A stretch of 56,898 bases of DNA, filler included, from Sandaracinaceae bacterium (GCA_947483975.1; 3 parts of 3 records of this genome joined end to end with filler, not necessarily neighbours in it); one strand, 5' to 3'; positions 1 through 56,898 are shown, counted from the first letter of the whole stretch. The notes: generated from the letters alone by a model not told the origin. Numbers and translations are program-made.

Positions 1-2
1 AC

Positions 3-743
3 GCGTCGATGCGCCCCTGCGCCGACCTCGCGGGCGGCGAGGCGTGCGAGTCGCCGGGCCTGCCGGCCCTCGTCTCGCCCGCCGCGACCTGCCTCGGCAA
101 CGGCGCTTCGCGGCTGCCGTTTCTGTTCTATCGCTCGCGCACCTCGACGTTCACGCCGCCCCTGCGCGTGCGGAGGCTGCCGTCGGGCGACCTCGAGCTG
201 ACCAACACCGGCGACGCGCCGATCCCGGGCTGGGTCGTCCGAATGCGGCGCGGCAGCGGGCAGGTGCGCACGCTCGCGGTGCGCGGGCCGGGAGCGCGCG
301 CGACCGTCACGCTCGGCAGCAACTTCGCGAACCCCGTCGTGCCGTCGGAGAGCGACGGCGAGCAGCGACCCGCGAGCGATCAGCCCGCGCTCCCCGGCAG
401 CGAAGAGCCTGGGCGACAGGGCGTGCGCCTGACGCTCCGCAACCTCGGCCTCGACGCGGGCGAGACGGACGCCTTCCTCCGCGCGTGGGACGCGGCGCTC
501 TTCGGTGAGCGCTACGTGCCGCTCGTCGATCTGCCGCCGCGCAACGCTCCGCCGAGCGGGCCGAGCGCGACGGATCGCCGCGGCGCCGTCGACGTCCTCA
601 GCGTCGACGACGAGACGACGATGAGCGACTCGCTCCTCTACTTCCTGCCCGAGGCGACGTGCGACGGCGTCTCGCGCCTCAGCTTCGTGCCCGCGCCGAC
701 GCGGGTGCGCCGCGCGCTCGCCCTCTGGCAGCCGACGCGCTGA
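3..743 (+). CDS. Hypothetical protein, 5'-truncated by window edge
   Basis: Frame is open from base 3 to TGA at 741-743, with GC3-rich codons. C-terminal GL..GETDAFLRAW / LLYFLP..CD..L.F.PAP pattern; no family recognised. Confidence 0.65.
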   Translation, partial: ASMRPCADLAGGEACESPGLPALVSPAATCLGNGASRLPFLFYRSRTSTFTPPLRVRRLPSGDLELTNTGDAPIPGWVVRMRRGSGQVRTLAVRGPGARATVTLGSNFANPVVPSESDGEQRPASDQPALPGSEEPGRQGVRLTLRNLGLDAGETDAFLRAWDAALFGERYVPLVDLPPRNAPPSGPSATDRRGAVDVLSVDDETTMSDSLLYFLPEATCDGVSRLSFVPAPTRVRRALALWQPTR

Positions 744-761
744 GGCGCGTCCCGCCGCGGC

Positions 762-1580
762 TCAGCCCCGCTTGAGCGCGCGCTGCCCGACCGCGTCGAC
801 CAGCTTCGCGTAGAGCCACGGCGAGGCGCGCTTCAGGCGCCACGCCCAGCGGCCATCGGCGTGCGGCAGCACGAAGAACGAGCCGCTCTCGACGCCGTCG
901 AGGGCGATGCGCGCGATATCGTCCGCGGACCACTTCGACCGCTTCATCAGCTTCTCCGCGAATTGCAGCTTTCCCTCGTCGCGCACGCCTCGGCTGCTCT
1001 TCGCGATCTCGGTCGGGAAGAAGCTCGGGCAGAGGCAAGTCACGCCGACGCCGCGCCCAGCGACCTCGGCGCGCAGCGTCTCGCTGAGCGCGATCACGCC
1101 CGCCTTCGTCACGTTGTACGGGCCCATGTCCGGCACGTAGACGATGCCCGCCATCGACGCGACGTTGAGGATGTGTCCCGTGCCCCGCGCCAGCATCGCG
1201 GGCACGAAGTGATGGCAGCCGTGGATCACGCCGAACAGGTTCACCTCGAGCTGCAGGCGCCAGTCCTCGAGCGACACCTCCCCGATCGGACCGGCGACCG
1301 CGATGCCCGCGTTGTTGATCAGCAGGTCCGTGCCGCCGAGCTTCTCCTGCGCGAACTCCGCGAGGGCCTTCACGTCGTCGGCGCTCGTGACGTCGCAGCG
1401 CGTGACGAGCGCAGCGCAGCCCGCCGCGCGGACGAGCCGCTCGGTCTCGTCGAGCCCCGCCAGGTACACGTCCGAGAGCACGAGCCGCGCGCCGCGCCTC
1501 GCGAGCTCCCGCGCGAACGCCCGCCCGAGTCCACTGCCCGCGCCCGTCACGACCGCCCGCGTCTCGCCGCTGATGTGCAT
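762..1580 (-). CDS. Short-chain dehydrogenase/reductase (classical SDR)
   Basis: TGAGSGLG Rossmann motif, NNAG, catalytic S...YNVTK; GGAGGGAG RBS-like sequence upstream. Confidence 0.93.
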   Translation of the reverse strand: MHISGETRAVVTGAGSGLGRAFARELARRGARLVLSDVYLAGLDETERLVRAAGCAALVTRCDVTSADDVKALAEFAQEKLGGTDLLINNAGIAVAGPIGEVSLEDWRLQLEVNLFGVIHGCHHFVPAMLARGTGHILNVASMAGIVYVPDMGPYNVTKAGVIALSETLRAEVAGRGVGVTCLCPSFFPTEIAKSSRGVRDEGKLQFAEKLMKRSKWSADDIARIALDGVESGSFFVLPHADGRWAWRLKRASPWLYAKLVDAVGQRALKRG

Positions 1581-1669
1581 CGCCTCTCCCTCCGACCGCC
1601 GGGGCGTGGCCGTCCTGTGACACGCCCCTTCTGTCGGTCCCCGCGCCTTTGCGTATATGCTGCCCAGTC

Positions 1670-4489
1670 ATGCACGTCGCACGCCGCTTCGCAGGTCGTC
1701 TTCTCGTCTCCGGCACCGCGCTCCTCGCGCTCTTGACGATCGCAGCGTGCGGCGACGACGACGCGACACCACCACCGGTCCCTGACGCGGGCCCGACCAC
1801 CTGCGCCGCGACGACGCCGCTGCCCGACCTGCGCTGGATGCGCACCTCGCTCGGCTCGACCGTCGGCGTGACGCGCGACAACACCCTCGGGCTCGCGCGC
1901 GACTTCTGCGCGGACGTCGTCGTCACGCTCGAGTCCTCGATGCCGTCGGTCGCGACGGTGCCCGCGAGCCTGACCATCCCCGTCGGCCAGAGCGACGTCG
2001 CGACGACCATCACGCCGGTCGCCGTCGGCACGACGACCATCACCGCGCACGTCACGCGCGGGATGAGCACGTGGACCGGGACGTTCAACTTCGACGTCGT
2101 CTCGGCGACGCTGCCAGCGTGCGCGGGCACCGCGGCGGGCAACGTCGCGCCGGGCGGGCGCGTCACCGTAGCGGCGGGCACGACGCTCGCGGGCTCCGAG
2201 GTCTTCGTGCAGCCTGGCGCGACGCGCGACGACTTCTTCCACGTCCCCGCGTTCGACGCGACGATCGGCTGCGCGCCGGACCAGGTGCCGGCGGGCTATC
2301 GCGCGCTCGGTCCGGCCGTGACCGTCGGGCCGACGGCGTTCCGCACGATGCGCGAGATCGAGGTCGCGATCCCCGTCTCGCTCGCGCTCCTGCCCGAGAA
2401 CGCGAACCGTGGCCATGTGCTGATGAGCTACACGAGCGCGCTCGTGCACGAGCCGACGATCGTGCCGTTCGCGCGCCCGTCCTTCGAGGGCGGCTGGGGC
2501 AACGGCATCCTGCGCTTCCAGACGCCGCGCCTCGGCACCTTCCAGGCGGTCGTCGCGGACACCGCCGGCGCGAGCCGGATGCGCGAGTACAAGTTCCGCG
2601 GCGTGACGGGCTTCTCGATGGGCGCGATCGGCAGCGCGCAGCTAGGGCTTCGGCACCCGGACGTGTTCGACTTCAGCGCGCCGCTCGGCGGGCCGACGGA
2701 CTTCGTCCAGACGATCCACTACTTCCGCGAGTACAACTTCGGCGGCTTCTGCACGGAGGCCGAGCGCGCCGTCCCCGGCAACGACTGCGACGTCGGCGCA
2801 TCGGAGGCGCGCACTCCGGCGAACGATCAGCTCTACCAGCACACGCAGGACTTCGAACACTGGTACTACGAGGACGAGTACGGCGGGCAGGGCGGCACCT
2901 TCGATCGGCGCGAGTGGATGCAGATCTTCCGCGACCTCTCGTTCATGTACGGCAACCCGAGCACCAACCGCACCGACGATCCGACGCAGCCGAACATCAC
3001 GCCGCCCGGCGTGCCGGACAGCACGCGCATGATCCCCGACGCGGAGCGCTGCGCGCACCCGATCGTGATCCCGCCGGACGTCCCGGGGGACGCGGACGCG
3101 ATGACCGGCTTCTTCGACGACGAGTTCAACCCCGAGGGCGCGCACCCGGTGATCACGTTCTGCGACGGCGCGGAGATCCCCGTCGCCGGCGGCGGGCGCG
3201 ACGTCGGCATCTGGGATCCCGCGGGCAACAACGACTACCCCGCGGAGTCGTTCCTCGCCGTCGACATCAACGACAACGGCGTGCGCGATCCGGGCGAGCC
3301 CGTGGTCCGCGATATGTGGGAGCACTTCCTCGACGTCGGCCTCGACGGGCTCGCGAGCGTCGACGAGCCCGGCTACGACGCGGTGACGAACCCCGACCCG
3401 AACGGCGACGACTACGACTTCCAGTTCAACCCGCGCGGCACCGAGGGCAACTGGTACCGCGATGGCGCGGACGACGTCGCGGGCGCGCCGGGCGTCGCGG
3501 AGCCCTTCGAGGACTTCGGGCTCGATGGCGTGCTCGGCTCGCCTCAGCTGAGCGAGGGCGGCTACGACTTCGGCGAGGGCAACGGGCGCTACGATCGCGC
3601 GTCCGGCACGCAGCGGATGTTCGACCGGAACCCGAAGCAGCTCGCGCTGAAGATGGACGCGGCGACGCTCGCGGACCTCGACATCTTCGCCGACGGCGGC
3701 ATCCGCGACCTGCTCAATTCGCTGCCCTCGATGAACCACTTCATCGGCGCGTTCCAGGCGCGCGACCGCGGCGTGCGCATGTACAACGGCCACTCGTCGC
3801 TCTACTACACGGGCCTGACCGCGGACAACGCGTTCGACTTCACGACCATCCCTTGGGACGAGGTCGGCGGCACCGTGCTCGTGCGCTACGGCGATCCCGA
3901 CGCGGACCATCAGCTCCTCGTCGACGGCGACGGCGGGCACGTCGGCACGGGCGATCAGCTGATCAACCGCATCCTCTCGGCGCTCTCGTGGATGAGCGCG
4001 CGCTGGCCGGACGGCGACCGCCGCACGCAGCGCGACCGGCTCTGCGAGACGGGCGACGCGGCGTGCCCGAACCCGAACAAGATCGTGATGTCGTTCGAGT
4101 CGCCGACGACGCACCGCGTGGGCCCGGCCGCGATCATCCTGCCGCCCGGCTACTTCCGCCCAGAGAACGCGGGCCTGCACTACCCGGTGGTCTACTTCGG
4201 CCACGGCTACGGGATGTCGCCCGAGGGCCTCGTCGAGCTCGGGCTCGTCTTCTGGACGTACATGATCTCGGACCGCATCCCCGAGGCGCACCGCCTACAG
4301 AAGATGATCTTCGTCTTCCCCGACGGGAAGTGCAGCGGCACCGAGTGCATCCAGGGCACGTTCTACACGGACGCGCCCGAGGGCACGCCGAACGGCGCGC
4401 AGATGGAGACCTGGATGCTCGACCTGATGGACTACATGGACGCGAACTACCGCACGCGCTCCAACGAGACGTTCGAGTACACGCCCTGA
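1670..4489 (+). CDS. Large lipoprotein with Ig-like N-terminal region, Asp-rich inserts and an apparently circularly permuted esterase (alpha/beta hydrolase) domain
   Basis: Signal peptide with lipobox (IAAC) after ATG 1670; GFSMG nucleophile elbow (2609-2623); GGH (3932-3940); C-terminal LPPGY..YPVVYFGHGYG..MIFVFPDG..DYMDANYRT block. Confidence 0.8.
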   Translation: MHVARRFAGRLLVSGTALLALLTIAACGDDDATPPPVPDAGPTTCAATTPLPDLRWMRTSLGSTVGVTRDNTLGLARDFCADVVVTLESSMPSVATVPASLTIPVGQSDVATTITPVAVGTTTITAHVTRGMSTWTGTFNFDVVSATLPACAGTAAGNVAPGGRVTVAAGTTLAGSEVFVQPGATRDDFFHVPAFDATIGCAPDQVPAGYRALGPAVTVGPTAFRTMREIEVAIPVSLALLPENANRGHVLMSYTSALVHEPTIVPFARPSFEGGWGNGILRFQTPRLGTFQAVVADTAGASRMREYKFRGVTGFSMGAIGSAQLGLRHPDVFDFSAPLGGPTDFVQTIHYFREYNFGGFCTEAERAVPGNDCDVGASEARTPANDQLYQHTQDFEHWYYEDEYGGQGGTFDRREWMQIFRDLSFMYGNPSTNRTDDPTQPNITPPGVPDSTRMIPDAERCAHPIVIPPDVPGDADAMTGFFDDEFNPEGAHPVITFCDGAEIPVAGGGRDVGIWDPAGNNDYPAESFLAVDINDNGVRDPGEPVVRDMWEHFLDVGLDGLASVDEPGYDAVTNPDPNGDDYDFQFNPRGTEGNWYRDGADDVAGAPGVAEPFEDFGLDGVLGSPQLSEGGYDFGEGNGRYDRASGTQRMFDRNPKQLALKMDAATLADLDIFADGGIRDLLNSLPSMNHFIGAFQARDRGVRMYNGHSSLYYTGLTADNAFDFTTIPWDEVGGTVLVRYGDPDADHQLLVDGDGGHVGTGDQLINRILSALSWMSARWPDGDRRTQRDRLCETGDAACPNPNKIVMSFESPTTHRVGPAAIILPPGYFRPENAGLHYPVVYFGHGYGMSPEGLVELGLVFWTYMISDRIPEAHRLQKMIFVFPDGKCSGTECIQGTFYTDAPEGTPNGAQMETWMLDLMDYMDANYRTRSNETFEYTP

Positions 4490-4506
4490 GGCGAGCCGCC
4501 GCGTCC

Positions 4507-4540
4507 TCTCTTCGCGCGTGACGCTCTGCGCGCGAAGAGA
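4507..4540. terminator. Stem-loop between convergent genes (possible bidirectional terminator)
   Basis: Perfect 12-bp inverted repeat TCTCTTCGCGCG / CGCGCGAAGAGA with a 10-nt loop, 17 nt after the stop at 4489; no U-tract. Confidence 0.5.
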
Positions 4541-4552
4541 CGGCGAGCGGCG

Positions 4553-4843
4553 TCAACGCTCCGCGGGGTCGTCGTCGTCGTCGTCGTCGTCGCTGTTGCC
4601 GCCGCCGTGGCCGTCGAGCGCCTCGCTCCGGCGCGGCTCGTTGGAGAGCGCGCGCAGGGTGTCGAGCGCGGCGAGCAGCGCCTCGACCTCGGAGGGCGCG
4701 ACGACGGCGCCCTCGCCCGCTCGAAACGCCGCCCGCAGGCGCGCGTCGACGCGCTCGAGCGTGCTGTCGTCGAGGCGCGGCAAGCCCGCTTCAGCGCGCG
4801 CTTCGTCGTGGTCGAGGTCGAACTCCGGCGGTCGATGGCGCAT
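4553..4843 (-). CDS. Small acidic hypothetical protein (96 aa) with poly-Asp tail
   Basis: ATG at 4843 (MRHRPPEFDL...); (GAC)8 run encodes D8 near the C-terminus; fills the gap between neighbours. Confidence 0.55.
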   Translation of the reverse strand: MRHRPPEFDLDHDEARAEAGLPRLDDSTLERVDARLRAAFRAGEGAVVAPSEVEALLAALDTLRALSNEPRRSEALDGHGGGNSDDDDDDDDPAER

Positions 4844-4931
4844 CGGCGCAGGGTAGCGCAGCGCGCGCGGCGTCAGCGCTGCGGCGATGGTCGCCCGAGG
4901 GCGGCAGCGCCCCTGAGACGACGCGCCGCGC

Positions 4932-7193
4932 TCACAGCAGGACGCACGCGAGCCGGCGCCCGCCGCCGCCCGTGCCCATGATGGTCGTGCAGGTCTCCCC
5001 CACCGGGCAGTCCGCGTCGGTGGCGCACAGCATCTCGCAGTGTCGCGACTTCGTGAACGCCGCTGGGAGCAGCGAGCTTCCGTTCGTGACGCGGTCGATC
5101 GACGTGCCGACGCAGCCGGGATAATCGACGTTCGCCACGTCGCGCCAGTCGTCCGTGCGGTCGAGCGGGACGTCCGAGTAGGTCGCGAGCAGCGCGCCAT
5201 CGCAGTAGAGGCGCACCGTCACGCGCGTCGGGCCGTCGCCGGGCGTGAGCGGGCCGGTCGCGTCCGAGTGCGAGCAGAAGTAGTGCACCCCGACGGTGTA
5301 GCGGCCGGTGGCTGGCAAGGTCGAGATCGTGACGTTCTCCGGGCCATAGCCGCTGGTGTCGTCGCGCTCGAGCGCTGGGTCGGCGACCGGGCCGGTCGTG
5401 CCCCAGTCGGGCGTCGGGTTGTCGTAGTAGCAGTCGTCGGCGGTGAACCAGCCGTCGGGCGAGGTGCGCGCCGTCGAGAGGACGTGCGCGTCTACGTCGC
5501 CGAACTCGGTGCTCCACGCGACCTCGACGTGGAGCCCAGCGGGCGCGCGCGAGGTGACGGGGACATCGCAGCAGGTCGTCTGGCCCTCGTTGTCCGTCAC
5601 GCAGAAGCGCAGGGTGTACGAGCCCGACGCGTCGAGGAGGAACGACGGCGAGCGGCTGGTCGCCGGCGTCGGCGTGGCGGACGAGCCCACCGGGCGGCTC
5701 GTGACCGTCCACGCGTAGGTGACGGCGCCGCCATCCGGATCGGAGCCGCTGCCCGAGACGCTGGCGGTCGTCAGCACGAGCGCGTCGATCGCCGCAGGGC
5801 AGGTCGCGATCGGCGGGCTCGTCGCGCACACGCCGCCGTCATCGATCAGGCCGTTGCAGTCGTCGTCGACGCTGTTGCAGGTCTCGACGACGGGCCCGAC
5901 CGAGCCGGCGCAAGCGCCCCAGAGGCCGCCCGTGGTGCAGGTCTGCGTGCCAGCCACGCACGCGCCGACGTCGGTGCCGCAAGCCCGCGGCGTCCCCGCC
6001 GTGCAGCCGCAGCCCTCGTCGACGGTGCCGTTGCAGTTCTCGTCGTTGCGGCCGTCGCAGAGCTCGCTCGCGGGGCCGACGCCGCCGACGCAGGCGCCAA
6101 ACGCTCCGGCGTCGCACGTCTCGACGCCCGGGCGGCAGAGCCCAACGCTCGAGCCGCACGCGCGCGTCAGCGTCTCATCTGTCAGCGCGTCGCAGTCGTC
6201 GTCGAGGCCGTTGCAGGTCTCGACGCTCGGCAGCGTCTCGCCCGCGCACGCGCTCCACGCGCCCACCACGCAAGTCTGCGTGCCGGGTAGACAGGCGCCG
6301 ACCGCAGAGCCGCACTCCCGAACGAGGTCCTCGTCGAACAGGCCGTCACAGTCGTTGTCGAGGCCATCGCAGTTCTCCGCGGTGGGTCCTGTGGCGCCCT
6401 CGCACGCGCCGAAAGCGCCCGCGACGCAGGTCTCCGTGCCGCTCAGACACTCGCCGAAGTGAGAGCCGCACGCGCGGTGGAGGCCCTCGTCGACCGAGCC
6501 GTTGCAGTCGTCGTCGAGGCCGTTGCAGGTCTCGACCGTCGGGTCGATCGCGCCGCTGCACGCCCCGAGGACCCCGTCGACGCACGCCTGCGTGCCCGCC
6601 ACGCACGCGCCCTCGTCCGTGCCGCAAGCGACAGGACCCGCCGCGGGGTCGCAGCCGCAGCCCTCGTTGACGGCCCCGTCGCAGCTCTCGTCGACGCCGG
6701 CGGCGTCGCAGACCTCGACGCCCGGGAGCACATCGCCCTCGCACGGCCCCCAGGTCCCGAAGTCGACGCCGTCGGCGCACAGCATCGTGCCGTCGGTGCA
6801 CGCGCCGCGCCCGCGGCTGTCGGCCGGGCCGCGGAAGCATCCCCGGCGCGTCCCGGCGATGCAGGTGCAGCCGTTCTCGATGACCCCATCGCAGTCGTCA
6901 TCGAGGCCGTTGTCGCAGAGCTCGACGCCGCACGGGCCGGTCAGCCCGGCGTCGACCGCGCCATCTTGGCCAGCGTCGACCGCGCCATCCCCGCCAGCGT
7001 CGACCGCAGCATCCCGACCCGCGTCGACCGCGCCGTCGCGGCCCGCGTCGACGATGGCCCCATCAGCGACGAACGGGCCCGCGTCGGGCGTGCTGGCTGA
7101 GGTGCCGCCGGAGCACCCAAAGGCGACGAAGGCGAGCAGCACGCCCACCGAACACGGTGCGACGGATCCGAGACGCAAAGCAGTAGAGCGCAA
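4932..7193 (-). CDS. Cys-rich surface lipoprotein with about 7 MopE-like metal-binding repeats, a PKD/Ig-like domain and a YfaP/DUF2135-like C-terminal domain
   Basis: Lipobox AFGC; repeats of type ExCNGLDDDCDG; SDPDGGAVTYAW PKD-like motif; W...DVDAH...DDTSGYGPENV...Y.VGVHYF motif. Start codon uncertain. Confidence 0.8.
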   Translation of the reverse strand: MRSTALRLGSVAPCSVGVLLAFVAFGCSGGTSASTPDAGPFVADGAIVDAGRDGAVDAGRDAAVDAGGDGAVDAGQDGAVDAGLTGPCGVELCDNGLDDDCDGVIENGCTCIAGTRRGCFRGPADSRGRGACTDGTMLCADGVDFGTWGPCEGDVLPGVEVCDAAGVDESCDGAVNEGCGCDPAAGPVACGTDEGACVAGTQACVDGVLGACSGAIDPTVETCNGLDDDCNGSVDEGLHRACGSHFGECLSGTETCVAGAFGACEGATGPTAENCDGLDNDCDGLFDEDLVRECGSAVGACLPGTQTCVVGAWSACAGETLPSVETCNGLDDDCDALTDETLTRACGSSVGLCRPGVETCDAGAFGACVGGVGPASELCDGRNDENCNGTVDEGCGCTAGTPRACGTDVGACVAGTQTCTTGGLWGACAGSVGPVVETCNSVDDDCNGLIDDGGVCATSPPIATCPAAIDALVLTTASVSGSGSDPDGGAVTYAWTVTSRPVGSSATPTPATSRSPSFLLDASGSYTLRFCVTDNEGQTTCCDVPVTSRAPAGLHVEVAWSTEFGDVDAHVLSTARTSPDGWFTADDCYYDNPTPDWGTTGPVADPALERDDTSGYGPENVTISTLPATGRYTVGVHYFCSHSDATGPLTPGDGPTRVTVRLYCDGALLATYSDVPLDRTDDWRDVANVDYPGCVGTSIDRVTNGSSLLPAAFTKSRHCEMLCATDADCPVGETCTTIMGTGGGGRRLACVLL
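6946..7052 (-). repeat. In-frame 24-bp tandem repeat (about 4.5 copies) encoding a VDAGxDGA linker
   Basis: CC(G/A/C)GCGTCGACCGC... recurs with 24-nt periodicity; protein reads DAGRDGAVDAGRDAAVDAGGDGAVDAGQDGAVDAG. Confidence 0.85.
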
Positions 7194-7379
7194 GACGACC
7201 TCCGACGAATGGGGCCGACTGCCCCCTCGGAAACGAGTGACCGTGTACGGGCGGAATAATCCAGCAGCGTACGATCGTCGCGCCAGCCGGATACGCGCAA
7301 TCGGACGCGCGCGCTCCGCGCCGACGCCTCGCGGCAGCGGGCTCAGGGGCGAGCGGTCGAGCTGCGAGGGAGCAGGCGC

Positions 7380-9524
7380 TCAGCGCGCCGCGGGGACCGG
7401 CGCCTTCACGAAGAGCAGCACGGCGTCCTCGGTCAGGAAGAACGCGCGGTCGCGGCCATCGATGTCGATGTCGCGGATGTCGTTGGTGGGCAAACCATTC
7501 TCTTCGGTCAGCCGCTGCCAGGTCGTGCCGTTCGAGAAGACCGCGCCGCGCGGGCCAGCCGCCCAGAGGTTGCCCTCGGTGTCGACGGCGACCGCGGTCG
7601 GGCGGGCGGACTGCACCACGGCGGGGAAGACGAAGTTGAACGCGCCGTTCTCGTAGACGCCGATGCCCTCCGCTGCGGCGACCCAGACGCGGTTACCAGG
7701 CGCCGTCGCGAGGTCGCTGACGACCTCACCGCGCACGCCGCGCGCCTCGCCGAACACGACCGCCTGCGAGTTGCCGACGCGCACCGCGCCGGAGAGCGTC
7801 GGGAACCACGCGCCGTCGTTCGTGAAGTCGATGGCGGTGACCTCGTCGGGCAGCGGCGTCGCGCCGGCGCCGTCCGCCGGGGTCGCGCCGCGGTGGTGGT
7901 AGACGATCGTCTCCGCGTCGCGCGCGAGCATGACCGCGCCGCGCATGCGCGTGCCGGTGCCGGGCCCGTCCTCGCGGTCGATCTCGATGCCGAGCCAGAA
8001 CGCGCCGTCGGGCGCGACGCCCATGAACGGCGTGCCCGCGATGTGGCCGGTGACGCCGCTCAGCGTCCGCTCGATCACCTGCCGCCACGACCCGCCGTCG
8101 GCGCGATAGATGCGGAACGTCGCCGTGTCGCCGACGCGCACGCAGAGGTACGCGCCGCCCTCGCCCGTCGCGAGCGCTTGCGGCGTGACGCCCTCCGGCA
8201 GCGCGACGCGATGGAACGCGCCGTCGTCGTCGAGGCGGACGAGATCGCCGCTCTTCGAGAGCGCCCAGGTGCGCTCTTGGTTGTCCGACGCGATCTGAAA
8301 GTCCGTGCGCGCGACGAGGTCGTAGGTGCGCAGAAAGCGCGCGGTGCCGTCGGGCGGGAGCACGACGAGCCCGCGGTTCTGATCGGCGAAGACGAGCGTG
8401 CCCTCGGCGGAGAGCCCGGCGTAGACGCCCTCGGGGATCGCGAGCGAGGTCGTCGGCGCGATCGAGAACGGCGGCGCGTCGATCGTCGGCTGACCCTGCG
8501 GCACCTCTTCGAGCGGCGCCGGCGTGCGCGCCGCGATGCCCGCGCCCACCGGCACGACGATGCGCGCGGCGGGCGTCATGCGCGCGCGGTAGGTGCGCAC
8601 GCCGTGATGCTCGGTGTCGGCGCGGAGCGCGACGAGCGGCACGGACTCCCGGCGCGAGCCGCCCGGCGTGATCGAGAACGCGCGGCTGCCCGTCAAGAGC
8701 AGCACCGAGTCGCCCTGCGCCATCAGCCCGACGATCGACGGCGGGAAGTCCGCGACGGTGTAGCCGTACCAGTGACGCCCATCCCAGTAGCCGAGCAACG
8801 AGCGGCTCGGACCACGCAGGAGCGCGAGGGCTCGTCCGTTCGGCAGCGGCGCGATCGCCTGCACGTACGGCTCCGGGATGCCCTGCGTCTGCGAGTGCTC
8901 GCGCACGGTGTCGTCGCCCTCGATGCGGAGCGCGCCCTCCGTCGTGCCGACCCAGAGCGCGTCGCCGTCGACCGCGAGCGTCGTGCACTGCACCGGCTCG
9001 CCGAAGCCCGTCCACGCGCCGTCCTTCAGCCGCGCGAGCCCGGCGCGACCGCACGCGATCACGCTGCCATCGGGGCGCGTCGCGAGGTCCACGACGCTGC
9101 CGATCGGCGCGGGCGGAAACGCCGGATTGATCGAGTCGCCCGCGAGCTCCGCGAGCCCCGCCGCCGTCGCGACGATCACCGAGCCATCGGCGCGCGCCGC
9201 GAGCGCCCGCACATCGTCGCTCGGCAGCCCTTGCGCGTGCGTGATGCGGTGCGGCTCCGGGTCGCCCTCGCGCGGATACACGAGCACGCCGCGGTCGGTC
9301 GCGGCCCACACGCGGTCGCTCGTCAGCGCGAGATCGCGCACCGTGTCGACGTCCGTCAGCGTCACGATGCGGCGCTCGGAGCCGCCGATCGCGAGCGTGC
9401 GGAACGACGAGCCCGTCTGCAGCGCGGCTGGTCCGCACGCCGAAGACAGGACGCCGACCGCCGCGAGCGAGGCGACGGAAGCGGCACGAACGAGGGCGCG
9501 GGGAGCGAAAGCGCGAGTCAGCAT
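7380..9524 (-). CDS. Lipoprotein with two-component-regulator-type beta-propeller repeats (Reg_prop-like), no kinase domain
   Basis: Lipobox LSSAC; repeated GLPSDDVRAL, GLPTNDIRDI and LWVGT/VWAAT blades. ATG at 9524 preferred over the TTG at 9563. Confidence 0.75.
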   Translation of the reverse strand: MLTRAFAPRALVRAASVASLAAVGVLSSACGPAALQTGSSFRTLAIGGSERRIVTLTDVDTVRDLALTSDRVWAATDRGVLVYPREGDPEPHRITHAQGLPSDDVRALAARADGSVIVATAAGLAELAGDSINPAFPPAPIGSVVDLATRPDGSVIACGRAGLARLKDGAWTGFGEPVQCTTLAVDGDALWVGTTEGALRIEGDDTVREHSQTQGIPEPYVQAIAPLPNGRALALLRGPSRSLLGYWDGRHWYGYTVADFPPSIVGLMAQGDSVLLLTGSRAFSITPGGSRRESVPLVALRADTEHHGVRTYRARMTPAARIVVPVGAGIAARTPAPLEEVPQGQPTIDAPPFSIAPTTSLAIPEGVYAGLSAEGTLVFADQNRGLVVLPPDGTARFLRTYDLVARTDFQIASDNQERTWALSKSGDLVRLDDDGAFHRVALPEGVTPQALATGEGGAYLCVRVGDTATFRIYRADGGSWRQVIERTLSGVTGHIAGTPFMGVAPDGAFWLGIEIDREDGPGTGTRMRGAVMLARDAETIVYHHRGATPADGAGATPLPDEVTAIDFTNDGAWFPTLSGAVRVGNSQAVVFGEARGVRGEVVSDLATAPGNRVWVAAAEGIGVYENGAFNFVFPAVVQSARPTAVAVDTEGNLWAAGPRGAVFSNGTTWQRLTEENGLPTNDIRDIDIDGRDRAFFLTEDAVLLFVKAPVPAAR

Positions 9525-9576
9525 GGGTGCCGCCTTGGTAGCGGGACGCCACGGAGGTGTCAACGGAGGTGAGCGC

Positions 9577-10164
9577 TCAGCGCTTCAGGCGCACGGCCGG
9601 CCCGTGGAATTCCGAGCGGGCGATCTCCTCGGGCGTGGTGCCGATGTCCGACTTGCCGGGCTCGAGGTCGAGCCCGCTCGCGCTGTAGCAATAGGCGACG
9701 TATTGCGCGCAAACGAAGGTGTGCGGCGTGCGCGCTTGCTTCGGCAGCGGCGTGCAGATCAAGTAGTGAAAGCCCACGCGGATCAGGTCCAAGATCGAAT
9801 ACGGGTCCCCGAGCAGCTCCATCGCGACTGCGGTCAGCTTCGCCTCGAACTCGGGCGTGCGGCGCTCGTCCTTCAGCGGAACCCAATCGACTTGCCCGCG
9901 ATAGCGGTCGATCGCGCGGCTCGCCGGCAGCGCCTGCACGCCGGGGCGCGCCTCCGCCTGCAGGACCATCAGCCGCTCTCCCCACCAGAACGCGAGCCCC
10001 GCGTGCGAGTAGCGCCCGTGCGAGAGGCGCCGGATGAAGGCCGAGAGCCAGTGCTGCCCGGAGAAGCAGAGGATGTCGCCGTTGCGAATCCGCTTCCGAT
10101 GCTCTCCGTAGAGGTCTGTGTCGAGCGTCCGCTCGGTCGGCAGCATCCGGTGCCGACTCACCAC
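9577..10164 (-). CDS. YiiX/YebB-like permuted papain-like NlpC/P60 cysteine hydrolase
   Basis: GDIL..., YSHAG (His), PY, and FVCAQYVA (Cys), i.e. His before Cys; start overlaps the upstream stop. Confidence 0.8.
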   Translation of the reverse strand: MVSRHRMLPTERTLDTDLYGEHRKRIRNGDILCFSGQHWLSAFIRRLSHGRYSHAGLAFWWGERLMVLQAEARPGVQALPASRAIDRYRGQVDWVPLKDERRTPEFEAKLTAVAMELLGDPYSILDLIRVGFHYLICTPLPKQARTPHTFVCAQYVAYCYSASGLDLEPGKSDIGTTPEEIARSEFHGPAVRLKR

Positions 10165-10775
10165 GTGATCTCGTAATTCGCGTCGCAGTCGGACAGGACC
10201 TCGATGCGCACCTCGGCGCGCTGACCGAAGAACGCCATGCCGCCCTCGAGCGAACCGAGCTGGAAGCTCTCCGTGAAGTCCCAGACGTTGCGCAGCTCGA
10301 TCACGCAGCGCCCGACGGTGATCTCCTTCACGACGCCCGTCGCGTGGTTGCTGATCACGGACCAGATCTTCGGATAGAGCGCGAGCGCGCGGTGCAGATC
10401 ACCGCCGGCGACGGTGAAGATGATCTTGCCGACCGTCGTGTCGACGAAGGTCGGATACATGCCCTGACCGAGGCGGCGCAGCCCCTCGTGCGGCGGGAGG
10501 TTCGGGTACATCAGCGCCCCCGCCTCGACGAGCAATTCAACCCAATCCGAGAGGCGATAGTCGCGAAACGCGTGATAGATGTGGGGTCGCAGATCGACCT
10601 GCGTGCGCAGCTTGGCGGCGGCGATGATCGTCCGAAAGAACATCCCCTTGACGGTGCCGTTGGACGGAAGCCTGCGCCGGCGCGCGTCGAGATCGAGCGG
10701 GCCGTGGAAGTCGGCGCGCGCGAAGCGCGTCACGGAACCGACTGCAGGGTTCGGACGGGGGAAGTCTTGGCTCAT
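10158..10775 (-). CDS. DUF2378 / TIGR02265 myxobacterial family protein
   Basis: TVKGMFF, F.DY..SDW, EGLRRLG...F..T.VG and G.LEG motifs typical of the family. Confidence 0.8.
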   Translation of the reverse strand: MSQDFPRPNPAVGSVTRFARADFHGPLDLDARRRRLPSNGTVKGMFFRTIIAAAKLRTQVDLRPHIYHAFRDYRLSDWVELLVEAGALMYPNLPPHEGLRRLGQGMYPTFVDTTVGKIIFTVAGGDLHRALALYPKIWSVISNHATGVVKEITVGRCVIELRNVWDFTESFQLGSLEGGMAFFGQRAEVRIEVLSDCDANYEITW

Positions 10776-10873
10776 GAGGGGGAATGGACGCCGAGGCTCG
10801 CTCCGGTCGGACCTTGTATCAAAGTGAGCATCGCCTCCATCCCGCGCGCGGTCAACTCCGCGGCGAGCGCGGG

Positions 10874-12871
10874 CTACTGCTCGGCAGCGGCAGAGGCGGC
10901 CCGGGCGCGCGCGGCGAGGGCGCTCGGCAGCGGGCGCATCCCCTCGGGCGCCGACTGTGCGCGGCCGTGCACCTCGCCGAAGAGCACCTCCATCGGCACC
11001 GGCGGGACGAGCTCCGTGCGCACGCCGCGCGAGTCGATGCGCAGCTCGAAGGAGTGCCCGTGCACGCCGAAGCGACGCAGATAGCGCACGGGCTCAGGGC
11101 CGTGCCGCACATGGTCGCGGTGCGCGAGCAAGAAGTCGGCGAGCCGGAGCGCGAGGTGATTGAAGAGCCGATGGCAGCCGTGGCTCGTGCCGCGGAGGAT
11201 CGAGGCGTACGACGCGGAGCCGTGCGTGCGGATCCCGCGGTCGAAGTAGCGCACGAGCTCGCCCTCTTCGCGCGGCTCGAGCACGACGTGCTGGATCAGC
11301 ATCGCGAGGCCGTACGCGCTCGCGAAGCCAGGCCCGAAGGCGTCGCGCTTGACCCGCCAGCCGAGGGCCGAGTCCCGGCGCACGAGGTCCTCGTCGGGCG
11401 TCGTCGGGGGCGGCAGCCACGCGGGCGAGGCGACGAGGTCGCGCCAAACGCGCGGCCCGACGTCGCTGTTCTTGTAGCGGAGCCCGACGCGCCCCCCCGG
11501 CAGCTGCTCCGTCTGCCAGCCGCCGATGGTCGTCGGCCAGCGCACGAGGGCGCGCTCGCGGTCGCCGTCGCGCGCATAGAGCACGATGCGCGGGCGGCGG
11601 GTCACCGCCTGCGACACGCGCTGCCCGGTCGCCGTGTACGGGAAGTCGTACCAGACGTCACCGCGATCGAGCGCCGCGCGCAGCTCCATGTGCGGCCGGT
11701 GATAGTCCGGCGGAGGCGGGAGCGAGACGGCGACGAGGAGCCCCGCGGCGTCTGCGCGATGCGCGTCGAAGAACGCGCGGGTCGCGTCGAAGCTCGTCCA
11801 GCCGAGCGCGCGTGCGGCGGCCTCGGTCGCCGGTGAGATCAGGTCGGGCGCGGCGTCCGGCAGCGGCGGCTCGCTCGCGAAAGCCCGAAATTCTGCCGCC
11901 TCGAGCGTGCGACCGAGCACCGTGCCCCACGCCGCGCCCGCGGAGCCGTCCTCGATGAGCCCGGTCGCGTCGACGACCCGCTCACGGAGCGCGCGCAGCA
12001 CAGCTTGGAAGTCGAGCTCGCGGCTGTCCTCGAGGAACACCGCGCGCGTCGGCGCATCGAGGAAGCCTGGGCGCGATGGCACCATATGCAGGCGCTGATA
12101 GGCGCTGAGCGCGGCGACGGCGTACGGCTCGTACACGCCGTCGACGGCGCGGCTCGAGAGCAGCCCCTCGCAGCGCAGATGCGCCTGCACCGCGAGCACG
12201 GGCTCGACGCGCCCAGCGACCTGCGCGAGCCGGCGGCGCTGCATCCGCAGCCACGGCGGCATCGGCTGCGAGGTGTCGCGCGTCGCCTCCGAGCGCGCGA
12301 GCTGCACGGTCAGGCGACGGTAGAGCTCCACCTCGGCCGCGCGCGCCGCCGGGTCACCGTACGGCGCGATCACGCGCTCGGCTGCGGCGAGCGGCGCATC
12401 GTCGATCGCCTGATGACAGGCGTGCCGCGCGTCGGCGGTCAGGCGCGCCGTCAGCAGGGTGAACGTCGGCGTGATCCCGTACAGCTCGAGGAAGCGATCC
12501 GTCCGCGCGCGGTCGAAGTCCTCGCCCTCGCCGAACTGCTGCGCGGCGAGCGCGCGATAGGTCTCGACGTAAGGCTGCGCGCCCTCGGCGCCGAGCGCGT
12601 CGTCGGGCGCGAGCAAGAACGGCGTCCACGCGTCGCGCAGGTCGACGACGACGAGCCCGCGCGCCTCGGCGCCTTCGCGCGTCGTCGTGCCCGTCGCGCG
12701 CCCCGCGTCGAAGACCACGACCTGCCCGCGGTCGTGCGGCCGGTCGCCCTGTCGGCTCCGCGTCGGCGAGTCCGCGAGCGCAAGTCGCCACGGCGCGAGG
12801 GCTGCGAAGGCGCAGCCGAGAAACGCGAGCCTGAAACTGAGGGAAGCGCGCACGAGCCCCTGTGCGCTCAC
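10874..12871 (-). CDS. Secreted L,D-transpeptidase-family (YkuD) protein with a PG-binding-like domain
   Basis: IRTHGS...SHGCHRL catalytic motif; DGVY...ALSAYQR...G.LDAPT PG-binding-like segment; signal peptide after GTG 12871 or 12853. The upstream ORF extension overlaps the next gene. Confidence 0.78.
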   Translation of the reverse strand: MSAQGLVRASLSFRLAFLGCAFAALAPWRLALADSPTRSRQGDRPHDRGQVVVFDAGRATGTTTREGAEARGLVVVDLRDAWTPFLLAPDDALGAEGAQPYVETYRALAAQQFGEGEDFDRARTDRFLELYGITPTFTLLTARLTADARHACHQAIDDAPLAAAERVIAPYGDPAARAAEVELYRRLTVQLARSEATRDTSQPMPPWLRMQRRRLAQVAGRVEPVLAVQAHLRCEGLLSSRAVDGVYEPYAVAALSAYQRLHMVPSRPGFLDAPTRAVFLEDSRELDFQAVLRALRERVVDATGLIEDGSAGAAWGTVLGRTLEAAEFRAFASEPPLPDAAPDLISPATEAAARALGWTSFDATRAFFDAHRADAAGLLVAVSLPPPPDYHRPHMELRAALDRGDVWYDFPYTATGQRVSQAVTRRPRIVLYARDGDRERALVRWPTTIGGWQTEQLPGGRVGLRYKNSDVGPRVWRDLVASPAWLPPPTTPDEDLVRRDSALGWRVKRDAFGPGFASAYGLAMLIQHVVLEPREEGELVRYFDRGIRTHGSASYASILRGTSHGCHRLFNHLALRLADFLLAHRDHVRHGPEPVRYLRRFGVHGHSFELRIDSRGVRTELVPPVPMEVLFGEVHGRAQSAPEGMRPLPSALAARARAASAAAEQ

Positions 12872-12955
12872 TATTCCGCGCCCCACGTGTGATGCCAAGG
12901 CGCTCGTGGCTCGCCGCCGAAACAATCGTTGACCGGCACCTCGAGCTAGGCGAGC

Positions 12956-13789
12956 GTGAAGCCGATGCTCGAAGACCTCGTGATCGATCCCGAAGTCTCC
13001 CGCGCGATCGACCGCATCCCCAACCGCCTCAACGAGTTCGGCTACGACCCCTGGGGCCTGCATCCCGAGAGCGCGAAGCTCTATTTTTCCTTGGCGAAGC
13101 GCATCTCGGCGTACTTCCGCCCGGAGTTCCACGGGCTCGAGCATCTGCCCGCGGGGCGCGTGCTGATCGTGCCGAATCACTCCGGTCAGCTGCCGTTCGA
13201 CGGGCTCGTCATCTCGGTCGCGGCGCTGCTGCGCGCCGAACCGCCGCGCCTCTTGCGTTCGATGGCCGAGCGCTGGGTGCCGACGTTGCCCTGGGTGAGC
13301 GAGTACTTCTCGCGGAGCGGCGTCGTCGTCGGCGATCCGATCAACTGCCGCAATTTGCTGCTCGAGGACAACGCCATCCTCGTGTTCCCCGAGGGCACAC
13401 GCGGCTCCGGCAAGGTCTGGCGAGACCGCTACCGTCTGCGCAAATTCGGGCGCGGCTTCATGCGCCTCGCGCTGCAGACGGACACGCCGATCGTGCCGGT
13501 CGCGCTGATCGGCGGCGAGGAGTCGATCGTCAGCGTGCACGACGCGCGCAGGCTCGCGAGGCTCTTCGGCGCGCCGTACGTCCCGGTGCACCCGCTCGCG
13601 CCGCTGCTCGGGCCGCTCGCGTACGTGCCGCTGCCCGTGAAGTTCCACGTCTGGTTCGGCGAGCCGCTGCGCTTCACCGGGCCCTTCGACGATGAGGACG
13701 CCGCGATCGAGGCGAAGGTCGCGGTCGTCGAGCGCGCGGTGCAGCGTCTGATCGACGACGGCCTCGAGCGTCGTCGGGGGCTCTTCTGA
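12956..13789 (+). CDS. Lysophospholipid acyltransferase (LPLAT, MGAT/DGAT2-like)
   Basis: NHSGQLPFD, VFPEG, GRGFMRLA..T.TPIVPV motifs. Start may be ATG 12965. Confidence 0.9.
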   Translation: MKPMLEDLVIDPEVSRAIDRIPNRLNEFGYDPWGLHPESAKLYFSLAKRISAYFRPEFHGLEHLPAGRVLIVPNHSGQLPFDGLVISVAALLRAEPPRLLRSMAERWVPTLPWVSEYFSRSGVVVGDPINCRNLLLEDNAILVFPEGTRGSGKVWRDRYRLRKFGRGFMRLALQTDTPIVPVALIGGEESIVSVHDARRLARLFGAPYVPVHPLAPLLGPLAYVPLPVKFHVWFGEPLRFTGPFDDEDAAIEAKVAVVERAVQRLIDDGLERRRGLF

Positions 13790-14721
13790 TGGCCACCTTC
13801 CTCGTCACCGGCATCGCCGGCGGGCTCGCGCAGCACGTCGCCGAGCGCCTCCTCGTCCTCGGTCACGACGTCGTCGGCGCCGACTATCGGCCCGTCGAGA
13901 GCCTGCCCGACGCGCTCGCGGAGCGCGTCCCCGTGTACCGCGCGAACTACAACAAGACCGCGATCGAGACGGTCTTCCGGCACCACCCGATCGAGCGCGT
14001 GCTGCACCTCGGGCGCGTCGGGAACCTCAAGGAGTCGAGCGGCAAGCGCTTCGATCTCAACGTCGTCGGCTCGCAGAAGCTGATGAGCCTCTGCGAGCAG
14101 CACGGCATCGAACGCCTCGTCGTGCTCTCGACGTTCCACATCTACGGCGCCGAGGCGTCGAACCACATCCCGATCGCCGAGGACGAGCCCGTCCGCGCCG
14201 GCGTGCATTACCCACAGCTCGCCGACGCGATCCAGCTCGACAACATGGCCTGCACCTGGGCGTGGAAGCACCCGCGCGCGCACGTCTGTGTGCTGCGCCC
14301 GACGAACGTGATCGGCCCGCGCCTGCGCAACACGATGAGCGAGGTGCTGCGCCTGCCGCGCATCCCGCGCCTGCTCGGCTACGATCCGATGACGCAGTTC
14401 CTCTTCGAGTCGGACCTCGCGGATGCGATCGTCGCCGCGGGCACGCAGCTCTCGGTCGGCATCTTCAACGTCGCGGGGATGGGCGCGATCCCGTGGACCA
14501 CGGCGACCGAGTGCGCCGGCGCCGACGGGCTCTGGCTCCCCGCGCCCGCCGTGCGCCTCTACGCCAAGCTCTTCTCGAACCTCCCGGCGTACCTCGTCAA
14601 CTTCCTCAAGTACCCGTGCGTGATCACCGACGCCGCGTTCCGCGAGGCCTTCCATTGGTCGCCGAGCGTCGGCCTCGCCGACTCGATCGCGCGCACGGTC
14701 GAGACGCGCGGGCTGCCGTGA
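13789..14721 (+). CDS. NAD-dependent epimerase/dehydratase-family (extended, atypical SDR) protein
   Basis: VTGIAGGLA, NVVGS, ST...YG, LRP.NV.GP, GIFNVAG; TGATG overlap with the acyltransferase. Confidence 0.85.
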   Translation: MATFLVTGIAGGLAQHVAERLLVLGHDVVGADYRPVESLPDALAERVPVYRANYNKTAIETVFRHHPIERVLHLGRVGNLKESSGKRFDLNVVGSQKLMSLCEQHGIERLVVLSTFHIYGAEASNHIPIAEDEPVRAGVHYPQLADAIQLDNMACTWAWKHPRAHVCVLRPTNVIGPRLRNTMSEVLRLPRIPRLLGYDPMTQFLFESDLADAIVAAGTQLSVGIFNVAGMGAIPWTTATECAGADGLWLPAPAVRLYAKLFSNLPAYLVNFLKYPCVITDAAFREAFHWSPSVGLADSIARTVETRGLP

Positions 14722-14763
14722 CCCGCACGACCCACGGGCTGCCGTAACCCGCACGACCCACGG
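14709..14763. repeat. 26-bp tandem duplication spanning a stop codon
   Basis: CGGGCTGCCGTGACCCGCACGACCCA followed by CGGGCTGCCGTAACCCGCACGACCCA (one mismatch, TGA to TAA), then CGG. Confidence 0.9.
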
Positions 14764-14773
14764 ATGACGCTGC

Positions 14774-15715
14774 TCAGCCGAGCGCGCGGGCTTCGATCCA
14801 CTCGATGACGCGCGCGGAGTAGTCCACTCCGTCGAGGCGCGCCATCTGCTGGATGCCCGTCGGGCTCGTCACGTTGACCTCGGTCAGCTTGCCGCCGATC
14901 ACGTCGAGCCCAACGAAATACAGGCCATCCTCGCGCAGCCGCTCAGCGACGCCCGCGATGATCGCGCGGTCCGCGTCGTCGAGCACGGCGCTCTCGACGG
15001 TCCCGCCGACGTGGATGTTCGAGCGCAGGTCGTCCTTCCGAGGCACGCGCAGGATCGCGCCGAGCGGCTCGCCGTCGAGCAGCAGGATGCGCTTGTCGCC
15101 CTGCACGACCGCGGGCAGGTACTTCTGCACCATCGCGACGCGCTGACCGCTCAGCGTCGTCGCCTCGACGATCGCGTTGAAGTTCATGTCGCCGACGGTC
15201 AGCCCCATCACGCCCGCGCCGCCCGCGCCCGAGAGCGGCTTGATCACCGCGCGCCCGCCGACGTCCGCGACGAACTCCTTGATGCGCGCCGCGTCGTTCG
15301 TGACGAGCGTGTCGGTCATCAGCGCCGGGAAATGACAGGCGTAGAGCTTCTCGTTCGCGTCGCGCAGCCCGCGCGGGTCGTTGACGACCAGCGTCTCGCC
15401 GCGCAGCGTCTCGAGCAGCTGCGTGCCCCACAGATACGTCTCGTCGAACGGCGGATCGCGCCGCACGAGCACCGCGTCGACGTCGCGCAGGCAGACGTCC
15501 TCCGCCTCACCGAGCGTGATCGGGCGCGCGGGATCGCGCTGCATCGTCGCAGGACGCACGCGGGCGTGCGCGACGCCGCCGAGCAAGTAGAGGTCGGTCA
15601 TCGCGCAGTGATCGACGCGATGACCGCGCGCCTGCGCGGCCTCCATCAGGGCGAACGAGGTGTCCGCATCCACCTGAACGGTGTGCGGAGGATCCATCAC
15701 GCAGACGAGATGCAT
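14774..15715 (-). CDS. gshB: Glutathione synthase
   Basis: MDP...DTSFALM, R.DPPFD, NEKL, KPL.G.GG, GDKRI, RSN...GG, GLDVIG..LTEVNVTSPTG ATP-grasp motifs. Confidence 0.96.
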   Translation of the reverse strand: MHLVCVMDPPHTVQVDADTSFALMEAAQARGHRVDHCAMTDLYLLGGVAHARVRPATMQRDPARPITLGEAEDVCLRDVDAVLVRRDPPFDETYLWGTQLLETLRGETLVVNDPRGLRDANEKLYACHFPALMTDTLVTNDAARIKEFVADVGGRAVIKPLSGAGGAGVMGLTVGDMNFNAIVEATTLSGQRVAMVQKYLPAVVQGDKRILLLDGEPLGAILRVPRKDDLRSNIHVGGTVESAVLDDADRAIIAGVAERLREDGLYFVGLDVIGGKLTEVNVTSPTGIQQMARLDGVDYSARVIEWIEARALG

Positions 15716-15725
15716 CAGGGGCCGG

Positions 15726-16238
15726 TCAGAGACCGTTCTCGCGGATGAACTTGTTGGTGAAGACCATCGTCTGCGCGTACGCCTCGCGCGTCTGCTTCTC
15801 GATGAACGACTCGAGCGCGCCGCCGATGCCGAAGATCTTCGCCTCGAGGTCCACCGTGCAGATGCGCTCGATCTTCTTCTCGCCGCGCGCCTCGACCCAG
15901 TACTCGCCGCGCGTCGTCAGCTTCTCGGCCATGCGGTTCGGCGTGATCGTGTAGCGCCAGCGCTTGCCGACGGGGTCGAAGCGCCCCTCCTCGGTGTACG
16001 CGATGCCGTCGCCGATCGCCTTCTTCAGGAGGCCCGGCACGTCGAAGTTCGGCTCCATCACGGTGCGCCGGACGATCACGCCGCCGGGCTCCTCGCGCTG
16101 CTCGAGGATCTCCCAGCGCTTGTACTTCAGCACCTCGTGATAGAGGCGCTTGTTGTACTCGGGGTTGAAGAAGACCTTCGGCCAGAAGGTCGCTTCGTCG
16201 GTGTCGAAGACGTGCTTGAGAACGAGGTGCGTTGCCAT
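15726..16238 (-). CDS. DUF2505-like (START/SRPBCC fold) protein
   Basis: 170 aa with P..LKK.IG...Y.EE and KIFGIGGALE.FI pattern; co-oriented within an operon. Confidence 0.65.
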   Translation of the reverse strand: MATHLVLKHVFDTDEATFWPKVFFNPEYNKRLYHEVLKYKRWEILEQREEPGGVIVRRTVMEPNFDVPGLLKKAIGDGIAYTEEGRFDPVGKRWRYTITPNRMAEKLTTRGEYWVEARGEKKIERICTVDLEAKIFGIGGALESFIEKQTREAYAQTMVFTNKFIRENGL

Positions 16239-16260
16239 CGGTCGCGCTCCGTGAGCGGGC

Positions 16261-17022
16261 TCAGGCTTCGACCGCGACGACGACGACGGTGACGTTGTCC
16301 TCGCCGCCGTTCGCGTTCGCCAAGCGGACGAGCTCGCGCGCGCCGTCTTCGGGCGCGTGGGTGGTCATGACGGAACAGATCTGCTCGTCCGTGACCATGC
16401 CGGAGAGGCCATCGGAGCACAGCACGTAGCGGTCGCCGATCTCGGCGTGCTCGGGGACGAGGTCGACGACGACCGAGTCCTGCATGCCGAGCGCGCGCGT
16501 GATGACGTTCTTCGGGAGCTCGTCGCGCTGCTCCTTGGTCATGTCGGGCATGACGAGGAGGTAGTCGTTGACGAGCGAGTGATCGCGCGTGAGCTGCGTG
16601 ATCTGCCCCGCGCGGACGCGGTAGCAGCGGCTGTCGCCGACGTGCGCGACGTAGACCCGCGTGTGGTCCTTCGAGAAGAGGGCGCCGACGATCGTGGTCC
16701 CCATGCCGGCGACCGTGCGGTCGCGCGAGGAGGCCTCGAAGATCTGCTTGTTGGCGACCTTGATGCCCGTGATCAGGCGGTTCTCTTCGACCGACAGATG
16801 CGTGTCGAAGTGGAACGGCCAGGTGGCGTCTTCCCCGGCGGTCGCCTGGAAGAAGGACGCAATGGCGTGGGTGGCCATCTTGCTGGCGACGTCACCAGCC
16901 TTGTGGCCCCCCATACCGTCGGCGACGACGAAGAGGTCGAATTCGGTGAGGATGCAGTAGCTATCCTCGTTGTGCTCTCTTTGCAGACCTACGTCCGAGA
17001 GCCCTGCGGCGATGACGTTCAT
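16261..17022 (-). CDS. PP2C/Stp1-family Ser/Thr protein phosphatase
   Basis: G..REHNEDS, VADGMGGH..G..AS, GMGTT, HVGDSR.Y, TRDHS, LCSDGL, GGEDNVT. Confidence 0.95.
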   Translation of the reverse strand: MNVIAAGLSDVGLQREHNEDSYCILTEFDLFVVADGMGGHKAGDVASKMATHAIASFFQATAGEDATWPFHFDTHLSVEENRLITGIKVANKQIFEASSRDRTVAGMGTTIVGALFSKDHTRVYVAHVGDSRCYRVRAGQITQLTRDHSLVNDYLLVMPDMTKEQRDELPKNVITRALGMQDSVVVDLVPEHAEIGDRYVLCSDGLSGMVTDEQICSVMTTHAPEDGARELVRLANANGGEDNVTVVVVAVEA

Positions 17023-17084
17023 GGCGTCGAGCGCGCGACCTTTCGCGAAGAAGTGTCGGCAACCGTCTTACGCGGCGGCCCCTG

Positions 17085-17090
17085 TGTCAA
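17085..17090 (-). promoter_or_regulatory. Candidate sigma70 -35 box (TTGACA) for the PP2C-DUF2505-gshB operon
   Basis: Perfect TTGACA on the minus strand about 65 nt upstream of the PP2C ATG, in a divergent intergenic region; the -10 match is weak. Confidence 0.3.
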
Positions 17091-17197
17091 GACCGATCAG
17101 CGCGCGAGGGGTCCCAAATCGGCACTGTTGGGAAGCCGTGCGCTCTACGCGCACGCCGCTCTTCCCGCGCGCGACCGTTCTGGTAGTGTCCCCGCCC

Positions 17198-18262
17198 ATG
17201 ACCAGCGGAACCAAGAAGATCGCGGTGATTCCAGGGGACGGCATCGGTACGGAGGTCGTGCGCGAGGGCGTGCGCGTGCTCGAGACGCTGAAGGAGCTGC
17301 GCGGCTATCCGCTCGAGCTCTGGCACCTCGATCTCGGCGCCGACCGCTACCTGCGCGACGGCACGACGTTCCCGAAGGAGGTCTTCGAGACCATCCGCAC
17401 GGAGTGCTCGGCGGTGCTGCTCGGCGCCCTCGGCGACCCGCGCGTGCCGGGGCTCGAGCACGCGAAGGACATCCTCTTCGGGCTGCGCTTCGGGCTCGAT
17501 CTCTATTGCAACGTGCGCCCCGTCGTCTGCCTCGCGGACCGGCTGATGCCGCTCAAGGGCAAGACCGCGAAGGACTGCAACTTCGTCGTCTTCCGCGAGA
17601 ACACCGAGGGCATCTACGTCGGCATGGGCGGGCAGTTCAAGCGCGGCACGCCCGACGAGATCGCGATCAACGAGGACCTGAACACGCGCAAGGGCGTCGA
17701 GCGCGTGATCCGCGCGGCGTTCGAGTTCGCGGTACAGACGGGCCGCAAGCGCGTGCACATGGCCGACAAATCGAACGCGATGCGGCACGCGCACGAGCTC
17801 TGGTACCGGGTGTTCTTCGAGGTCGCGAAGGAGTACCCGCAGCTCGAGGCGAAGCACGTCTACGTCGACGCGATGTGCCTGTATCTCGTGCAGGATCCGT
17901 CGATGTTCGAGGTCGTCGTCACCTGCAACCTGTTCGGCGACATCGTGACGGATCTCGGCGCGGGCTTGCAGGGCGGGCTCGGCATGGCGGGCAGCGGGAA
18001 CATCAACCCGGGCAAGCTCAGCATGTTCGAGCCGGTGCACGGCAGCGCGCCTCCGCTCGCGGGCAAGGACCTCGCGAACCCACTCGCGACGGTGCTGACC
18101 GTCGGCATGATGATGACGCACCTCGGCTGGCCCGAAGAAGAGGCGCGCCTGACGGAGCTCGTGCGCGACGCGATCGACACGATGAACTGCACCGCCGACG
18201 TCGGCGGCAAGCTCGGCACGCGCGCGGTCGGCGACTACATCGTCGGGCGCCTGCGCGGCTGA
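17198..18262 (+). CDS. leuB: 3-isopropylmalate dehydrogenase (type 2 LeuB-like) / beta-decarboxylating dehydrogenase
   Basis: IPGDGIG.EV, LLGALGDPRV, RENTEG.Y, K.NAM, NLFGDI.TD, FEPVHGSAP; ATG 17198. Substrate not certain because no other leu genes are adjacent. Confidence 0.8.
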   Translation: MTSGTKKIAVIPGDGIGTEVVREGVRVLETLKELRGYPLELWHLDLGADRYLRDGTTFPKEVFETIRTECSAVLLGALGDPRVPGLEHAKDILFGLRFGLDLYCNVRPVVCLADRLMPLKGKTAKDCNFVVFRENTEGIYVGMGGQFKRGTPDEIAINEDLNTRKGVERVIRAAFEFAVQTGRKRVHMADKSNAMRHAHELWYRVFFEVAKEYPQLEAKHVYVDAMCLYLVQDPSMFEVVVTCNLFGDIVTDLGAGLQGGLGMAGSGNINPGKLSMFEPVHGSAPPLAGKDLANPLATVLTVGMMMTHLGWPEEEARLTELVRDAIDTMNCTADVGGKLGTRAVGDYIVGRLRG

Positions 18263-18284
18263 AGAGCCGTCGCTTCGTAGGGAG

Positions 18285-19019
18285 TCAGCGCTCTTCGCCG
18301 ACGCGCGCGCGGTCGAGCGTCGGCGGCAGCGCGAACGGCCAGCCGCGGGCCGGATCGCGCAGATACTCGTAGCGCGCGAGGTGCGAGAGGACGCGCCGCA
18401 CGTAGTTGCGCGTCTGGTCGACGGGGATGCGCTCGACGAAGCGCGCGAGGTCCTCGTCGGGGAGCGCGCGCAGCCAGCGGCGGACGCGCGGCCCGCCGGC
18501 GTTGTAGGCGGCGATCGCGAGCGGCCACTGGTCGCCGAACGCGCGCAGCAGCGATGCGTGATAGGCGGCGGAGAGGCGGATGTTCGTCGCCGGCTCGAAG
18601 AGGCGCGCGCGGTCGAAGGGGCGGATACCGAGCGTGTCGGCGAGGCGGCGCGCGGTCGCGGGGATCAGCTGCAGGAGACCGATCGCGTCGGCGTAAGAGA
18701 CGGCGTCCGGGTCGTAGCCGCTCTCCTGGCGCATGATCGCGTAGAGGTAGTCGGCGGGCAGACGCTGCTCGCTCGTCGCGGCGAGGACGGCGTCCTCGTA
18801 GGGGCGCGGATACGCGGCCGCCCAGAGCCAGGCGTCGTCGAGGCTCGGGGCGTGCGAGAGCGTCGCGCGGGAGGCGACGAGGCGATACGCGCGGGACGCG
18901 TCGCCGAGCGCGAGGTACGCGCCGGCGAGCGCCTCGAGGTCGCGTCCGCGCGGCGCCGCGTGGCGCACGGCGTCCTCGTCGTGTCGGAGGGCGGCGAGCG
19001 CGTCCTCGCGGAGCCCGAG
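18285..19019 (-). CDS. Soluble lytic transglycosylase (SLT domain), 5'-truncated at gap
   Basis: AIMRQES, A.GLLQL.P.TA, AAYNAG, IP..QTRNYV; frame is open up to the gap. Confidence 0.92.
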   Translation of the reverse strand, partial: LGLREDALAALRHDEDAVRHAAPRGRDLEALAGAYLALGDASRAYRLVASRATLSHAPSLDDAWLWAAAYPRPYEDAVLAATSEQRLPADYLYAIMRQESGYDPDAVSYADAIGLLQLIPATARRLADTLGIRPFDRARLFEPATNIRLSAAYHASLLRAFGDQWPLAIAAYNAGGPRVRRWLRALPDEDLARFVERIPVDQTRNYVRRVLSHLARYEYLRDPARGWPFALPPTLDRARVGEER

Positions 19020-19020
19020 C

Positions 19021-19120
19021 NNNNNNNNNNNNNNNNNNNNNNNNNNNNNNNNNNNNNNNNNNNNTTAATTAATTAANNNNNNNNNNNNNNNNNNNNNNNN
19101 NNNNNNNNNNNNNNNNNNNN
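19021..19120. other. Assembly gap with artificial linker TTAATTAATTAA (19065-19076)
   Basis: 44 N, a 12-mer giving stops in all six frames, then 44 N. Confidence 0.98.
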
Positions 19121-21268
19121 GAGGAGCGCGGCGAGGAGCCCGGCGACGAGCGGCGGTGTGCCGAGGCGATCGGTCGGCAGCGGACCATCGGGCGTCAGCG
19201 TCGTGCGCCCCGGGCGCAGCCACACGGCGAGCACCCGCGGCGCGCGCCCCGGCGCGGCGAGCGCGGCGTAGACAGGCACCTCGCGCCCCTGCTGCGTCGC
19301 GCGCCAGCGAGGGAAATACGAGATGCCTAGCTCGACCAGCGCCGGCTGCGTCGTGCCGCTCAGCTCGAGCTCGACGCGCTCGTCCTCGAAGCGCACGACG
19401 CGCACGCTGCCGCTGCCGCGCGCGATCCGAGCGATCCGCCCGTCGTGCGCGGCGATGGCGCGGACGCGATACGCGCCGAAGCGATGCTCGGTGCGCGGAT
19501 CGCCGAACGTCGGCGAGTTGTTGCGGCGCACGACGAAGGCGACGTCGTAGCGCGCGAGGAGCGCGGGCGTCGTGCCGTCGATGCGCTCCCGCAGCATCGT
19601 GCCCGCCGCGTAGCCTGCGCGGATGATCGGCAGGCGCGCGAGCGCGGCGATGTGAAACGGGTAGGCGTGCGTCTCCTCGAAGTAGACGCGCTGCACGCCG
19701 CGCGCGGGCGAGCGCTGCGCCTTCAGCCAGTCGGTGAGCGCGCGAAAATCGGACGGATCGGCGAGGTCGACCTCGACGCTGTCGCGCTCGAGGCGCGTGC
19801 GGTCGCGCGCGAACGGGTAGGCGATCTGCAGCGTGAACAGCCCGAGCAGCACGGCGAGCGCGCCGAGCGCCGCGCGGACGCGCCCATCCGCCCGAGGTCG
19901 CTGCACCAGCCCACGCAAACCGGTCGTCAGCGCGCGGTCGAGCGCGAAGGCGGCGAGCACGCAGAGCGTGAGGCGCAGGATCCCCTGCGTGCGCTCGGCG
20001 GCGAAGCGGGCGAGGGAGGGCGAAGGGCTCCAACCGCCGAGGAGAAACGGCAGATCGGAGCCGAGCAGCAGCGCGCTCAGCGCCGCGAGCGCCAGCGTCA
20101 CGCCCGCGACCTGCCGCGACCAGAGCCCCGCGACGGCGCCCGCGAGGCCGATCGACACGATCACAGCGAAGGTCGAGGAGCCGTAGTGCCCGGCGATCAG
20201 CGCGGTGCCGAGCATCATCGGCGTCTCGGGCGCGCTGCCGTAGTGCAGGCCGTAGCGGAGCACGTTCTCGAGGAGCGGTCTCCAGGCGGGCGCCGCGAGC
20301 AACACGCCGATCAGCAGATCGCGGGAGGCGCGCCAAGCCCGCGTGAAGCGCAGATCCGTCGCGAACAGCGGCGCGACGCCGAAGCCGACGATGAACGGCG
20401 TCAGCGAGAGCAGGCTCAGCGGGTGCGCGACCATCGCGAGCGCCGCCGCCGCCCAGACGAGCATCGAGCGCCACGCGGCGGGCCTCTGCACGGACCAGAG
20501 CGCGGCGGCGATCGCGACGAGCGAGAACGCCTGCGCGAGCGCGTGCTGATAGAGCGCGAGGATGAACACCGCGCCGTTCCCGCTCGAGACCGCGCCGCCC
20601 TCGTCGAAGAGCGCGACGAGGCCCGCGGCGAGCGCGAAGGGCCAGCGCACGACGCGCCCGGCGACGAGCACGACGCCGACCGCCGTCCCGACGACGCCCG
20701 CCGCGCCGACGAGCGCGAGGGCGCGCGGCACTTCGTGCTCGAGGTGCCGGGCGTTGGTCACCCACGCAGCGACGTACGTGCCGAACGACGGATAGAGGTC
20801 CCCGAGCGGCTCGCCGGCGAAGAGGAGGTGCGTCCAGTGCGCCGTCGTGCCGTGTCGGAGGGCCTCCGCGACGATCGCGACCTGCACGTGGTGCGGCGCC
20901 CAGTCGTCGAGCACGGCGCCGTGCTTTTCCTTGAGGATCGGCAGCTCGTAGAGGTCGTAGCCGAGGCGCGCGACGATCAGCGGCGCGGCGACCTGCCCGA
21001 CGAGGTCGAGCACTCTGCGCAGCCCCGGAGGCAGCTGCGGCCAGGCCCACGCCGCGAGCGCACCGCCCATGAGCGCGAGCAAGAGCCGCGCGAAGGCGAC
21101 CGGCGCGGTGCCCGAGGGCAGCGTCGCGCTCACCGCGAGGAGGCAGAGCGCGCCGAGCACGACGAGGTGCTCCGCGGTCGCTCCAGCGCGCGCTCCCGCC
21201 ACCGCGGCGCGCGCGCTCGCCCACCAAGCGCGCAGCTCAGCCGCGACGGATTCGAGTCTCGAGCGCAT
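19121..21268 (-). CDS. Polytopic membrane protein, GT-C glycosyltransferase / YfhO-like, 3'-truncated at gap
   Basis: About 12 hydrophobic segments; DDWAPH in the first loop followed by W....FAG.P....YP; C-terminal ISYFPRWRA YfhO-like motif. Start uncertain (21268 or 21310). Confidence 0.68.
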
Positions 21269-21417
21269 CGGTCGCGCGAGTGTAGCGGCGCGTCGGTCGG
21301 GGTGCCCCATTGCCGACGAGCGCCGAGCGTCCGACGAGGGCCGACGAGCGTTGCCTCGCGGGCCTGATGCAGTAGCCTCCACGCCCCGCGGGAGCGACTC
21401 GCGGGCCCGGAGACTTC

Positions 21418-22359
21418 ATGAACAAGGTGATCATCATCGGCTCCGGCCCTGCCGGACACACCGCGGCCATCTACGCCGCCCGCGCCAACCTGAAGCCCGT
21501 GATGTTCGAGGGAATGGTCAAGGGCGGCATCCCCGGCGGGCAGCTGATGATCACGACCGAGGTCGAGAACTACCCCGGCTTCCCCGACGGCATCAAGGGC
21601 CCGGAGCTGATGGAGCTCTTCAAGAAGCAGTCCGAGCGCTTCGGCACCGAGATCCACTCGGCCGACGTCGACGAGGTCGATCTCAGCAAGCGCCCGTTCC
21701 GCGTCGTCTCCGAGGGGCAGGAGCACTTCGCGCACTCGCTGATCATCGCGACGGGCGCGCAGGCGAAGTGGATCGGCCTCGAGAGCGAGACGGCGCTCCG
21801 CAACCGCGGCGTCAGCGCGTGCGCGACCTGCGACGGCTTCTTCTTCCGTGGGCAGGACGTCTGCATCGTCGGCGGCGGCGACACCGCGATGGAAGAGGCG
21901 AACTACCTGAGCGGCATGGCGAAGACGGTCACCGTCATTCACCGCCGCGACTCGCTCCGCGCGTCGAAGATCATGCAGGACCGCGCGCTCAACAACCCGA
22001 AGATCAAGTTCTTCTGGAACAAGGAGGTCATCGAGGTGCTCGACCCGGCGGCCGGCACCGTCAACGCGCTGCGCCTCCGTGACACGGTCACCGGCGAGGT
22101 GACGCTGCACCCGACGCAGGGCCTCTTCATCGCGATCGGCCACTATCCGAACACCGAGATCTTCAACGGGCAGCTGACGCTCGACGAGAACGGCTACATC
22201 GTCACGAAGCCCGGCACGACGCAGACGAGCGTCGAGGGTGTCTACGCGGCGGGCGACGTGCAGGACCACGTCTATCGGCAGGCGATCACGGCGGCAGGCA
22301 CCGGCTGCGCGGCGGCGATCGAGGTCGAGCGCTGGCTCGCGGCGGGCGGGCTGCACTGA
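21418..22359 (+). CDS. trxB: Thioredoxin-disulfide reductase
   Basis: IIGSGPAG.TAAIY, GGQL, ENYPGF, CATCDG, GGGDTAMEEA, HRRD, AAGDV, QAITAAG.G. Confidence 0.97.
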   Translation: MNKVIIIGSGPAGHTAAIYAARANLKPVMFEGMVKGGIPGGQLMITTEVENYPGFPDGIKGPELMELFKKQSERFGTEIHSADVDEVDLSKRPFRVVSEGQEHFAHSLIIATGAQAKWIGLESETALRNRGVSACATCDGFFFRGQDVCIVGGGDTAMEEANYLSGMAKTVTVIHRRDSLRASKIMQDRALNNPKIKFFWNKEVIEVLDPAAGTVNALRLRDTVTGEVTLHPTQGLFIAIGHYPNTEIFNGQLTLDENGYIVTKPGTTQTSVEGVYAAGDVQDHVYRQAITAAGTGCAAAIEVERWLAAGGLH

Positions 22360-22428
22360 GCGGTAGCAGCCTGCGCTGAGGCGACGGCAGCCTCCGCTGA
22401 GCGACGGCGGGCTGCGCCTCGGCGCGAC
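22348..22428 (+). repeat. Degenerate 20-21-bp tandem repeat (3-4 copies) starting at the trxB stop
   Basis: GGGCTGCACTGAGCGGTAGC / AGCCTGCGCTGAGGCGACGGC / AGCCTCCGCTGAGCGACGGC / GGGCTGCGCCTCGGCGCGAC. Confidence 0.55.
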
Positions 22429-22449
22429 CCGCGCGACAGGGCGCGGGAA

Positions 22450-24285
22450 GTGCGGTACCAAGGGCCGACTGTGTCGGGCACGAGTCGTCTAGCGTCGGAG
22501 AGGGCCGCACGACTGCGCCGGCGGAGCGTCCCGGACGCGGGCGGCCCGCCGGTCTTCTACGTGCAGCCGGTGGGGAGCGAGCCCGTCGCGGGCGAGGCGC
22601 GCGTCGTCGAGCTGCTGCACGCGGAGCCGCGCGCCTGGGGCGATCTGCGCGGCTGCGCGGAGCTCGTGCGCTTCGCCTTCGAGGGCGGGGACTGCGCGGG
22701 CGTCTTCGACACGCTGATCGAGGCGCTGCCGCTCTCGCCGACGGAGCTCGCGGCGGAGTCGTTCGCCTCGCAGCTCTACCTCGACGAGCTGATCCAGCAC
22801 TGCCTGCGCGTGAAGCTCGACGGCGCGGCGGTGCGCACGAACACCAAGCTCTTACGTCGCATTCTGGAGACGCCGCCCGCCGACGCGGCGGACTGCGACG
22901 CGCGCCAAGGCGTGCTGCGTGAGCTCGTCGCGCGACCCGAGCTGCGCGCGCAGCTCGAGCAGGCGTACGCAGCGCTCCGGGCGCTCCGCGACGCGCTCGA
23001 GCTCGCGACGTCGGTCGAGCCGAACCTCGTGCGGCGCAAGATCGGCGTGCTCGTCGCGCTGCAGCGCTGCGTGAACGCGCTGGCGGACGGCTTCGACGGC
23101 GCGACGTCGCTGCTCGCGCGGCTCCGCAGCAAAGGGCAGGCCGTGCGCGCGAGCGCGGCGTGGACGCAGCTCACGCAGCTGGTGGACATCGAGGGGCACC
23201 TCGCGACGGTGGACCTGCGCGTGCGCCTCGGCTCGGACGGCACGATCCGCGGCTTCGGCGTGCTCGCGGTGCGCGAAAACGCGGACAACGACCTGCTCCC
23301 GGGGCCCGTCGCGCGCTTCTTTCAGCGGCTCTTCTCGTTCTTGCGCGGCTATCGCTACGGCGAGAGCGAGGTCGTGGTGCGCCTGCTCGAGGAGGTGTTC
23401 ACGCCGCTGACCGACGACGTCGTGGAGCTCCTCGCGACGATGGGCGCGCTCGAGCTCTATCTCGCTGCGCTCGGCTTCCGCGATCTCGCCGCAGAGAAGG
23501 GGCTCACGGTGTCCCTGCCGGAGCTGCTCGACGACTCCGCGCCGGGCGACAACGCCGACGCGCGCGCGACGCCGGGGCGAGTGCTCGAGGGGCTCTTCAA
23601 TCCGCTCCTCTTCGTGCAGGGGATCACGCCGACTCCTTGCGATGTGCCGGTCGCTCGGCACGACGCGCTCGTCGTGATCACGGGGCCGAATTCCGGCGGT
23701 AAGACGCGGCTCTTACAGGCGCTCGCGCTGACGCAGCTGCTCGGCCAAGCGGGGCTCTTCGTGCCGGCGGCGAGGGCACGGCTCGCGCGGGCGCCGCGCA
23801 TCTTCCTCTCGCTCGTCACCGACGGGGACGCGGGGCAGGTCGAGGGGCGCCTCGGCACCGAATTGCTGCGCATTCGCAAGCTCTTCGAGCAGCTCGAGGA
23901 GGGCTCGCTCGCGGTGCTCGATGAGCTCTGCTCGGGGACGAACCCGCTCGAGGGCGAGGAGATCTTCGAGATGGTCGTGTCGCTGCTCCCGCGCCTGCGC
24001 CCGCAGGTCTTCGTCAGCACGCACTTCCTCGGGCTCGCCGCGCGGCTCGAGCGCGAGCGCCCCGTCGAGAGCCTCGCGTTCCTGCAGGTCGAGCTCGATG
24101 CGGACGAGCGCCCGACCTATCAGTTCGTGCCTGGCGTGGCGAAGACGTCGCTCGCGCACAAGGTCGCCGCGCGCCTCGGCGTGACGCGCGAAGAGCTCGA
24201 GGCGCTGGTGGCTGACAAGATCGGCGCTGAAGAGTCCGGCGGCGAGAGCCCGGGAAGCGAGAAGCAACGCGAGAAGCCGCGCTGA
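22450..24285 (+). CDS. MutS-related ATPase (domain V, no mismatch-binding domain)
   Basis: ITGPNSGGKT Walker A, GRLGTEL, LDELCSGT Walker B, STH, AARLGV helix-turn-helix. Start uncertain. Confidence 0.82.
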   Translation: MRYQGPTVSGTSRLASERAARLRRRSVPDAGGPPVFYVQPVGSEPVAGEARVVELLHAEPRAWGDLRGCAELVRFAFEGGDCAGVFDTLIEALPLSPTELAAESFASQLYLDELIQHCLRVKLDGAAVRTNTKLLRRILETPPADAADCDARQGVLRELVARPELRAQLEQAYAALRALRDALELATSVEPNLVRRKIGVLVALQRCVNALADGFDGATSLLARLRSKGQAVRASAAWTQLTQLVDIEGHLATVDLRVRLGSDGTIRGFGVLAVRENADNDLLPGPVARFFQRLFSFLRGYRYGESEVVVRLLEEVFTPLTDDVVELLATMGALELYLAALGFRDLAAEKGLTVSLPELLDDSAPGDNADARATPGRVLEGLFNPLLFVQGITPTPCDVPVARHDALVVITGPNSGGKTRLLQALALTQLLGQAGLFVPAARARLARAPRIFLSLVTDGDAGQVEGRLGTELLRIRKLFEQLEEGSLAVLDELCSGTNPLEGEEIFEMVVSLLPRLRPQVFVSTHFLGLAARLERERPVESLAFLQVELDADERPTYQFVPGVAKTSLAHKVAARLGVTREELEALVADKIGAEESGGESPGSEKQREKPR

Positions 24286-24362
24286 GGTCCCAGGCCGCCG
24301 CAAGTCCGGAGCGAGCGTAAGCTCGGCGCCCGCGGCGCGACGCTACAGGCAGGAGACGATGA

Positions 24363-26405
24363 TTGTCGCGTTCGTCCCCGAGGGTCGGAACTAATCATGG
24401 AGGCGACGGTCTTCGTCCTGTGCGCTTCGCCGAGGTGAAATCCCCGCTGATCGAGCCGCGCGGGCCGCGCGTACCGCTCGCTGTCTGGCTCGTGCTCGCG
24501 GGGCTGCCGTGGCTCGTCGGCGTCGCGCGAATGCGGTACCTCGCCGGCCTGGCGCTCGAGCGCGCGCACGTCGTCGCGCTCGGGTCGCGCGAGCCTGCCG
24601 TGGCGCGGTGGACGCACGACGCGCTCAGCGCGCAGTGGCTCGGTGCGTGCTGGACGTGGGGACTCGCCGGGGCGCTCGCGGTCGGCTTCGGCGGCGTGGC
24701 GCTGTCGCGGCGCTGGGCGCAGCGCAAGAGCGCGACCGACGACTCGCTGCGGGCGAGCGCGGGCGCGCTGATGACGGCAGCCGCGGCCGCGGGCTTTCTG
24801 TCGCTCGTCGCGGGCACCGCTGCGCTCGACGCGCGAGAGTCGCTCAGCGCCTTGCACTCGCTGCTGCGGTTGGACGCCGGGACGCGCGCGATGGTGTTCG
24901 CGGAGGCGGCGGAGTCCTTCGTGAGCGGCGCGCTCCTCGTGAAGACCGCGACGAGCGTGCTCCTCGTCGGGGCCCTGGGGCTCGCGGGCTGGGTCGCGTC
25001 CCGCCCGCGGGCTGCGGCGCGCGAGGTCGTCGGGGGGACGGCGCTGATCGTCGCCGCGTTGCTGCTCGCGAACGCGGACCGCGCGGCGGGGTTCTCGACC
25101 CAGCGCGAGGTCGCCGCCTCGCTGCCGACCCCTTGGCAGGACGTCGAGGGCTTCGTGCCGATGGCGCTCGGCGACGCGGACCCTTCGCCCGCGGGGCCGC
25201 CCGTCGCGGTGGTCACGATGGACTCGATCGTGCCCCTCGACGGCTTCGCGGTCCCCACGACGTCGCTCGACGCGCCCGCGAGCCGCAGCTCGCTCGCCGA
25301 GGCGCTGAGCACGGCGCAGGGACGCGTGCCCGCGCAGTGGAACAGCGTCGTGAGGCTCGAGGCGATGCTCCGCAGTCAGCCGCGGAGCGTCGAGGACGTC
25401 GACGGGCGTCCCTCGATGACGCTGCTCGTCGACGCGCGCGTGCCGGCGCCCGTGCTGCGGGCGCTGTTCGCTGCCGCAGCCGACGCGGGCGCGCGCTCGG
25501 TCGTGCTCCTCGGAGCGGACAGTCGCGTGACCCGAGAGACGACGACGGCGCTCGAGGGCGGCGCGCCGCTGCTCGGCCTGCTCGTGCGCCGACCGCGCAG
25601 CCTCACGGTGCTGCTCGAGCGCGGCATCGCCGGTCACTACGCGGAGGGCGACGACAACCTCTGGCACGCGACGGTCGGCGGACGCGCCGAGGGGCAACTG
25701 AGCGCGCGCCCCGGCATGACGCTCGCGCCGCTCCCCGTGCCGAGCACGCGCGAGTCGCGCGCCCGGCCGAAGCGCGCTCCCGCGACGGAGCGACTCAGCG
25801 TGGCGTACCTGGCGCTCGCCGACGACGCGACCGCTGCGAGCCTGGCGACGTTCGCGCTGAGCGCGACCGAGCAGGGGCTTGCTCCGCTCGTCGCGCTGCG
25901 TGCGCTGCCGGGAGAGCCCGACCGGCCGTTCGATGCCGGGCCCCCATGGGAGCCGAGCTCGATCTGGCAGCCCCGCGACTTCGGCGGCTTCACCGAGACC
26001 TTCAGATCGCCGGAGTGCGGACCGCGCGAGGGGGGCCCGCGCCGCGGAGACCGCCGAGCCCGGCCGGGACCGGTGGCAGGGGTCAGCGGCAGCGCGGTGG
26101 AGGTCCGAGGCTCGCTCTCGCCTCAGGTCATCCAGCGAGTCGTGACGAGGCACTTCCCCGAGGTGCGTTACTGCTACGAGCAACTGCTCGACGAACACCC
26201 CCAGCTCGCGGGCACCGTCGCCGTGCAGTTCATGCTCGACGCGTCAGGCGCGCCGCAGTCGGTCGCGCTCGGCCGCTCCGATCTGCGCTGTCGCCCGCTC
26301 GAAGTCTGCATCGTGCAGGCGGTGAAGCGGTGGTCGTTTCCGAGCCCACCGCTCGCTGCGTTGCAGCTGGTCACCTACCGCTTCGTCCTGGAAAGCCGAC
26401 GCTGA
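24363..26405 (+). CDS. Membrane protein with degenerate ExbB-like helices, ExbD-like domains and a C-terminal AgmX/PglI (TonB-C-like) domain; paralogue 1
   Basis: GSL...IQRVV.RH..EVR.CYE......LAG.V...F...C....W.FP domain; LLVDARVP..VLRALF....AGARSVVL; collinear with the next gene. Start may be 24420 or 24435. Confidence 0.72.
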   Translation: MSRSSPRVGTNHGGDGLRPVRFAEVKSPLIEPRGPRVPLAVWLVLAGLPWLVGVARMRYLAGLALERAHVVALGSREPAVARWTHDALSAQWLGACWTWGLAGALAVGFGGVALSRRWAQRKSATDDSLRASAGALMTAAAAAGFLSLVAGTAALDARESLSALHSLLRLDAGTRAMVFAEAAESFVSGALLVKTATSVLLVGALGLAGWVASRPRAAAREVVGGTALIVAALLLANADRAAGFSTQREVAASLPTPWQDVEGFVPMALGDADPSPAGPPVAVVTMDSIVPLDGFAVPTTSLDAPASRSSLAEALSTAQGRVPAQWNSVVRLEAMLRSQPRSVEDVDGRPSMTLLVDARVPAPVLRALFAAAADAGARSVVLLGADSRVTRETTTALEGGAPLLGLLVRRPRSLTVLLERGIAGHYAEGDDNLWHATVGGRAEGQLSARPGMTLAPLPVPSTRESRARPKRAPATERLSVAYLALADDATAASLATFALSATEQGLAPLVALRALPGEPDRPFDAGPPWEPSSIWQPRDFGGFTETFRSPECGPREGGPRRGDRRARPGPVAGVSGSAVEVRGSLSPQVIQRVVTRHFPEVRYCYEQLLDEHPQLAGTVAVQFMLDASGAPQSVALGRSDLRCRPLEVCIVQAVKRWSFPSPPLAALQLVTYRFVLESRR

Positions 26406-26430
26406 ACCGGGATTTGTTAGCATCCCGCGC

Positions 26431-28704
26431 ATGACCCGTGATCCCGACCTGTCGTCCCTCCCTCAGTTCGGCGTCGCACCGGCGCCCGCACCGCAGAGAG
26501 CCTCGGGCTTCGCGACGGGGCTCGCGGCGTCGATGCCGTTCCTCGTCGGACTCGGCGCGACCGTGGTCTTCGTCGCGGGTCTCAAGGGCGAGAGCCCGTT
26601 GCGCTTCGCGCAGGAGACGGGCTGGCCCTTCTACGCGATCGTGGCGATGACCTGGCTTTCGGCGCTCGTGCTCACGGTCACGCTCGCGCTCGCGGGACGC
26701 GGGGCGCGCGTGCCTTCGGCCCTGTCGCTCTTCTTCGCCGGGCTGCCTTGGGTGGTGGGCGTCGCTGGCGTGCGGCTCTCGACGAGCAACGTCCTCGACG
26801 CGGTGACGAACGTCGAGCCCGCGATGCGCGCGACGCTGATCGCGCAGGGCCTCGCCGAGGCGAGCGGCGCGCGACTCGTCGGCGCGTGGTGCACCGCAGC
26901 CCTCGCTGGGTCGCTCGCGCTCGGGCTCGCCATCGCGTCGCTCGGGCAGCGGTCGCCGAACCGCAAGCCGCTCTTCGGCGCCGTCGGGCTCGTGCTCTCG
27001 CTGCCGGTGGTCGCGCTCGCAGGCTACGCGGGCGTCGCCCACGTGTTCGGCACGTACCTGCTCTACGCCGTCGTCGCCGCGCTCGGCGTGGTCGTCGCGC
27101 TGACGCTCGGCGCCGCGGGCGCCGGCGACTCCCTCTACGCGCGCGCGTCCGCCCTGTCGGCCGCGGTCGCGCCGGCGGCGCTGCTCTCGTTCGTCGCCGC
27201 CGTCGCGGCGATGGAGACAGGCGGCTTTCGTGGCGCGTTCGCCGCCGTCGCGATGGTCGACGTGTCGGAGCGCGCGTCGCTCCTCGCGATGGGCGCGGAG
27301 TCGTTCGTCGTCGGGGGACGCATCGCCAACCTGTCGCTCGGCGCGCTCGGCCTCGCGTCCCTCGTCCTCGCCGGGTGGGCCGTGTCTCGGGCGCGCCCGA
27401 CGCTCGGCGCGCTCCTCGGCGGCGTAGCCGTCGCGATCCTCGCGCTGTTCGTCATCGGCGCCGATCGCCTCGCCGACCTCGCGACTCGGCACGATCTCGG
27501 CGCGCTGCCCCTGACGGCGTGGCAGGGCGTGGACGGCTTCATGCCGACGACGATCCTCGACGCGAGCGACGAGCAGAACCTCCGGCCCGTCGCCGTGGTG
27601 ACGACCGACCGGATCTTGCCGCTGGGCGCCGAGCCGATCGCGCTGAGCACGCTCGGCACGCCGGCGGGACGCGCTGCCGTCGCGGCGACGCTCCGCCCGA
27701 CGCTCACCGGCGGCGCGCCCGACGGCTCTCCAGAGCCCGACGCGCGGCCCGCGATGGCGCTCGCCATCGACGCGCGCATCCCGGCCTCGACGCTGCGCGC
27801 GCTCTTCGAGGTCGCGCAGGCGGCGGGCGCACACTCGGTCGTGCTCGTCGGCTCGGCCTCACGCGCCGACCCCGTCGCCATGCATCGCCTCGAGGAGGAG
27901 GCCCCGCTCGTCGCCATGGTCGCCCAGTCCATCGGCAGCGTGACGGTGCTCCTCGAGAGCGCTCTGCCGCCCGGCTACGCGGACGCCGACCCGACGCTCT
28001 GGCGCACGACGGTGAACGGGCAGAACGAGGTGCACTTGACCCCGCGCACCGGCAGCGACGGCGCTCCGATCGCGCTCGGCGGCTCGGAGCGCGCGCACTG
28101 GAACCGCTCCCCCGGCGGCGAGCCCGACGACGCCCCGCGCCCCGTCGCCTACCTCGCCTTCGACGAGGGCGCGACCAGCGAGACCTTCGCGTCCATGGTG
28201 ACCGCCGCGGCGCTCGAGTCGCTTCGCCCGCTCGTCGTGCTCGGCCCGATGCCAGGCCACTCCGAGCAGCCTGCAGCGCCACGCCCGGCGCCCGGAGGCG
28301 CCCCACCGGGCGGCCTCGAGGACAGGCTCGGCGGCAGCGGAATCATCGGCCTCGGCGACCCGCGCAGGCCCGTCGTCGCGGGCACGCGCGTCGGCGCGAC
28401 GACCGTCATGGGCTCCCTCGATCCCGCCGTCATCCAGCGCATCGTGCGCCGGCACATGAGCGAGGTGCGCGCCTGCTACGAGCGCGGCCTGCGCGAGCGT
28501 CCGGGGCTCGCGGGTCGCGTCATCGTGCGGTTCGTGATCTCGCCGAGCGGCGCGGTGCAGGGGGCGACCGTCGAGTCCTCGACGCTCGAGGCGCCCGCCG
28601 TCGACGGTTGCATCGCCGCCGCGACGCTGCGCTGGATGTTCCCTGAACCAGAGGGCGGCGGCATCGTGACGGTGACCTTCCCGTTCGTGTTCGCAGCGGA
28701 ATGA
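26431..28704 (+). CDS. Membrane protein with ExbB/TolQ-like helices, two ExbD/TolR-like domains and a C-terminal AgmX/PglI domain; paralogue 2
   Basis: 9-10 TM segments including LPWVVGVAG...LIAQGLAEA; LAIDARIP..TLRALFEVAQAAGAHSVVL; GSLDPAVIQRIVRRH..EVRACYE...FPFVF. Confidence 0.8.
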   Translation: MTRDPDLSSLPQFGVAPAPAPQRASGFATGLAASMPFLVGLGATVVFVAGLKGESPLRFAQETGWPFYAIVAMTWLSALVLTVTLALAGRGARVPSALSLFFAGLPWVVGVAGVRLSTSNVLDAVTNVEPAMRATLIAQGLAEASGARLVGAWCTAALAGSLALGLAIASLGQRSPNRKPLFGAVGLVLSLPVVALAGYAGVAHVFGTYLLYAVVAALGVVVALTLGAAGAGDSLYARASALSAAVAPAALLSFVAAVAAMETGGFRGAFAAVAMVDVSERASLLAMGAESFVVGGRIANLSLGALGLASLVLAGWAVSRARPTLGALLGGVAVAILALFVIGADRLADLATRHDLGALPLTAWQGVDGFMPTTILDASDEQNLRPVAVVTTDRILPLGAEPIALSTLGTPAGRAAVAATLRPTLTGGAPDGSPEPDARPAMALAIDARIPASTLRALFEVAQAAGAHSVVLVGSASRADPVAMHRLEEEAPLVAMVAQSIGSVTVLLESALPPGYADADPTLWRTTVNGQNEVHLTPRTGSDGAPIALGGSERAHWNRSPGGEPDDAPRPVAYLAFDEGATSETFASMVTAAALESLRPLVVLGPMPGHSEQPAAPRPAPGGAPPGGLEDRLGGSGIIGLGDPRRPVVAGTRVGATTVMGSLDPAVIQRIVRRHMSEVRACYERGLRERPGLAGRVIVRFVISPSGAVQGATVESSTLEAPAVDGCIAAATLRWMFPEPEGGGIVTVTFPFVFAAE

Positions 28705-28712
28705 GCGTTAGT

Positions 28713-28742
28713 TTGGAGAACGCCGCGCGCCCTTGCTATCGT
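28713..28742 (+). promoter_or_regulatory. Candidate sigma70 promoter with extended -10
   Basis: TTGGAG-N18-TATCGT with TG one base upstream of the -10; would favour a later start (GTG 28753 or 28771) for the cNMP-domain gene. Confidence 0.3.
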
Positions 28743-29217
28743 GGAGTGGCCCGTGACTGACGTCGTCGACGTGATCGCCAACATCCATCTCTTCCGCGGC
28801 CTCGCGCCGGAAGGACTGCGGCGCATCGCCGCGATCTCGCGGGAAGAGAGCTACCCCCGCAACGCCGTGATCTTCCGGGAGGGCGAGGTGGGCGACAAGC
28901 TCTACCTGATCCTCGACGGCAAGGTCCGCATCTCGCGCGAGGTCTCCGGGATGGGCGAAGAAGCCCTCGCCGTGCTGGGGCCGGGCGACGCCTTCGGCGA
29001 GATGAGCATCATCGACGACTTCCCCCGCTCCGCCGACGCGCGCGTGCACGAGAAGTGTCGCTGCCTGGTGCTCTCTCGGGACGCGATGGAGGATCTCCTC
29101 TTTCTCCACAAAGACCTCGCTTACGAGATCCTCTGGAACTTCGTGAAGATCCTCTCCGCTCGCCTCCGCGAGACGAACGACAAGATGACGTTCCTCTCGA
29201 CGTCGGGGAAGTTCTGA
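28741..29217 (+). CDS. Stand-alone cyclic nucleotide-binding domain protein
   Basis: IFREGE.GDKLYLI..GKV, FGEMS....PRSA; ends after the C-helix with no HTH. Confidence 0.9.
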   Translation: MEWPVTDVVDVIANIHLFRGLAPEGLRRIAAISREESYPRNAVIFREGEVGDKLYLILDGKVRISREVSGMGEEALAVLGPGDAFGEMSIIDDFPRSADARVHEKCRCLVLSRDAMEDLLFLHKDLAYEILWNFVKILSARLRETNDKMTFLSTSGKF

Positions 29218-29243
29218 GCCTCTGAACGCGATAGAGTCCGCGC

Positions 29244-30125
29244 GTGGATAACGCCTGGCCCGGCGCAGAGCCCCCGCCGACAGAGACGCCGCACCCGAGC
29301 GACGTGCCCGTCGGCGCGCGCTGCGGCGTACACGACACGACGGACGCCGCGTTCCTCTGCGTCGTCTGCGGCACCTACGGCTGCATGGCCTGCGTGTTCG
29401 CGACGGGCGGTCGCGGCACGACCTGCAGAGCATGCGCAGCGCGCGGGCTCGCCGAGTCGATCCCGTGGGAGCGTCGCGCACAGCTCGGCTGGATGAGCGC
29501 GTTCTGGCAGACGACGAAGCTCGTCTGCACGCAGCCCAAGCGCTTCTTCTCCACGCCCTCGACGGAGACGGGCATGGCGGGGCCGGTGCTCTACGGCGTG
29601 CTCGCGTACACGGCGGGCGGCGCGCTCCTGATGCTGTCGCTCGGCGTGATGTTCCTGCTCGGCAGCGGCGGCGCGCTCCTGCTCGGACAGAAGGAGCTCG
29701 GCGCGATCTTCGGCATCTACGGAGGCTGCTTCACGGTCGGCTTCATCCCGATCGCGCTCATCGCCTATCCCCTGCAGGGGCTGATGCAGATCCTGATCGC
29801 GAGCGTCTGCAGCCACGGCTCGCTCTCGCTCTTGAAGTCGCGCACCGCGACCTTCGAGCAGACGCTGCGCGCGGTCTGCTACGCGAACGCGCCGTACTTC
29901 TGGCTCTTCGTGCCGTGCATCGGCTGGTACTTCTCCGCGTTCTGGGTCTGGGGCGCCGAGTCCGTCGCGCTCCGCGAGACGCACCGCACGACGACCGACC
30001 GCGCCGTGCTCTCGGTGATCGGCTACCGCGTCGTCTTCATGGTGCTCGTCGGCGCGCTCTACGCCCTGATGGTCGGCGCGATGTTCGCGTTCGGCGCGAC
30101 CCAGGGCGGGCGCAACGGCTTCTGA
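29244..30125 (+). CDS. B-box-like zinc finger plus YIP1-like membrane protein
   Basis: C..H.......C..CG...C..C........C..C; IPWE; P..FF; five TM segments. Confidence 0.72.
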   Translation: MDNAWPGAEPPPTETPHPSDVPVGARCGVHDTTDAAFLCVVCGTYGCMACVFATGGRGTTCRACAARGLAESIPWERRAQLGWMSAFWQTTKLVCTQPKRFFSTPSTETGMAGPVLYGVLAYTAGGALLMLSLGVMFLLGSGGALLLGQKELGAIFGIYGGCFTVGFIPIALIAYPLQGLMQILIASVCSHGSLSLLKSRTATFEQTLRAVCYANAPYFWLFVPCIGWYFSAFWVWGAESVALRETHRTTTDRAVLSVIGYRVVFMVLVGALYALMVGAMFAFGATQGGRNGF

Positions 30126-30155
30126 CGAGCGTTCGTGTGCGGGCGAGCCCGCCGC

Positions 30156-31475
30156 TCAGCGGTAAGCGGCGACGAGCTTCTCGCAGGCGTCGAGCGCGTC
30201 GTCCTCGAGCAGCCCGATCAGCGTCACCGAGAGCCGCTCGCGGCGAAAGAGCTCGCGAGCGAGCGCGCGCACGTCTTCGGCCGTCACGCGCTGCACAGCG
30301 TCGGCGACCTCCATCAGTGTACCCGGCACGCCGAGCAGCCCGCGCACGCCGTAGAAATTCGCGAGCCCGATCGCGTCGTCGAGCGTCGCGCGCAGCTCCC
30401 AGAGGTAGCGCTTCTGCGCCTTCTCGAGCTCTTCGGGCGCGATCAGCGACTCGCGCAGCTCGCGCCCGAGCGCGAAGAGCTCCTCGATCAGCGCGGGCGC
30501 CTTGCTGTGCTCGACCGACGCGCCGAGGTCGAAGATCCCGCAGTCCTCGTAGAGGTCGAGCGCCGCGAAGACGTCGTACGCGAGCCCCTGCTCGTCGCAG
30601 ATCCGGCGGTGAAGGCGCGTGCTCATCCCGTCATCGAGCACCCGCGCCAAGAACTCGAGCTCGAGACGCCGCGGATCGCGCTCGCCGATGCCGAGGAACG
30701 ACACGCGCAGCTCCGTCTGCGAGCCGACGGACTCGACGAACGAGAAGCCCGGCTCGCGGTCGACGAGGGACGGCGTGACGGTCTCCGCCTGCGCGCCCGC
30801 GGGCAGCGCCGAGAACGCCTCCCGCACGAGCCGCGCGCTCTCTTCGGCGTCGACGGCGCCCGCGATCACGACCAGCGAGTTCGTCGCGCCGTAGAAGCGA
30901 GCGAGCCAGCGATGGAGATCGGGCACCTCGAAGCGACCGATGTTGGCCGCGTCGCCCGTGATCTTGTAGCCGAGCGGGTGCCCCTCGAACACGAGCTCGC
31001 GAGAGATGTCCTCGATGTCGACGTTGCGCCCGTCCTCGTCGAGCGCCTCGAGGATCTCCTCGCGGACGATGCCCTTCTCGAGCTCGAGGTCTGAGAAGAC
31101 CGGGTGAGTGACGATCTCGCCAAACAGCCCGATCGACTCCGCGAGGGACTCGGGCGGGATGCTGACTTGATAGAGCGTGAAGTCCGCGTGAGTCGCGCCG
31201 AGCAGCGTGCCGCCGAGCGACTCGATCGCGTGATTGAGCGCGTACGCCGACGGCAGGCGCTCCGTGCCGCGAAAGAGCATGTGCTCGAGGAAGTGCGAGA
31301 GCCCGTTGTCCTCAGCCGACTCGAAGCGTGAGCCCGCCTTCACGTAGAGCGAGACGCTCGCGGTGTGCAGGTGCGGCTGAGGGATGACGACGACGCGCAG
31401 ACCATTCGCGAGCGTCTCGGTGTGGAGCGAATGAACCGCCGCTCCACCCGCGGGACCCGCGACTCCGAGCGTCAA
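30156..31475 (-). CDS. M16 family (pitrilysin-like) zinc peptidase
   Basis: LANGLRV, GSRFE...G.SHFLEHM.F.GT (HxxEH), EK.IV.EE, GMSTRL......GLAY. Start uncertain. Confidence 0.92.
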
Positions 31476-33253
31476 TTCCCGGCCGGCTCCTCGACGGGGC
31501 GCCGACGAGGAGTCGGCGTCGCGCCGCCCGCGGCGGGACGATCGCCGCCCTCGGCGCCGTCGCTGCCCTCTTCGCCCTCTGCGGGCGGGTACGTGAGGAC
31601 CTCCTCGTTGATCCGCACATCGCCGGCAGACTCGGCCGCGGCGCGCAGGCGGCGCACGAAGATCGCGAGCGCCTCCGCCTGCTTGGTGGCGAGCAGCCCG
31701 TCCGTGAGGCGGGCTCGGTCGTCGTCGGTCAGCTCGCTGCGCACTGCGTCGACGCGCTCCTTCAAGCGGAAGACGAGGTAGTCCTCGCCGAGGCGGAACG
31801 GCGCGGTCGGGAGCGGCTGCGCGGAGGTCATCTCGTAGGCCGCGCGGGCGAGCGGGCCGCTGTCTGCGGCGCCGGGGATCGGCTGGTCACCGCGCGCGAA
31901 CGGGCGGGTGTCCTGCAGGCGCGGGCGATACGGGTCGGTGCGCTCGTCGTCCGCAGGGGGCGCCTCGGGCGGCGGCTCGACACCGGGCTCGACGGCGACG
32001 GGCGCGGGGCGACCCGAGAGCTCGCGATCGAGCTGCTCCATCGTCTTGCCAGCACGGATCTCAGCGAGCGCGCGCGTCGCGGCTTCGCGAGCCTCGTCGC
32101 CCGCCTTGGCCTGACGGTAGAGGTTGTCGGCGACCTCGCGCTTCGCCTCGGCCTCCGGAACATCGCCCTCGCGGAGCCCCTCGACCTTGATGATGTGGAA
32201 GCCGAAGTCGGTGGTGACGACGTCGCTCATCTGGCCGGGCTGCAGCGCGAACTGAGCCGTGTCGAACGGCGCGACCATGCGGCCGCGCGGGTTGTAGCCG
32301 AGGTCGCCGCCGCGGACCGCCGAGCCCGTGTCTTCGCTGTTCTCACGCGCGAGCGTGGCGAAATCCTCACCTGCGCGAGCGCGGCCGAGGAGCGCGTCGA
32401 TCTTCGCGCGGGCCGCCGCACGCACGTCGTCGCTCGCGTCGCTCGCCACCTTGATGAGGATGTGGCGGGCGCGCACCTGCTTCTCGAGCCCGGTGAACCG
32501 ATGCCGCTGGCGCGTGTACTCGGCGTCGACAGCCGGCTGATTGGCCGCCATCCACGTCGTGACCTCTGCGTCCGTCGGCTGAAGCTGATCGCGGTAGTAC
32601 GTCGGCGAGAAGCGGATGAACTCGAGCGTCACGCGCTCCTTCTCCCGCACATACGAGTCCCAGATCTCCTCGGGGCTGACCGTCACGCTCGCGACGATCG
32701 TCTCTCGCATGCGCTGAGCGAGGGTCTCCTCGACCTGGCTCTGGGCGAACTCCTGCACGCTGCGGCGCAGCCCGTTCTGGATGAAGCGCTTGGCGTTCTC
32801 GATGTCGAAGTGGCCGTCGTCGTCCTTGAAGTCGACGGGCATACGCCCGCCCGGGAAGGACGCGGGCGCGTTGACCGAGCGCGAGAGGTAGATGACGCCC
32901 TCGTCGGCGAGGCGGCGCATGACCTCGTCCTCGGTCGCGCGGAAGCCCATCTTGCGGGCCTCGCGGGCGAGGAGGGTGCGCTCGACGAGGCCGTCGAGGA
33001 TCAGCTCCTTGAGGCGGTTCTGCCGCGCGAGCGCCGTCGGATAACGCTCCCCGTTCGCGAGGACGAACGCCGAGCGGAACTCGCCCTCGGTGATGGTCGT
33101 GCCCGCGACGCGCGCCGCAAAGGATGCCCCTCCACCGCTGCAGCCCTGCCGCGCATTGGGCCGGCCGAACTCCAGGACGAAGATGACGCTCATGAGCACG
33201 ATGATCGTGCCGAGCACCGCGCCCTGCACTTTGCTGCCGAATTTCTCGAGCAT
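31472..33253 (-). CDS. SurA N-terminal domain / PpiD-like parvulin peptidyl-prolyl isomerase
   Basis: N-terminal TM anchor after ATG 33253 (MLEKFGSK); [36 protein letters not shown]. Confidence 0.9.
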
Positions 33254-33434
33254 GAGCCTCTTGCCCCGCAGGGCCCGTACGGAGGGGACACGTAGGTGTC
33301 CCGGAAAAGGGGCCGGAGCATACGCAGACGTTCTGCGTGTCGCAAGGAGAGGCGCGAGCGCATTTTTTTGGCTTCCCCGCGGGTCGCTCCTGCGATGGCG
33401 TGCCGCGCCTGCCCACGGCCGGTACACTCGTCCG

Positions 33435-34166
33435 ATGCTTCCTTCCCTCGCTCGTCGCTCAACCTTGGTCGGCCTCTCGGCCGTCGGCCTCTCGGCGTTG
33501 CTGCTGGGCGCGTGCGCGACGCCAACGGAGATCTCGCTCTTCGCCGGGCCGCTCTCGGCGGGGTTCTCGACCTCCGCGCTCAGCCTCCCTGCGGCGCTCC
33601 GCGACGACACCGTTCCGACGGCGCCGACGCTGCGCTCGATCCCCTGCGGCGCGCCCGCGCCGGCGTGCCCGGCGGTCGACAGCGCGGACCCGATCGTGCT
33701 CGAGTGCGTCGCAGGCGTCTGCGATCCCGCGCCGAAGACGCTCGTCGTGCCGCTCGGAGACGTCATCGACGTCGACGCCGCGGCAGGCGGACTCGATGGG
33801 CTCCTCTCCACCATCGACCGCATCGAGGTGCGGAAGGTCGACGTGACCGTGCGCGCGAACACGCTGACGGTGGACTCCGCGCCGATCGAGATCTTCTGGG
33901 GCCCCGAGGGAACGACCGGCGTCGACGAGTCGCGCCTCCTCGCGACCGTCCCTGCGATCGCCGCCGGGAGCACGACGGTGGGCGAGGTCGCGCTCGACGC
34001 GGCGGGCGTCGACGGCCTCTCGAACCACCTCGTGAACACCTCGCGCCGCGTGCGGTTTTTCGCGCGGACGCGGGTCGACCTCGTGCCAGGCGGGCGCTAT
34101 CCAGAGGGCGCGCTCGACCTGGAGGCGGTGGTCTCCATCACCGCGACGGGCACAATTTCCGGTTAG
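33435..34166 (+). CDS. Hypothetical lipoprotein
   Basis: ATG 33435, lipobox LGAC, beta-rich body with four further Cys. Confidence 0.7.
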
Positions 34167-34263
34167 GCGGAACGTTCAGCGTCGAGCAGAACTCTGCTTC
34201 ACAGTCCGCTGAGATCCAGTACAGTCGGTCGCTCATCAACGGCACCCGGAAGGGGGAGGTCGA

Positions 34264-34857
34264 GTGGCTTCGGAATCGCAGGCACCGCCGAAAGACGAAG
34301 GCGGAGGAAACGCGAAGTACATCGTGCTCGCGCTGTTGCTCTTTGGAGGAGCCGCTGGCGTGTGGTTCGCGATGAGCACGGGCACCCCGGCTGCACCGCC
34401 GCCCCCACCGCCGCCCGTGGACGCGGGCGTGCACCGGGTCGCGGACAACAACCTCGACATCGAGATCCCGCCGGAGCTCCCCGATCTCGGGCCCGGCGAG
34501 GACCTCGGACCGCCCACCAAGCGCATCGTCTACCGCTACGTCGGTGGCGGCGGCGGCTGGGACTGCTCGGGTGAGGTCTCCGACGCGCACGCGGTGATGG
34601 CGGAGGCTCAGCGCCAGATCCGCAACTGCTACGAGCGGCAGCTCAAGTCGAACAACACGCTGCAGGGCACCGTCGTGCTCTCGGTCAAGGTCGGCGGGAG
34701 CGGCGCGGTTCAGGCGGTGCAGGTCGGCGGAACGCTGCGCGACAACGAGGTCTTCTCGTGCGTCCGCAACGTCGCGCAGGCGCTTCACTTCGCCGTACCG
34801 GCGGGCGGGACCTGCGCCGTCGTGCAGCAGCCGTTCAACCTCACGCCTCAAAACTAG
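34264..34857 (+). CDS. Bitopic membrane protein with Pro-rich linker and AgmX/PglI C-terminal domain
   Basis: GGGGAGG RBS; TM; poly-Pro; IRNCYERQLK...LQG.V...C......F...PF. Confidence 0.82.
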   Translation: MASESQAPPKDEGGGNAKYIVLALLLFGGAAGVWFAMSTGTPAAPPPPPPPVDAGVHRVADNNLDIEIPPELPDLGPGEDLGPPTKRIVYRYVGGGGGWDCSGEVSDAHAVMAEAQRQIRNCYERQLKSNNTLQGTVVLSVKVGGSGAVQAVQVGGTLRDNEVFSCVRNVAQALHFAVPAGGTCAVVQQPFNLTPQN

Positions 34858-34878
34858 GGCAGGTCGCCCGGGGTCTCG

Positions 34879-35691
34879 ATGGACTACTTCCGCGGCTACC
34901 GCACCTTTCGAGACGACCCCGAGTGGTCGTCCAAGATGTTCATCGGGGTGCTGCTCGCGCTCTGCAGTGGGTTCATCCCGATCCTGCCGCAGATCGCGCT
35001 CGCGGGTTGGGGCGCGATGGTCGTGCGCCGCTCGGCGCAGGGCATCGTGTCCCCGCTGCCGCGCCTCGACTTCGACTTCGACTACCTCGGCAAGCTGCTG
35101 AACCCGGGCTTCAAGGCGTTCATCGTCCGGCTGATGTGGACGCTGCCGATCACGTTCCTGCTCGTCGGCCTCGGGATGTGCCTGTATTTCGGCGGCATCA
35201 TGATGGTCCTCGGCGGGGCGCGCGCGGGCGATGAGGCGGGCGGCATCGCCGCGGCGGTCTGCGTCGGCTTCGCGGTGCTCGCGATGTTCCCGGTGACGAT
35301 CCTGATGATGATGCCCGCGACGATCGCGGCGCTGCGGACTGAGCTCACCGACGACCTCAACGAGGGCATGAAGTTCGGCGAAGTCCTCGCGATGACGAAG
35401 CTCATGTTCAAGGAGCTCTTCCTCGGCAGCCTGCTGATCGGCGGGGTGCAGATGTGTCTGGGCATCCTCGGCCTGATGCTCTGCTATTTCCCGCTCTTCT
35501 TCGTGATGTGGCTCGGCATCTACGTGCAGGCGATGTTCCAAGCGGAGCTCTACCGCGCGTACCTGGCGAAGGGCGGCAAGCCTTTCGCGAAGCTCGCCCC
35601 GACGGAGCTTCCGCTCCCGCAGCCCCCGCACATCCCGCGTCCGCCGCAGCCGCCGCAGCAGCTCCCGCCTCAGGCGCAGGGCGGCTGGTAG
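34879..35691 (+). CDS. DUF4013-like membrane protein
   Basis: F.DDPEW..K..IG, GW...V.R, LP..DF; 4-5 TM; Pro/Gln-rich tail. Confidence 0.72.
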   Translation: MDYFRGYRTFRDDPEWSSKMFIGVLLALCSGFIPILPQIALAGWGAMVVRRSAQGIVSPLPRLDFDFDYLGKLLNPGFKAFIVRLMWTLPITFLLVGLGMCLYFGGIMMVLGGARAGDEAGGIAAAVCVGFAVLAMFPVTILMMMPATIAALRTELTDDLNEGMKFGEVLAMTKLMFKELFLGSLLIGGVQMCLGILGLMLCYFPLFFVMWLGIYVQAMFQAELYRAYLAKGGKPFAKLAPTELPLPQPPHIPRPPQPPQQLPPQAQGGW

Positions 35692-35704
35692 GGCAGTCCG
35701 CAGG

Positions 35705-35737
35705 GACAGTCTCCCTCACTTCTCGAGGGAGACTGTC
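35705..35737. terminator. Stem-loop between convergent genes (possible bidirectional terminator)
   Basis: Perfect 13-bp inverted repeat GACAGTCTCCCTC / GAGGGAGACTGTC with a 7-nt loop, between the stops at 35691 and 35756. Confidence 0.6.
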
Positions 35738-35755
35738 GCGGTCACGCCCGCTCGA

Positions 35756-36199
35756 TCAGGGCAGGACTTCGCCGATCAGCTTGGACGCGAGCTTGCCGTC
35801 GTAGCGGCCCTTGTAGCGCTCACCGAGCACCTTCATCACCTTGCCCATGTCCCGCTTCGAGGTCGCGCCGACCTCGGCGGCGAGCGTGCCGATCAGCGCG
35901 CGCAGCTCGTCGTCGGTCAGGGCCTTCGGCAGGTAGCGCTCGATGATCGCGATCTCCGCGCGCTCCTTCTCGGCCGCCTCGACGCGCCCGCCGGCTTCGT
36001 AGTCGACGATCGAGTCCTTGCGCGTCTTGACGCCGCGCGCGAGCACGCCGATCTCCTCGCTCTCGTCGAGGTCGCGGCCGAGCTCGATCTCGCGGTTCAT
36101 CAGCTCGCTCTTGATCATGCGCAGCGTGTCGCGCACGAGCTCTTCGCGGGCCTTCATCGCGGTCTTCAGGTCAGCGTCGATGGTCGTCTTGAGGGTCAT
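35756..36199 (-). CDS. yqeY: GatB/YqeY domain protein
   Basis: 147 aa; DLKTAMKA, LR.IK, K.RKDSI..Y..GGR, E..E...IE.YLP, DMGKVM, DG. Confidence 0.93.
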   Translation of the reverse strand: MTLKTTIDADLKTAMKAREELVRDTLRMIKSELMNREIELGRDLDESEEIGVLARGVKTRKDSIVDYEAGGRVEAAEKERAEIAIIERYLPKALTDDELRALIGTLAAEVGATSKRDMGKVMKVLGERYKGRYDGKLASKLIGEVLP

Positions 36200-36248
36200 G
36201 CGCGCGAAGGTACGCCGACGACGCGGCGACGGCGAGCGCGACCCGCGC

Positions 36249-36887
36249 TCAGCCGCAGAAGCAGAGGGCGTCTTCGACGATTCCGTCGGCGTCGGGGAGG
36301 TGAAACGGCACCTCGTCGCAGCTCGACATCCCGATCGTCTGTCCGAGGCCGACGCCGGTCGTCGTGCCAGACCAGCAGAACGTCGCGACATAGTCGCCCG
36401 GCGGCGCGCTCGCGGGAGGCGCCGCGCAGAGGGCGAGCTCGCCCAGGTCGCAGGTGCCGGTGGTGTGCGCGAGCCCGTCCCAGAGGTGCTCGATCGAGCC
36501 GCCCGCGCCGGAGAGCGCGCGCACGACGTCGGGCGGCGGGCCGCAGCGCGGACAGCTGGGACACGCCGTGCCGGACGTCGGGCACTCGCAGAGGTCGCAG
36601 CGCCCAGTGAGCTCGAGCGGCGTGCCGTCTCGGGCGCGAACCGAGAGCCAGCCGGGGCCCTCGCGCGACGAGCTCGACTCCTGCGCGTAGAGCACGTCCG
36701 CCGCGCCGACGTCGCTCCGGAAGGACAGACGGAAGACGAGGCCGACGGGCGGCGCTCCGGCGTCCGCGCCGCCATCGAGTCGGCCGGCGTCGGCGGCACC
36801 CGCGTCGACGGGCGCTTCGACGAGCGGCGAGGTCGAGGCGCCGCACGCGCCGAGCAGCAGGAGGGCGAGGCAGAGCGGGAGTCTCAT
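36249..36887 (-). CDS. Cys-rich hypothetical lipoprotein
   Basis: ATG 36887 MRLPLCLALLLLGAC lipobox; DAG linker; CDLCEC...CPSCPRC; ends CFCG. Confidence 0.7.
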   Translation of the reverse strand: MRLPLCLALLLLGACGASTSPLVEAPVDAGAADAGRLDGGADAGAPPVGLVFRLSFRSDVGAADVLYAQESSSSREGPGWLSVRARDGTPLELTGRCDLCECPTSGTACPSCPRCGPPPDVVRALSGAGGSIEHLWDGLAHTTGTCDLGELALCAAPPASAPPGDYVATFCWSGTTTGVGLGQTIGMSSCDEVPFHLPDADGIVEDALCFCG

Positions 36888-36911
36888 TGGCGTCGAGGAT
36901 AGCCGAGGCTG

Positions 36912-37751
36912 TTGCTGCGCGCGCGCCGCGACCGCGTGTACGCTCCCGCGCATGAGTCGTTCGGAACTCCACACGGCGCGGTCCCTCTGACGCTCGCGCT
37001 CCTCGGGCTCGTCACGCTGCTCGCGTTCGTGGTCGAGGCGACCGCGGGCTTCGGCGCGACCATCGTGACGGTGACGCTCGCCGCGTACTTCATGCCGATC
37101 GCGGAGGTGCTCGCCGCGCTCCTGCCCGCGAACCTGCTGCTCTCGGGCTACCTCGCGCTGAAGTACCGGCGCGCCATCGACACGCGCTTGCTCCTGCGCC
37201 GCGTGGGCGTGTGGATGGTGCCCGGGATGGCGCTCGGGATGCTGCCGAGCGTGCTCCCGCAGCTCGCGGGGCTGCGCGAGCAGGGGATGATTCGCACGGT
37301 GTTCGCGGCGTTCGTCGTCGTCCTCGCCGCGACCGAGCTGTGGCGCGCCTTTCGACCGCGCGCCGGGGCAGAGCGAGCGCTCCCTGGGCCGCTCGCGGCG
37401 GGCGCGCTCGTCGGCGCGGGCGTGGTGCACGGGCTCTTCGCGTGCGGCGGACCGATGCTCGTCTACGTCGTCGGGCGCGAGCTGACGGACAAGGCGCGAT
37501 TCCGCGCGACGCTCTCGGCCGTCTGGCTGGCGCTCAACCTCGTGCTCGTCGTGAGCTACGTCGCCGCGGGCACGATCAACGCTCAATCCCTGCGCGGCAG
37601 CGGCGTGATGCTCGGCTCGCTCGTCGGCGGGCTCGTGATCGGCGAGTGGGTCCACCGACGGCTATCCGTCGAGCGCTTCCGCCTCGCCGTCTTCACGCTG
37701 CTGCTCTTCGCCGGCGGCGCGCTGCTCGTGCGCTCCCTGTGGGAGCGCTGA
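36912..37751 (+). CDS. Sulfite exporter TauE/SafE family membrane protein
   Basis: GFG in TM1, G..HGLF..GGP, FRATL; eight TM. Start uncertain (36912-36990). Confidence 0.85.
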   Translation: MLRARRDRVYAPAHESFGTPHGAVPLTLALLGLVTLLAFVVEATAGFGATIVTVTLAAYFMPIAEVLAALLPANLLLSGYLALKYRRAIDTRLLLRRVGVWMVPGMALGMLPSVLPQLAGLREQGMIRTVFAAFVVVLAATELWRAFRPRAGAERALPGPLAAGALVGAGVVHGLFACGGPMLVYVVGRELTDKARFRATLSAVWLALNLVLVVSYVAAGTINAQSLRGSGVMLGSLVGGLVIGEWVHRRLSVERFRLAVFTLLLFAGGALLVRSLWER

Positions 37752-37772
37752 GCGCGCCGCAGACACGCTCGA

Positions 37773-37846
37773 CGCCAGCGATCGCTACATGCTCATCGCC
37801 AGCGATCGCTACATGCTCATCGCCAGCGATCGCTACATGCTCATCG
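37773..37846. repeat. Perfect 24-bp tandem repeat, three copies (CGCCAGCGATCGCTACATGCTCAT)
   Basis: Identical units at 37773, 37797 and 37821; each contains the palindrome AGCGATCGCT and, on the minus strand, ATG AGC ATG TAG. Confidence 0.95.
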
Positions 37847-37961
37847 TCGTGCCGCCGTCGGTCGGCGTGCTCGACGGGCACATCGCCACGCTCGAGTTGA
37901 AGCAGGTGCCGGTGCCGCGGTCGCAGCACACGGGGAGCGAAGGCGTCGGGTTCGACGGGCA
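37833..37961 (-). CDS. C-terminal fragment of a Cys-rich protein truncated at the gap (not in the ORF track)
   Basis: Reads CPSNPTPSLPVCCDRGTGTCFNSSVAMCPSSTPTDGGTTMSM* with GC3-rich codons; convergent on tauE. Confidence 0.6.
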   Translation of the reverse strand, partial: CPSNPTPSLPVCCDRGTGTCFNSSVAMCPSSTPTDGGTTMSM

Positions 37962-37963
37962 GC

Positions 37964-38063
37964 NNNNNNNNNNNNNNNNNNNNNNNNNNNNNNNNNNNNN
38001 NNNNNNNTTAATTAATTAANNNNNNNNNNNNNNNNNNNNNNNNNNNNNNNNNNNNNNNNNNNN
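37964..38063. other. Assembly gap with artificial linker TTAATTAATTAA (38008-38019)
   Basis: Same N44-linker-N44 structure as the first gap. Confidence 0.98.
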
Positions 38064-38065
38064 CC

Positions 38066-39946
38066 GCTGAGGCCTCCGTGCGCACCTTCGGCGCGGCGTC
38101 CCGCCCGAGCACCCTCGCGCACCTCGCCGAGGCGTTCGACGCGCGCGAGGACGACACCCGCATCGGCGCAGCCGTGCGCGTCGCGACCGAGGGCGCGGAC
38201 GTCGGCGCGGTCGTCGTCGTCTCGGACGGCGCCGATCACACCGAGGGGCTGCGCGCAGAGTCGCTCGCACGTCTCGGCGTGAAGGTGCACGTCGTCGCGC
38301 TCGGCGCGCGCGCGCAACTCCGCGACGACGCCATCGCCAGCGTCGAGGCCGACGCGACGACGTTCTTGCGGCAGCCCGCCCGCGTGCGCGTCGTCGTGCG
38401 CTCGACGGGAGGCGAGGGCGGTCCCCTCCCCATCACGCTCCGCAGCGGCGCCACGGTGCTGCGCGAGGCCGTCGTCGACGTGCCCGCGGGCGGCGAGGCG
38501 GCGCTCGAGCTTCCGTTCACGCCCGACACGCTCGGGCGCGCCGCGTTCACCGTCTCGATTCCCGTCGCGCAGGGCGACGATGTGCCCGAGAACAACGAGC
38601 GCGCGTTCCTCGTGCGGGTCGTGCGCGACAAACTGCGCGTGCTCCTCGTCTGTGGTCGACCGAGCTCCGACGAGCGCTTCTTGCGCGCGTTCCTCAAGCG
38701 CGATCCGTCCATCGATCTGATCTCCTTCTTCATCCTGCGCAGCACCTCCGACCTCACGATGTCGTCGAGCAACGACCTCGCGCTGATCCCATTCCCGACC
38801 GACGAACTCTTCAGCGAGCACCTCGGCTCGTTCGACCTCGTGCTCTTTCAAAACTTCGACTTCGCGCCCTATCAGATGGAGCAGTACCTCTCGAACGTGC
38901 GCGACTACGTCGGGCGCGGGGGCTCGTTCGGGATGATCGGCGGGGAGCTCTCCTTCGCTGGAGGCGCGTACGCAGAGACGCCGATCGCGGACGCGCTGCC
39001 CGTCGTCGTCCCGCCGACCTCGACGCCCGAGACAGAGGCGATCGACACGACGACGTTTCGCCCCGAGGTCTCCGCGGAGCTCGGTCGTCATCCGCTCGTG
39101 ATGCTGCAGCCTGACCGCGCGCAGAGCGCCGCTGCGTTTCGCTCGCTCGCGCCGCTGCACGGAGTGAACGTCGTGCGTGGGCTGCGCGGCGATGGCAGCG
39201 CGCTGCTCGTGCACCCCACGCTGCGCGACAGCACCGGCAAGCCCCTGCCGGTGCTCGCGGTCGGCACGATGGGCAAGGGTCGCACGCTCGCGCTGATGAC
39301 GGACGAGAGCTGGCGCTGGGGCATGGCGACCGCGGGCGCGACGGGCGATGCCACCGCCTACGATCGCTTCTGGGATCGCGTCGTGCGTTGGCTCGCGCGG
39401 GACCCGGCGCTCGAGGCGGCGCAGCTCACGACCGACCGCAGCTCGTATGGTCCGCGGGGCCGCGTCACCGCCGACGCGCTCCTGCGCGACGCTCGCTACG
39501 AGCCGCTCGCGGACCGCGCGCTGACGCTGGTCGTGCTGCGCGCGGAAGAAGAGATCTCGCGCGTCGTCGGGCGCACGGACGGAGACGGTCAGGCGCACCT
39601 CGAGTTCACCGCGCCCGAGCAGCCGGGGGCGTATCGCGTCGTCGCGCGCGTCGAGGGCGCGCCGACGCCGCTCGCTTCTGAGGTCTTCGTCGTGGAGACG
39701 GGAGGCGATGAGCTCGCCGACCCGCGCGCTCGCCCCGAGCTTCTCCGCGCCATCGCCGCGGCGACGGGAGGCTCGTACTACGCCGACCCCGCGGATGCGC
39801 CCGCGCTCTCGCGCTTCGACACGACGCGCACCCGCTCGCTCGGCACGACCGAGAGCGCGCCGTTCGCGACGTGGCCCGCCGTGCTCTGCGTCGCCCTGCT
39901 CTTCGCGGCGGAGTGGCTCGTGCGGCGCCGTTGGGGCCGGACGTAG
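38066..39946 (+). CDS. VWA / Ig-like / class I glutamine amidotransferase-like membrane protein, 5'-truncated
   Basis: T.IG.A...VVVSDG (VWA-like); ENN; LRVLLV.GRPS...RFLR..LKRDP; GG.F.MIGG; G.GR......SWRW; C-terminal EW..RR.WG TM. Confidence 0.8.
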   Translation, partial: AEASVRTFGAASRPSTLAHLAEAFDAREDDTRIGAAVRVATEGADVGAVVVVSDGADHTEGLRAESLARLGVKVHVVALGARAQLRDDAIASVEADATTFLRQPARVRVVVRSTGGEGGPLPITLRSGATVLREAVVDVPAGGEAALELPFTPDTLGRAAFTVSIPVAQGDDVPENNERAFLVRVVRDKLRVLLVCGRPSSDERFLRAFLKRDPSIDLISFFILRSTSDLTMSSSNDLALIPFPTDELFSEHLGSFDLVLFQNFDFAPYQMEQYLSNVRDYVGRGGSFGMIGGELSFAGGAYAETPIADALPVVVPPTSTPETEAIDTTTFRPEVSAELGRHPLVMLQPDRAQSAAAFRSLAPLHGVNVVRGLRGDGSALLVHPTLRDSTGKPLPVLAVGTMGKGRTLALMTDESWRWGMATAGATGDATAYDRFWDRVVRWLARDPALEAAQLTTDRSSYGPRGRVTADALLRDARYEPLADRALTLVVLRAEEEISRVVGRTDGDGQAHLEFTAPEQPGAYRVVARVEGAPTPLASEVFVVETGGDELADPRARPELLRAIAAATGGSYYADPADAPALSRFDTTRTRSLGTTESAPFATWPAVLCVALLFAAEWLVRRRWGRT

Positions 39947-39997
39947 GCCGCAGGGATCGACCTTGACTCCCTCGGAGCGTCGGGCCAAACAGCCGCC

Positions 39998-41005
39998 GTG
40001 TCGCCAAAATCAGCGGGAGTGCGTGGGTCCACCGTCCTCCTTCGTCGAGCGAAATCGCGCGCCGCGCGAGTCGCCTTCTCGCTCGCGCTGAGCGTCGCCG
40101 CGCTCTCCGGATGCGCCGACGGCAAGGTGACCTGTCGCGTCGGAACCGACTGCGCGAGCGGGATGTGCGGCTCCGACGGGACGTGCCTTCGCGGCGTCGA
40201 CGGGGGGCACGCCGACGCGGGTCCCGAGCCGCTCGACGCCGGTGACGTCCCCGACGCGACGAGCCCCGACGACACCGGCGTGCCCTTCGACGGCGGCGTG
40301 CTCGTGTGCGCGCCGGACCACGACGGCGTCGTGACGCGCGCCGAGGTGCCGCTGCGCGCGGGGCTCCGCGCCAACTTCCGCATCGCGCAGAGCGCCACCG
40401 TCTCGACCGTGGGCACGGTCACCGGCGCCGGTCGGACCTGGGACTTCTCGGGCAGCTACGCCGGCGACCACGACGAGCTGGTCGAGCTCCTCGCGCCCGG
40501 TGCGAACTGGTGGGCGGCGCAGTTCCCGACCGCTACCCACGCGGCCCGCATCTCGGCTTCTTCCGACAACCTCGGCGTTTTCCAGATTACCGATGATTCC
40601 CTGTTGCTGCTCGGCGTCGTCTCGCCGGCGAGCGGCGCGACGCAGACGCTCCTGCGCTACACGCCCGCCGTCAGGGTGCTCGCGTTTCCGCTCGTCGAGG
40701 GCACCGCGTTCACGACGACCTCGGCGGTGAGCGGGTCGGTGTCCGCGGTGCCGGTCTCCTTCACGGAGGTCTACACCTCGACCGTCGACGCCTCGGGCAC
40801 GCTCGTCACGCCGTTCGGCTCGACGCCTGCGTTGCGCGTCCGGACGGAGATGACCCGCACGAGCGTCGGCGTGACGCTGACGAGCCAGCGCCAGTTCACG
40901 TTCGTGGCGGAGTGCTTCGGCATCGCCGCGGTCGTCGTCTCGAACGCGCTCGAGGCCAGCGTGGAGTTCACCACGGCGTCCGAGATGCGGCGCCTTTCGC
41001 CCTGA
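39998..41005 (+). CDS. Hypothetical lipoprotein A (paralogue of 43578-44444)
   Basis: Lipobox LSGC, Cys-rich knot, DAG linker, then C.P..DG.....E, WDF, ECFG and EMRR motifs. Start 39998 or 40019. Confidence 0.75.
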   Translation: MSPKSAGVRGSTVLLRRAKSRAARVAFSLALSVAALSGCADGKVTCRVGTDCASGMCGSDGTCLRGVDGGHADAGPEPLDAGDVPDATSPDDTGVPFDGGVLVCAPDHDGVVTRAEVPLRAGLRANFRIAQSATVSTVGTVTGAGRTWDFSGSYAGDHDELVELLAPGANWWAAQFPTATHAARISASSDNLGVFQITDDSLLLLGVVSPASGATQTLLRYTPAVRVLAFPLVEGTAFTTTSAVSGSVSAVPVSFTEVYTSTVDASGTLVTPFGSTPALRVRTEMTRTSVGVTLTSQRQFTFVAECFGIAAVVVSNALEASVEFTTASEMRRLSP

Positions 41006-41014
41006 GGCCTGACG

Positions 41015-41995
41015 ATGCGCCTCTCGCTCTTCGCGCTCGTCCTCGCCACGCTGTCGTCTGGCTGCTTCGCGTTCTACTCGGGCGCGCTGCCCGACGAGCC
41101 CGCGAACGCGCGCTTCATCTCCCTCGACGGCGTGCGCGTGCACTACGTCGACGAGGGCCACGGCAGCCCCGTCGTGTTGATCCACGGCTTCGCGTCGTCG
41201 CTCGAGACTTGGACCGCGGTGATCCCCGAGCTCGTGCGCCACGGGCACCGCGTCATCGCGCTCGACCTCCGCGGCTTCGGCTGGACCGACCGCCCGCCCG
41301 GCGACTACTCGAGCGAGGCTCAGGCGCGGCTCGTGCTCGCGTTGATGGACCGCCTCGGCGTCGAGCGCGCGGCCATCGTCGGGCACAGCTACGGAGCCGG
41401 CGTGGCGCTGCGCTTGGCGCTGCTCGCCCCGGAGCGAGTCGAGCGCATCGCGCTCTACGATGCTTGGGCCTACAGCGATCAGCTGCCCGCGTTCTTCCAC
41501 GTCGCGCGCATGGACGGTGTCGGCGAGGCGATGTTCGCGACTTGGTACGGGCAGCGCGCGGAGGACCGCATCGCGCTCGCCTTCTACGACCAGCGCTATG
41601 TGACGATCGAGCTCGTCGACGCCGTCGAAGCCGCGCTGCAGAAGCCGGGGACCTACGCCGCGTCTCTCGCGGCGATCCGCGCGATGCACTACGAGACCGT
41701 CGAGAGTCAATACCGCACCATCGAGCAGCCCGTGCTGCTGCTGTGGGGGCGCGAGGACCGCGTCGTGCCGCTCGCCATCGGTGAGCGCATGTCGCGCGAG
41801 CTACCCGGCGCGCGGCTCGTCGTATACCCGGGCTGCGGTCACTTCCCGATGATCGAGCACGCGCGGCAATCGACCGCGGAGCTCGTGCGCTTCCTCGAGG
41901 CTTCTGCTCCCGCGCTCGTTCCCGCGCACCCCGTCAGCAACGTCGAGGCGACCGACGCACAGGCGCCGATCGCCACGGACGGCGCGACGCCATGA
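41015..41995 (+). CDS. Lipoprotein alpha/beta hydrolase
   Basis: Lipobox SSGC; HGF, DLRGFG, GHSYG nucleophile, WG.ED, GHFP. Confidence 0.92.
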   Translation: MRLSLFALVLATLSSGCFAFYSGALPDEPANARFISLDGVRVHYVDEGHGSPVVLIHGFASSLETWTAVIPELVRHGHRVIALDLRGFGWTDRPPGDYSSEAQARLVLALMDRLGVERAAIVGHSYGAGVALRLALLAPERVERIALYDAWAYSDQLPAFFHVARMDGVGEAMFATWYGQRAEDRIALAFYDQRYVTIELVDAVEAALQKPGTYAASLAAIRAMHYETVESQYRTIEQPVLLLWGREDRVVPLAIGERMSRELPGARLVVYPGCGHFPMIEHARQSTAELVRFLEASAPALVPAHPVSNVEATDAQAPIATDGATP

Positions 41996-43581
41996 GCCGC
42001 CTCCACGCCCCGACGCTCGCGCTCGCCTGCGCGTTTGCGCTGCTCACGCCGCGTTCCGCTTCGGCGCAGTTTCACTCGGTCGGCAACGACATCCGCGAGC
42101 ACGACGCGCCCGACAAATTCTCGTTCGAGCTGCACGGCTATCTCCGCACTCGTGGGGAAATTCTCTCCAACCTCGATCTCGACCGTGGCCTCAGCCCGTC
42201 CGGTGAGCCGCTCTTCGCGGTGCCGCTCGACGACCCGAGCGGGCAGAACCTCTATCAGGCGGATATGCGCCTGCGCACCGATGCGTCGGTATACGCGCCG
42301 GGCGGTTCGGTCGCCGTGCATGTGCGCCTCGATCTCATCGACAACCTCACGCTCGGCTCGACGCCGGACGACATCCCCGCGGCGACCGTCGGGCAGCGCT
42401 TCCTCGACAGTTCCATTCATCTGCGGCGCGCGTGGGGCGAGGTGCTCACGCCGTTCGGCCTGCTCACGGTGGGTCGGCAGTCCAACAGTTGGGGTCTCGG
42501 CTTGCTCGCGAACGCTGGGGATTGTCCCGACTGCGATGGCGGCGACGCGGCGGATCGCATCGCCTTCACGACGCCTGTCGCGGGGCTGATCTGGTCGCTC
42601 GCCGTCGACATCTCCTCGACGGGCCCGCTCGGTCAGCGCGCGGCGGGCACACGCGCGGTCGACCTCACGCCGACCGACGACGTCAGCACCGTGACGCTGG
42701 CGGCCCTGCAGTGGCTCGGTGACGCGGCGCGCAAGCGGCGGCACGTCGCGGGGCGCACGAGCACGGAATACGGCGCGTATCTCTCGTATCGCTGGCAGCA
42801 GGGCGATACCCCGACTTCGTATCTGCCGACGAGCACGCCGGTCGGGCTGACCGCCGCGCAGGTCGTGCCGCGCGGGCTCAACGCCATCGCCACCGACGTG
42901 TGGCTCCGCATCGAGCAGCGCGCTTTTCGCCTGGAATTCGAGGGCGCGCTCCTCTACTCGAGCATCGAGTCGACCTCGCTGATCCCGGGCGTGCTCCTGC
43001 GTGACTCAGTCACTGGAACGCAGTTCGGCGGCGCGCTCGAGACAGACTTCCTTCCGCGCGACGGCGCGGTCACCTTCGGACTCGACCTCGGTTATGCGTC
43101 GGGGGACTCGGCGCCCGGCTTCGGCGCGTTCCCGCGCACGCTCCAGGCGAGCCCGCTGCCAGGTGATCTCGACGGTCCGCAGGCGACCCTCCCGTACGAC
43201 ACGACAGTCGACAACTTTCGCTTTCATCCGGACTACCGCGTCGACCGGATTCTCTTCCGCGAGATCATCGGCCGCGTCACGGACGCCTACTACTTCCGCC
43301 CGCACGTGCGCTGGCGCCTGTTCGATCAGCCCTTCGGCACGCTCGCGCTGACCGCGTCGGGGGTCGCCTCGTTCGCCGTGTTCGCGAGCTCGACGCCCGG
43401 CAATCGCAGCCCGCTCGGCGTGGAGATCGACCCGGCGCTGACCTACGAGAGCGGTGACGGCTTCACCGCCGCGGTCGAGTATGCGGTGCTCTTCCCGCTC
43501 TCCGGCTTCTCGAACCCCGAAGCGGGGCTGACCGCGACCCCCGCGCAGCTGCTTCGGCTGCGCCTGCAGCTAGCCTATTGA
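41992..43581 (+). CDS. TIGR04551-like outer-membrane beta-barrel protein
   Basis: Signal peptide (ASAQ); GYLRTR, ADMRLR, RAWGEV.TP.G...GR...WGLG...N.G.C.DCD, FRFHPDYRVD.ILFREI.G; terminal beta-strand ending in Tyr; ATGA overlap. Confidence 0.8.
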   Translation: MSRLHAPTLALACAFALLTPRSASAQFHSVGNDIREHDAPDKFSFELHGYLRTRGEILSNLDLDRGLSPSGEPLFAVPLDDPSGQNLYQADMRLRTDASVYAPGGSVAVHVRLDLIDNLTLGSTPDDIPAATVGQRFLDSSIHLRRAWGEVLTPFGLLTVGRQSNSWGLGLLANAGDCPDCDGGDAADRIAFTTPVAGLIWSLAVDISSTGPLGQRAAGTRAVDLTPTDDVSTVTLAALQWLGDAARKRRHVAGRTSTEYGAYLSYRWQQGDTPTSYLPTSTPVGLTAAQVVPRGLNAIATDVWLRIEQRAFRLEFEGALLYSSIESTSLIPGVLLRDSVTGTQFGGALETDFLPRDGAVTFGLDLGYASGDSAPGFGAFPRTLQASPLPGDLDGPQATLPYDTTVDNFRFHPDYRVDRILFREIIGRVTDAYYFRPHVRWRLFDQPFGTLALTASGVASFAVFASSTPGNRSPLGVEIDPALTYESGDGFTAAVEYAVLFPLSGFSNPEAGLTATPAQLLRLRLQLAY

Positions 43582-44444
43582 TGGAGTCCGTGATGCGAGC
43601 CAGTCCCACTGCACTCCTGCTCTCTCTGCTTCCCGTCGTGACAGCGCTGCTCGGCTGCGGGCCCAATGCCACGCATCCCGTGCGCCCTCCCTTCGAGTCG
43701 GACGGCGCCGTGCCGCCGCTCTCGTGCGTGCCCAACCTCGACGGACGCATCGACGCGCGCGAACTCGAGCCCACCTTCGGTACGCCGGTGTCGTTCCTCG
43801 TGTCGCCCGCCGGCGAGGAGCGCCCGATCGACGTGCTCGGCGCGCCCGCCGCAGATGGCACGCGCCGCTGGGACTTCGGCATCGACTACAGCTCGGACCG
43901 CGTCGCGCGCTCGACCGCGCTCGTGCCCTCGACCTTGTGGTATGGGCCGGATTTTCCCACCGCCGAGGTCTCCGTGCCGACGGATCCGAGCGGTGCGATC
44001 GACGGGCTCTACCGCCTCGACGACGCGGGCTTCTACCTGCTCGGGCTCGCGAGCCACGAGGCGGATCCGCCCGAGGGGCGCACGCTGCTCCCCTACGCGA
44101 CTCCCATCTTGCTCTTTCAGCTTCCGCTGACGCCGGGCGCAGAGTGGATCAGCGCCGCGGACGTCTCCGGCACGGTGCGCGGCTTGCCCTATGCGGGGCG
44201 CGATACCTACGAGAGCCACGTCCCCGCGATGGGCGAGCTCGTCCTGCCCGACCTCAGCTTCACTCAGGCGATGCGCGTCGCGACGCGCGTGACGATCTCC
44301 CCGGCGGCGGGCGCCCCCATCATTCGTCGGCAGAGCACCTTCGTGTTCGAGTGCTTCGGCCAAGTCGCGAGCGTCAGCGCGCGGGACGGCGACGACGTCG
44401 AGGACTTTTCCATCGCGGCCGAGATGCGGCGCTTCGGGCTCTGA
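43578..44444 (+). CDS. Hypothetical lipoprotein B (paralogue of 39998-41005)
   Basis: Lipobox LLGC; CVPNLDG, WDF, FECFG, EMRR; overlaps the barrel stop codon. Confidence 0.78.
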   Translation: MMESVMRASPTALLLSLLPVVTALLGCGPNATHPVRPPFESDGAVPPLSCVPNLDGRIDARELEPTFGTPVSFLVSPAGEERPIDVLGAPAADGTRRWDFGIDYSSDRVARSTALVPSTLWYGPDFPTAEVSVPTDPSGAIDGLYRLDDAGFYLLGLASHEADPPEGRTLLPYATPILLFQLPLTPGAEWISAADVSGTVRGLPYAGRDTYESHVPAMGELVLPDLSFTQAMRVATRVTISPAAGAPIIRRQSTFVFECFGQVASVSARDGDDVEDFSIAAEMRRFGL

Positions 44445-44454
44445 GGAGGACTGA

Positions 44455-44787
44455 ATGACTCTCTTCGACAAGTGGAAGAAGGGATTCGACGCGGTGGAAG
44501 TGCGCGTCGCGAAGCTCTCGAATCGCGTGCTCGAGAACCCCGCGGTGCTCGAGCCGGCAGGGATGCTGCTCTCGTCTCTGATGCGCAGAAAGGCTCGCAC
44601 CGACCGGATGCTGACGAGCGTCTGGAGCGCCGTCGGGCTGCCGAATCGCCGCGATCAAGAGCGCACGCTGCGCCTGCTGACCGTGCTCGAGCGTCGCGTG
44701 ATCGACCTCGAGGAGAAGCTCGACGACGCGCGGGAGGCAGCGAGTCGCGCGCAGCTCGAGAGTGCCATTCCGTCGAGGGAGCGCTGA
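44455..44787 (+). CDS. Small PhaE/PhaR-like PHA synthase partner subunit (110 aa)
   Basis: GAGGAG RBS; W..VGLPNRRDQ...L..LERRV.DLEEKL coiled coil resembling the PhaE C-terminus; two genes upstream of phaC. Confidence 0.62.
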   Translation: MTLFDKWKKGFDAVEVRVAKLSNRVLENPAVLEPAGMLLSSLMRRKARTDRMLTSVWSAVGLPNRRDQERTLRLLTVLERRVIDLEEKLDDAREAASRAQLESAIPSRER

Positions 44788-44790
44788 GTC

Positions 44791-46562
<1,772 letters not shown>

Positions 46563-46566
<4 letters not shown>

Positions 46567-47594
46567 TGCAACCCCGGGAAGCGGTCAGCGGTCTCGCGCG
46601 GTTGTTCGGTCGCCCGGCGCCGCTCGTCGGGCAGACCCCCGCGGACGTGGTGCACGAGGAGAACAAGTGGCGCTTGCTGCGCTATGTGCCGCGCCCCGAT
46701 GGGATCGCGTTTCGCACTCCGGTGCTGCTGATTCCCTCGCTGATCAATCGACACTATGTGCTCGACTTGATGCCCGGAAAGAGCTTTGCGCAGAGCCTCG
46801 TCGCGGCGGGGCACGACGTCTACGTGATCGACTGGGGCACTCCTGAGGCGGAGGATCGCTTCGTGTCGTTCGAGGACATCGTCGTCGGCGCCATCGGGCG
46901 CGCGCTCCGCGTCGCGACCCGCACCTCGGGGGCAGACGCCGCGCACGTGCTCGGCTACTGCCTCGGCGGGACGCTCGCGGTGTTGCACGCGGCGCTCGAT
47001 TCCTCGCGGATTCGCTCGCTCACGCTCGTCGCCGCGCCAGTCGAATTTCACGACGATGGGCTGCTCTCGCGCTGGACGCGGACGAGCACGCTCGACACTG
47101 GCGCGCTCGTCGAGGGCGCGGGCAACGTGCCTTGGCAGCTGATGCAGGGCGCGTTTCAGCTCTTGCGTCCGACGCTCCCGCTCGTGAAGGCGGTGTCCCT
47201 CGCGCAGAAGGCGTGGGACGACCCCTTCCTCGATGGCTTCTTCGCCATCGAGACTTGGGGCAACGACAACGTCAGCTTCCCCGGCGCGTGCTGGCGCACC
47301 TATGTCGAGGAGCTCTATCGCAAGAACGCGCTGCTCGCTGGCTCGCTCCGCGTCGGTGGGCGTCCGGTCGCGCTGTCGGCGCTCCGGACGCCGCTCCTCT
47401 GCGTCACCTTCGAGCATGACGAGATCGTCCCGCACGCGAGCGCGACGGTCGTCCTCGACTACGCCTCGAGCACCGACACCGAGCGCATTCACCTCCCCGG
47501 CGGTCACGTCGGGGCGATGGTCTCGAGCTCTGCGGCGAAGAAGCTCTGGCCGCGCATGCGCGCGTTCTGGGCCGCGCGCGACTCCCACGCTTGA
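46563..47594 (+). CDS. phaC: Class III/IV-type polyhydroxyalkanoate synthase subunit
   Basis: 343 aa; GQTP..VV, P.LINR.YVLDL.P, DWG.P, GYCLGG (catalytic Cys), D.IVP, GGHVG. Confidence 0.88.
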
Positions 47595-47612
47595 ACCCCT
47601 CCGAGAGCCCGA

Positions 47613-48272
47613 ATGCACGCCCCGACTCCCCACGCTTCGTCCCCGACTCCCGCTCTCCCGTTTGGTGAGCCGACGCCGCTCGGCTTGCTCGGGCTCGCGA
47701 TCGGCTGCGGGGCGCTCGTCCCGATCGCCTTTGGCATGATCCCGAGCGACCCGGCGCGCGCAGGCGCGATGTTCTCGACTGCAGCCTGGTTCTGTCTGCT
47801 CTTCGGCGGCGGCTGTCAGTTCCTCGCGGGCGTGATGTCGCTCGCGAACAAGAACACGCTCGGCGGGACGCTGCTGACGACGTTCTCGTTCAACTGGGTG
47901 ATGAACTGGTACGCGCTCTCCGAAGCCTCGCACGGCCGCGCGGTGGATCCGGCCGTCGGCTTCTCGGTGGACGTCACCTTCATCCTCATCTTCCTCGTGC
48001 TCACCTACGCCTTCGGCTTCTATTCGAAGCTGCTCTTCGCGTTCCTCGTCGACATCGACGCGCTCTATCTCCTGCGCATCGTCAAGCACCTCGTCGGACC
48101 GACGCACTCCCTCGCTCCGGCGCTCGGTGTCGGCGTCGGCGTCGCGACCCTGCTGCTGATGGCGCTCGCGCTCTACATCTCGTTCGCGCTCCTCGTGAAC
48201 CCTGCGGCGGGGCGCGCGGTCTTCCCGACGGGCGGAGCGCTCTTTCGCGCGACGCCCCCTCCCGCTGCTTGA
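47613..48272 (+). CDS. GPR1/FUN34/YaaH (SatP/AceTr) carboxylate channel
   Basis: FGEPTPLGLLG (variant of the NPAPLGL motif), FGGGCQFLAG, NTLGGT, FNW; six TM. Confidence 0.82.
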   Translation: MHAPTPHASSPTPALPFGEPTPLGLLGLAIGCGALVPIAFGMIPSDPARAGAMFSTAAWFCLLFGGGCQFLAGVMSLANKNTLGGTLLTTFSFNWVMNWYALSEASHGRAVDPAVGFSVDVTFILIFLVLTYAFGFYSKLLFAFLVDIDALYLLRIVKHLVGPTHSLAPALGVGVGVATLLLMALALYISFALLVNPAAGRAVFPTGGALFRATPPPAA

Positions 48273-48303
48273 GCGCCCGTTGCGCTGAGTCCTGCGGCGA
48301 CTT

Positions 48304-49575
48304 ATGAGAATGCCCATGTTTTATCAGCTCCAAGACCTCTCGCGTCGGGCGCTCACGCCCGTCGCCGCGGCCGCTCGAGTCTCGGCCAAGCTCCTGCGCA
48401 AGGCGCCAGTCCCCGGCGCGCCCTTCGCCGCTGCAGGCTGGGAGCTCGTGCATCGCCTGACGAAGGGCTATCAGCAGCCCGCCTTCGACATCCCGTCGGT
48501 GATGCTCGACGCGGAGGAGCTGCCGCTCAACGAGGAGGTCGTCGTCGAGACTGCCTTCTGTCGCCTCGTGCGCTTTGCGCGCGTCACGACCTCTGCGGAG
48601 ACGCAGGCGCGCCTCGACGCTCAGCCCAAGGTGCTCCTCTGCGCGCCGCTGTCGGGGCATCACGCGACGCTGCTGCGCGACATGGTGCGGAGCCTCGCGC
48701 CCGAGCACGACGTCTACATCACCTGTTGGATCGACGCGAAGGAGATCCCGGTCAAAGCGGGGCGCTTCGGGCTCGACGAGTACATCGAGCATCTGATGCA
48801 GTTCATTCGGCACCTCGGCGCCGCGGATCTGCACCTGATGGCGGTGTGCCAGCCAGCCGTGCCCGCGCTCGCCGCGGTGTCGCTGCTCGCGTCCGCGGGG
48901 GAGCGCACGCCGCGCACGCTGATCATGATGGGCGGCCCGATCGATGGGCGGCGCTCACCGACGGCGGTCAACAAGGTGGCGACGGAGCGCCCGCTCTCGT
49001 GGTTCCGCGACAACCTCGTCTATCGAGTCCCGCTCGGCCATGCAGGTCGCGGACGCCGTGTGTATCCGGGGTTTCTGCAGCTCACGGCGTTCGTGTCGAT
49101 GAACCCCAAGCGACACCTGCACTCGTATCGAACGTATTGGCTCGATCGCATCTCAGGCAAGCAGGAGAGCGCGGCGTCCCACGAGAAGTTCTACGACGAA
49201 TACAACGCGGTCCTCGACATGGACGCGGACTACTACCTCGAGACGGTGCGCGTCGTCTTCCAAGAGCACGCCATCGCGAAGGGCACGATGTCCGTCAGAG
49301 CCCAGAAGGTCGTGCCGAGCGACATCCGCGACACCGCCATCATGACGGTCGAGGGCGCGGACGACGACATCACCGGGGCAGGGCAGACGCACGTCGCGCT
49401 CGAGCTCTGCCGCGGCGTGCCCGCGGAGCGCACGCGCAAGCTGACGGCCGAGGGCTGCGGGCACTACGGGATCTTCTCGGGCAGCAAGTTCCGCGAGTCG
49501 ATCTTCCCGGAATTGCGCGCGTTCATCCGCCAGCATCACCAGGCGTCGCCAGCCGCGCTCGCGAGCCCGCAGTGA
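48304..49575 (+). CDS. phaZ: Intracellular PHB depolymerase (PhaZ1/PhaZa type)
   Basis: APLSGHHATLLR, AVCQP (catalytic Cys), MGGPID, GRRVYPGFLQL, FYDEY.AV.D, DDITG.GQT, GHYGIF.G. Confidence 0.94.
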   Translation: MRMPMFYQLQDLSRRALTPVAAAARVSAKLLRKAPVPGAPFAAAGWELVHRLTKGYQQPAFDIPSVMLDAEELPLNEEVVVETAFCRLVRFARVTTSAETQARLDAQPKVLLCAPLSGHHATLLRDMVRSLAPEHDVYITCWIDAKEIPVKAGRFGLDEYIEHLMQFIRHLGAADLHLMAVCQPAVPALAAVSLLASAGERTPRTLIMMGGPIDGRRSPTAVNKVATERPLSWFRDNLVYRVPLGHAGRGRRVYPGFLQLTAFVSMNPKRHLHSYRTYWLDRISGKQESAASHEKFYDEYNAVLDMDADYYLETVRVVFQEHAIAKGTMSVRAQKVVPSDIRDTAIMTVEGADDDITGAGQTHVALELCRGVPAERTRKLTAEGCGHYGIFSGSKFRESIFPELRAFIRQHHQASPAALASPQ

Positions 49576-50582
49576 GTGCCCCGCGCGGAACGTCGCGGCG
49601 CGCTCGCCATCTGTCTGCCGCGCTGCTCTCGCTCGCGGCAGCGAGCGGCGCCCTCGGCTGTGGCTCGGAGACCACTCCCCATCGCCCGGATGGAGGCTCC
49701 TCCGCGGACGCGGGCCCGCTCGACGCGGGCGACCCGTCGCTCGACGCGGACCTCTCCGACGCCGGCGCGCTCGACGCGGAGACTCCCGCAGATGCAGGTT
49801 CCTTCGATGGGGGAGGGGCCTCGCGCTGCACGGTCACGCCGACGTCCGTGGCGTGTCCGCACGAGACGACGACCGTCTCCACGGGCGCGGCGCTGCCGCT
49901 CCGGCACGTGCACTTCCAGGTCCCGCTCGGTACCCCGCCCGTGACTGGCTTCCCTGTCGTGATCGCGTTCCAGGGCACGGCGCTCCCGGCGGCGCTCACC
50001 TGGGCGGGCGCGAGCACGGATCCCTACGGCATGTATTACCAAGCCCTCGTCGTCGCGCGGTTGCTCGATGCGGGCTACGCGGTCCTGACGCCTGAGACTG
50101 CCAATGATGGCGCGTCGTATTACGACACCAACGTCCCCCTCTATTCGACCGCCTGGGAGACCGCGCCCGATCATCAGCTGATGCTCGGGATCTTCGCCGG
50201 GATCGAAGCGGGAGATTTCGGTCCGCTGAATCCCTCGGCGCTGTTCGCGGTCGGCTTCTCGAGCGGCGGCTACATGACGAGCCGAATGGCCGTCTCGTAT
50301 CCGGGTCGCTTCCGGTCGCTCGCGATCCAGTCGGCGTCCTACGCGACGTGCGGCGGTGCGCTCTGCACGGTTCCGGCGACGCTGCCGGCGGACCATCCGC
50401 CGACGCTGTTCCTCCACGGCGGCGCCGATACCTTCGTGCCGATGGCGACGATGGTCCCCTACGAGGCGCAGCTGCGCGCGCAGGGTATCGCGACGCGCAT
50501 CGTCACAGAGTCGACGCGTGGGCACGAGTGGCTACCCGCCTCGCCTGACGAGGTGCTCGCCTGGTTCGACGCGTCCCGCTGA
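49572..50582 (+). CDS. Lipoprotein extracellular mcl-PHA depolymerase-like hydrolase
   Basis: GTG 49572 overlaps the phaZ stop; lipobox ALGC plus DAG linker; GFSSGGYMTSRMAVSYPG...SYATC.G.LC.VP..LPADHPPTLFLHG..D...GHEW, closely recalling Pseudomonas fluorescens GK13 PhaZ. Confidence 0.8.
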   Translation: MSAPRGTSRRARHLSAALLSLAAASGALGCGSETTPHRPDGGSSADAGPLDAGDPSLDADLSDAGALDAETPADAGSFDGGGASRCTVTPTSVACPHETTTVSTGAALPLRHVHFQVPLGTPPVTGFPVVIAFQGTALPAALTWAGASTDPYGMYYQALVVARLLDAGYAVLTPETANDGASYYDTNVPLYSTAWETAPDHQLMLGIFAGIEAGDFGPLNPSALFAVGFSSGGYMTSRMAVSYPGRFRSLAIQSASYATCGGALCTVPATLPADHPPTLFLHGGADTFVPMATMVPYEAQLRAQGIATRIVTESTRGHEWLPASPDEVLAWFDASR

Positions 50583-50636
50583 CCCACGGGTGCGCGCCCC
50601 TCTGAGCGCCCTGCGCACGCGAACACGGAGGCTCCG

Positions 50637-52277
50637 ATGACGAGTTGTCCCTACGCACACGGCCTCGACAAGAACCTCGCGAACTACACGCCGCTGACGC
50701 CGCTCACGTTCCTCGACAGGTCGGCGTACGTCTATCCGGACCGCCTGTCCCTGATCCACGGGCAACGCCGCTACACCTGGGCTGAGACGTACGCGCGCAG
50801 TCGTCGGCTCGCGTCGGCGCTCGTGCTCGCCAACATCGTGGTCGGAGACACGGTGTCCGTGATGCTCAACAACACTCCAGAGATGTTCGAGTGTCACTTC
50901 GGCGTGCCGATGGCGGGCGCCGTGCTGAACACGCTCAACACGCGCCTCGACGCCGAAGCGCTGGCCTTCATGCTGAATCACGCCGAGACCAAGGCGCTGA
51001 TCACCGACCGCGAGTACTCCCCGATCGTCGAGCGAGCGCTGCAGTCGCTCGGGCGCGATATCCTCGTGATCGACGTCGATGATCCCGAGTACGAAGGCGT
51101 CGGGATGCGCCTCGGGCAGCTCGAATACGAGGCGTTCCTGTCGAGCGGAGATCCCTCGTTCGCCTGGAAGAACCCCGCGGATGAGTGGGACGCGATCTCG
51201 CTCAACTACACCTCGGGCACGACGGGGAATCCGAAGGGCGTCGTCTATCACCATCGAGGTGCGTATCTCAATGCGCTCTCGAACATCGTCTCTTGGGGGA
51301 TGCCGCCGCAGTCGGTGTACCTGTGGACGCTGCCGATGTTCCACTGCAACGGCTGGTGTTTTGCGTGGACGATGGCCGCGAATTCGGGGACGAACGTCTG
51401 CCTGCGGCGCGTCGAGCCGAAGCTGATCTTCGACGCGATTCGGGAGCACAAGGTGAGCCACTACTGCGGCGCGCCCATCGTGCACTCCCTGCTGATCAAC
51501 GCACCGGCGGAGCTACGCAAGGGCATCGAGCACCGGGTGTGCGCCCTCGTCGCTGCGGCGCCGCCTCCCGCCGCGGTGATCGAGGGAATGGGCACGATCG
51601 GCTTCGACATCACGCACGTCTATGGGCTGACGGAGACGTACGGGCCTGCCGCGGTATGCGCGAAGCACGAGGAGTGGCTGGAGCTTCCGCTCGACGAGCA
51701 GGTGCGCCTCAACGGGCGACAGGGCGTCCGCTATCACTGCGAGGAGGGCCTCTCCGTCCTCGACCCGGAGACGATGGAGCCTGTGCCGCGCGACGGCGCG
51801 ACGATGGGCGAGGTGATGTTTCGCGGCAACATCGTGATGAAGGGCTACTTGAAGAACCCCGACGCGACCGCCGAGGCGTTTCGGGGTGGCTGGTATCACA
51901 CGGGTGATCTCGCCGTGATGCAGCCTGACGGCTACGTGAAGATCATGGACCGCAGCAAGGACGTGATCATCTCGGGCGGCGAGAACATCTCGTCGATCGA
52001 GGTCGAGGACATCCTCTATCGACACCCCGCAGTGCTCGCCGCTGCGGTCGTCGCGACGCCGGATCCGAAGTGGGGCGAGGTGCCGTGCGCGTTCATCGAG
52101 GTGCGCGAGGGCGTGACCGTCACGGCGTACGAGCTGCGGGCGTTTTGTCGCGAGCGAATGGCGCACTTCAAGGTGCCCAAGAGCTTCGTCTTCGAGGCGC
52201 TCCCGAAGACCTCGACCGGCAAGGTGCAGAAGTACCTGCTGCGCGAGCGCGCGAAGTCGACCGCCGTCTTCGAGTAG
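50637..52277 (+). CDS. Short/medium-chain acyl-CoA synthetase (PRK08162-like)
   Basis: ANY.PLTPL.FL.R, YTSGTTGNPKG, LWTLPMFHCNGW, YGLTE.YGP, DR.KD.IISGGENISS, LPKTSTGKVQK; GGAGG RBS. Confidence 0.93.
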   Translation: MTSCPYAHGLDKNLANYTPLTPLTFLDRSAYVYPDRLSLIHGQRRYTWAETYARSRRLASALVLANIVVGDTVSVMLNNTPEMFECHFGVPMAGAVLNTLNTRLDAEALAFMLNHAETKALITDREYSPIVERALQSLGRDILVIDVDDPEYEGVGMRLGQLEYEAFLSSGDPSFAWKNPADEWDAISLNYTSGTTGNPKGVVYHHRGAYLNALSNIVSWGMPPQSVYLWTLPMFHCNGWCFAWTMAANSGTNVCLRRVEPKLIFDAIREHKVSHYCGAPIVHSLLINAPAELRKGIEHRVCALVAAAPPPAAVIEGMGTIGFDITHVYGLTETYGPAAVCAKHEEWLELPLDEQVRLNGRQGVRYHCEEGLSVLDPETMEPVPRDGATMGEVMFRGNIVMKGYLKNPDATAEAFRGGWYHTGDLAVMQPDGYVKIMDRSKDVIISGGENISSIEVEDILYRHPAVLAAAVVATPDPKWGEVPCAFIEVREGVTVTAYELRAFCRERMAHFKVPKSFVFEALPKTSTGKVQKYLLRERAKSTAVFE

Positions 52278-52281
52278 GCCG

Positions 52282-53103
52282 CTAGGCGCGCCCGGCGCCC
52301 GCGAACTGCGGGCTCCGCTCGAGCTGCGCGAGCGCGTCGCTCGGCGCGTCGCTCGGGAAGGGCGCAGAGGACCGCCGTACGCGCTCGAGCCAGCGCGCTT
52401 CGAGCGGATTCTGAACATCAGAGGGCGAGACGGCTGCGTAAGTGCTGTGCTTCTCCTCGCCGATCGGCACGCCGACGCCTACGTAGAAGCCCGCGAGGAG
52501 CAGCGCCGAGCGCGTCGCCGTCGCGCCGCTGTAGGTGTGCACGGTGCAGCCCGCGCGACAGAGACGGCGCAGCGCGCGAAACGCCGTCAGCGTCCAGAGC
52601 GTGGGATTGGCGCGGGGCGAAAACGGGTCCCAATAGACGATATCGGCGGCCTCCGCGGCCTCCGAAGAGAGGGAGTCTGGGAGCTCGCCAGGGCAGAATC
52701 GCCACGTGGTGCGCGGCGTGTCGTGCGAGCCGTGGGCGAGCAATGCGTGTGCGGCGACGCCCGGCGCGCCGTCGAGCGCGAAGTCGCCCGCGTGCTCGAG
52801 CGCGAGCGCGAGCGCGTCGGCGGTGCGGTCGAAGCTGACGATGCGGAGGCGACGCGCGTCAGGCGGGAGTGCCTCCGAGACGCGCCAGGCGGCGAGCGCG
52901 TTGGACCCCGCGCCGAGTCCGACGTCGAGCAAAACGAGCGGTCCCGCCGCAGGCTCTGCGAGGCGCTCCGCGAGGCGGGAAGGGTCGACGTAGAGCCTGC
53001 GCGACTCGACGAGGGGCCCGACGACGGGGTGCATCACCTCGCCTGTCTCGTGATCGAGCACGGCGCGCGCGCCGCCGCGCGTCGTCACGACCTCGCACTT
53101 CAT
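52282..53103 (-). CDS. Stand-alone MnmC-type (MnmD / DUF752-like) SAM-dependent methyltransferase
   Basis: GEVMHP, DVGLGAG.N, WDPFSP..NP.LW, TYS..T..R..L..AGF; ATGA overlap with tgt. Confidence 0.8.
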   Translation of the reverse strand: MKCEVVTTRGGARAVLDHETGEVMHPVVGPLVESRRLYVDPSRLAERLAEPAAGPLVLLDVGLGAGSNALAAWRVSEALPPDARRLRIVSFDRTADALALALEHAGDFALDGAPGVAAHALLAHGSHDTPRTTWRFCPGELPDSLSSEAAEAADIVYWDPFSPRANPTLWTLTAFRALRRLCRAGCTVHTYSGATATRSALLLAGFYVGVGVPIGEEKHSTYAAVSPSDVQNPLEARWLERVRRSSAPFPSDAPSDALAQLERSPQFAGAGRA

Positions 53104-54254
53104 GTGGGGGACTCGCTCGCGCCGATACGCCGATCACTGTGCTCGTGTCGGTCGATCGCCTCGAGTTTCGTCTTCGCCCAAGGGGCGAAGTGACCCGCTT
53201 CGATGGCGGCCCGCGCGTCGGACATCAGCGAGTGATAGTGGTGCAGGTTGTGCACCGAGAGGAGCCGCGGGCCGAGTGGTTCGGCGCACTTCGCGAGGTG
53301 ATGCAGGTAGGCGCGGGAGAAGCGCGCGCAGGTCGGGCAGGCGCACGCGGCGTCGAGCGGGACGTCCTGCGTCGCGTGATAGGCGCGCGTGAGCTTGACG
53401 CGCCCCGTCGAGGTGAACGCCGTGCTCTGCCAAGCGAGGTGCGTCGGGAGGATGCAATCGAACATATCGACGCCCGCGAGCATCGCTTGGAGCAGGTCGG
53501 GCGGAGTGCCGACGCCCATCAGATAGCGAGGTCGATCCGCGGGCAGGAGGTCAGTCGCCATCGCCGTGATCTGCTCGCGATCGGCCCGAGTGTCCCCGAC
53601 GGCGAGTCCCCCGAGCGCGAAGCCGTCGAACGCGTGCGCGGTGAGAAACGCGGCCGATTCGCGGCGCAAGTCGGGCACGACGCCGCCCTGCACGATGGCG
53701 AAGAGCGCCTGGGTGTCGTTCTGTCGGGCGGCGAGGCTGCGCACGGCCCAACGGTGCGTGCGCTCCATCGCGGCGCGCATGGACTTCTCATCAGAGGTGG
53801 AGTCGAGACAGACGTCGAGCACCATCATCAGATCAGAGCCAATCGCCGTCTGCACCTCGATAGATTTCTCCGGCGAGAGGAGGTGGAAGCTCTGATCGAT
53901 GTAGCTGCGAAACCGCGCACCACGCTCGTTGATCGTGCGGTCGCCCGGCAGCGAGAAGATCTGATATCCGCCCGAGTCCGTCAGGACGGGGCCATCCCAG
54001 CCCATGAAGGCGTGAATCCCGCCGACCCGTCGAAACAGCTCCACGCCAGGGCGCAACATCAGATGATAGGTGTTGCCGAGCAGCACCTGCGCGCCTGCCG
54101 CGCGGAGGTCGTCGGGCGTCAGTCCCGTGACCGTCGCGCGGGTGCCGACGGTCATGAAGACGGGAGTCTCGATCCGCCCGTGCGGCGTGGTGAGCGTGCC
54201 GCGGCGCGCGCGGGACTCGCGGTCGACCGCGCTCACGGTGAAGGGGAGGGGCAT
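53100..54254 (-). CDS. tgt: tRNA-guanine transglycosylase family protein (divergent)
   Basis: ETPVFM.VGT, NTYHL, TDSGGYQ, QGG, GGLAVG, PRYLMGVG, DMFDC, C.C..C...HN zinc site. Confidence 0.9.
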   Translation of the reverse strand: MPLPFTVSAVDRESRARRGTLTTPHGRIETPVFMTVGTRATVTGLTPDDLRAAGAQVLLGNTYHLMLRPGVELFRRVGGIHAFMGWDGPVLTDSGGYQIFSLPGDRTINERGARFRSYIDQSFHLLSPEKSIEVQTAIGSDLMMVLDVCLDSTSDEKSMRAAMERTHRWAVRSLAARQNDTQALFAIVQGGVVPDLRRESAAFLTAHAFDGFALGGLAVGDTRADREQITAMATDLLPADRPRYLMGVGTPPDLLQAMLAGVDMFDCILPTHLAWQSTAFTSTGRVKLTRAYHATQDVPLDAACACPTCARFSRAYLHHLAKCAEPLGPRLLSVHNLHHYHSLMSDARAAIEAGHFAPWAKTKLEAIDRHEHSDRRIGASESPT

Positions 54255-54301
54255 CGGGCGCGCAACCTAGCAGGCTGCAACGTAGGCGCGCGGTCGAGCC
54301 C

Positions 54302-54994
54302 TCATGGACACGCGTCGGACGCGCTCTCGACGACGGGCACGTCGACCGCGCCGACGAGCGAGATGCCGCTGTCGCCGAAGACGTCACAGTCGTCGAGCGT
54401 GACGTCGAACGTCGCGCTGAAGCGCCCGCCTCGCACGAGTGAGAGTTGGTCGATGACGACGGTGCCGACGCCGCAAGGGCCGACCGTCACGCTCGGTGCG
54501 TCGGTGCGGACGTAGACCAAGCTGAGCGGTGAGCTCAGGTCTGCATAGAGCACGTTCACCCCGACGGTGATCGAGCCCTCGGCGACGCTCGCTGCGGCGA
54601 AGCGCACTTCGAGGCGCTCGCCGTCGGTGAGACCGCAGCCGCCCTCCGTGAGCCCGACGACGAGCTCGGGGCGGGCGCACGACTCTCGATCCCAGCGCGC
54701 GGTGACCTGAGTCGGGAGGAAGCCCGAAGGCCGCGTCAGGGAGCTCCCGGTGCGGGGGAAGGCCGCGCAAAAACCGCCCAGCCCCGAGTCGAGGCTCGCG
54801 TCGGCGTGCCCGCCGTCGAAGCTGACGCTGAGGTCGACCGGGCCGCCGTCGGTCGGAGGCGGCACGCAAAACGGCACGCACGGTCCGACGCTGCCGTCGA
54901 GGCCCGGTGCCGGCGGCGGATGTGCCGGCGGGTCGCCGCAGCCGAGGAGCGTCGCGCAGAGCAAGGCGAGCGAAACGGTCGCTGGGCGGAGCAT
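54302..54994 (-). CDS. Hypothetical lipoprotein
   Basis: Lipobox LLGC, Pro/DGG linker, beta-rich Cys-containing body. Confidence 0.7.
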   Translation of the reverse strand: MLRPATVSLALLCATLLGCGDPPAHPPPAPGLDGSVGPCVPFCVPPPTDGGPVDLSVSFDGGHADASLDSGLGGFCAAFPRTGSSLTRPSGFLPTQVTARWDRESCARPELVVGLTEGGCGLTDGERLEVRFAAASVAEGSITVGVNVLYADLSSPLSLVYVRTDAPSVTVGPCGVGTVVIDQLSLVRGGRFSATFDVTLDDCDVFGDSGISLVGAVDVPVVESASDACP

Positions 54995-55040
54995 GGGAGC
55001 AGCCTATCACCCGGCGCGTGACGGGGCGCCCCGGCGGCGT

Positions 55041-56897
55041 CTACTCGGCTTTGGGCGGCCGCACCGAGTGCGCGAGCTGCCGCTCGACGACGCGCAGCAA
55101 CTCGCCCGGATCGACGGGCTTCGCGAGATAGGCGTCGACGCCCGCGTCGAAGCCGCGCAGCCGATCGATGCGCTCGTCCTTCGAAGTGACCATCACGATC
55201 GGGACGTCGCGGTAGGCGTCTGTCGCGCGCAGGCGGCGCGTCACCTCGTAGCCGTCGACCCTCGGCATCACGACGTCGGTCGAGACGAGCGCGAAGTGTG
55301 TGCGCTCGGCGAGGGCGAGCGCCTCCTCGCCGTCGCGCGCGACCGTCACTGCGTAGCCCGCCGTCTCGAGCGTGCGGCGCATCATCTCGCGGACCACGTC
55401 GGCGTCTTCGGCGACGAGGATCTGCACGCGAGCGCTGCCCGTGCTCTGCGCGGGCTTCGCCGTGGCGTCACGGCCGACGGCGCGTCGCTCGCGCGGCGCG
55501 GTCGGCGCGGGGCGGCGCAGCGCGCCTGATTGCACCATGCCGATCAGCGTCGGCACGTCGAGGATCAGCACGGGGCTGTCACCGACGAGCGTCGCCCCCG
55601 CTGCGCCCGGTACGCGCGCGAGGAGGCTCCCGAGCGTCTTCAGGACGATCTCCTGCCGACCGAGGAAGCCATCGCACGCGAGCCCCCACACCTGCCCGCC
55701 CAGGTCCACGAAGACCACGGGCACGAGGTCGGGCGCGCCGTCGCTCCCCACGAGACCGAGCGCGTCGCGTAGGCGCACGAGCGGCACATCGCGCTCACCA
55801 TCGTGCAGCACCTCGCGGTCCACCACGACGCGCACATCGCTCGCGGGCGCTGCGATGCTCCGGGTGACGAGATCGATGGGAATCGCGAGCGTCTGACCCG
55901 CGCAGCGCACGAGCAGGACCTGGATGATCGCGAGCGTCAGCGGCAAGCGAATCTCGAAGCGAGTGCCGCCTCCGGGGTTCGACTGCACGCTGACCGTGCC
56001 CTTGAGCCGCGAGATGGTCTCCCGCACTACGTCCATCCCGACGCCCCGCCCAGAGACGTCCGAGACCGTCTTTGCCGTCGAGAAACCTGGGCGAAAGATC
56101 AGATCGAAGATCTGCGTGTCCTCGAGGTGCGCGGCTTGCTCGGGCGTGACGAGCCCTTGCTCGATAGCCTTCTCGCGGACCCTCGCGGTGTTGATGCCCG
56201 CGCCGTCGTCCTCGATGGTGACGACGATCTGATTGCCCCGATGCTTCGCGCCGAAGCGCAGCACGCCCTCGGCGTTCTTCCCTTTTTGGACGCGGTCTGC
56301 GGGCGCCTCGACGCCGTGATCCACGGCGTTGCGGACGAGGTGCATGAACGGATCGTCGAGCTGCTCGACGAGCACCTTGTCGAGCTCCGTCTCGCCGCCG
56401 ACGAGCTCGAGGCGCACCTGCTTGCCGAGCGAGCGCGCGACCTCGCGCACGGTGCGGTGATATTTCTGCCAGGCGCGTCCGATCGGCACCATGCGCAGCT
56501 TCATCACCTGATCGCGCAGCTCGCCGCTGACGAAGTCGAGCTGCTGGCTCGCGCCGTCGATCTCCTGCGTGAGCTGATCGAACGCGCGCTGCACGCGCGA
56601 GAGCTCGGTGCCGAGGTCCTGCGAGCGGATGCCGCCGCGCAGCGCGCTCGACGCCTTCGCGCGCATCGCAGCGCTCGCGTGCTTGCGCTGCACGTCGAGC
56701 TCGCGCCCGAGCGAGCCGAGCCCCTCGACGCTGCCTCCGAGGCGCCCCTTCGCGAGCACGAGCTCGCCGACGAGGTTCATCAGCAGGTCGAGCTTGTCGA
56801 AGTCGATGCGCAGCGTCTGCTTCGCGGCGTCCTGCGCGGCGACCGCAGCGGCCTTGGCCGACGGGCCCGGCGCTGCGTCCGCGTCGTGCGCCGCAGA
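55041..56897 (-). CDS. cheA: Hybrid chemosensory kinase CheA-CheW-REC, 5'-truncated by window edge
   Basis: RID..KLD.LMNLVGEL, HLVRNAVDHG, DDGAG, GFST....SGRGVGMDVV, LPLTLAI, CheW domain, and REC domain (ED, D..MP, K.V). Confidence 0.94.
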   Translation of the reverse strand, partial: SAAHDADAAPGPSAKAAAVAAQDAAKQTLRIDFDKLDLLMNLVGELVLAKGRLGGSVEGLGSLGRELDVQRKHASAAMRAKASSALRGGIRSQDLGTELSRVQRAFDQLTQEIDGASQQLDFVSGELRDQVMKLRMVPIGRAWQKYHRTVREVARSLGKQVRLELVGGETELDKVLVEQLDDPFMHLVRNAVDHGVEAPADRVQKGKNAEGVLRFGAKHRGNQIVVTIEDDGAGINTARVREKAIEQGLVTPEQAAHLEDTQIFDLIFRPGFSTAKTVSDVSGRGVGMDVVRETISRLKGTVSVQSNPGGGTRFEIRLPLTLAIIQVLLVRCAGQTLAIPIDLVTRSIAAPASDVRVVVDREVLHDGERDVPLVRLRDALGLVGSDGAPDLVPVVFVDLGGQVWGLACDGFLGRQEIVLKTLGSLLARVPGAAGATLVGDSPVLILDVPTLIGMVQSGALRRPAPTAPRERRAVGRDATAKPAQSTGSARVQILVAEDADVVREMMRRTLETAGYAVTVARDGEEALALAERTHFALVSTDVVMPRVDGYEVTRRLRATDAYRDVPIVMVTSKDERIDRLRGFDAGVDAYLAKPVDPGELLRVVERQLAHSVRPPKAE

Positions 56898-56898
56898 C

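Follow-up and report, generated by a model that had tools for sequence, protein, structure and literature searches.

FadL/FadD vectorial acylation in E. coli pairs an outer-membrane barrel with a cytoplasmic ligase and uses no dedicated inner-membrane pump. In the Sus-like polysaccharide utilisation loci of Bacteroidota, one operon encodes an outer-membrane barrel for polymer fragments together with binding lipoproteins and a hydrolase that is itself a lipoprotein. For the polyester PHA, the cycle of P. putida includes a ligase that reactivates free (R)-3-hydroxyacids for PhaC in an ATP-dependent step; as drawn in the consulted part of that report, the pha cluster (phaC1ZC2D + phaIF) is without a ligase gene and the cycle is internal (PMC8764540). 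Prey PHA can be hydrolysed to oligomers by an extracellular-type mcl-PHA depolymerase of a predator, and the sections of that paper used here connect it with neither a synthase nor a PhaR operator nor an outer-membrane channel (PMC4834554). According to excerpts of a study in S. meliloti, PhaR recognises a YGCRNYGCR core present in two copies flanking the -35 element, and governs many transport genes beyond PHB metabolism (PMC12542648). Here, we describe a gene cluster in which a PHA synthase, acyl-CoA ligases and putative outer-membrane capture proteins are encoded in one tight string.

Gene content of the cluster

The window (the whole stretch of DNA analysed, 56.9 kb) consists of three contigs of a Sandaracinaceae-like MAG from lake water, joined with N spacers. 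ORF calling placed eleven co-oriented genes on the + strand at 39998-52277, numbered g1 to g11 in that order, and the whole cluster lies on one contig, the third (38064-56898):

39947..39997, +, upstream spacer: short, with a -35-like CTTGAC; no palindrome and no phaR here
39998..41005, +, lipoprotein A (g1): lipobox, Cys-rich motif, low-complexity linker, C-terminal domain paralogous to lipoprotein B
41015..41995, +, lipoprotein alpha/beta-hydrolase (g2): Abhydrolase_1 at 145 bits, GHSYG serine box
41992..43581, +, TIGR04551 outer-membrane beta-barrel (g3): ~18 strands, signal peptide
43578..44444, +, lipoprotein B (g4): soluble YmcC-like beta-barrel lipoprotein, likely start ATG 43593
44455..44787, +, mini-PhaE (g5): 110-aa coiled-coil related to the last ~55 residues of PhaE and to the PhaR subunit of class IV synthases
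44791..46566, +, acyl-CoA ligase 1 (g6): FadD11-like, AMP-binding_C_3, 4-nt overlap with phaC
46563..47594, +, class-III-like PhaC (g7): Cys nucleophile, TIGR01836
47613..48272, +, distant AceTr/SatP-type membrane protein (g8): PF01184
48304..49575, +, intracellular PHA depolymerase PhaZ (g9): TIGR01849, PHB_depo_C
49572..50582, +, lipoprotein extracellular-type mcl-PHA depolymerase (g10): NF050057, GTG start overlapping the phaZ stop
50637..52277, +, acyl-CoA ligase 2 (g11): PRK08162 family, 956 bits (cut-off 677)

Four neighbouring pairs overlap by 4 nt (g2/g3, g3/g4, g6/g7 and g9/g10), and the remaining intergenic gaps are 9, 10, 3, 18, 31 and 54 nt, which exactly matches the coordinates and spacing in a preliminary description of this DNA (11 co-oriented genes, four overlaps, gaps of 3-54 nt). 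Logan contigs from another study bridge 38279-41208 and 41321-44183 (run X5), as well as 43302-44547 and 49668-51329 (run X7); no RNA run contained this stretch. The sequence shows a signal peptide in g3 and lipoboxes in g1, g2, g4 and g10, and the orthologues retain these features; g5, g6 and g7 are without a membrane segment. All 11 of the previously assigned gene labels stand, some of them weakly, after family searches and inspection of orthologues. Family profile searches for thiolase, PhaB, PhaJ and PhaG matched nothing inside the cluster, in agreement with the earlier statement that it holds no phaA, phaB, phaJ or phaG.

Envelope proteins

The two lipoproteins are related to each other (31.5% identity between lipoprotein A and g4, E 1e-25, in a genome paralogue search), and neither has a further paralogue anywhere in the MAG genome. 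Searches of Pfam and NCBIfam matched no family to lipoprotein A or to the YmcC-like lipoproteins as a group. The model of lipoprotein B (pLDDT 92) matched 4fvs (Z 9.9) and YmcC (2in5, Z 8.0) over 154-172 residues, scores barely higher than the aligner's usual background of Z 7-8; LolA and vitellogenin lipid-binding barrels scored lower than YmcC (Z 4.5-6.5), and FadL reached Z 4.3. YmcC belongs to a capsule operon. Myxococcota were the commonest source of the Atlas clusters of lipoprotein B.

The best PDB matches of g2 were meta-cleavage-product hydrolases and esterases, with PHB depolymerase 8ynv at 77 bits, and it scored 83 bits against i_nPHAscl (cut-off 300). On these scores, g2 is a generic alpha/beta-hydrolase outside the recognised depolymerase families. 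The barrel protein g3 matched positions 1-516 of the 519-position TIGR04551 model at 376.4 bits, above the cut-off of 300, and its structural model (pLDDT 77) has the 18-strand monomeric barrel fold of AlgE and the Occ (OprD) channels. Foldseek placed AlgE first (9e-18), and VIA gave Z 24.6 for MOMP, 23.8 for AlgE and 22-23 for OccD/OccK/OprD, values that amount to ties; the modelled fold cannot separate import from export. A second TIGR04551 member (457 bits) lies unlinked on contig C8 of the MAG.

The proposed uptake logic of a barrel plus a ligase resembles FadL/FadD, but the barrel here is of the ~18-strand Occ/AlgE/MOMP class, three extra lipoproteins are present, and the product would be stored as polymer. 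Similarly, the cluster shares with Sus-like loci a lipoprotein hydrolase, further lipoproteins and an outer-membrane barrel in one operon layout. It differs from them in lacking both a TonB-dependent SusC-type barrel and any member of the SusD family, in its would-be polyester substrate, and in ending in a polymerase.

Synthase, putative partner subunit and ligase

PhaC scored 252.9 bits against the class III model TIGR01836, under its cut-off of 365.3; class III was nonetheless its best family, with class I at 156 bits and class II at 64 bits. Its best PDB match was C. necator PhaC (9e-33): GYCLGG falls opposite the GFCVGG box of 5hz2, and the stretches containing Asp and His align as well. 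The Cys box GYC[LM]G[GA] is kept in 24/24 PhaC orthologues, and this is the single true PhaC of the MAG. Relatives keep a PhaE-like gene at the second position upstream of phaC. The window's own mini-PhaE matched the PhaE model at E 0.01-0.015 (14.8 bits, cut-off 154.95), the mini-PhaE match being confined to positions 263-320 of the 324-position model. Its label in the preliminary description is upheld through the orthologues: 20 of 25 family members matched TIGR01834 (best E 5.4e-9), and six of the 25 matched phaR_Bmeg.

These two proteins are like class III PhaEC and class IV PhaRC synthases in the size of PhaC (~340 aa), its Cys-Asp-His triad and its best HMM, and in a small putative partner whose matches are to the C-terminal end of PhaE and, less strongly, to the PhaR subunit of Bacillus. 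Unlike class III PhaEC, PhaC falls below the family cut-off and the partner has only ~95-110 aa; unlike class III and IV synthases generally, a ligase gene is wedged between the two putative subunit genes. This ligase 1 is a member of the AMP-binding family with a FadD11-like best match, and its best PDB matches were the adenylation domains of carboxylic acid reductases (5e-38). Its position between mini-PhaE and PhaC is kept in relatives, in both genome and metagenome loci, and the 4-nt overlap with phaC suggests translational coupling. A ligase and an intracellular PhaZ beside phaC recall the P. putida PHA cycle (PhaC, PhaZ, FadD1), although in this cluster the ligase gene runs into phaC and stands in one string with genes for outer-membrane proteins.

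Conservation of the locus

To count synteny from the synthase side, we used the 31 genome loci anchored on PhaC that extend 6.6 kb or more upstream. The envelope block (lipoprotein A through lipoprotein B) was present in 28 of these, and 25 had all seven genes in the order lipoprotein A, alpha/beta-hydrolase, TIGR04551 barrel, lipoprotein B, mini-PhaE, ligase, PhaC. From the barrel side, we used 80 metagenome loci, taking each count over those with enough flank: lipoprotein A and the hydrolase were present in 45/45, lipoprotein B in 54/54, phaR in 37/39, PhaC in 28/31, the ligase in 27/31 and mini-PhaE in 25/31. In a sample of 200 Myxococcota genomes, the barrel occurred at 370 bits or above in 42, and by our reading of the search results 38 of these 42 have a PhaC-family match on the same contig within ~7 kb; about a fifth of the sampled species carry the locus. 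The block keeps its place between phaR and mini-PhaE across families. Some loci depart from this layout: L035, L039 and L040 have phaR-miniPhaE-ligase-PhaC without the envelope block, L023 and L031 are without the ligase, and the barrel loci L084 and L126 have no pha gene within 9 kb.

Because synteny with pha genes is kept in relatives, the arrangement of the cluster goes beyond chance. The preliminary description had named an envelope half unlinked to pha genes as one finding that would count against it; this did not occur, and the linkage is strong in both directions. By synteny, the conserved unit is phaR facing a seven-gene string, lipoprotein A through PhaC, and this takes the place of the eleven-gene system first proposed. 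We found no description of this gene layout in the published literature; it is widely conserved and apparently undescribed.

PhaR and its operator

In 30 of 39 loci, the gene for PhaR, a PHB_acc_N regulator, lies divergently beside the block or, in loci that lack the block, beside mini-PhaE. In the relatives, the divergent phaR-lipoA promoter region holds palindromic operators: in 12 loci, TGC-N3-GCA-core palindromes lie 4-8 nt upstream of TTGAC, and another copy often follows ~60 nt further on. The predicted operator matches the S. meliloti PhaR core and its -35-flanking placement. The relatives are therefore like alpha- and beta-proteobacterial PhaR (AniA) regulons in their PHB_acc_N regulator and in a TGC-N3-GCA core flanking the -35 element; S. 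meliloti phasin promoters, in the excerpts used, have the same operator-to--35 placement (PMC12542648). They are unlike them in that PhaR would act on an operon for envelope proteins and a synthase rather than on phasins alone.

In the window, both regulator and operator are gone. No palindrome was seen by eye in the 200 nt upstream of lipoA, homology to the relatives begins inside lipoA, and a GATase1-like gene abuts lipoA, a junction bridged by an independent contig. Elsewhere in the MAG, contig C16 encodes its sole PhaR, a copy with 40% identity. The window has lost phaR and the operator, and PhaR control over the operon is predicted to be lost in this MAG. The preliminary description, correct in its gene inventory, missed the PhaR and operator of the relatives.

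Downstream genes and monomer supply

The membrane protein g8 scored 28.9 bits against Gpr1/Fun34/YaaH (PF01184, cut-off 25) and 21.3 bits against NCBIfam AceTr_1 (NF038013, cut-off 50); five hydrophobic stretches were called in it, two of them long enough for two helices each. A SatP-like gene lies downstream of phaC only in L006, L007, L008, L028 and L059, and beside phaR in L095. PhaZ exceeded the TIGR01849 cut-off (511.2 bits, cut-off 300.75) and matched PHB_depo_C at 283 bits, and g10, which carries a GFSSGG box and a lipobox, exceeded that of e_dPHAmcl (NF050057; 313.1 bits, cut-off 270). Outside close relatives, SatP and PhaZ genes occur in few loci; the depolymerase-ligase 2 pair occurs in this order in this MAG only, and ligase 2 had no orthologue at the same position in any fetched locus. 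By this distribution, the four genes from SatP to ligase 2 (g8 to g11) are additions of particular lineages. As far as the consulted sections describe the predator enzyme, g10 is like it in being an extracellular-type mcl-PHA depolymerase (by the NF050057 cut-off) and unlike it in being a lipoprotein within a pha operon (PMC4834554).

Extracellular-type PHA depolymerase genes have also joined the locus at several positions in other lineages. The mcl type stands directly after phaC in L127 and L129 and is inverted in L007. The scl type follows phaC in L122 and L123, ends the left arm in L070 and L100, stands beside phaR in L067 and L087, and is cut at the locus edge in L021. In L067, the envelope block and phaR occur together with an extracellular depolymerase, and no synthase lies within 9 kb.

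No PhaB above the curated cut-off (TIGR01829) was found in the MAG, which is 81% complete (best 239 vs 302 bits), or in any of five other module-bearing genomes. FabG-like SDRs could supply the reductase step, and the MAG has two MaoC (PhaJ-like) dehydratase genes. In many relatives, the other arm encodes a further PhaC with an SDR behind it, possibly a synthase that a reductase feeds. The locus is therefore not generally without a reductive route, and granules in those relatives need not depend on uptake. The preliminary description needs correcting on this point.

Possible function

Our best reading is that the locus serves PHA utilisation and storage, by uptake and re-polymerisation, and we give this roughly even credence; what was observed is which genes are present, the families they belong to, the order in which they stand and that they are conserved together with phaR. 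The interpretation offered in the preliminary description is partly supported. Surface-tethered depolymerases would degrade PHA from the surroundings or from prey to oligomers and monomers of 3-hydroxyacids, the candidate here being the mcl-type lipoprotein g10, and elsewhere scl or mcl types. The 18-strand TIGR04551 channel would pass the 3-hydroxyacid carboxylates across the outer membrane, while the two YmcC-like lipoproteins might hold greasy products and the lipoprotein esterase g2 might trim oligomers. The acids could cross the inner membrane by flip-flop, or via the SatP-like protein where present, and ligase 1 would trap them as (R)-3-hydroxyacyl-CoA. A two-part mini-PhaE/PhaC synthase would polymerise this directly into granules, which PhaZ may mobilise later. 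In the relatives, PhaR probably represses the operon from the palindromes flanking the promoter, and polymer inside the cell would consequently switch uptake on.

Uptake itself is about an even bet, given the linkage of the block to pha genes, the PhaR context, the placement of the ligase, the lack of a PhaB above its cut-off in the genomes searched, the single true PhaC of the MAG, the recruitment of depolymerases and the lack of further paralogues of lipoA and lipoB. The modelled g3 also shares its fold with the carboxylate uptake channels of the Occ/OprD group (Z 22-23). Points against this reading are the generic nature of g2, the PhaC score under the class III cut-off, the weak PhaE match of the window's own mini-PhaE, a barrel that is just as similar to AlgE and MOMP, lipoprotein fold matches close to background, the capsule context of YmcC, the loci that have the core but no block, no ligase or no pha gene, the second PhaC of many relatives, the two MaoC genes and the 81% completeness of the MAG. 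More tentatively, and with rather less confidence, the locus could be a "polyester utilisation locus", a PhaR-gated envelope machine made up of a tethered depolymerase, an 18-strand channel, two carrier lipoproteins and an oligomer esterase, with a dedicated ligase linking it to its own minimal PhaEC. If so, foreign or prey PHA would be rebuilt monomer by monomer as the cell's own granules, bypassing central metabolism.

General scavenging of lipids or fatty acids would instead have g2 act as a lipase or esterase, the barrel and ligase work in the manner of FadL/FadD, and beta-oxidation and PhaJ-type hydratases feed PhaC. It would suit the FadD11-like ligase 1, which among solved structures is closest to the adenylation domains of carboxylic acid reductases, the generic hydrolase g2, the two MaoC-dehydratase genes in the MAG, and a lipoprotein fold that also resembles LolA and vitellogenin barrels. 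We consider it unlikely, as family searches never found a hydratase or beta-oxidation gene in the locus, the recurrent joiners are PHA depolymerases and not lipases, and control by a PHA-sensing PhaR suits polyester better. Export or display of a synthase or ligase product at the surface, for example oligo-hydroxyacids or lipid, seems highly improbable. Foldseek does put the alginate exporter AlgE first, and the lipoprotein fold is nearest to YmcC-type lipoproteins, with their capsule operon. However, VIA ties AlgE with MOMP and Occ uptake channels, the conserved string is without an inner-membrane exporter or synthase (g5, g6 and g7 having no membrane segment), a ligase that spends ATP on acids is readily understood if free acids come in, and the recruited enzymes are depolymerases, not polymer-modifying enzymes.

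It also seems quite improbable that the ligase and PhaEC merely re-activate monomers from the cell's own PhaZ in an internal PHA cycle, with the block as a separate nutrient or envelope module sharing PhaR control. Such a cycle in P. putida uses exactly such a ligase (PMC8764540, in the part consulted), PhaR governs many non-PHB transport genes in S. meliloti (PMC12542648, as excerpted), and three loci hold the core without the block. Yet the block, flanked by phaR and mini-PhaE, belongs to a single string of genes that point the same way and show 4-nt overlaps, a placement kept across families, and the genome has no further lipoA or lipoB. L067 even pairs the block and phaR with an extracellular depolymerase and no synthase.

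Gene layout and family assignment

The whole cluster sits within the third contig of the window, which comprises three contigs of one MAG (1-19020, 19121-37963 and 38064-56898; 5.29 Mb in 524 contigs, 81% complete). Since these were joined by N spacers (19021-19120 and 37964-38063), genes across either spacer are not genomic neighbours. The eleven plus-strand genes of the preliminary description were found where it had placed them, with four 4-nt overlaps and remaining intergenic gaps of 9, 10, 3, 18, 31 and 54 nt. A promoter and terminator scan was uninformative, with no promoter-like sites and two terminator-like sites (5.0 expected). Lake and freshwater metagenomes of several studies contain cluster DNA, with no RNA run among the matches listed. 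Logan contigs of another study span 38279-41208, 41321-44183, 43302-44547 and 49668-51329 and differ little from the window there. By PhaC, the closest relatives are labelled, among other names, Sandaracinaceae or Polyangiales. Family scans also backed the proposed gene labels, with PhaC below its cut-off and a weak SatP-type match.

Genes of the cluster in order (39998-52277, all +), with model scores against cut-offs
g1, lipoprotein A (lipoA): no family match
g2, hydrolase: Abhydrolase_1 lipoprotein
g3, barrel: TIGR04551, 376 bits against 300
g4, lipoprotein B (lipoB): no family match
g5, mini-PhaE, 110 aa: no family match at default thresholds
g6, ligase 1: AMP-binding, FadD11-like
g7, PhaC: class III is the best model, 252.9 against 365.3, i.e. 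below cut-off
g8, SatP-like: weak Gpr1/Fun34/YaaH member, 28.9 against 25
g9, PhaZ: TIGR01849, 511 against 300
g10, extracellular mcl-PHA depolymerase: 313 against 270, GTG start at 49572, lipobox
g11, ligase 2: PRK08162, 956 against 677

Aligned with the C. necator synthase (E 9e-33), the window's PhaC has its Cys box, Asp and His at matching positions. Ligase 1 is closest to carboxylic acid reductase adenylation domains, and the hydrolase to meta-cleavage-product hydrolases and esterases. LipoA and lipoB are paralogues (31.5% identity, E 1e-25), and no further protein in the MAG resembles them. Directly after the lipobox, lipoA and its orthologues carry a conserved four-Cys motif (within 39998-40200 in the window; C-R-V-G-A-D-C-x-S-G-x-C-x(3-5)-G-x-C) followed by a low-complexity linker; the motif does not occur in lipoB.

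We aligned 25 members of the mini-PhaE family and scanned each separately. The last ~55 positions of TIGR01834 were matched by 20 of them (best E 5.4e-9; the window's own protein E 0.015), PF09712 by 15 and the Bacillus PhaR synthase subunit by six. The name mini-PhaE thus holds for a C-terminal PhaE-like remnant, not for a member of the PhaE family.

A convergent set of genes lies 3' of the cluster (52282-56780, -): a Methyltransf_30 protein, a tRNA-guanine transglycosylase, an ORF without a family and a CheA-like hybrid kinase. None of them is kept beside the cluster in relatives.

Conservation of gene order

We searched 39 PhaC-anchored loci from species-representative genomes with all window proteins (tblastn). 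The string lipoA-hydrolase-barrel-lipoB-mini-PhaE-ligase-PhaC occurs in the same order in 25 of them; L023 and L031 lack the ligase only, and in L032 lipoA was undetected by tblastn, with a masked stretch adjoining. The association of the envelope genes with pha genes, on which the preliminary description depended, is thereby borne out: the block of envelope genes around the barrel is present in 28/31 loci whose upstream flank reaches 6.6 kb or more. It is missing in L035, L039 and L040, where mini-PhaE, ligase and PhaC are present alone. The other loci were too short to judge, or distant (two Acidimicrobiales records).

The 3' genes are far less constant. Among these loci, SatP and PhaZ stand downstream of PhaC in L006, L007, L008 and L028 only, a homologue of the mcl depolymerase was found in L007 only, inverted, and tblastn gave no orthologue of ligase 2 in any of them. 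At L095:4908-5516 (-) a gene with 53% identity to g8 lies beyond phaR, on phaR's strand, giving this SatP-like putative transporter another, independent place at the locus. The Nannocystaceae-labelled L040, without the upstream block, may represent an analogous module: after PhaC (11039-17648, +) come a FabH-like KAS III, an alpha/beta-hydrolase, four ORFs with no family (the last of 529 aa), a hydrolase sharing 25% identity with g2 and a sodium:solute symporter.

The converse search started from the barrel in metagenomes (250 relatives, 80 kept), counting only loci with enough flank. Here too the linkage held, with PhaC present in 28/31 loci; three of these 28 matches are a different, ~30%-identical PhaC type.

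Other genes present in the barrel-anchored loci
lipoA and hydrolase: 45/45
lipoB: 54/54
phaR: 37/39
ligase: 27/31
mini-PhaE: 25/31

Six of these loci are exceptions. In L078 and L121 a divergent PhaC stands before lipoA, facing phaR, and in L069 a ligase and a divergent PhaC lie beyond phaR. L067 combines the block and phaR with a small protein and an scl-PHA depolymerase of the extracellular kind (239.6 bits against 150), and no synthase lies within 9 kb. There is no pha gene within 9 kb in L084 and L126.

We also scanned 200 Myxococcota species genomes (completeness at least 90%) with HMMs. PhaC-family matches (E 1e-60 or better) occurred in 73 and barrel matches (E 1e-80 or better) in 50. 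As read off the two match tables, 42 genomes have a barrel of at least 370 bits, and in 38 of these a PhaC-family match lies on the barrel's contig within ~7 kb (in 23/38 the high-scoring orthologue follows on the same strand, 1.4-4.5 kb downstream); in the other four, all fragmented assemblies, PhaC is on a different contig. Eight genomes have low-scoring barrels only (274-326 bits), and just one of them has any PhaC match, indicating that pha linkage is a property of one TIGR04551 subfamily. The TIGR04551 family includes members unrelated to pha genes. The MAG itself has a second TIGR04551 gene (C8:28568-30208, -, locus L045), which scores higher (457 bits) and is unlinked to pha.

PhaR and its operator

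A Pfam scan of flanking ORFs in relatives identified a PHB_acc_N regulator (PhaR) divergent from lipoA. By tblastn, phaR is present in 30/39 PhaC-anchored loci, adjoining lipoA, or mini-PhaE where the block is missing. One to three palindromes, each with a TGC-N3-GCA core, occur in the relatives' intergenic regions. In 12 loci one of them precedes a TTGAC by 4-8 nt, and it is often followed by another ~60 nt on. Core and flanking-copy arrangement agree with those of S. meliloti PhaR, given in the accessible text of PMC12542648 as YGCRNYGCR in two copies flanking the -35 element.

The window departs from this pattern. Homology to the relatives starts inside lipoA, and a GATase1-like/MG2-domain gene (38078-39946, +) abuts lipoA, occupying the place of phaR and its operator. 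A -35-like CTTGAC is retained, with the breakpoint just upstream of it, and no palindrome was seen by eye in the 200 nt upstream of the cluster. We rejected an assembly error as the cause of the missing phaR, because an independently assembled contig of a different study runs across the junction between the GATase1-like gene and lipoA. The one PhaR that the MAG encodes is a copy of 40% identity on contig C16, where its neighbours are Tat, ECF sigma and anti-sigma genes and no pha genes.

Second synthase arm and monomer supply

Many relatives have a second PhaC (~40% identical) beyond phaR; a second match was found in 11/38 genome loci and 16/40 metagenome loci. In this arm phaR is followed by a small protein without a family, then PhaC2, then a PRK08217-like SDR. 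Two divergent examples, each with a coiled-coil small protein and a class-III-like PhaC2, are:
L133:4172-6975 (-)
L070:1870-5789 (-)
The small protein has no Pfam or NCBIfam family; a second mini-PhaE was considered and rejected, as BLAST shows no likeness to g5. The arm is absent from the window and from the Sandaracinaceae relatives L007 and L008. On contig C28 the MAG has an SDR 69% identical to that of the second arm, with no PhaC alongside.

The preliminary description reported no phaB in the cluster, and a genome-wide search of the 81%-complete MAG likewise gave no PhaB above cut-off (best 239 against 302). None scored above cut-off in 5/5 other genomes bearing the seven-gene module. The MAG has two MaoC genes.

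Depolymerases at the locus

Homologues of extracellular-type PHA depolymerases sit at several different positions of the locus in other lineages.

Positions of extracellular-type depolymerases
mcl type, immediately 3' of PhaC: L127, L129
scl type, 3' of PhaC: L122, L123
scl type, at the second-arm end: L070 (303 bits against 150), L100
scl type, cut by the locus edge: L021
scl type, adjoining phaR: L067, L087

Like g10, the depolymerases of L070 and L067 combine a lipobox with a long low-complexity linker.

Predicted structures

The lipoB model (pLDDT 92) is nearest to YmcC-like lipoproteins (4fvs, Z 9.9 over 172 aligned residues; 2in5, Z 8.0), scores that barely exceed the usual background; LolA-type and lipid-binding barrels score lower. 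The barrel model (pLDDT 77) has about 18 strands. Foldseek ranks AlgE nearest (9e-18), and VIA scoring gives a tie between MOMP (24.6), AlgE (23.8) and the Occ/OprD carboxylate channels (22-23).

Possible function

PHA is a major bacterial carbon store, and to our knowledge little has been mapped of what becomes of it once cells die or are preyed upon. We infer all functional steps at the locus. Whether it takes up PHA breakdown products and re-polymerises them directly is, on the gene content, an evenly balanced question in our judgement. Uptake with re-polymerisation is the most economical account, linking three facts: a free-acid ligase sits inside a synthase operon, an envelope block is kept between that operon and a PHA-sensing repressor, and tethered PHA depolymerases have been recruited repeatedly. 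Lipid scavenging in place of polyester uptake seems unlikely to us, and an internal PHA cycle beside an unrelated, co-regulated envelope block quite improbable. Export by the block we hold to be very improbable; the modelled barrel fold fits a specific channel and does not give the direction of transport.

Parts of the uptake and re-polymerisation account have precedents. A ligase-fed PhaC is established in P. putida (accessible text of PMC8764540), and Bdellovibrio uses prey PHA via its own extracellular-type depolymerase (PMC4834554, as far as its accessible text goes). PHA genes are present in most activated-sludge Myxococcota genomes, according to the available part of 10.1101/2024.04.26.591422, whose supplementary pha locus tags may bear on priority. 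Titles and abstracts on Myxococcota or myxobacterial PHA synthases gave no description of this layout, and our literature searches returned no paper naming TIGR04551 and nothing relevant on oligomer uptake.

If import and re-polymerisation are correct, the locus would be a polymer-to-polymer short-circuit in carbon flow. It would provide a first function for TIGR04551 barrels and a Myxococcota-rich lipoprotein family. It would also supply a new minimal PhaE/PhaC pair that comes with its own ligase for activating monomers, of interest for PHA production from free hydroxyacids. The hypothesis could be put directly to the test in any culturable bacterium with the seven-gene string. A fused ligase-PhaC form may exist in the same genome, since a PhaC-like domain (C83:3444-4454, -, locus L002; 135 bits to TIGR01836) lies in a 1167-aa open frame, and the window's PhaC also matches PRK07868, a fused PhaC-like/acyl-CoA synthetase model.
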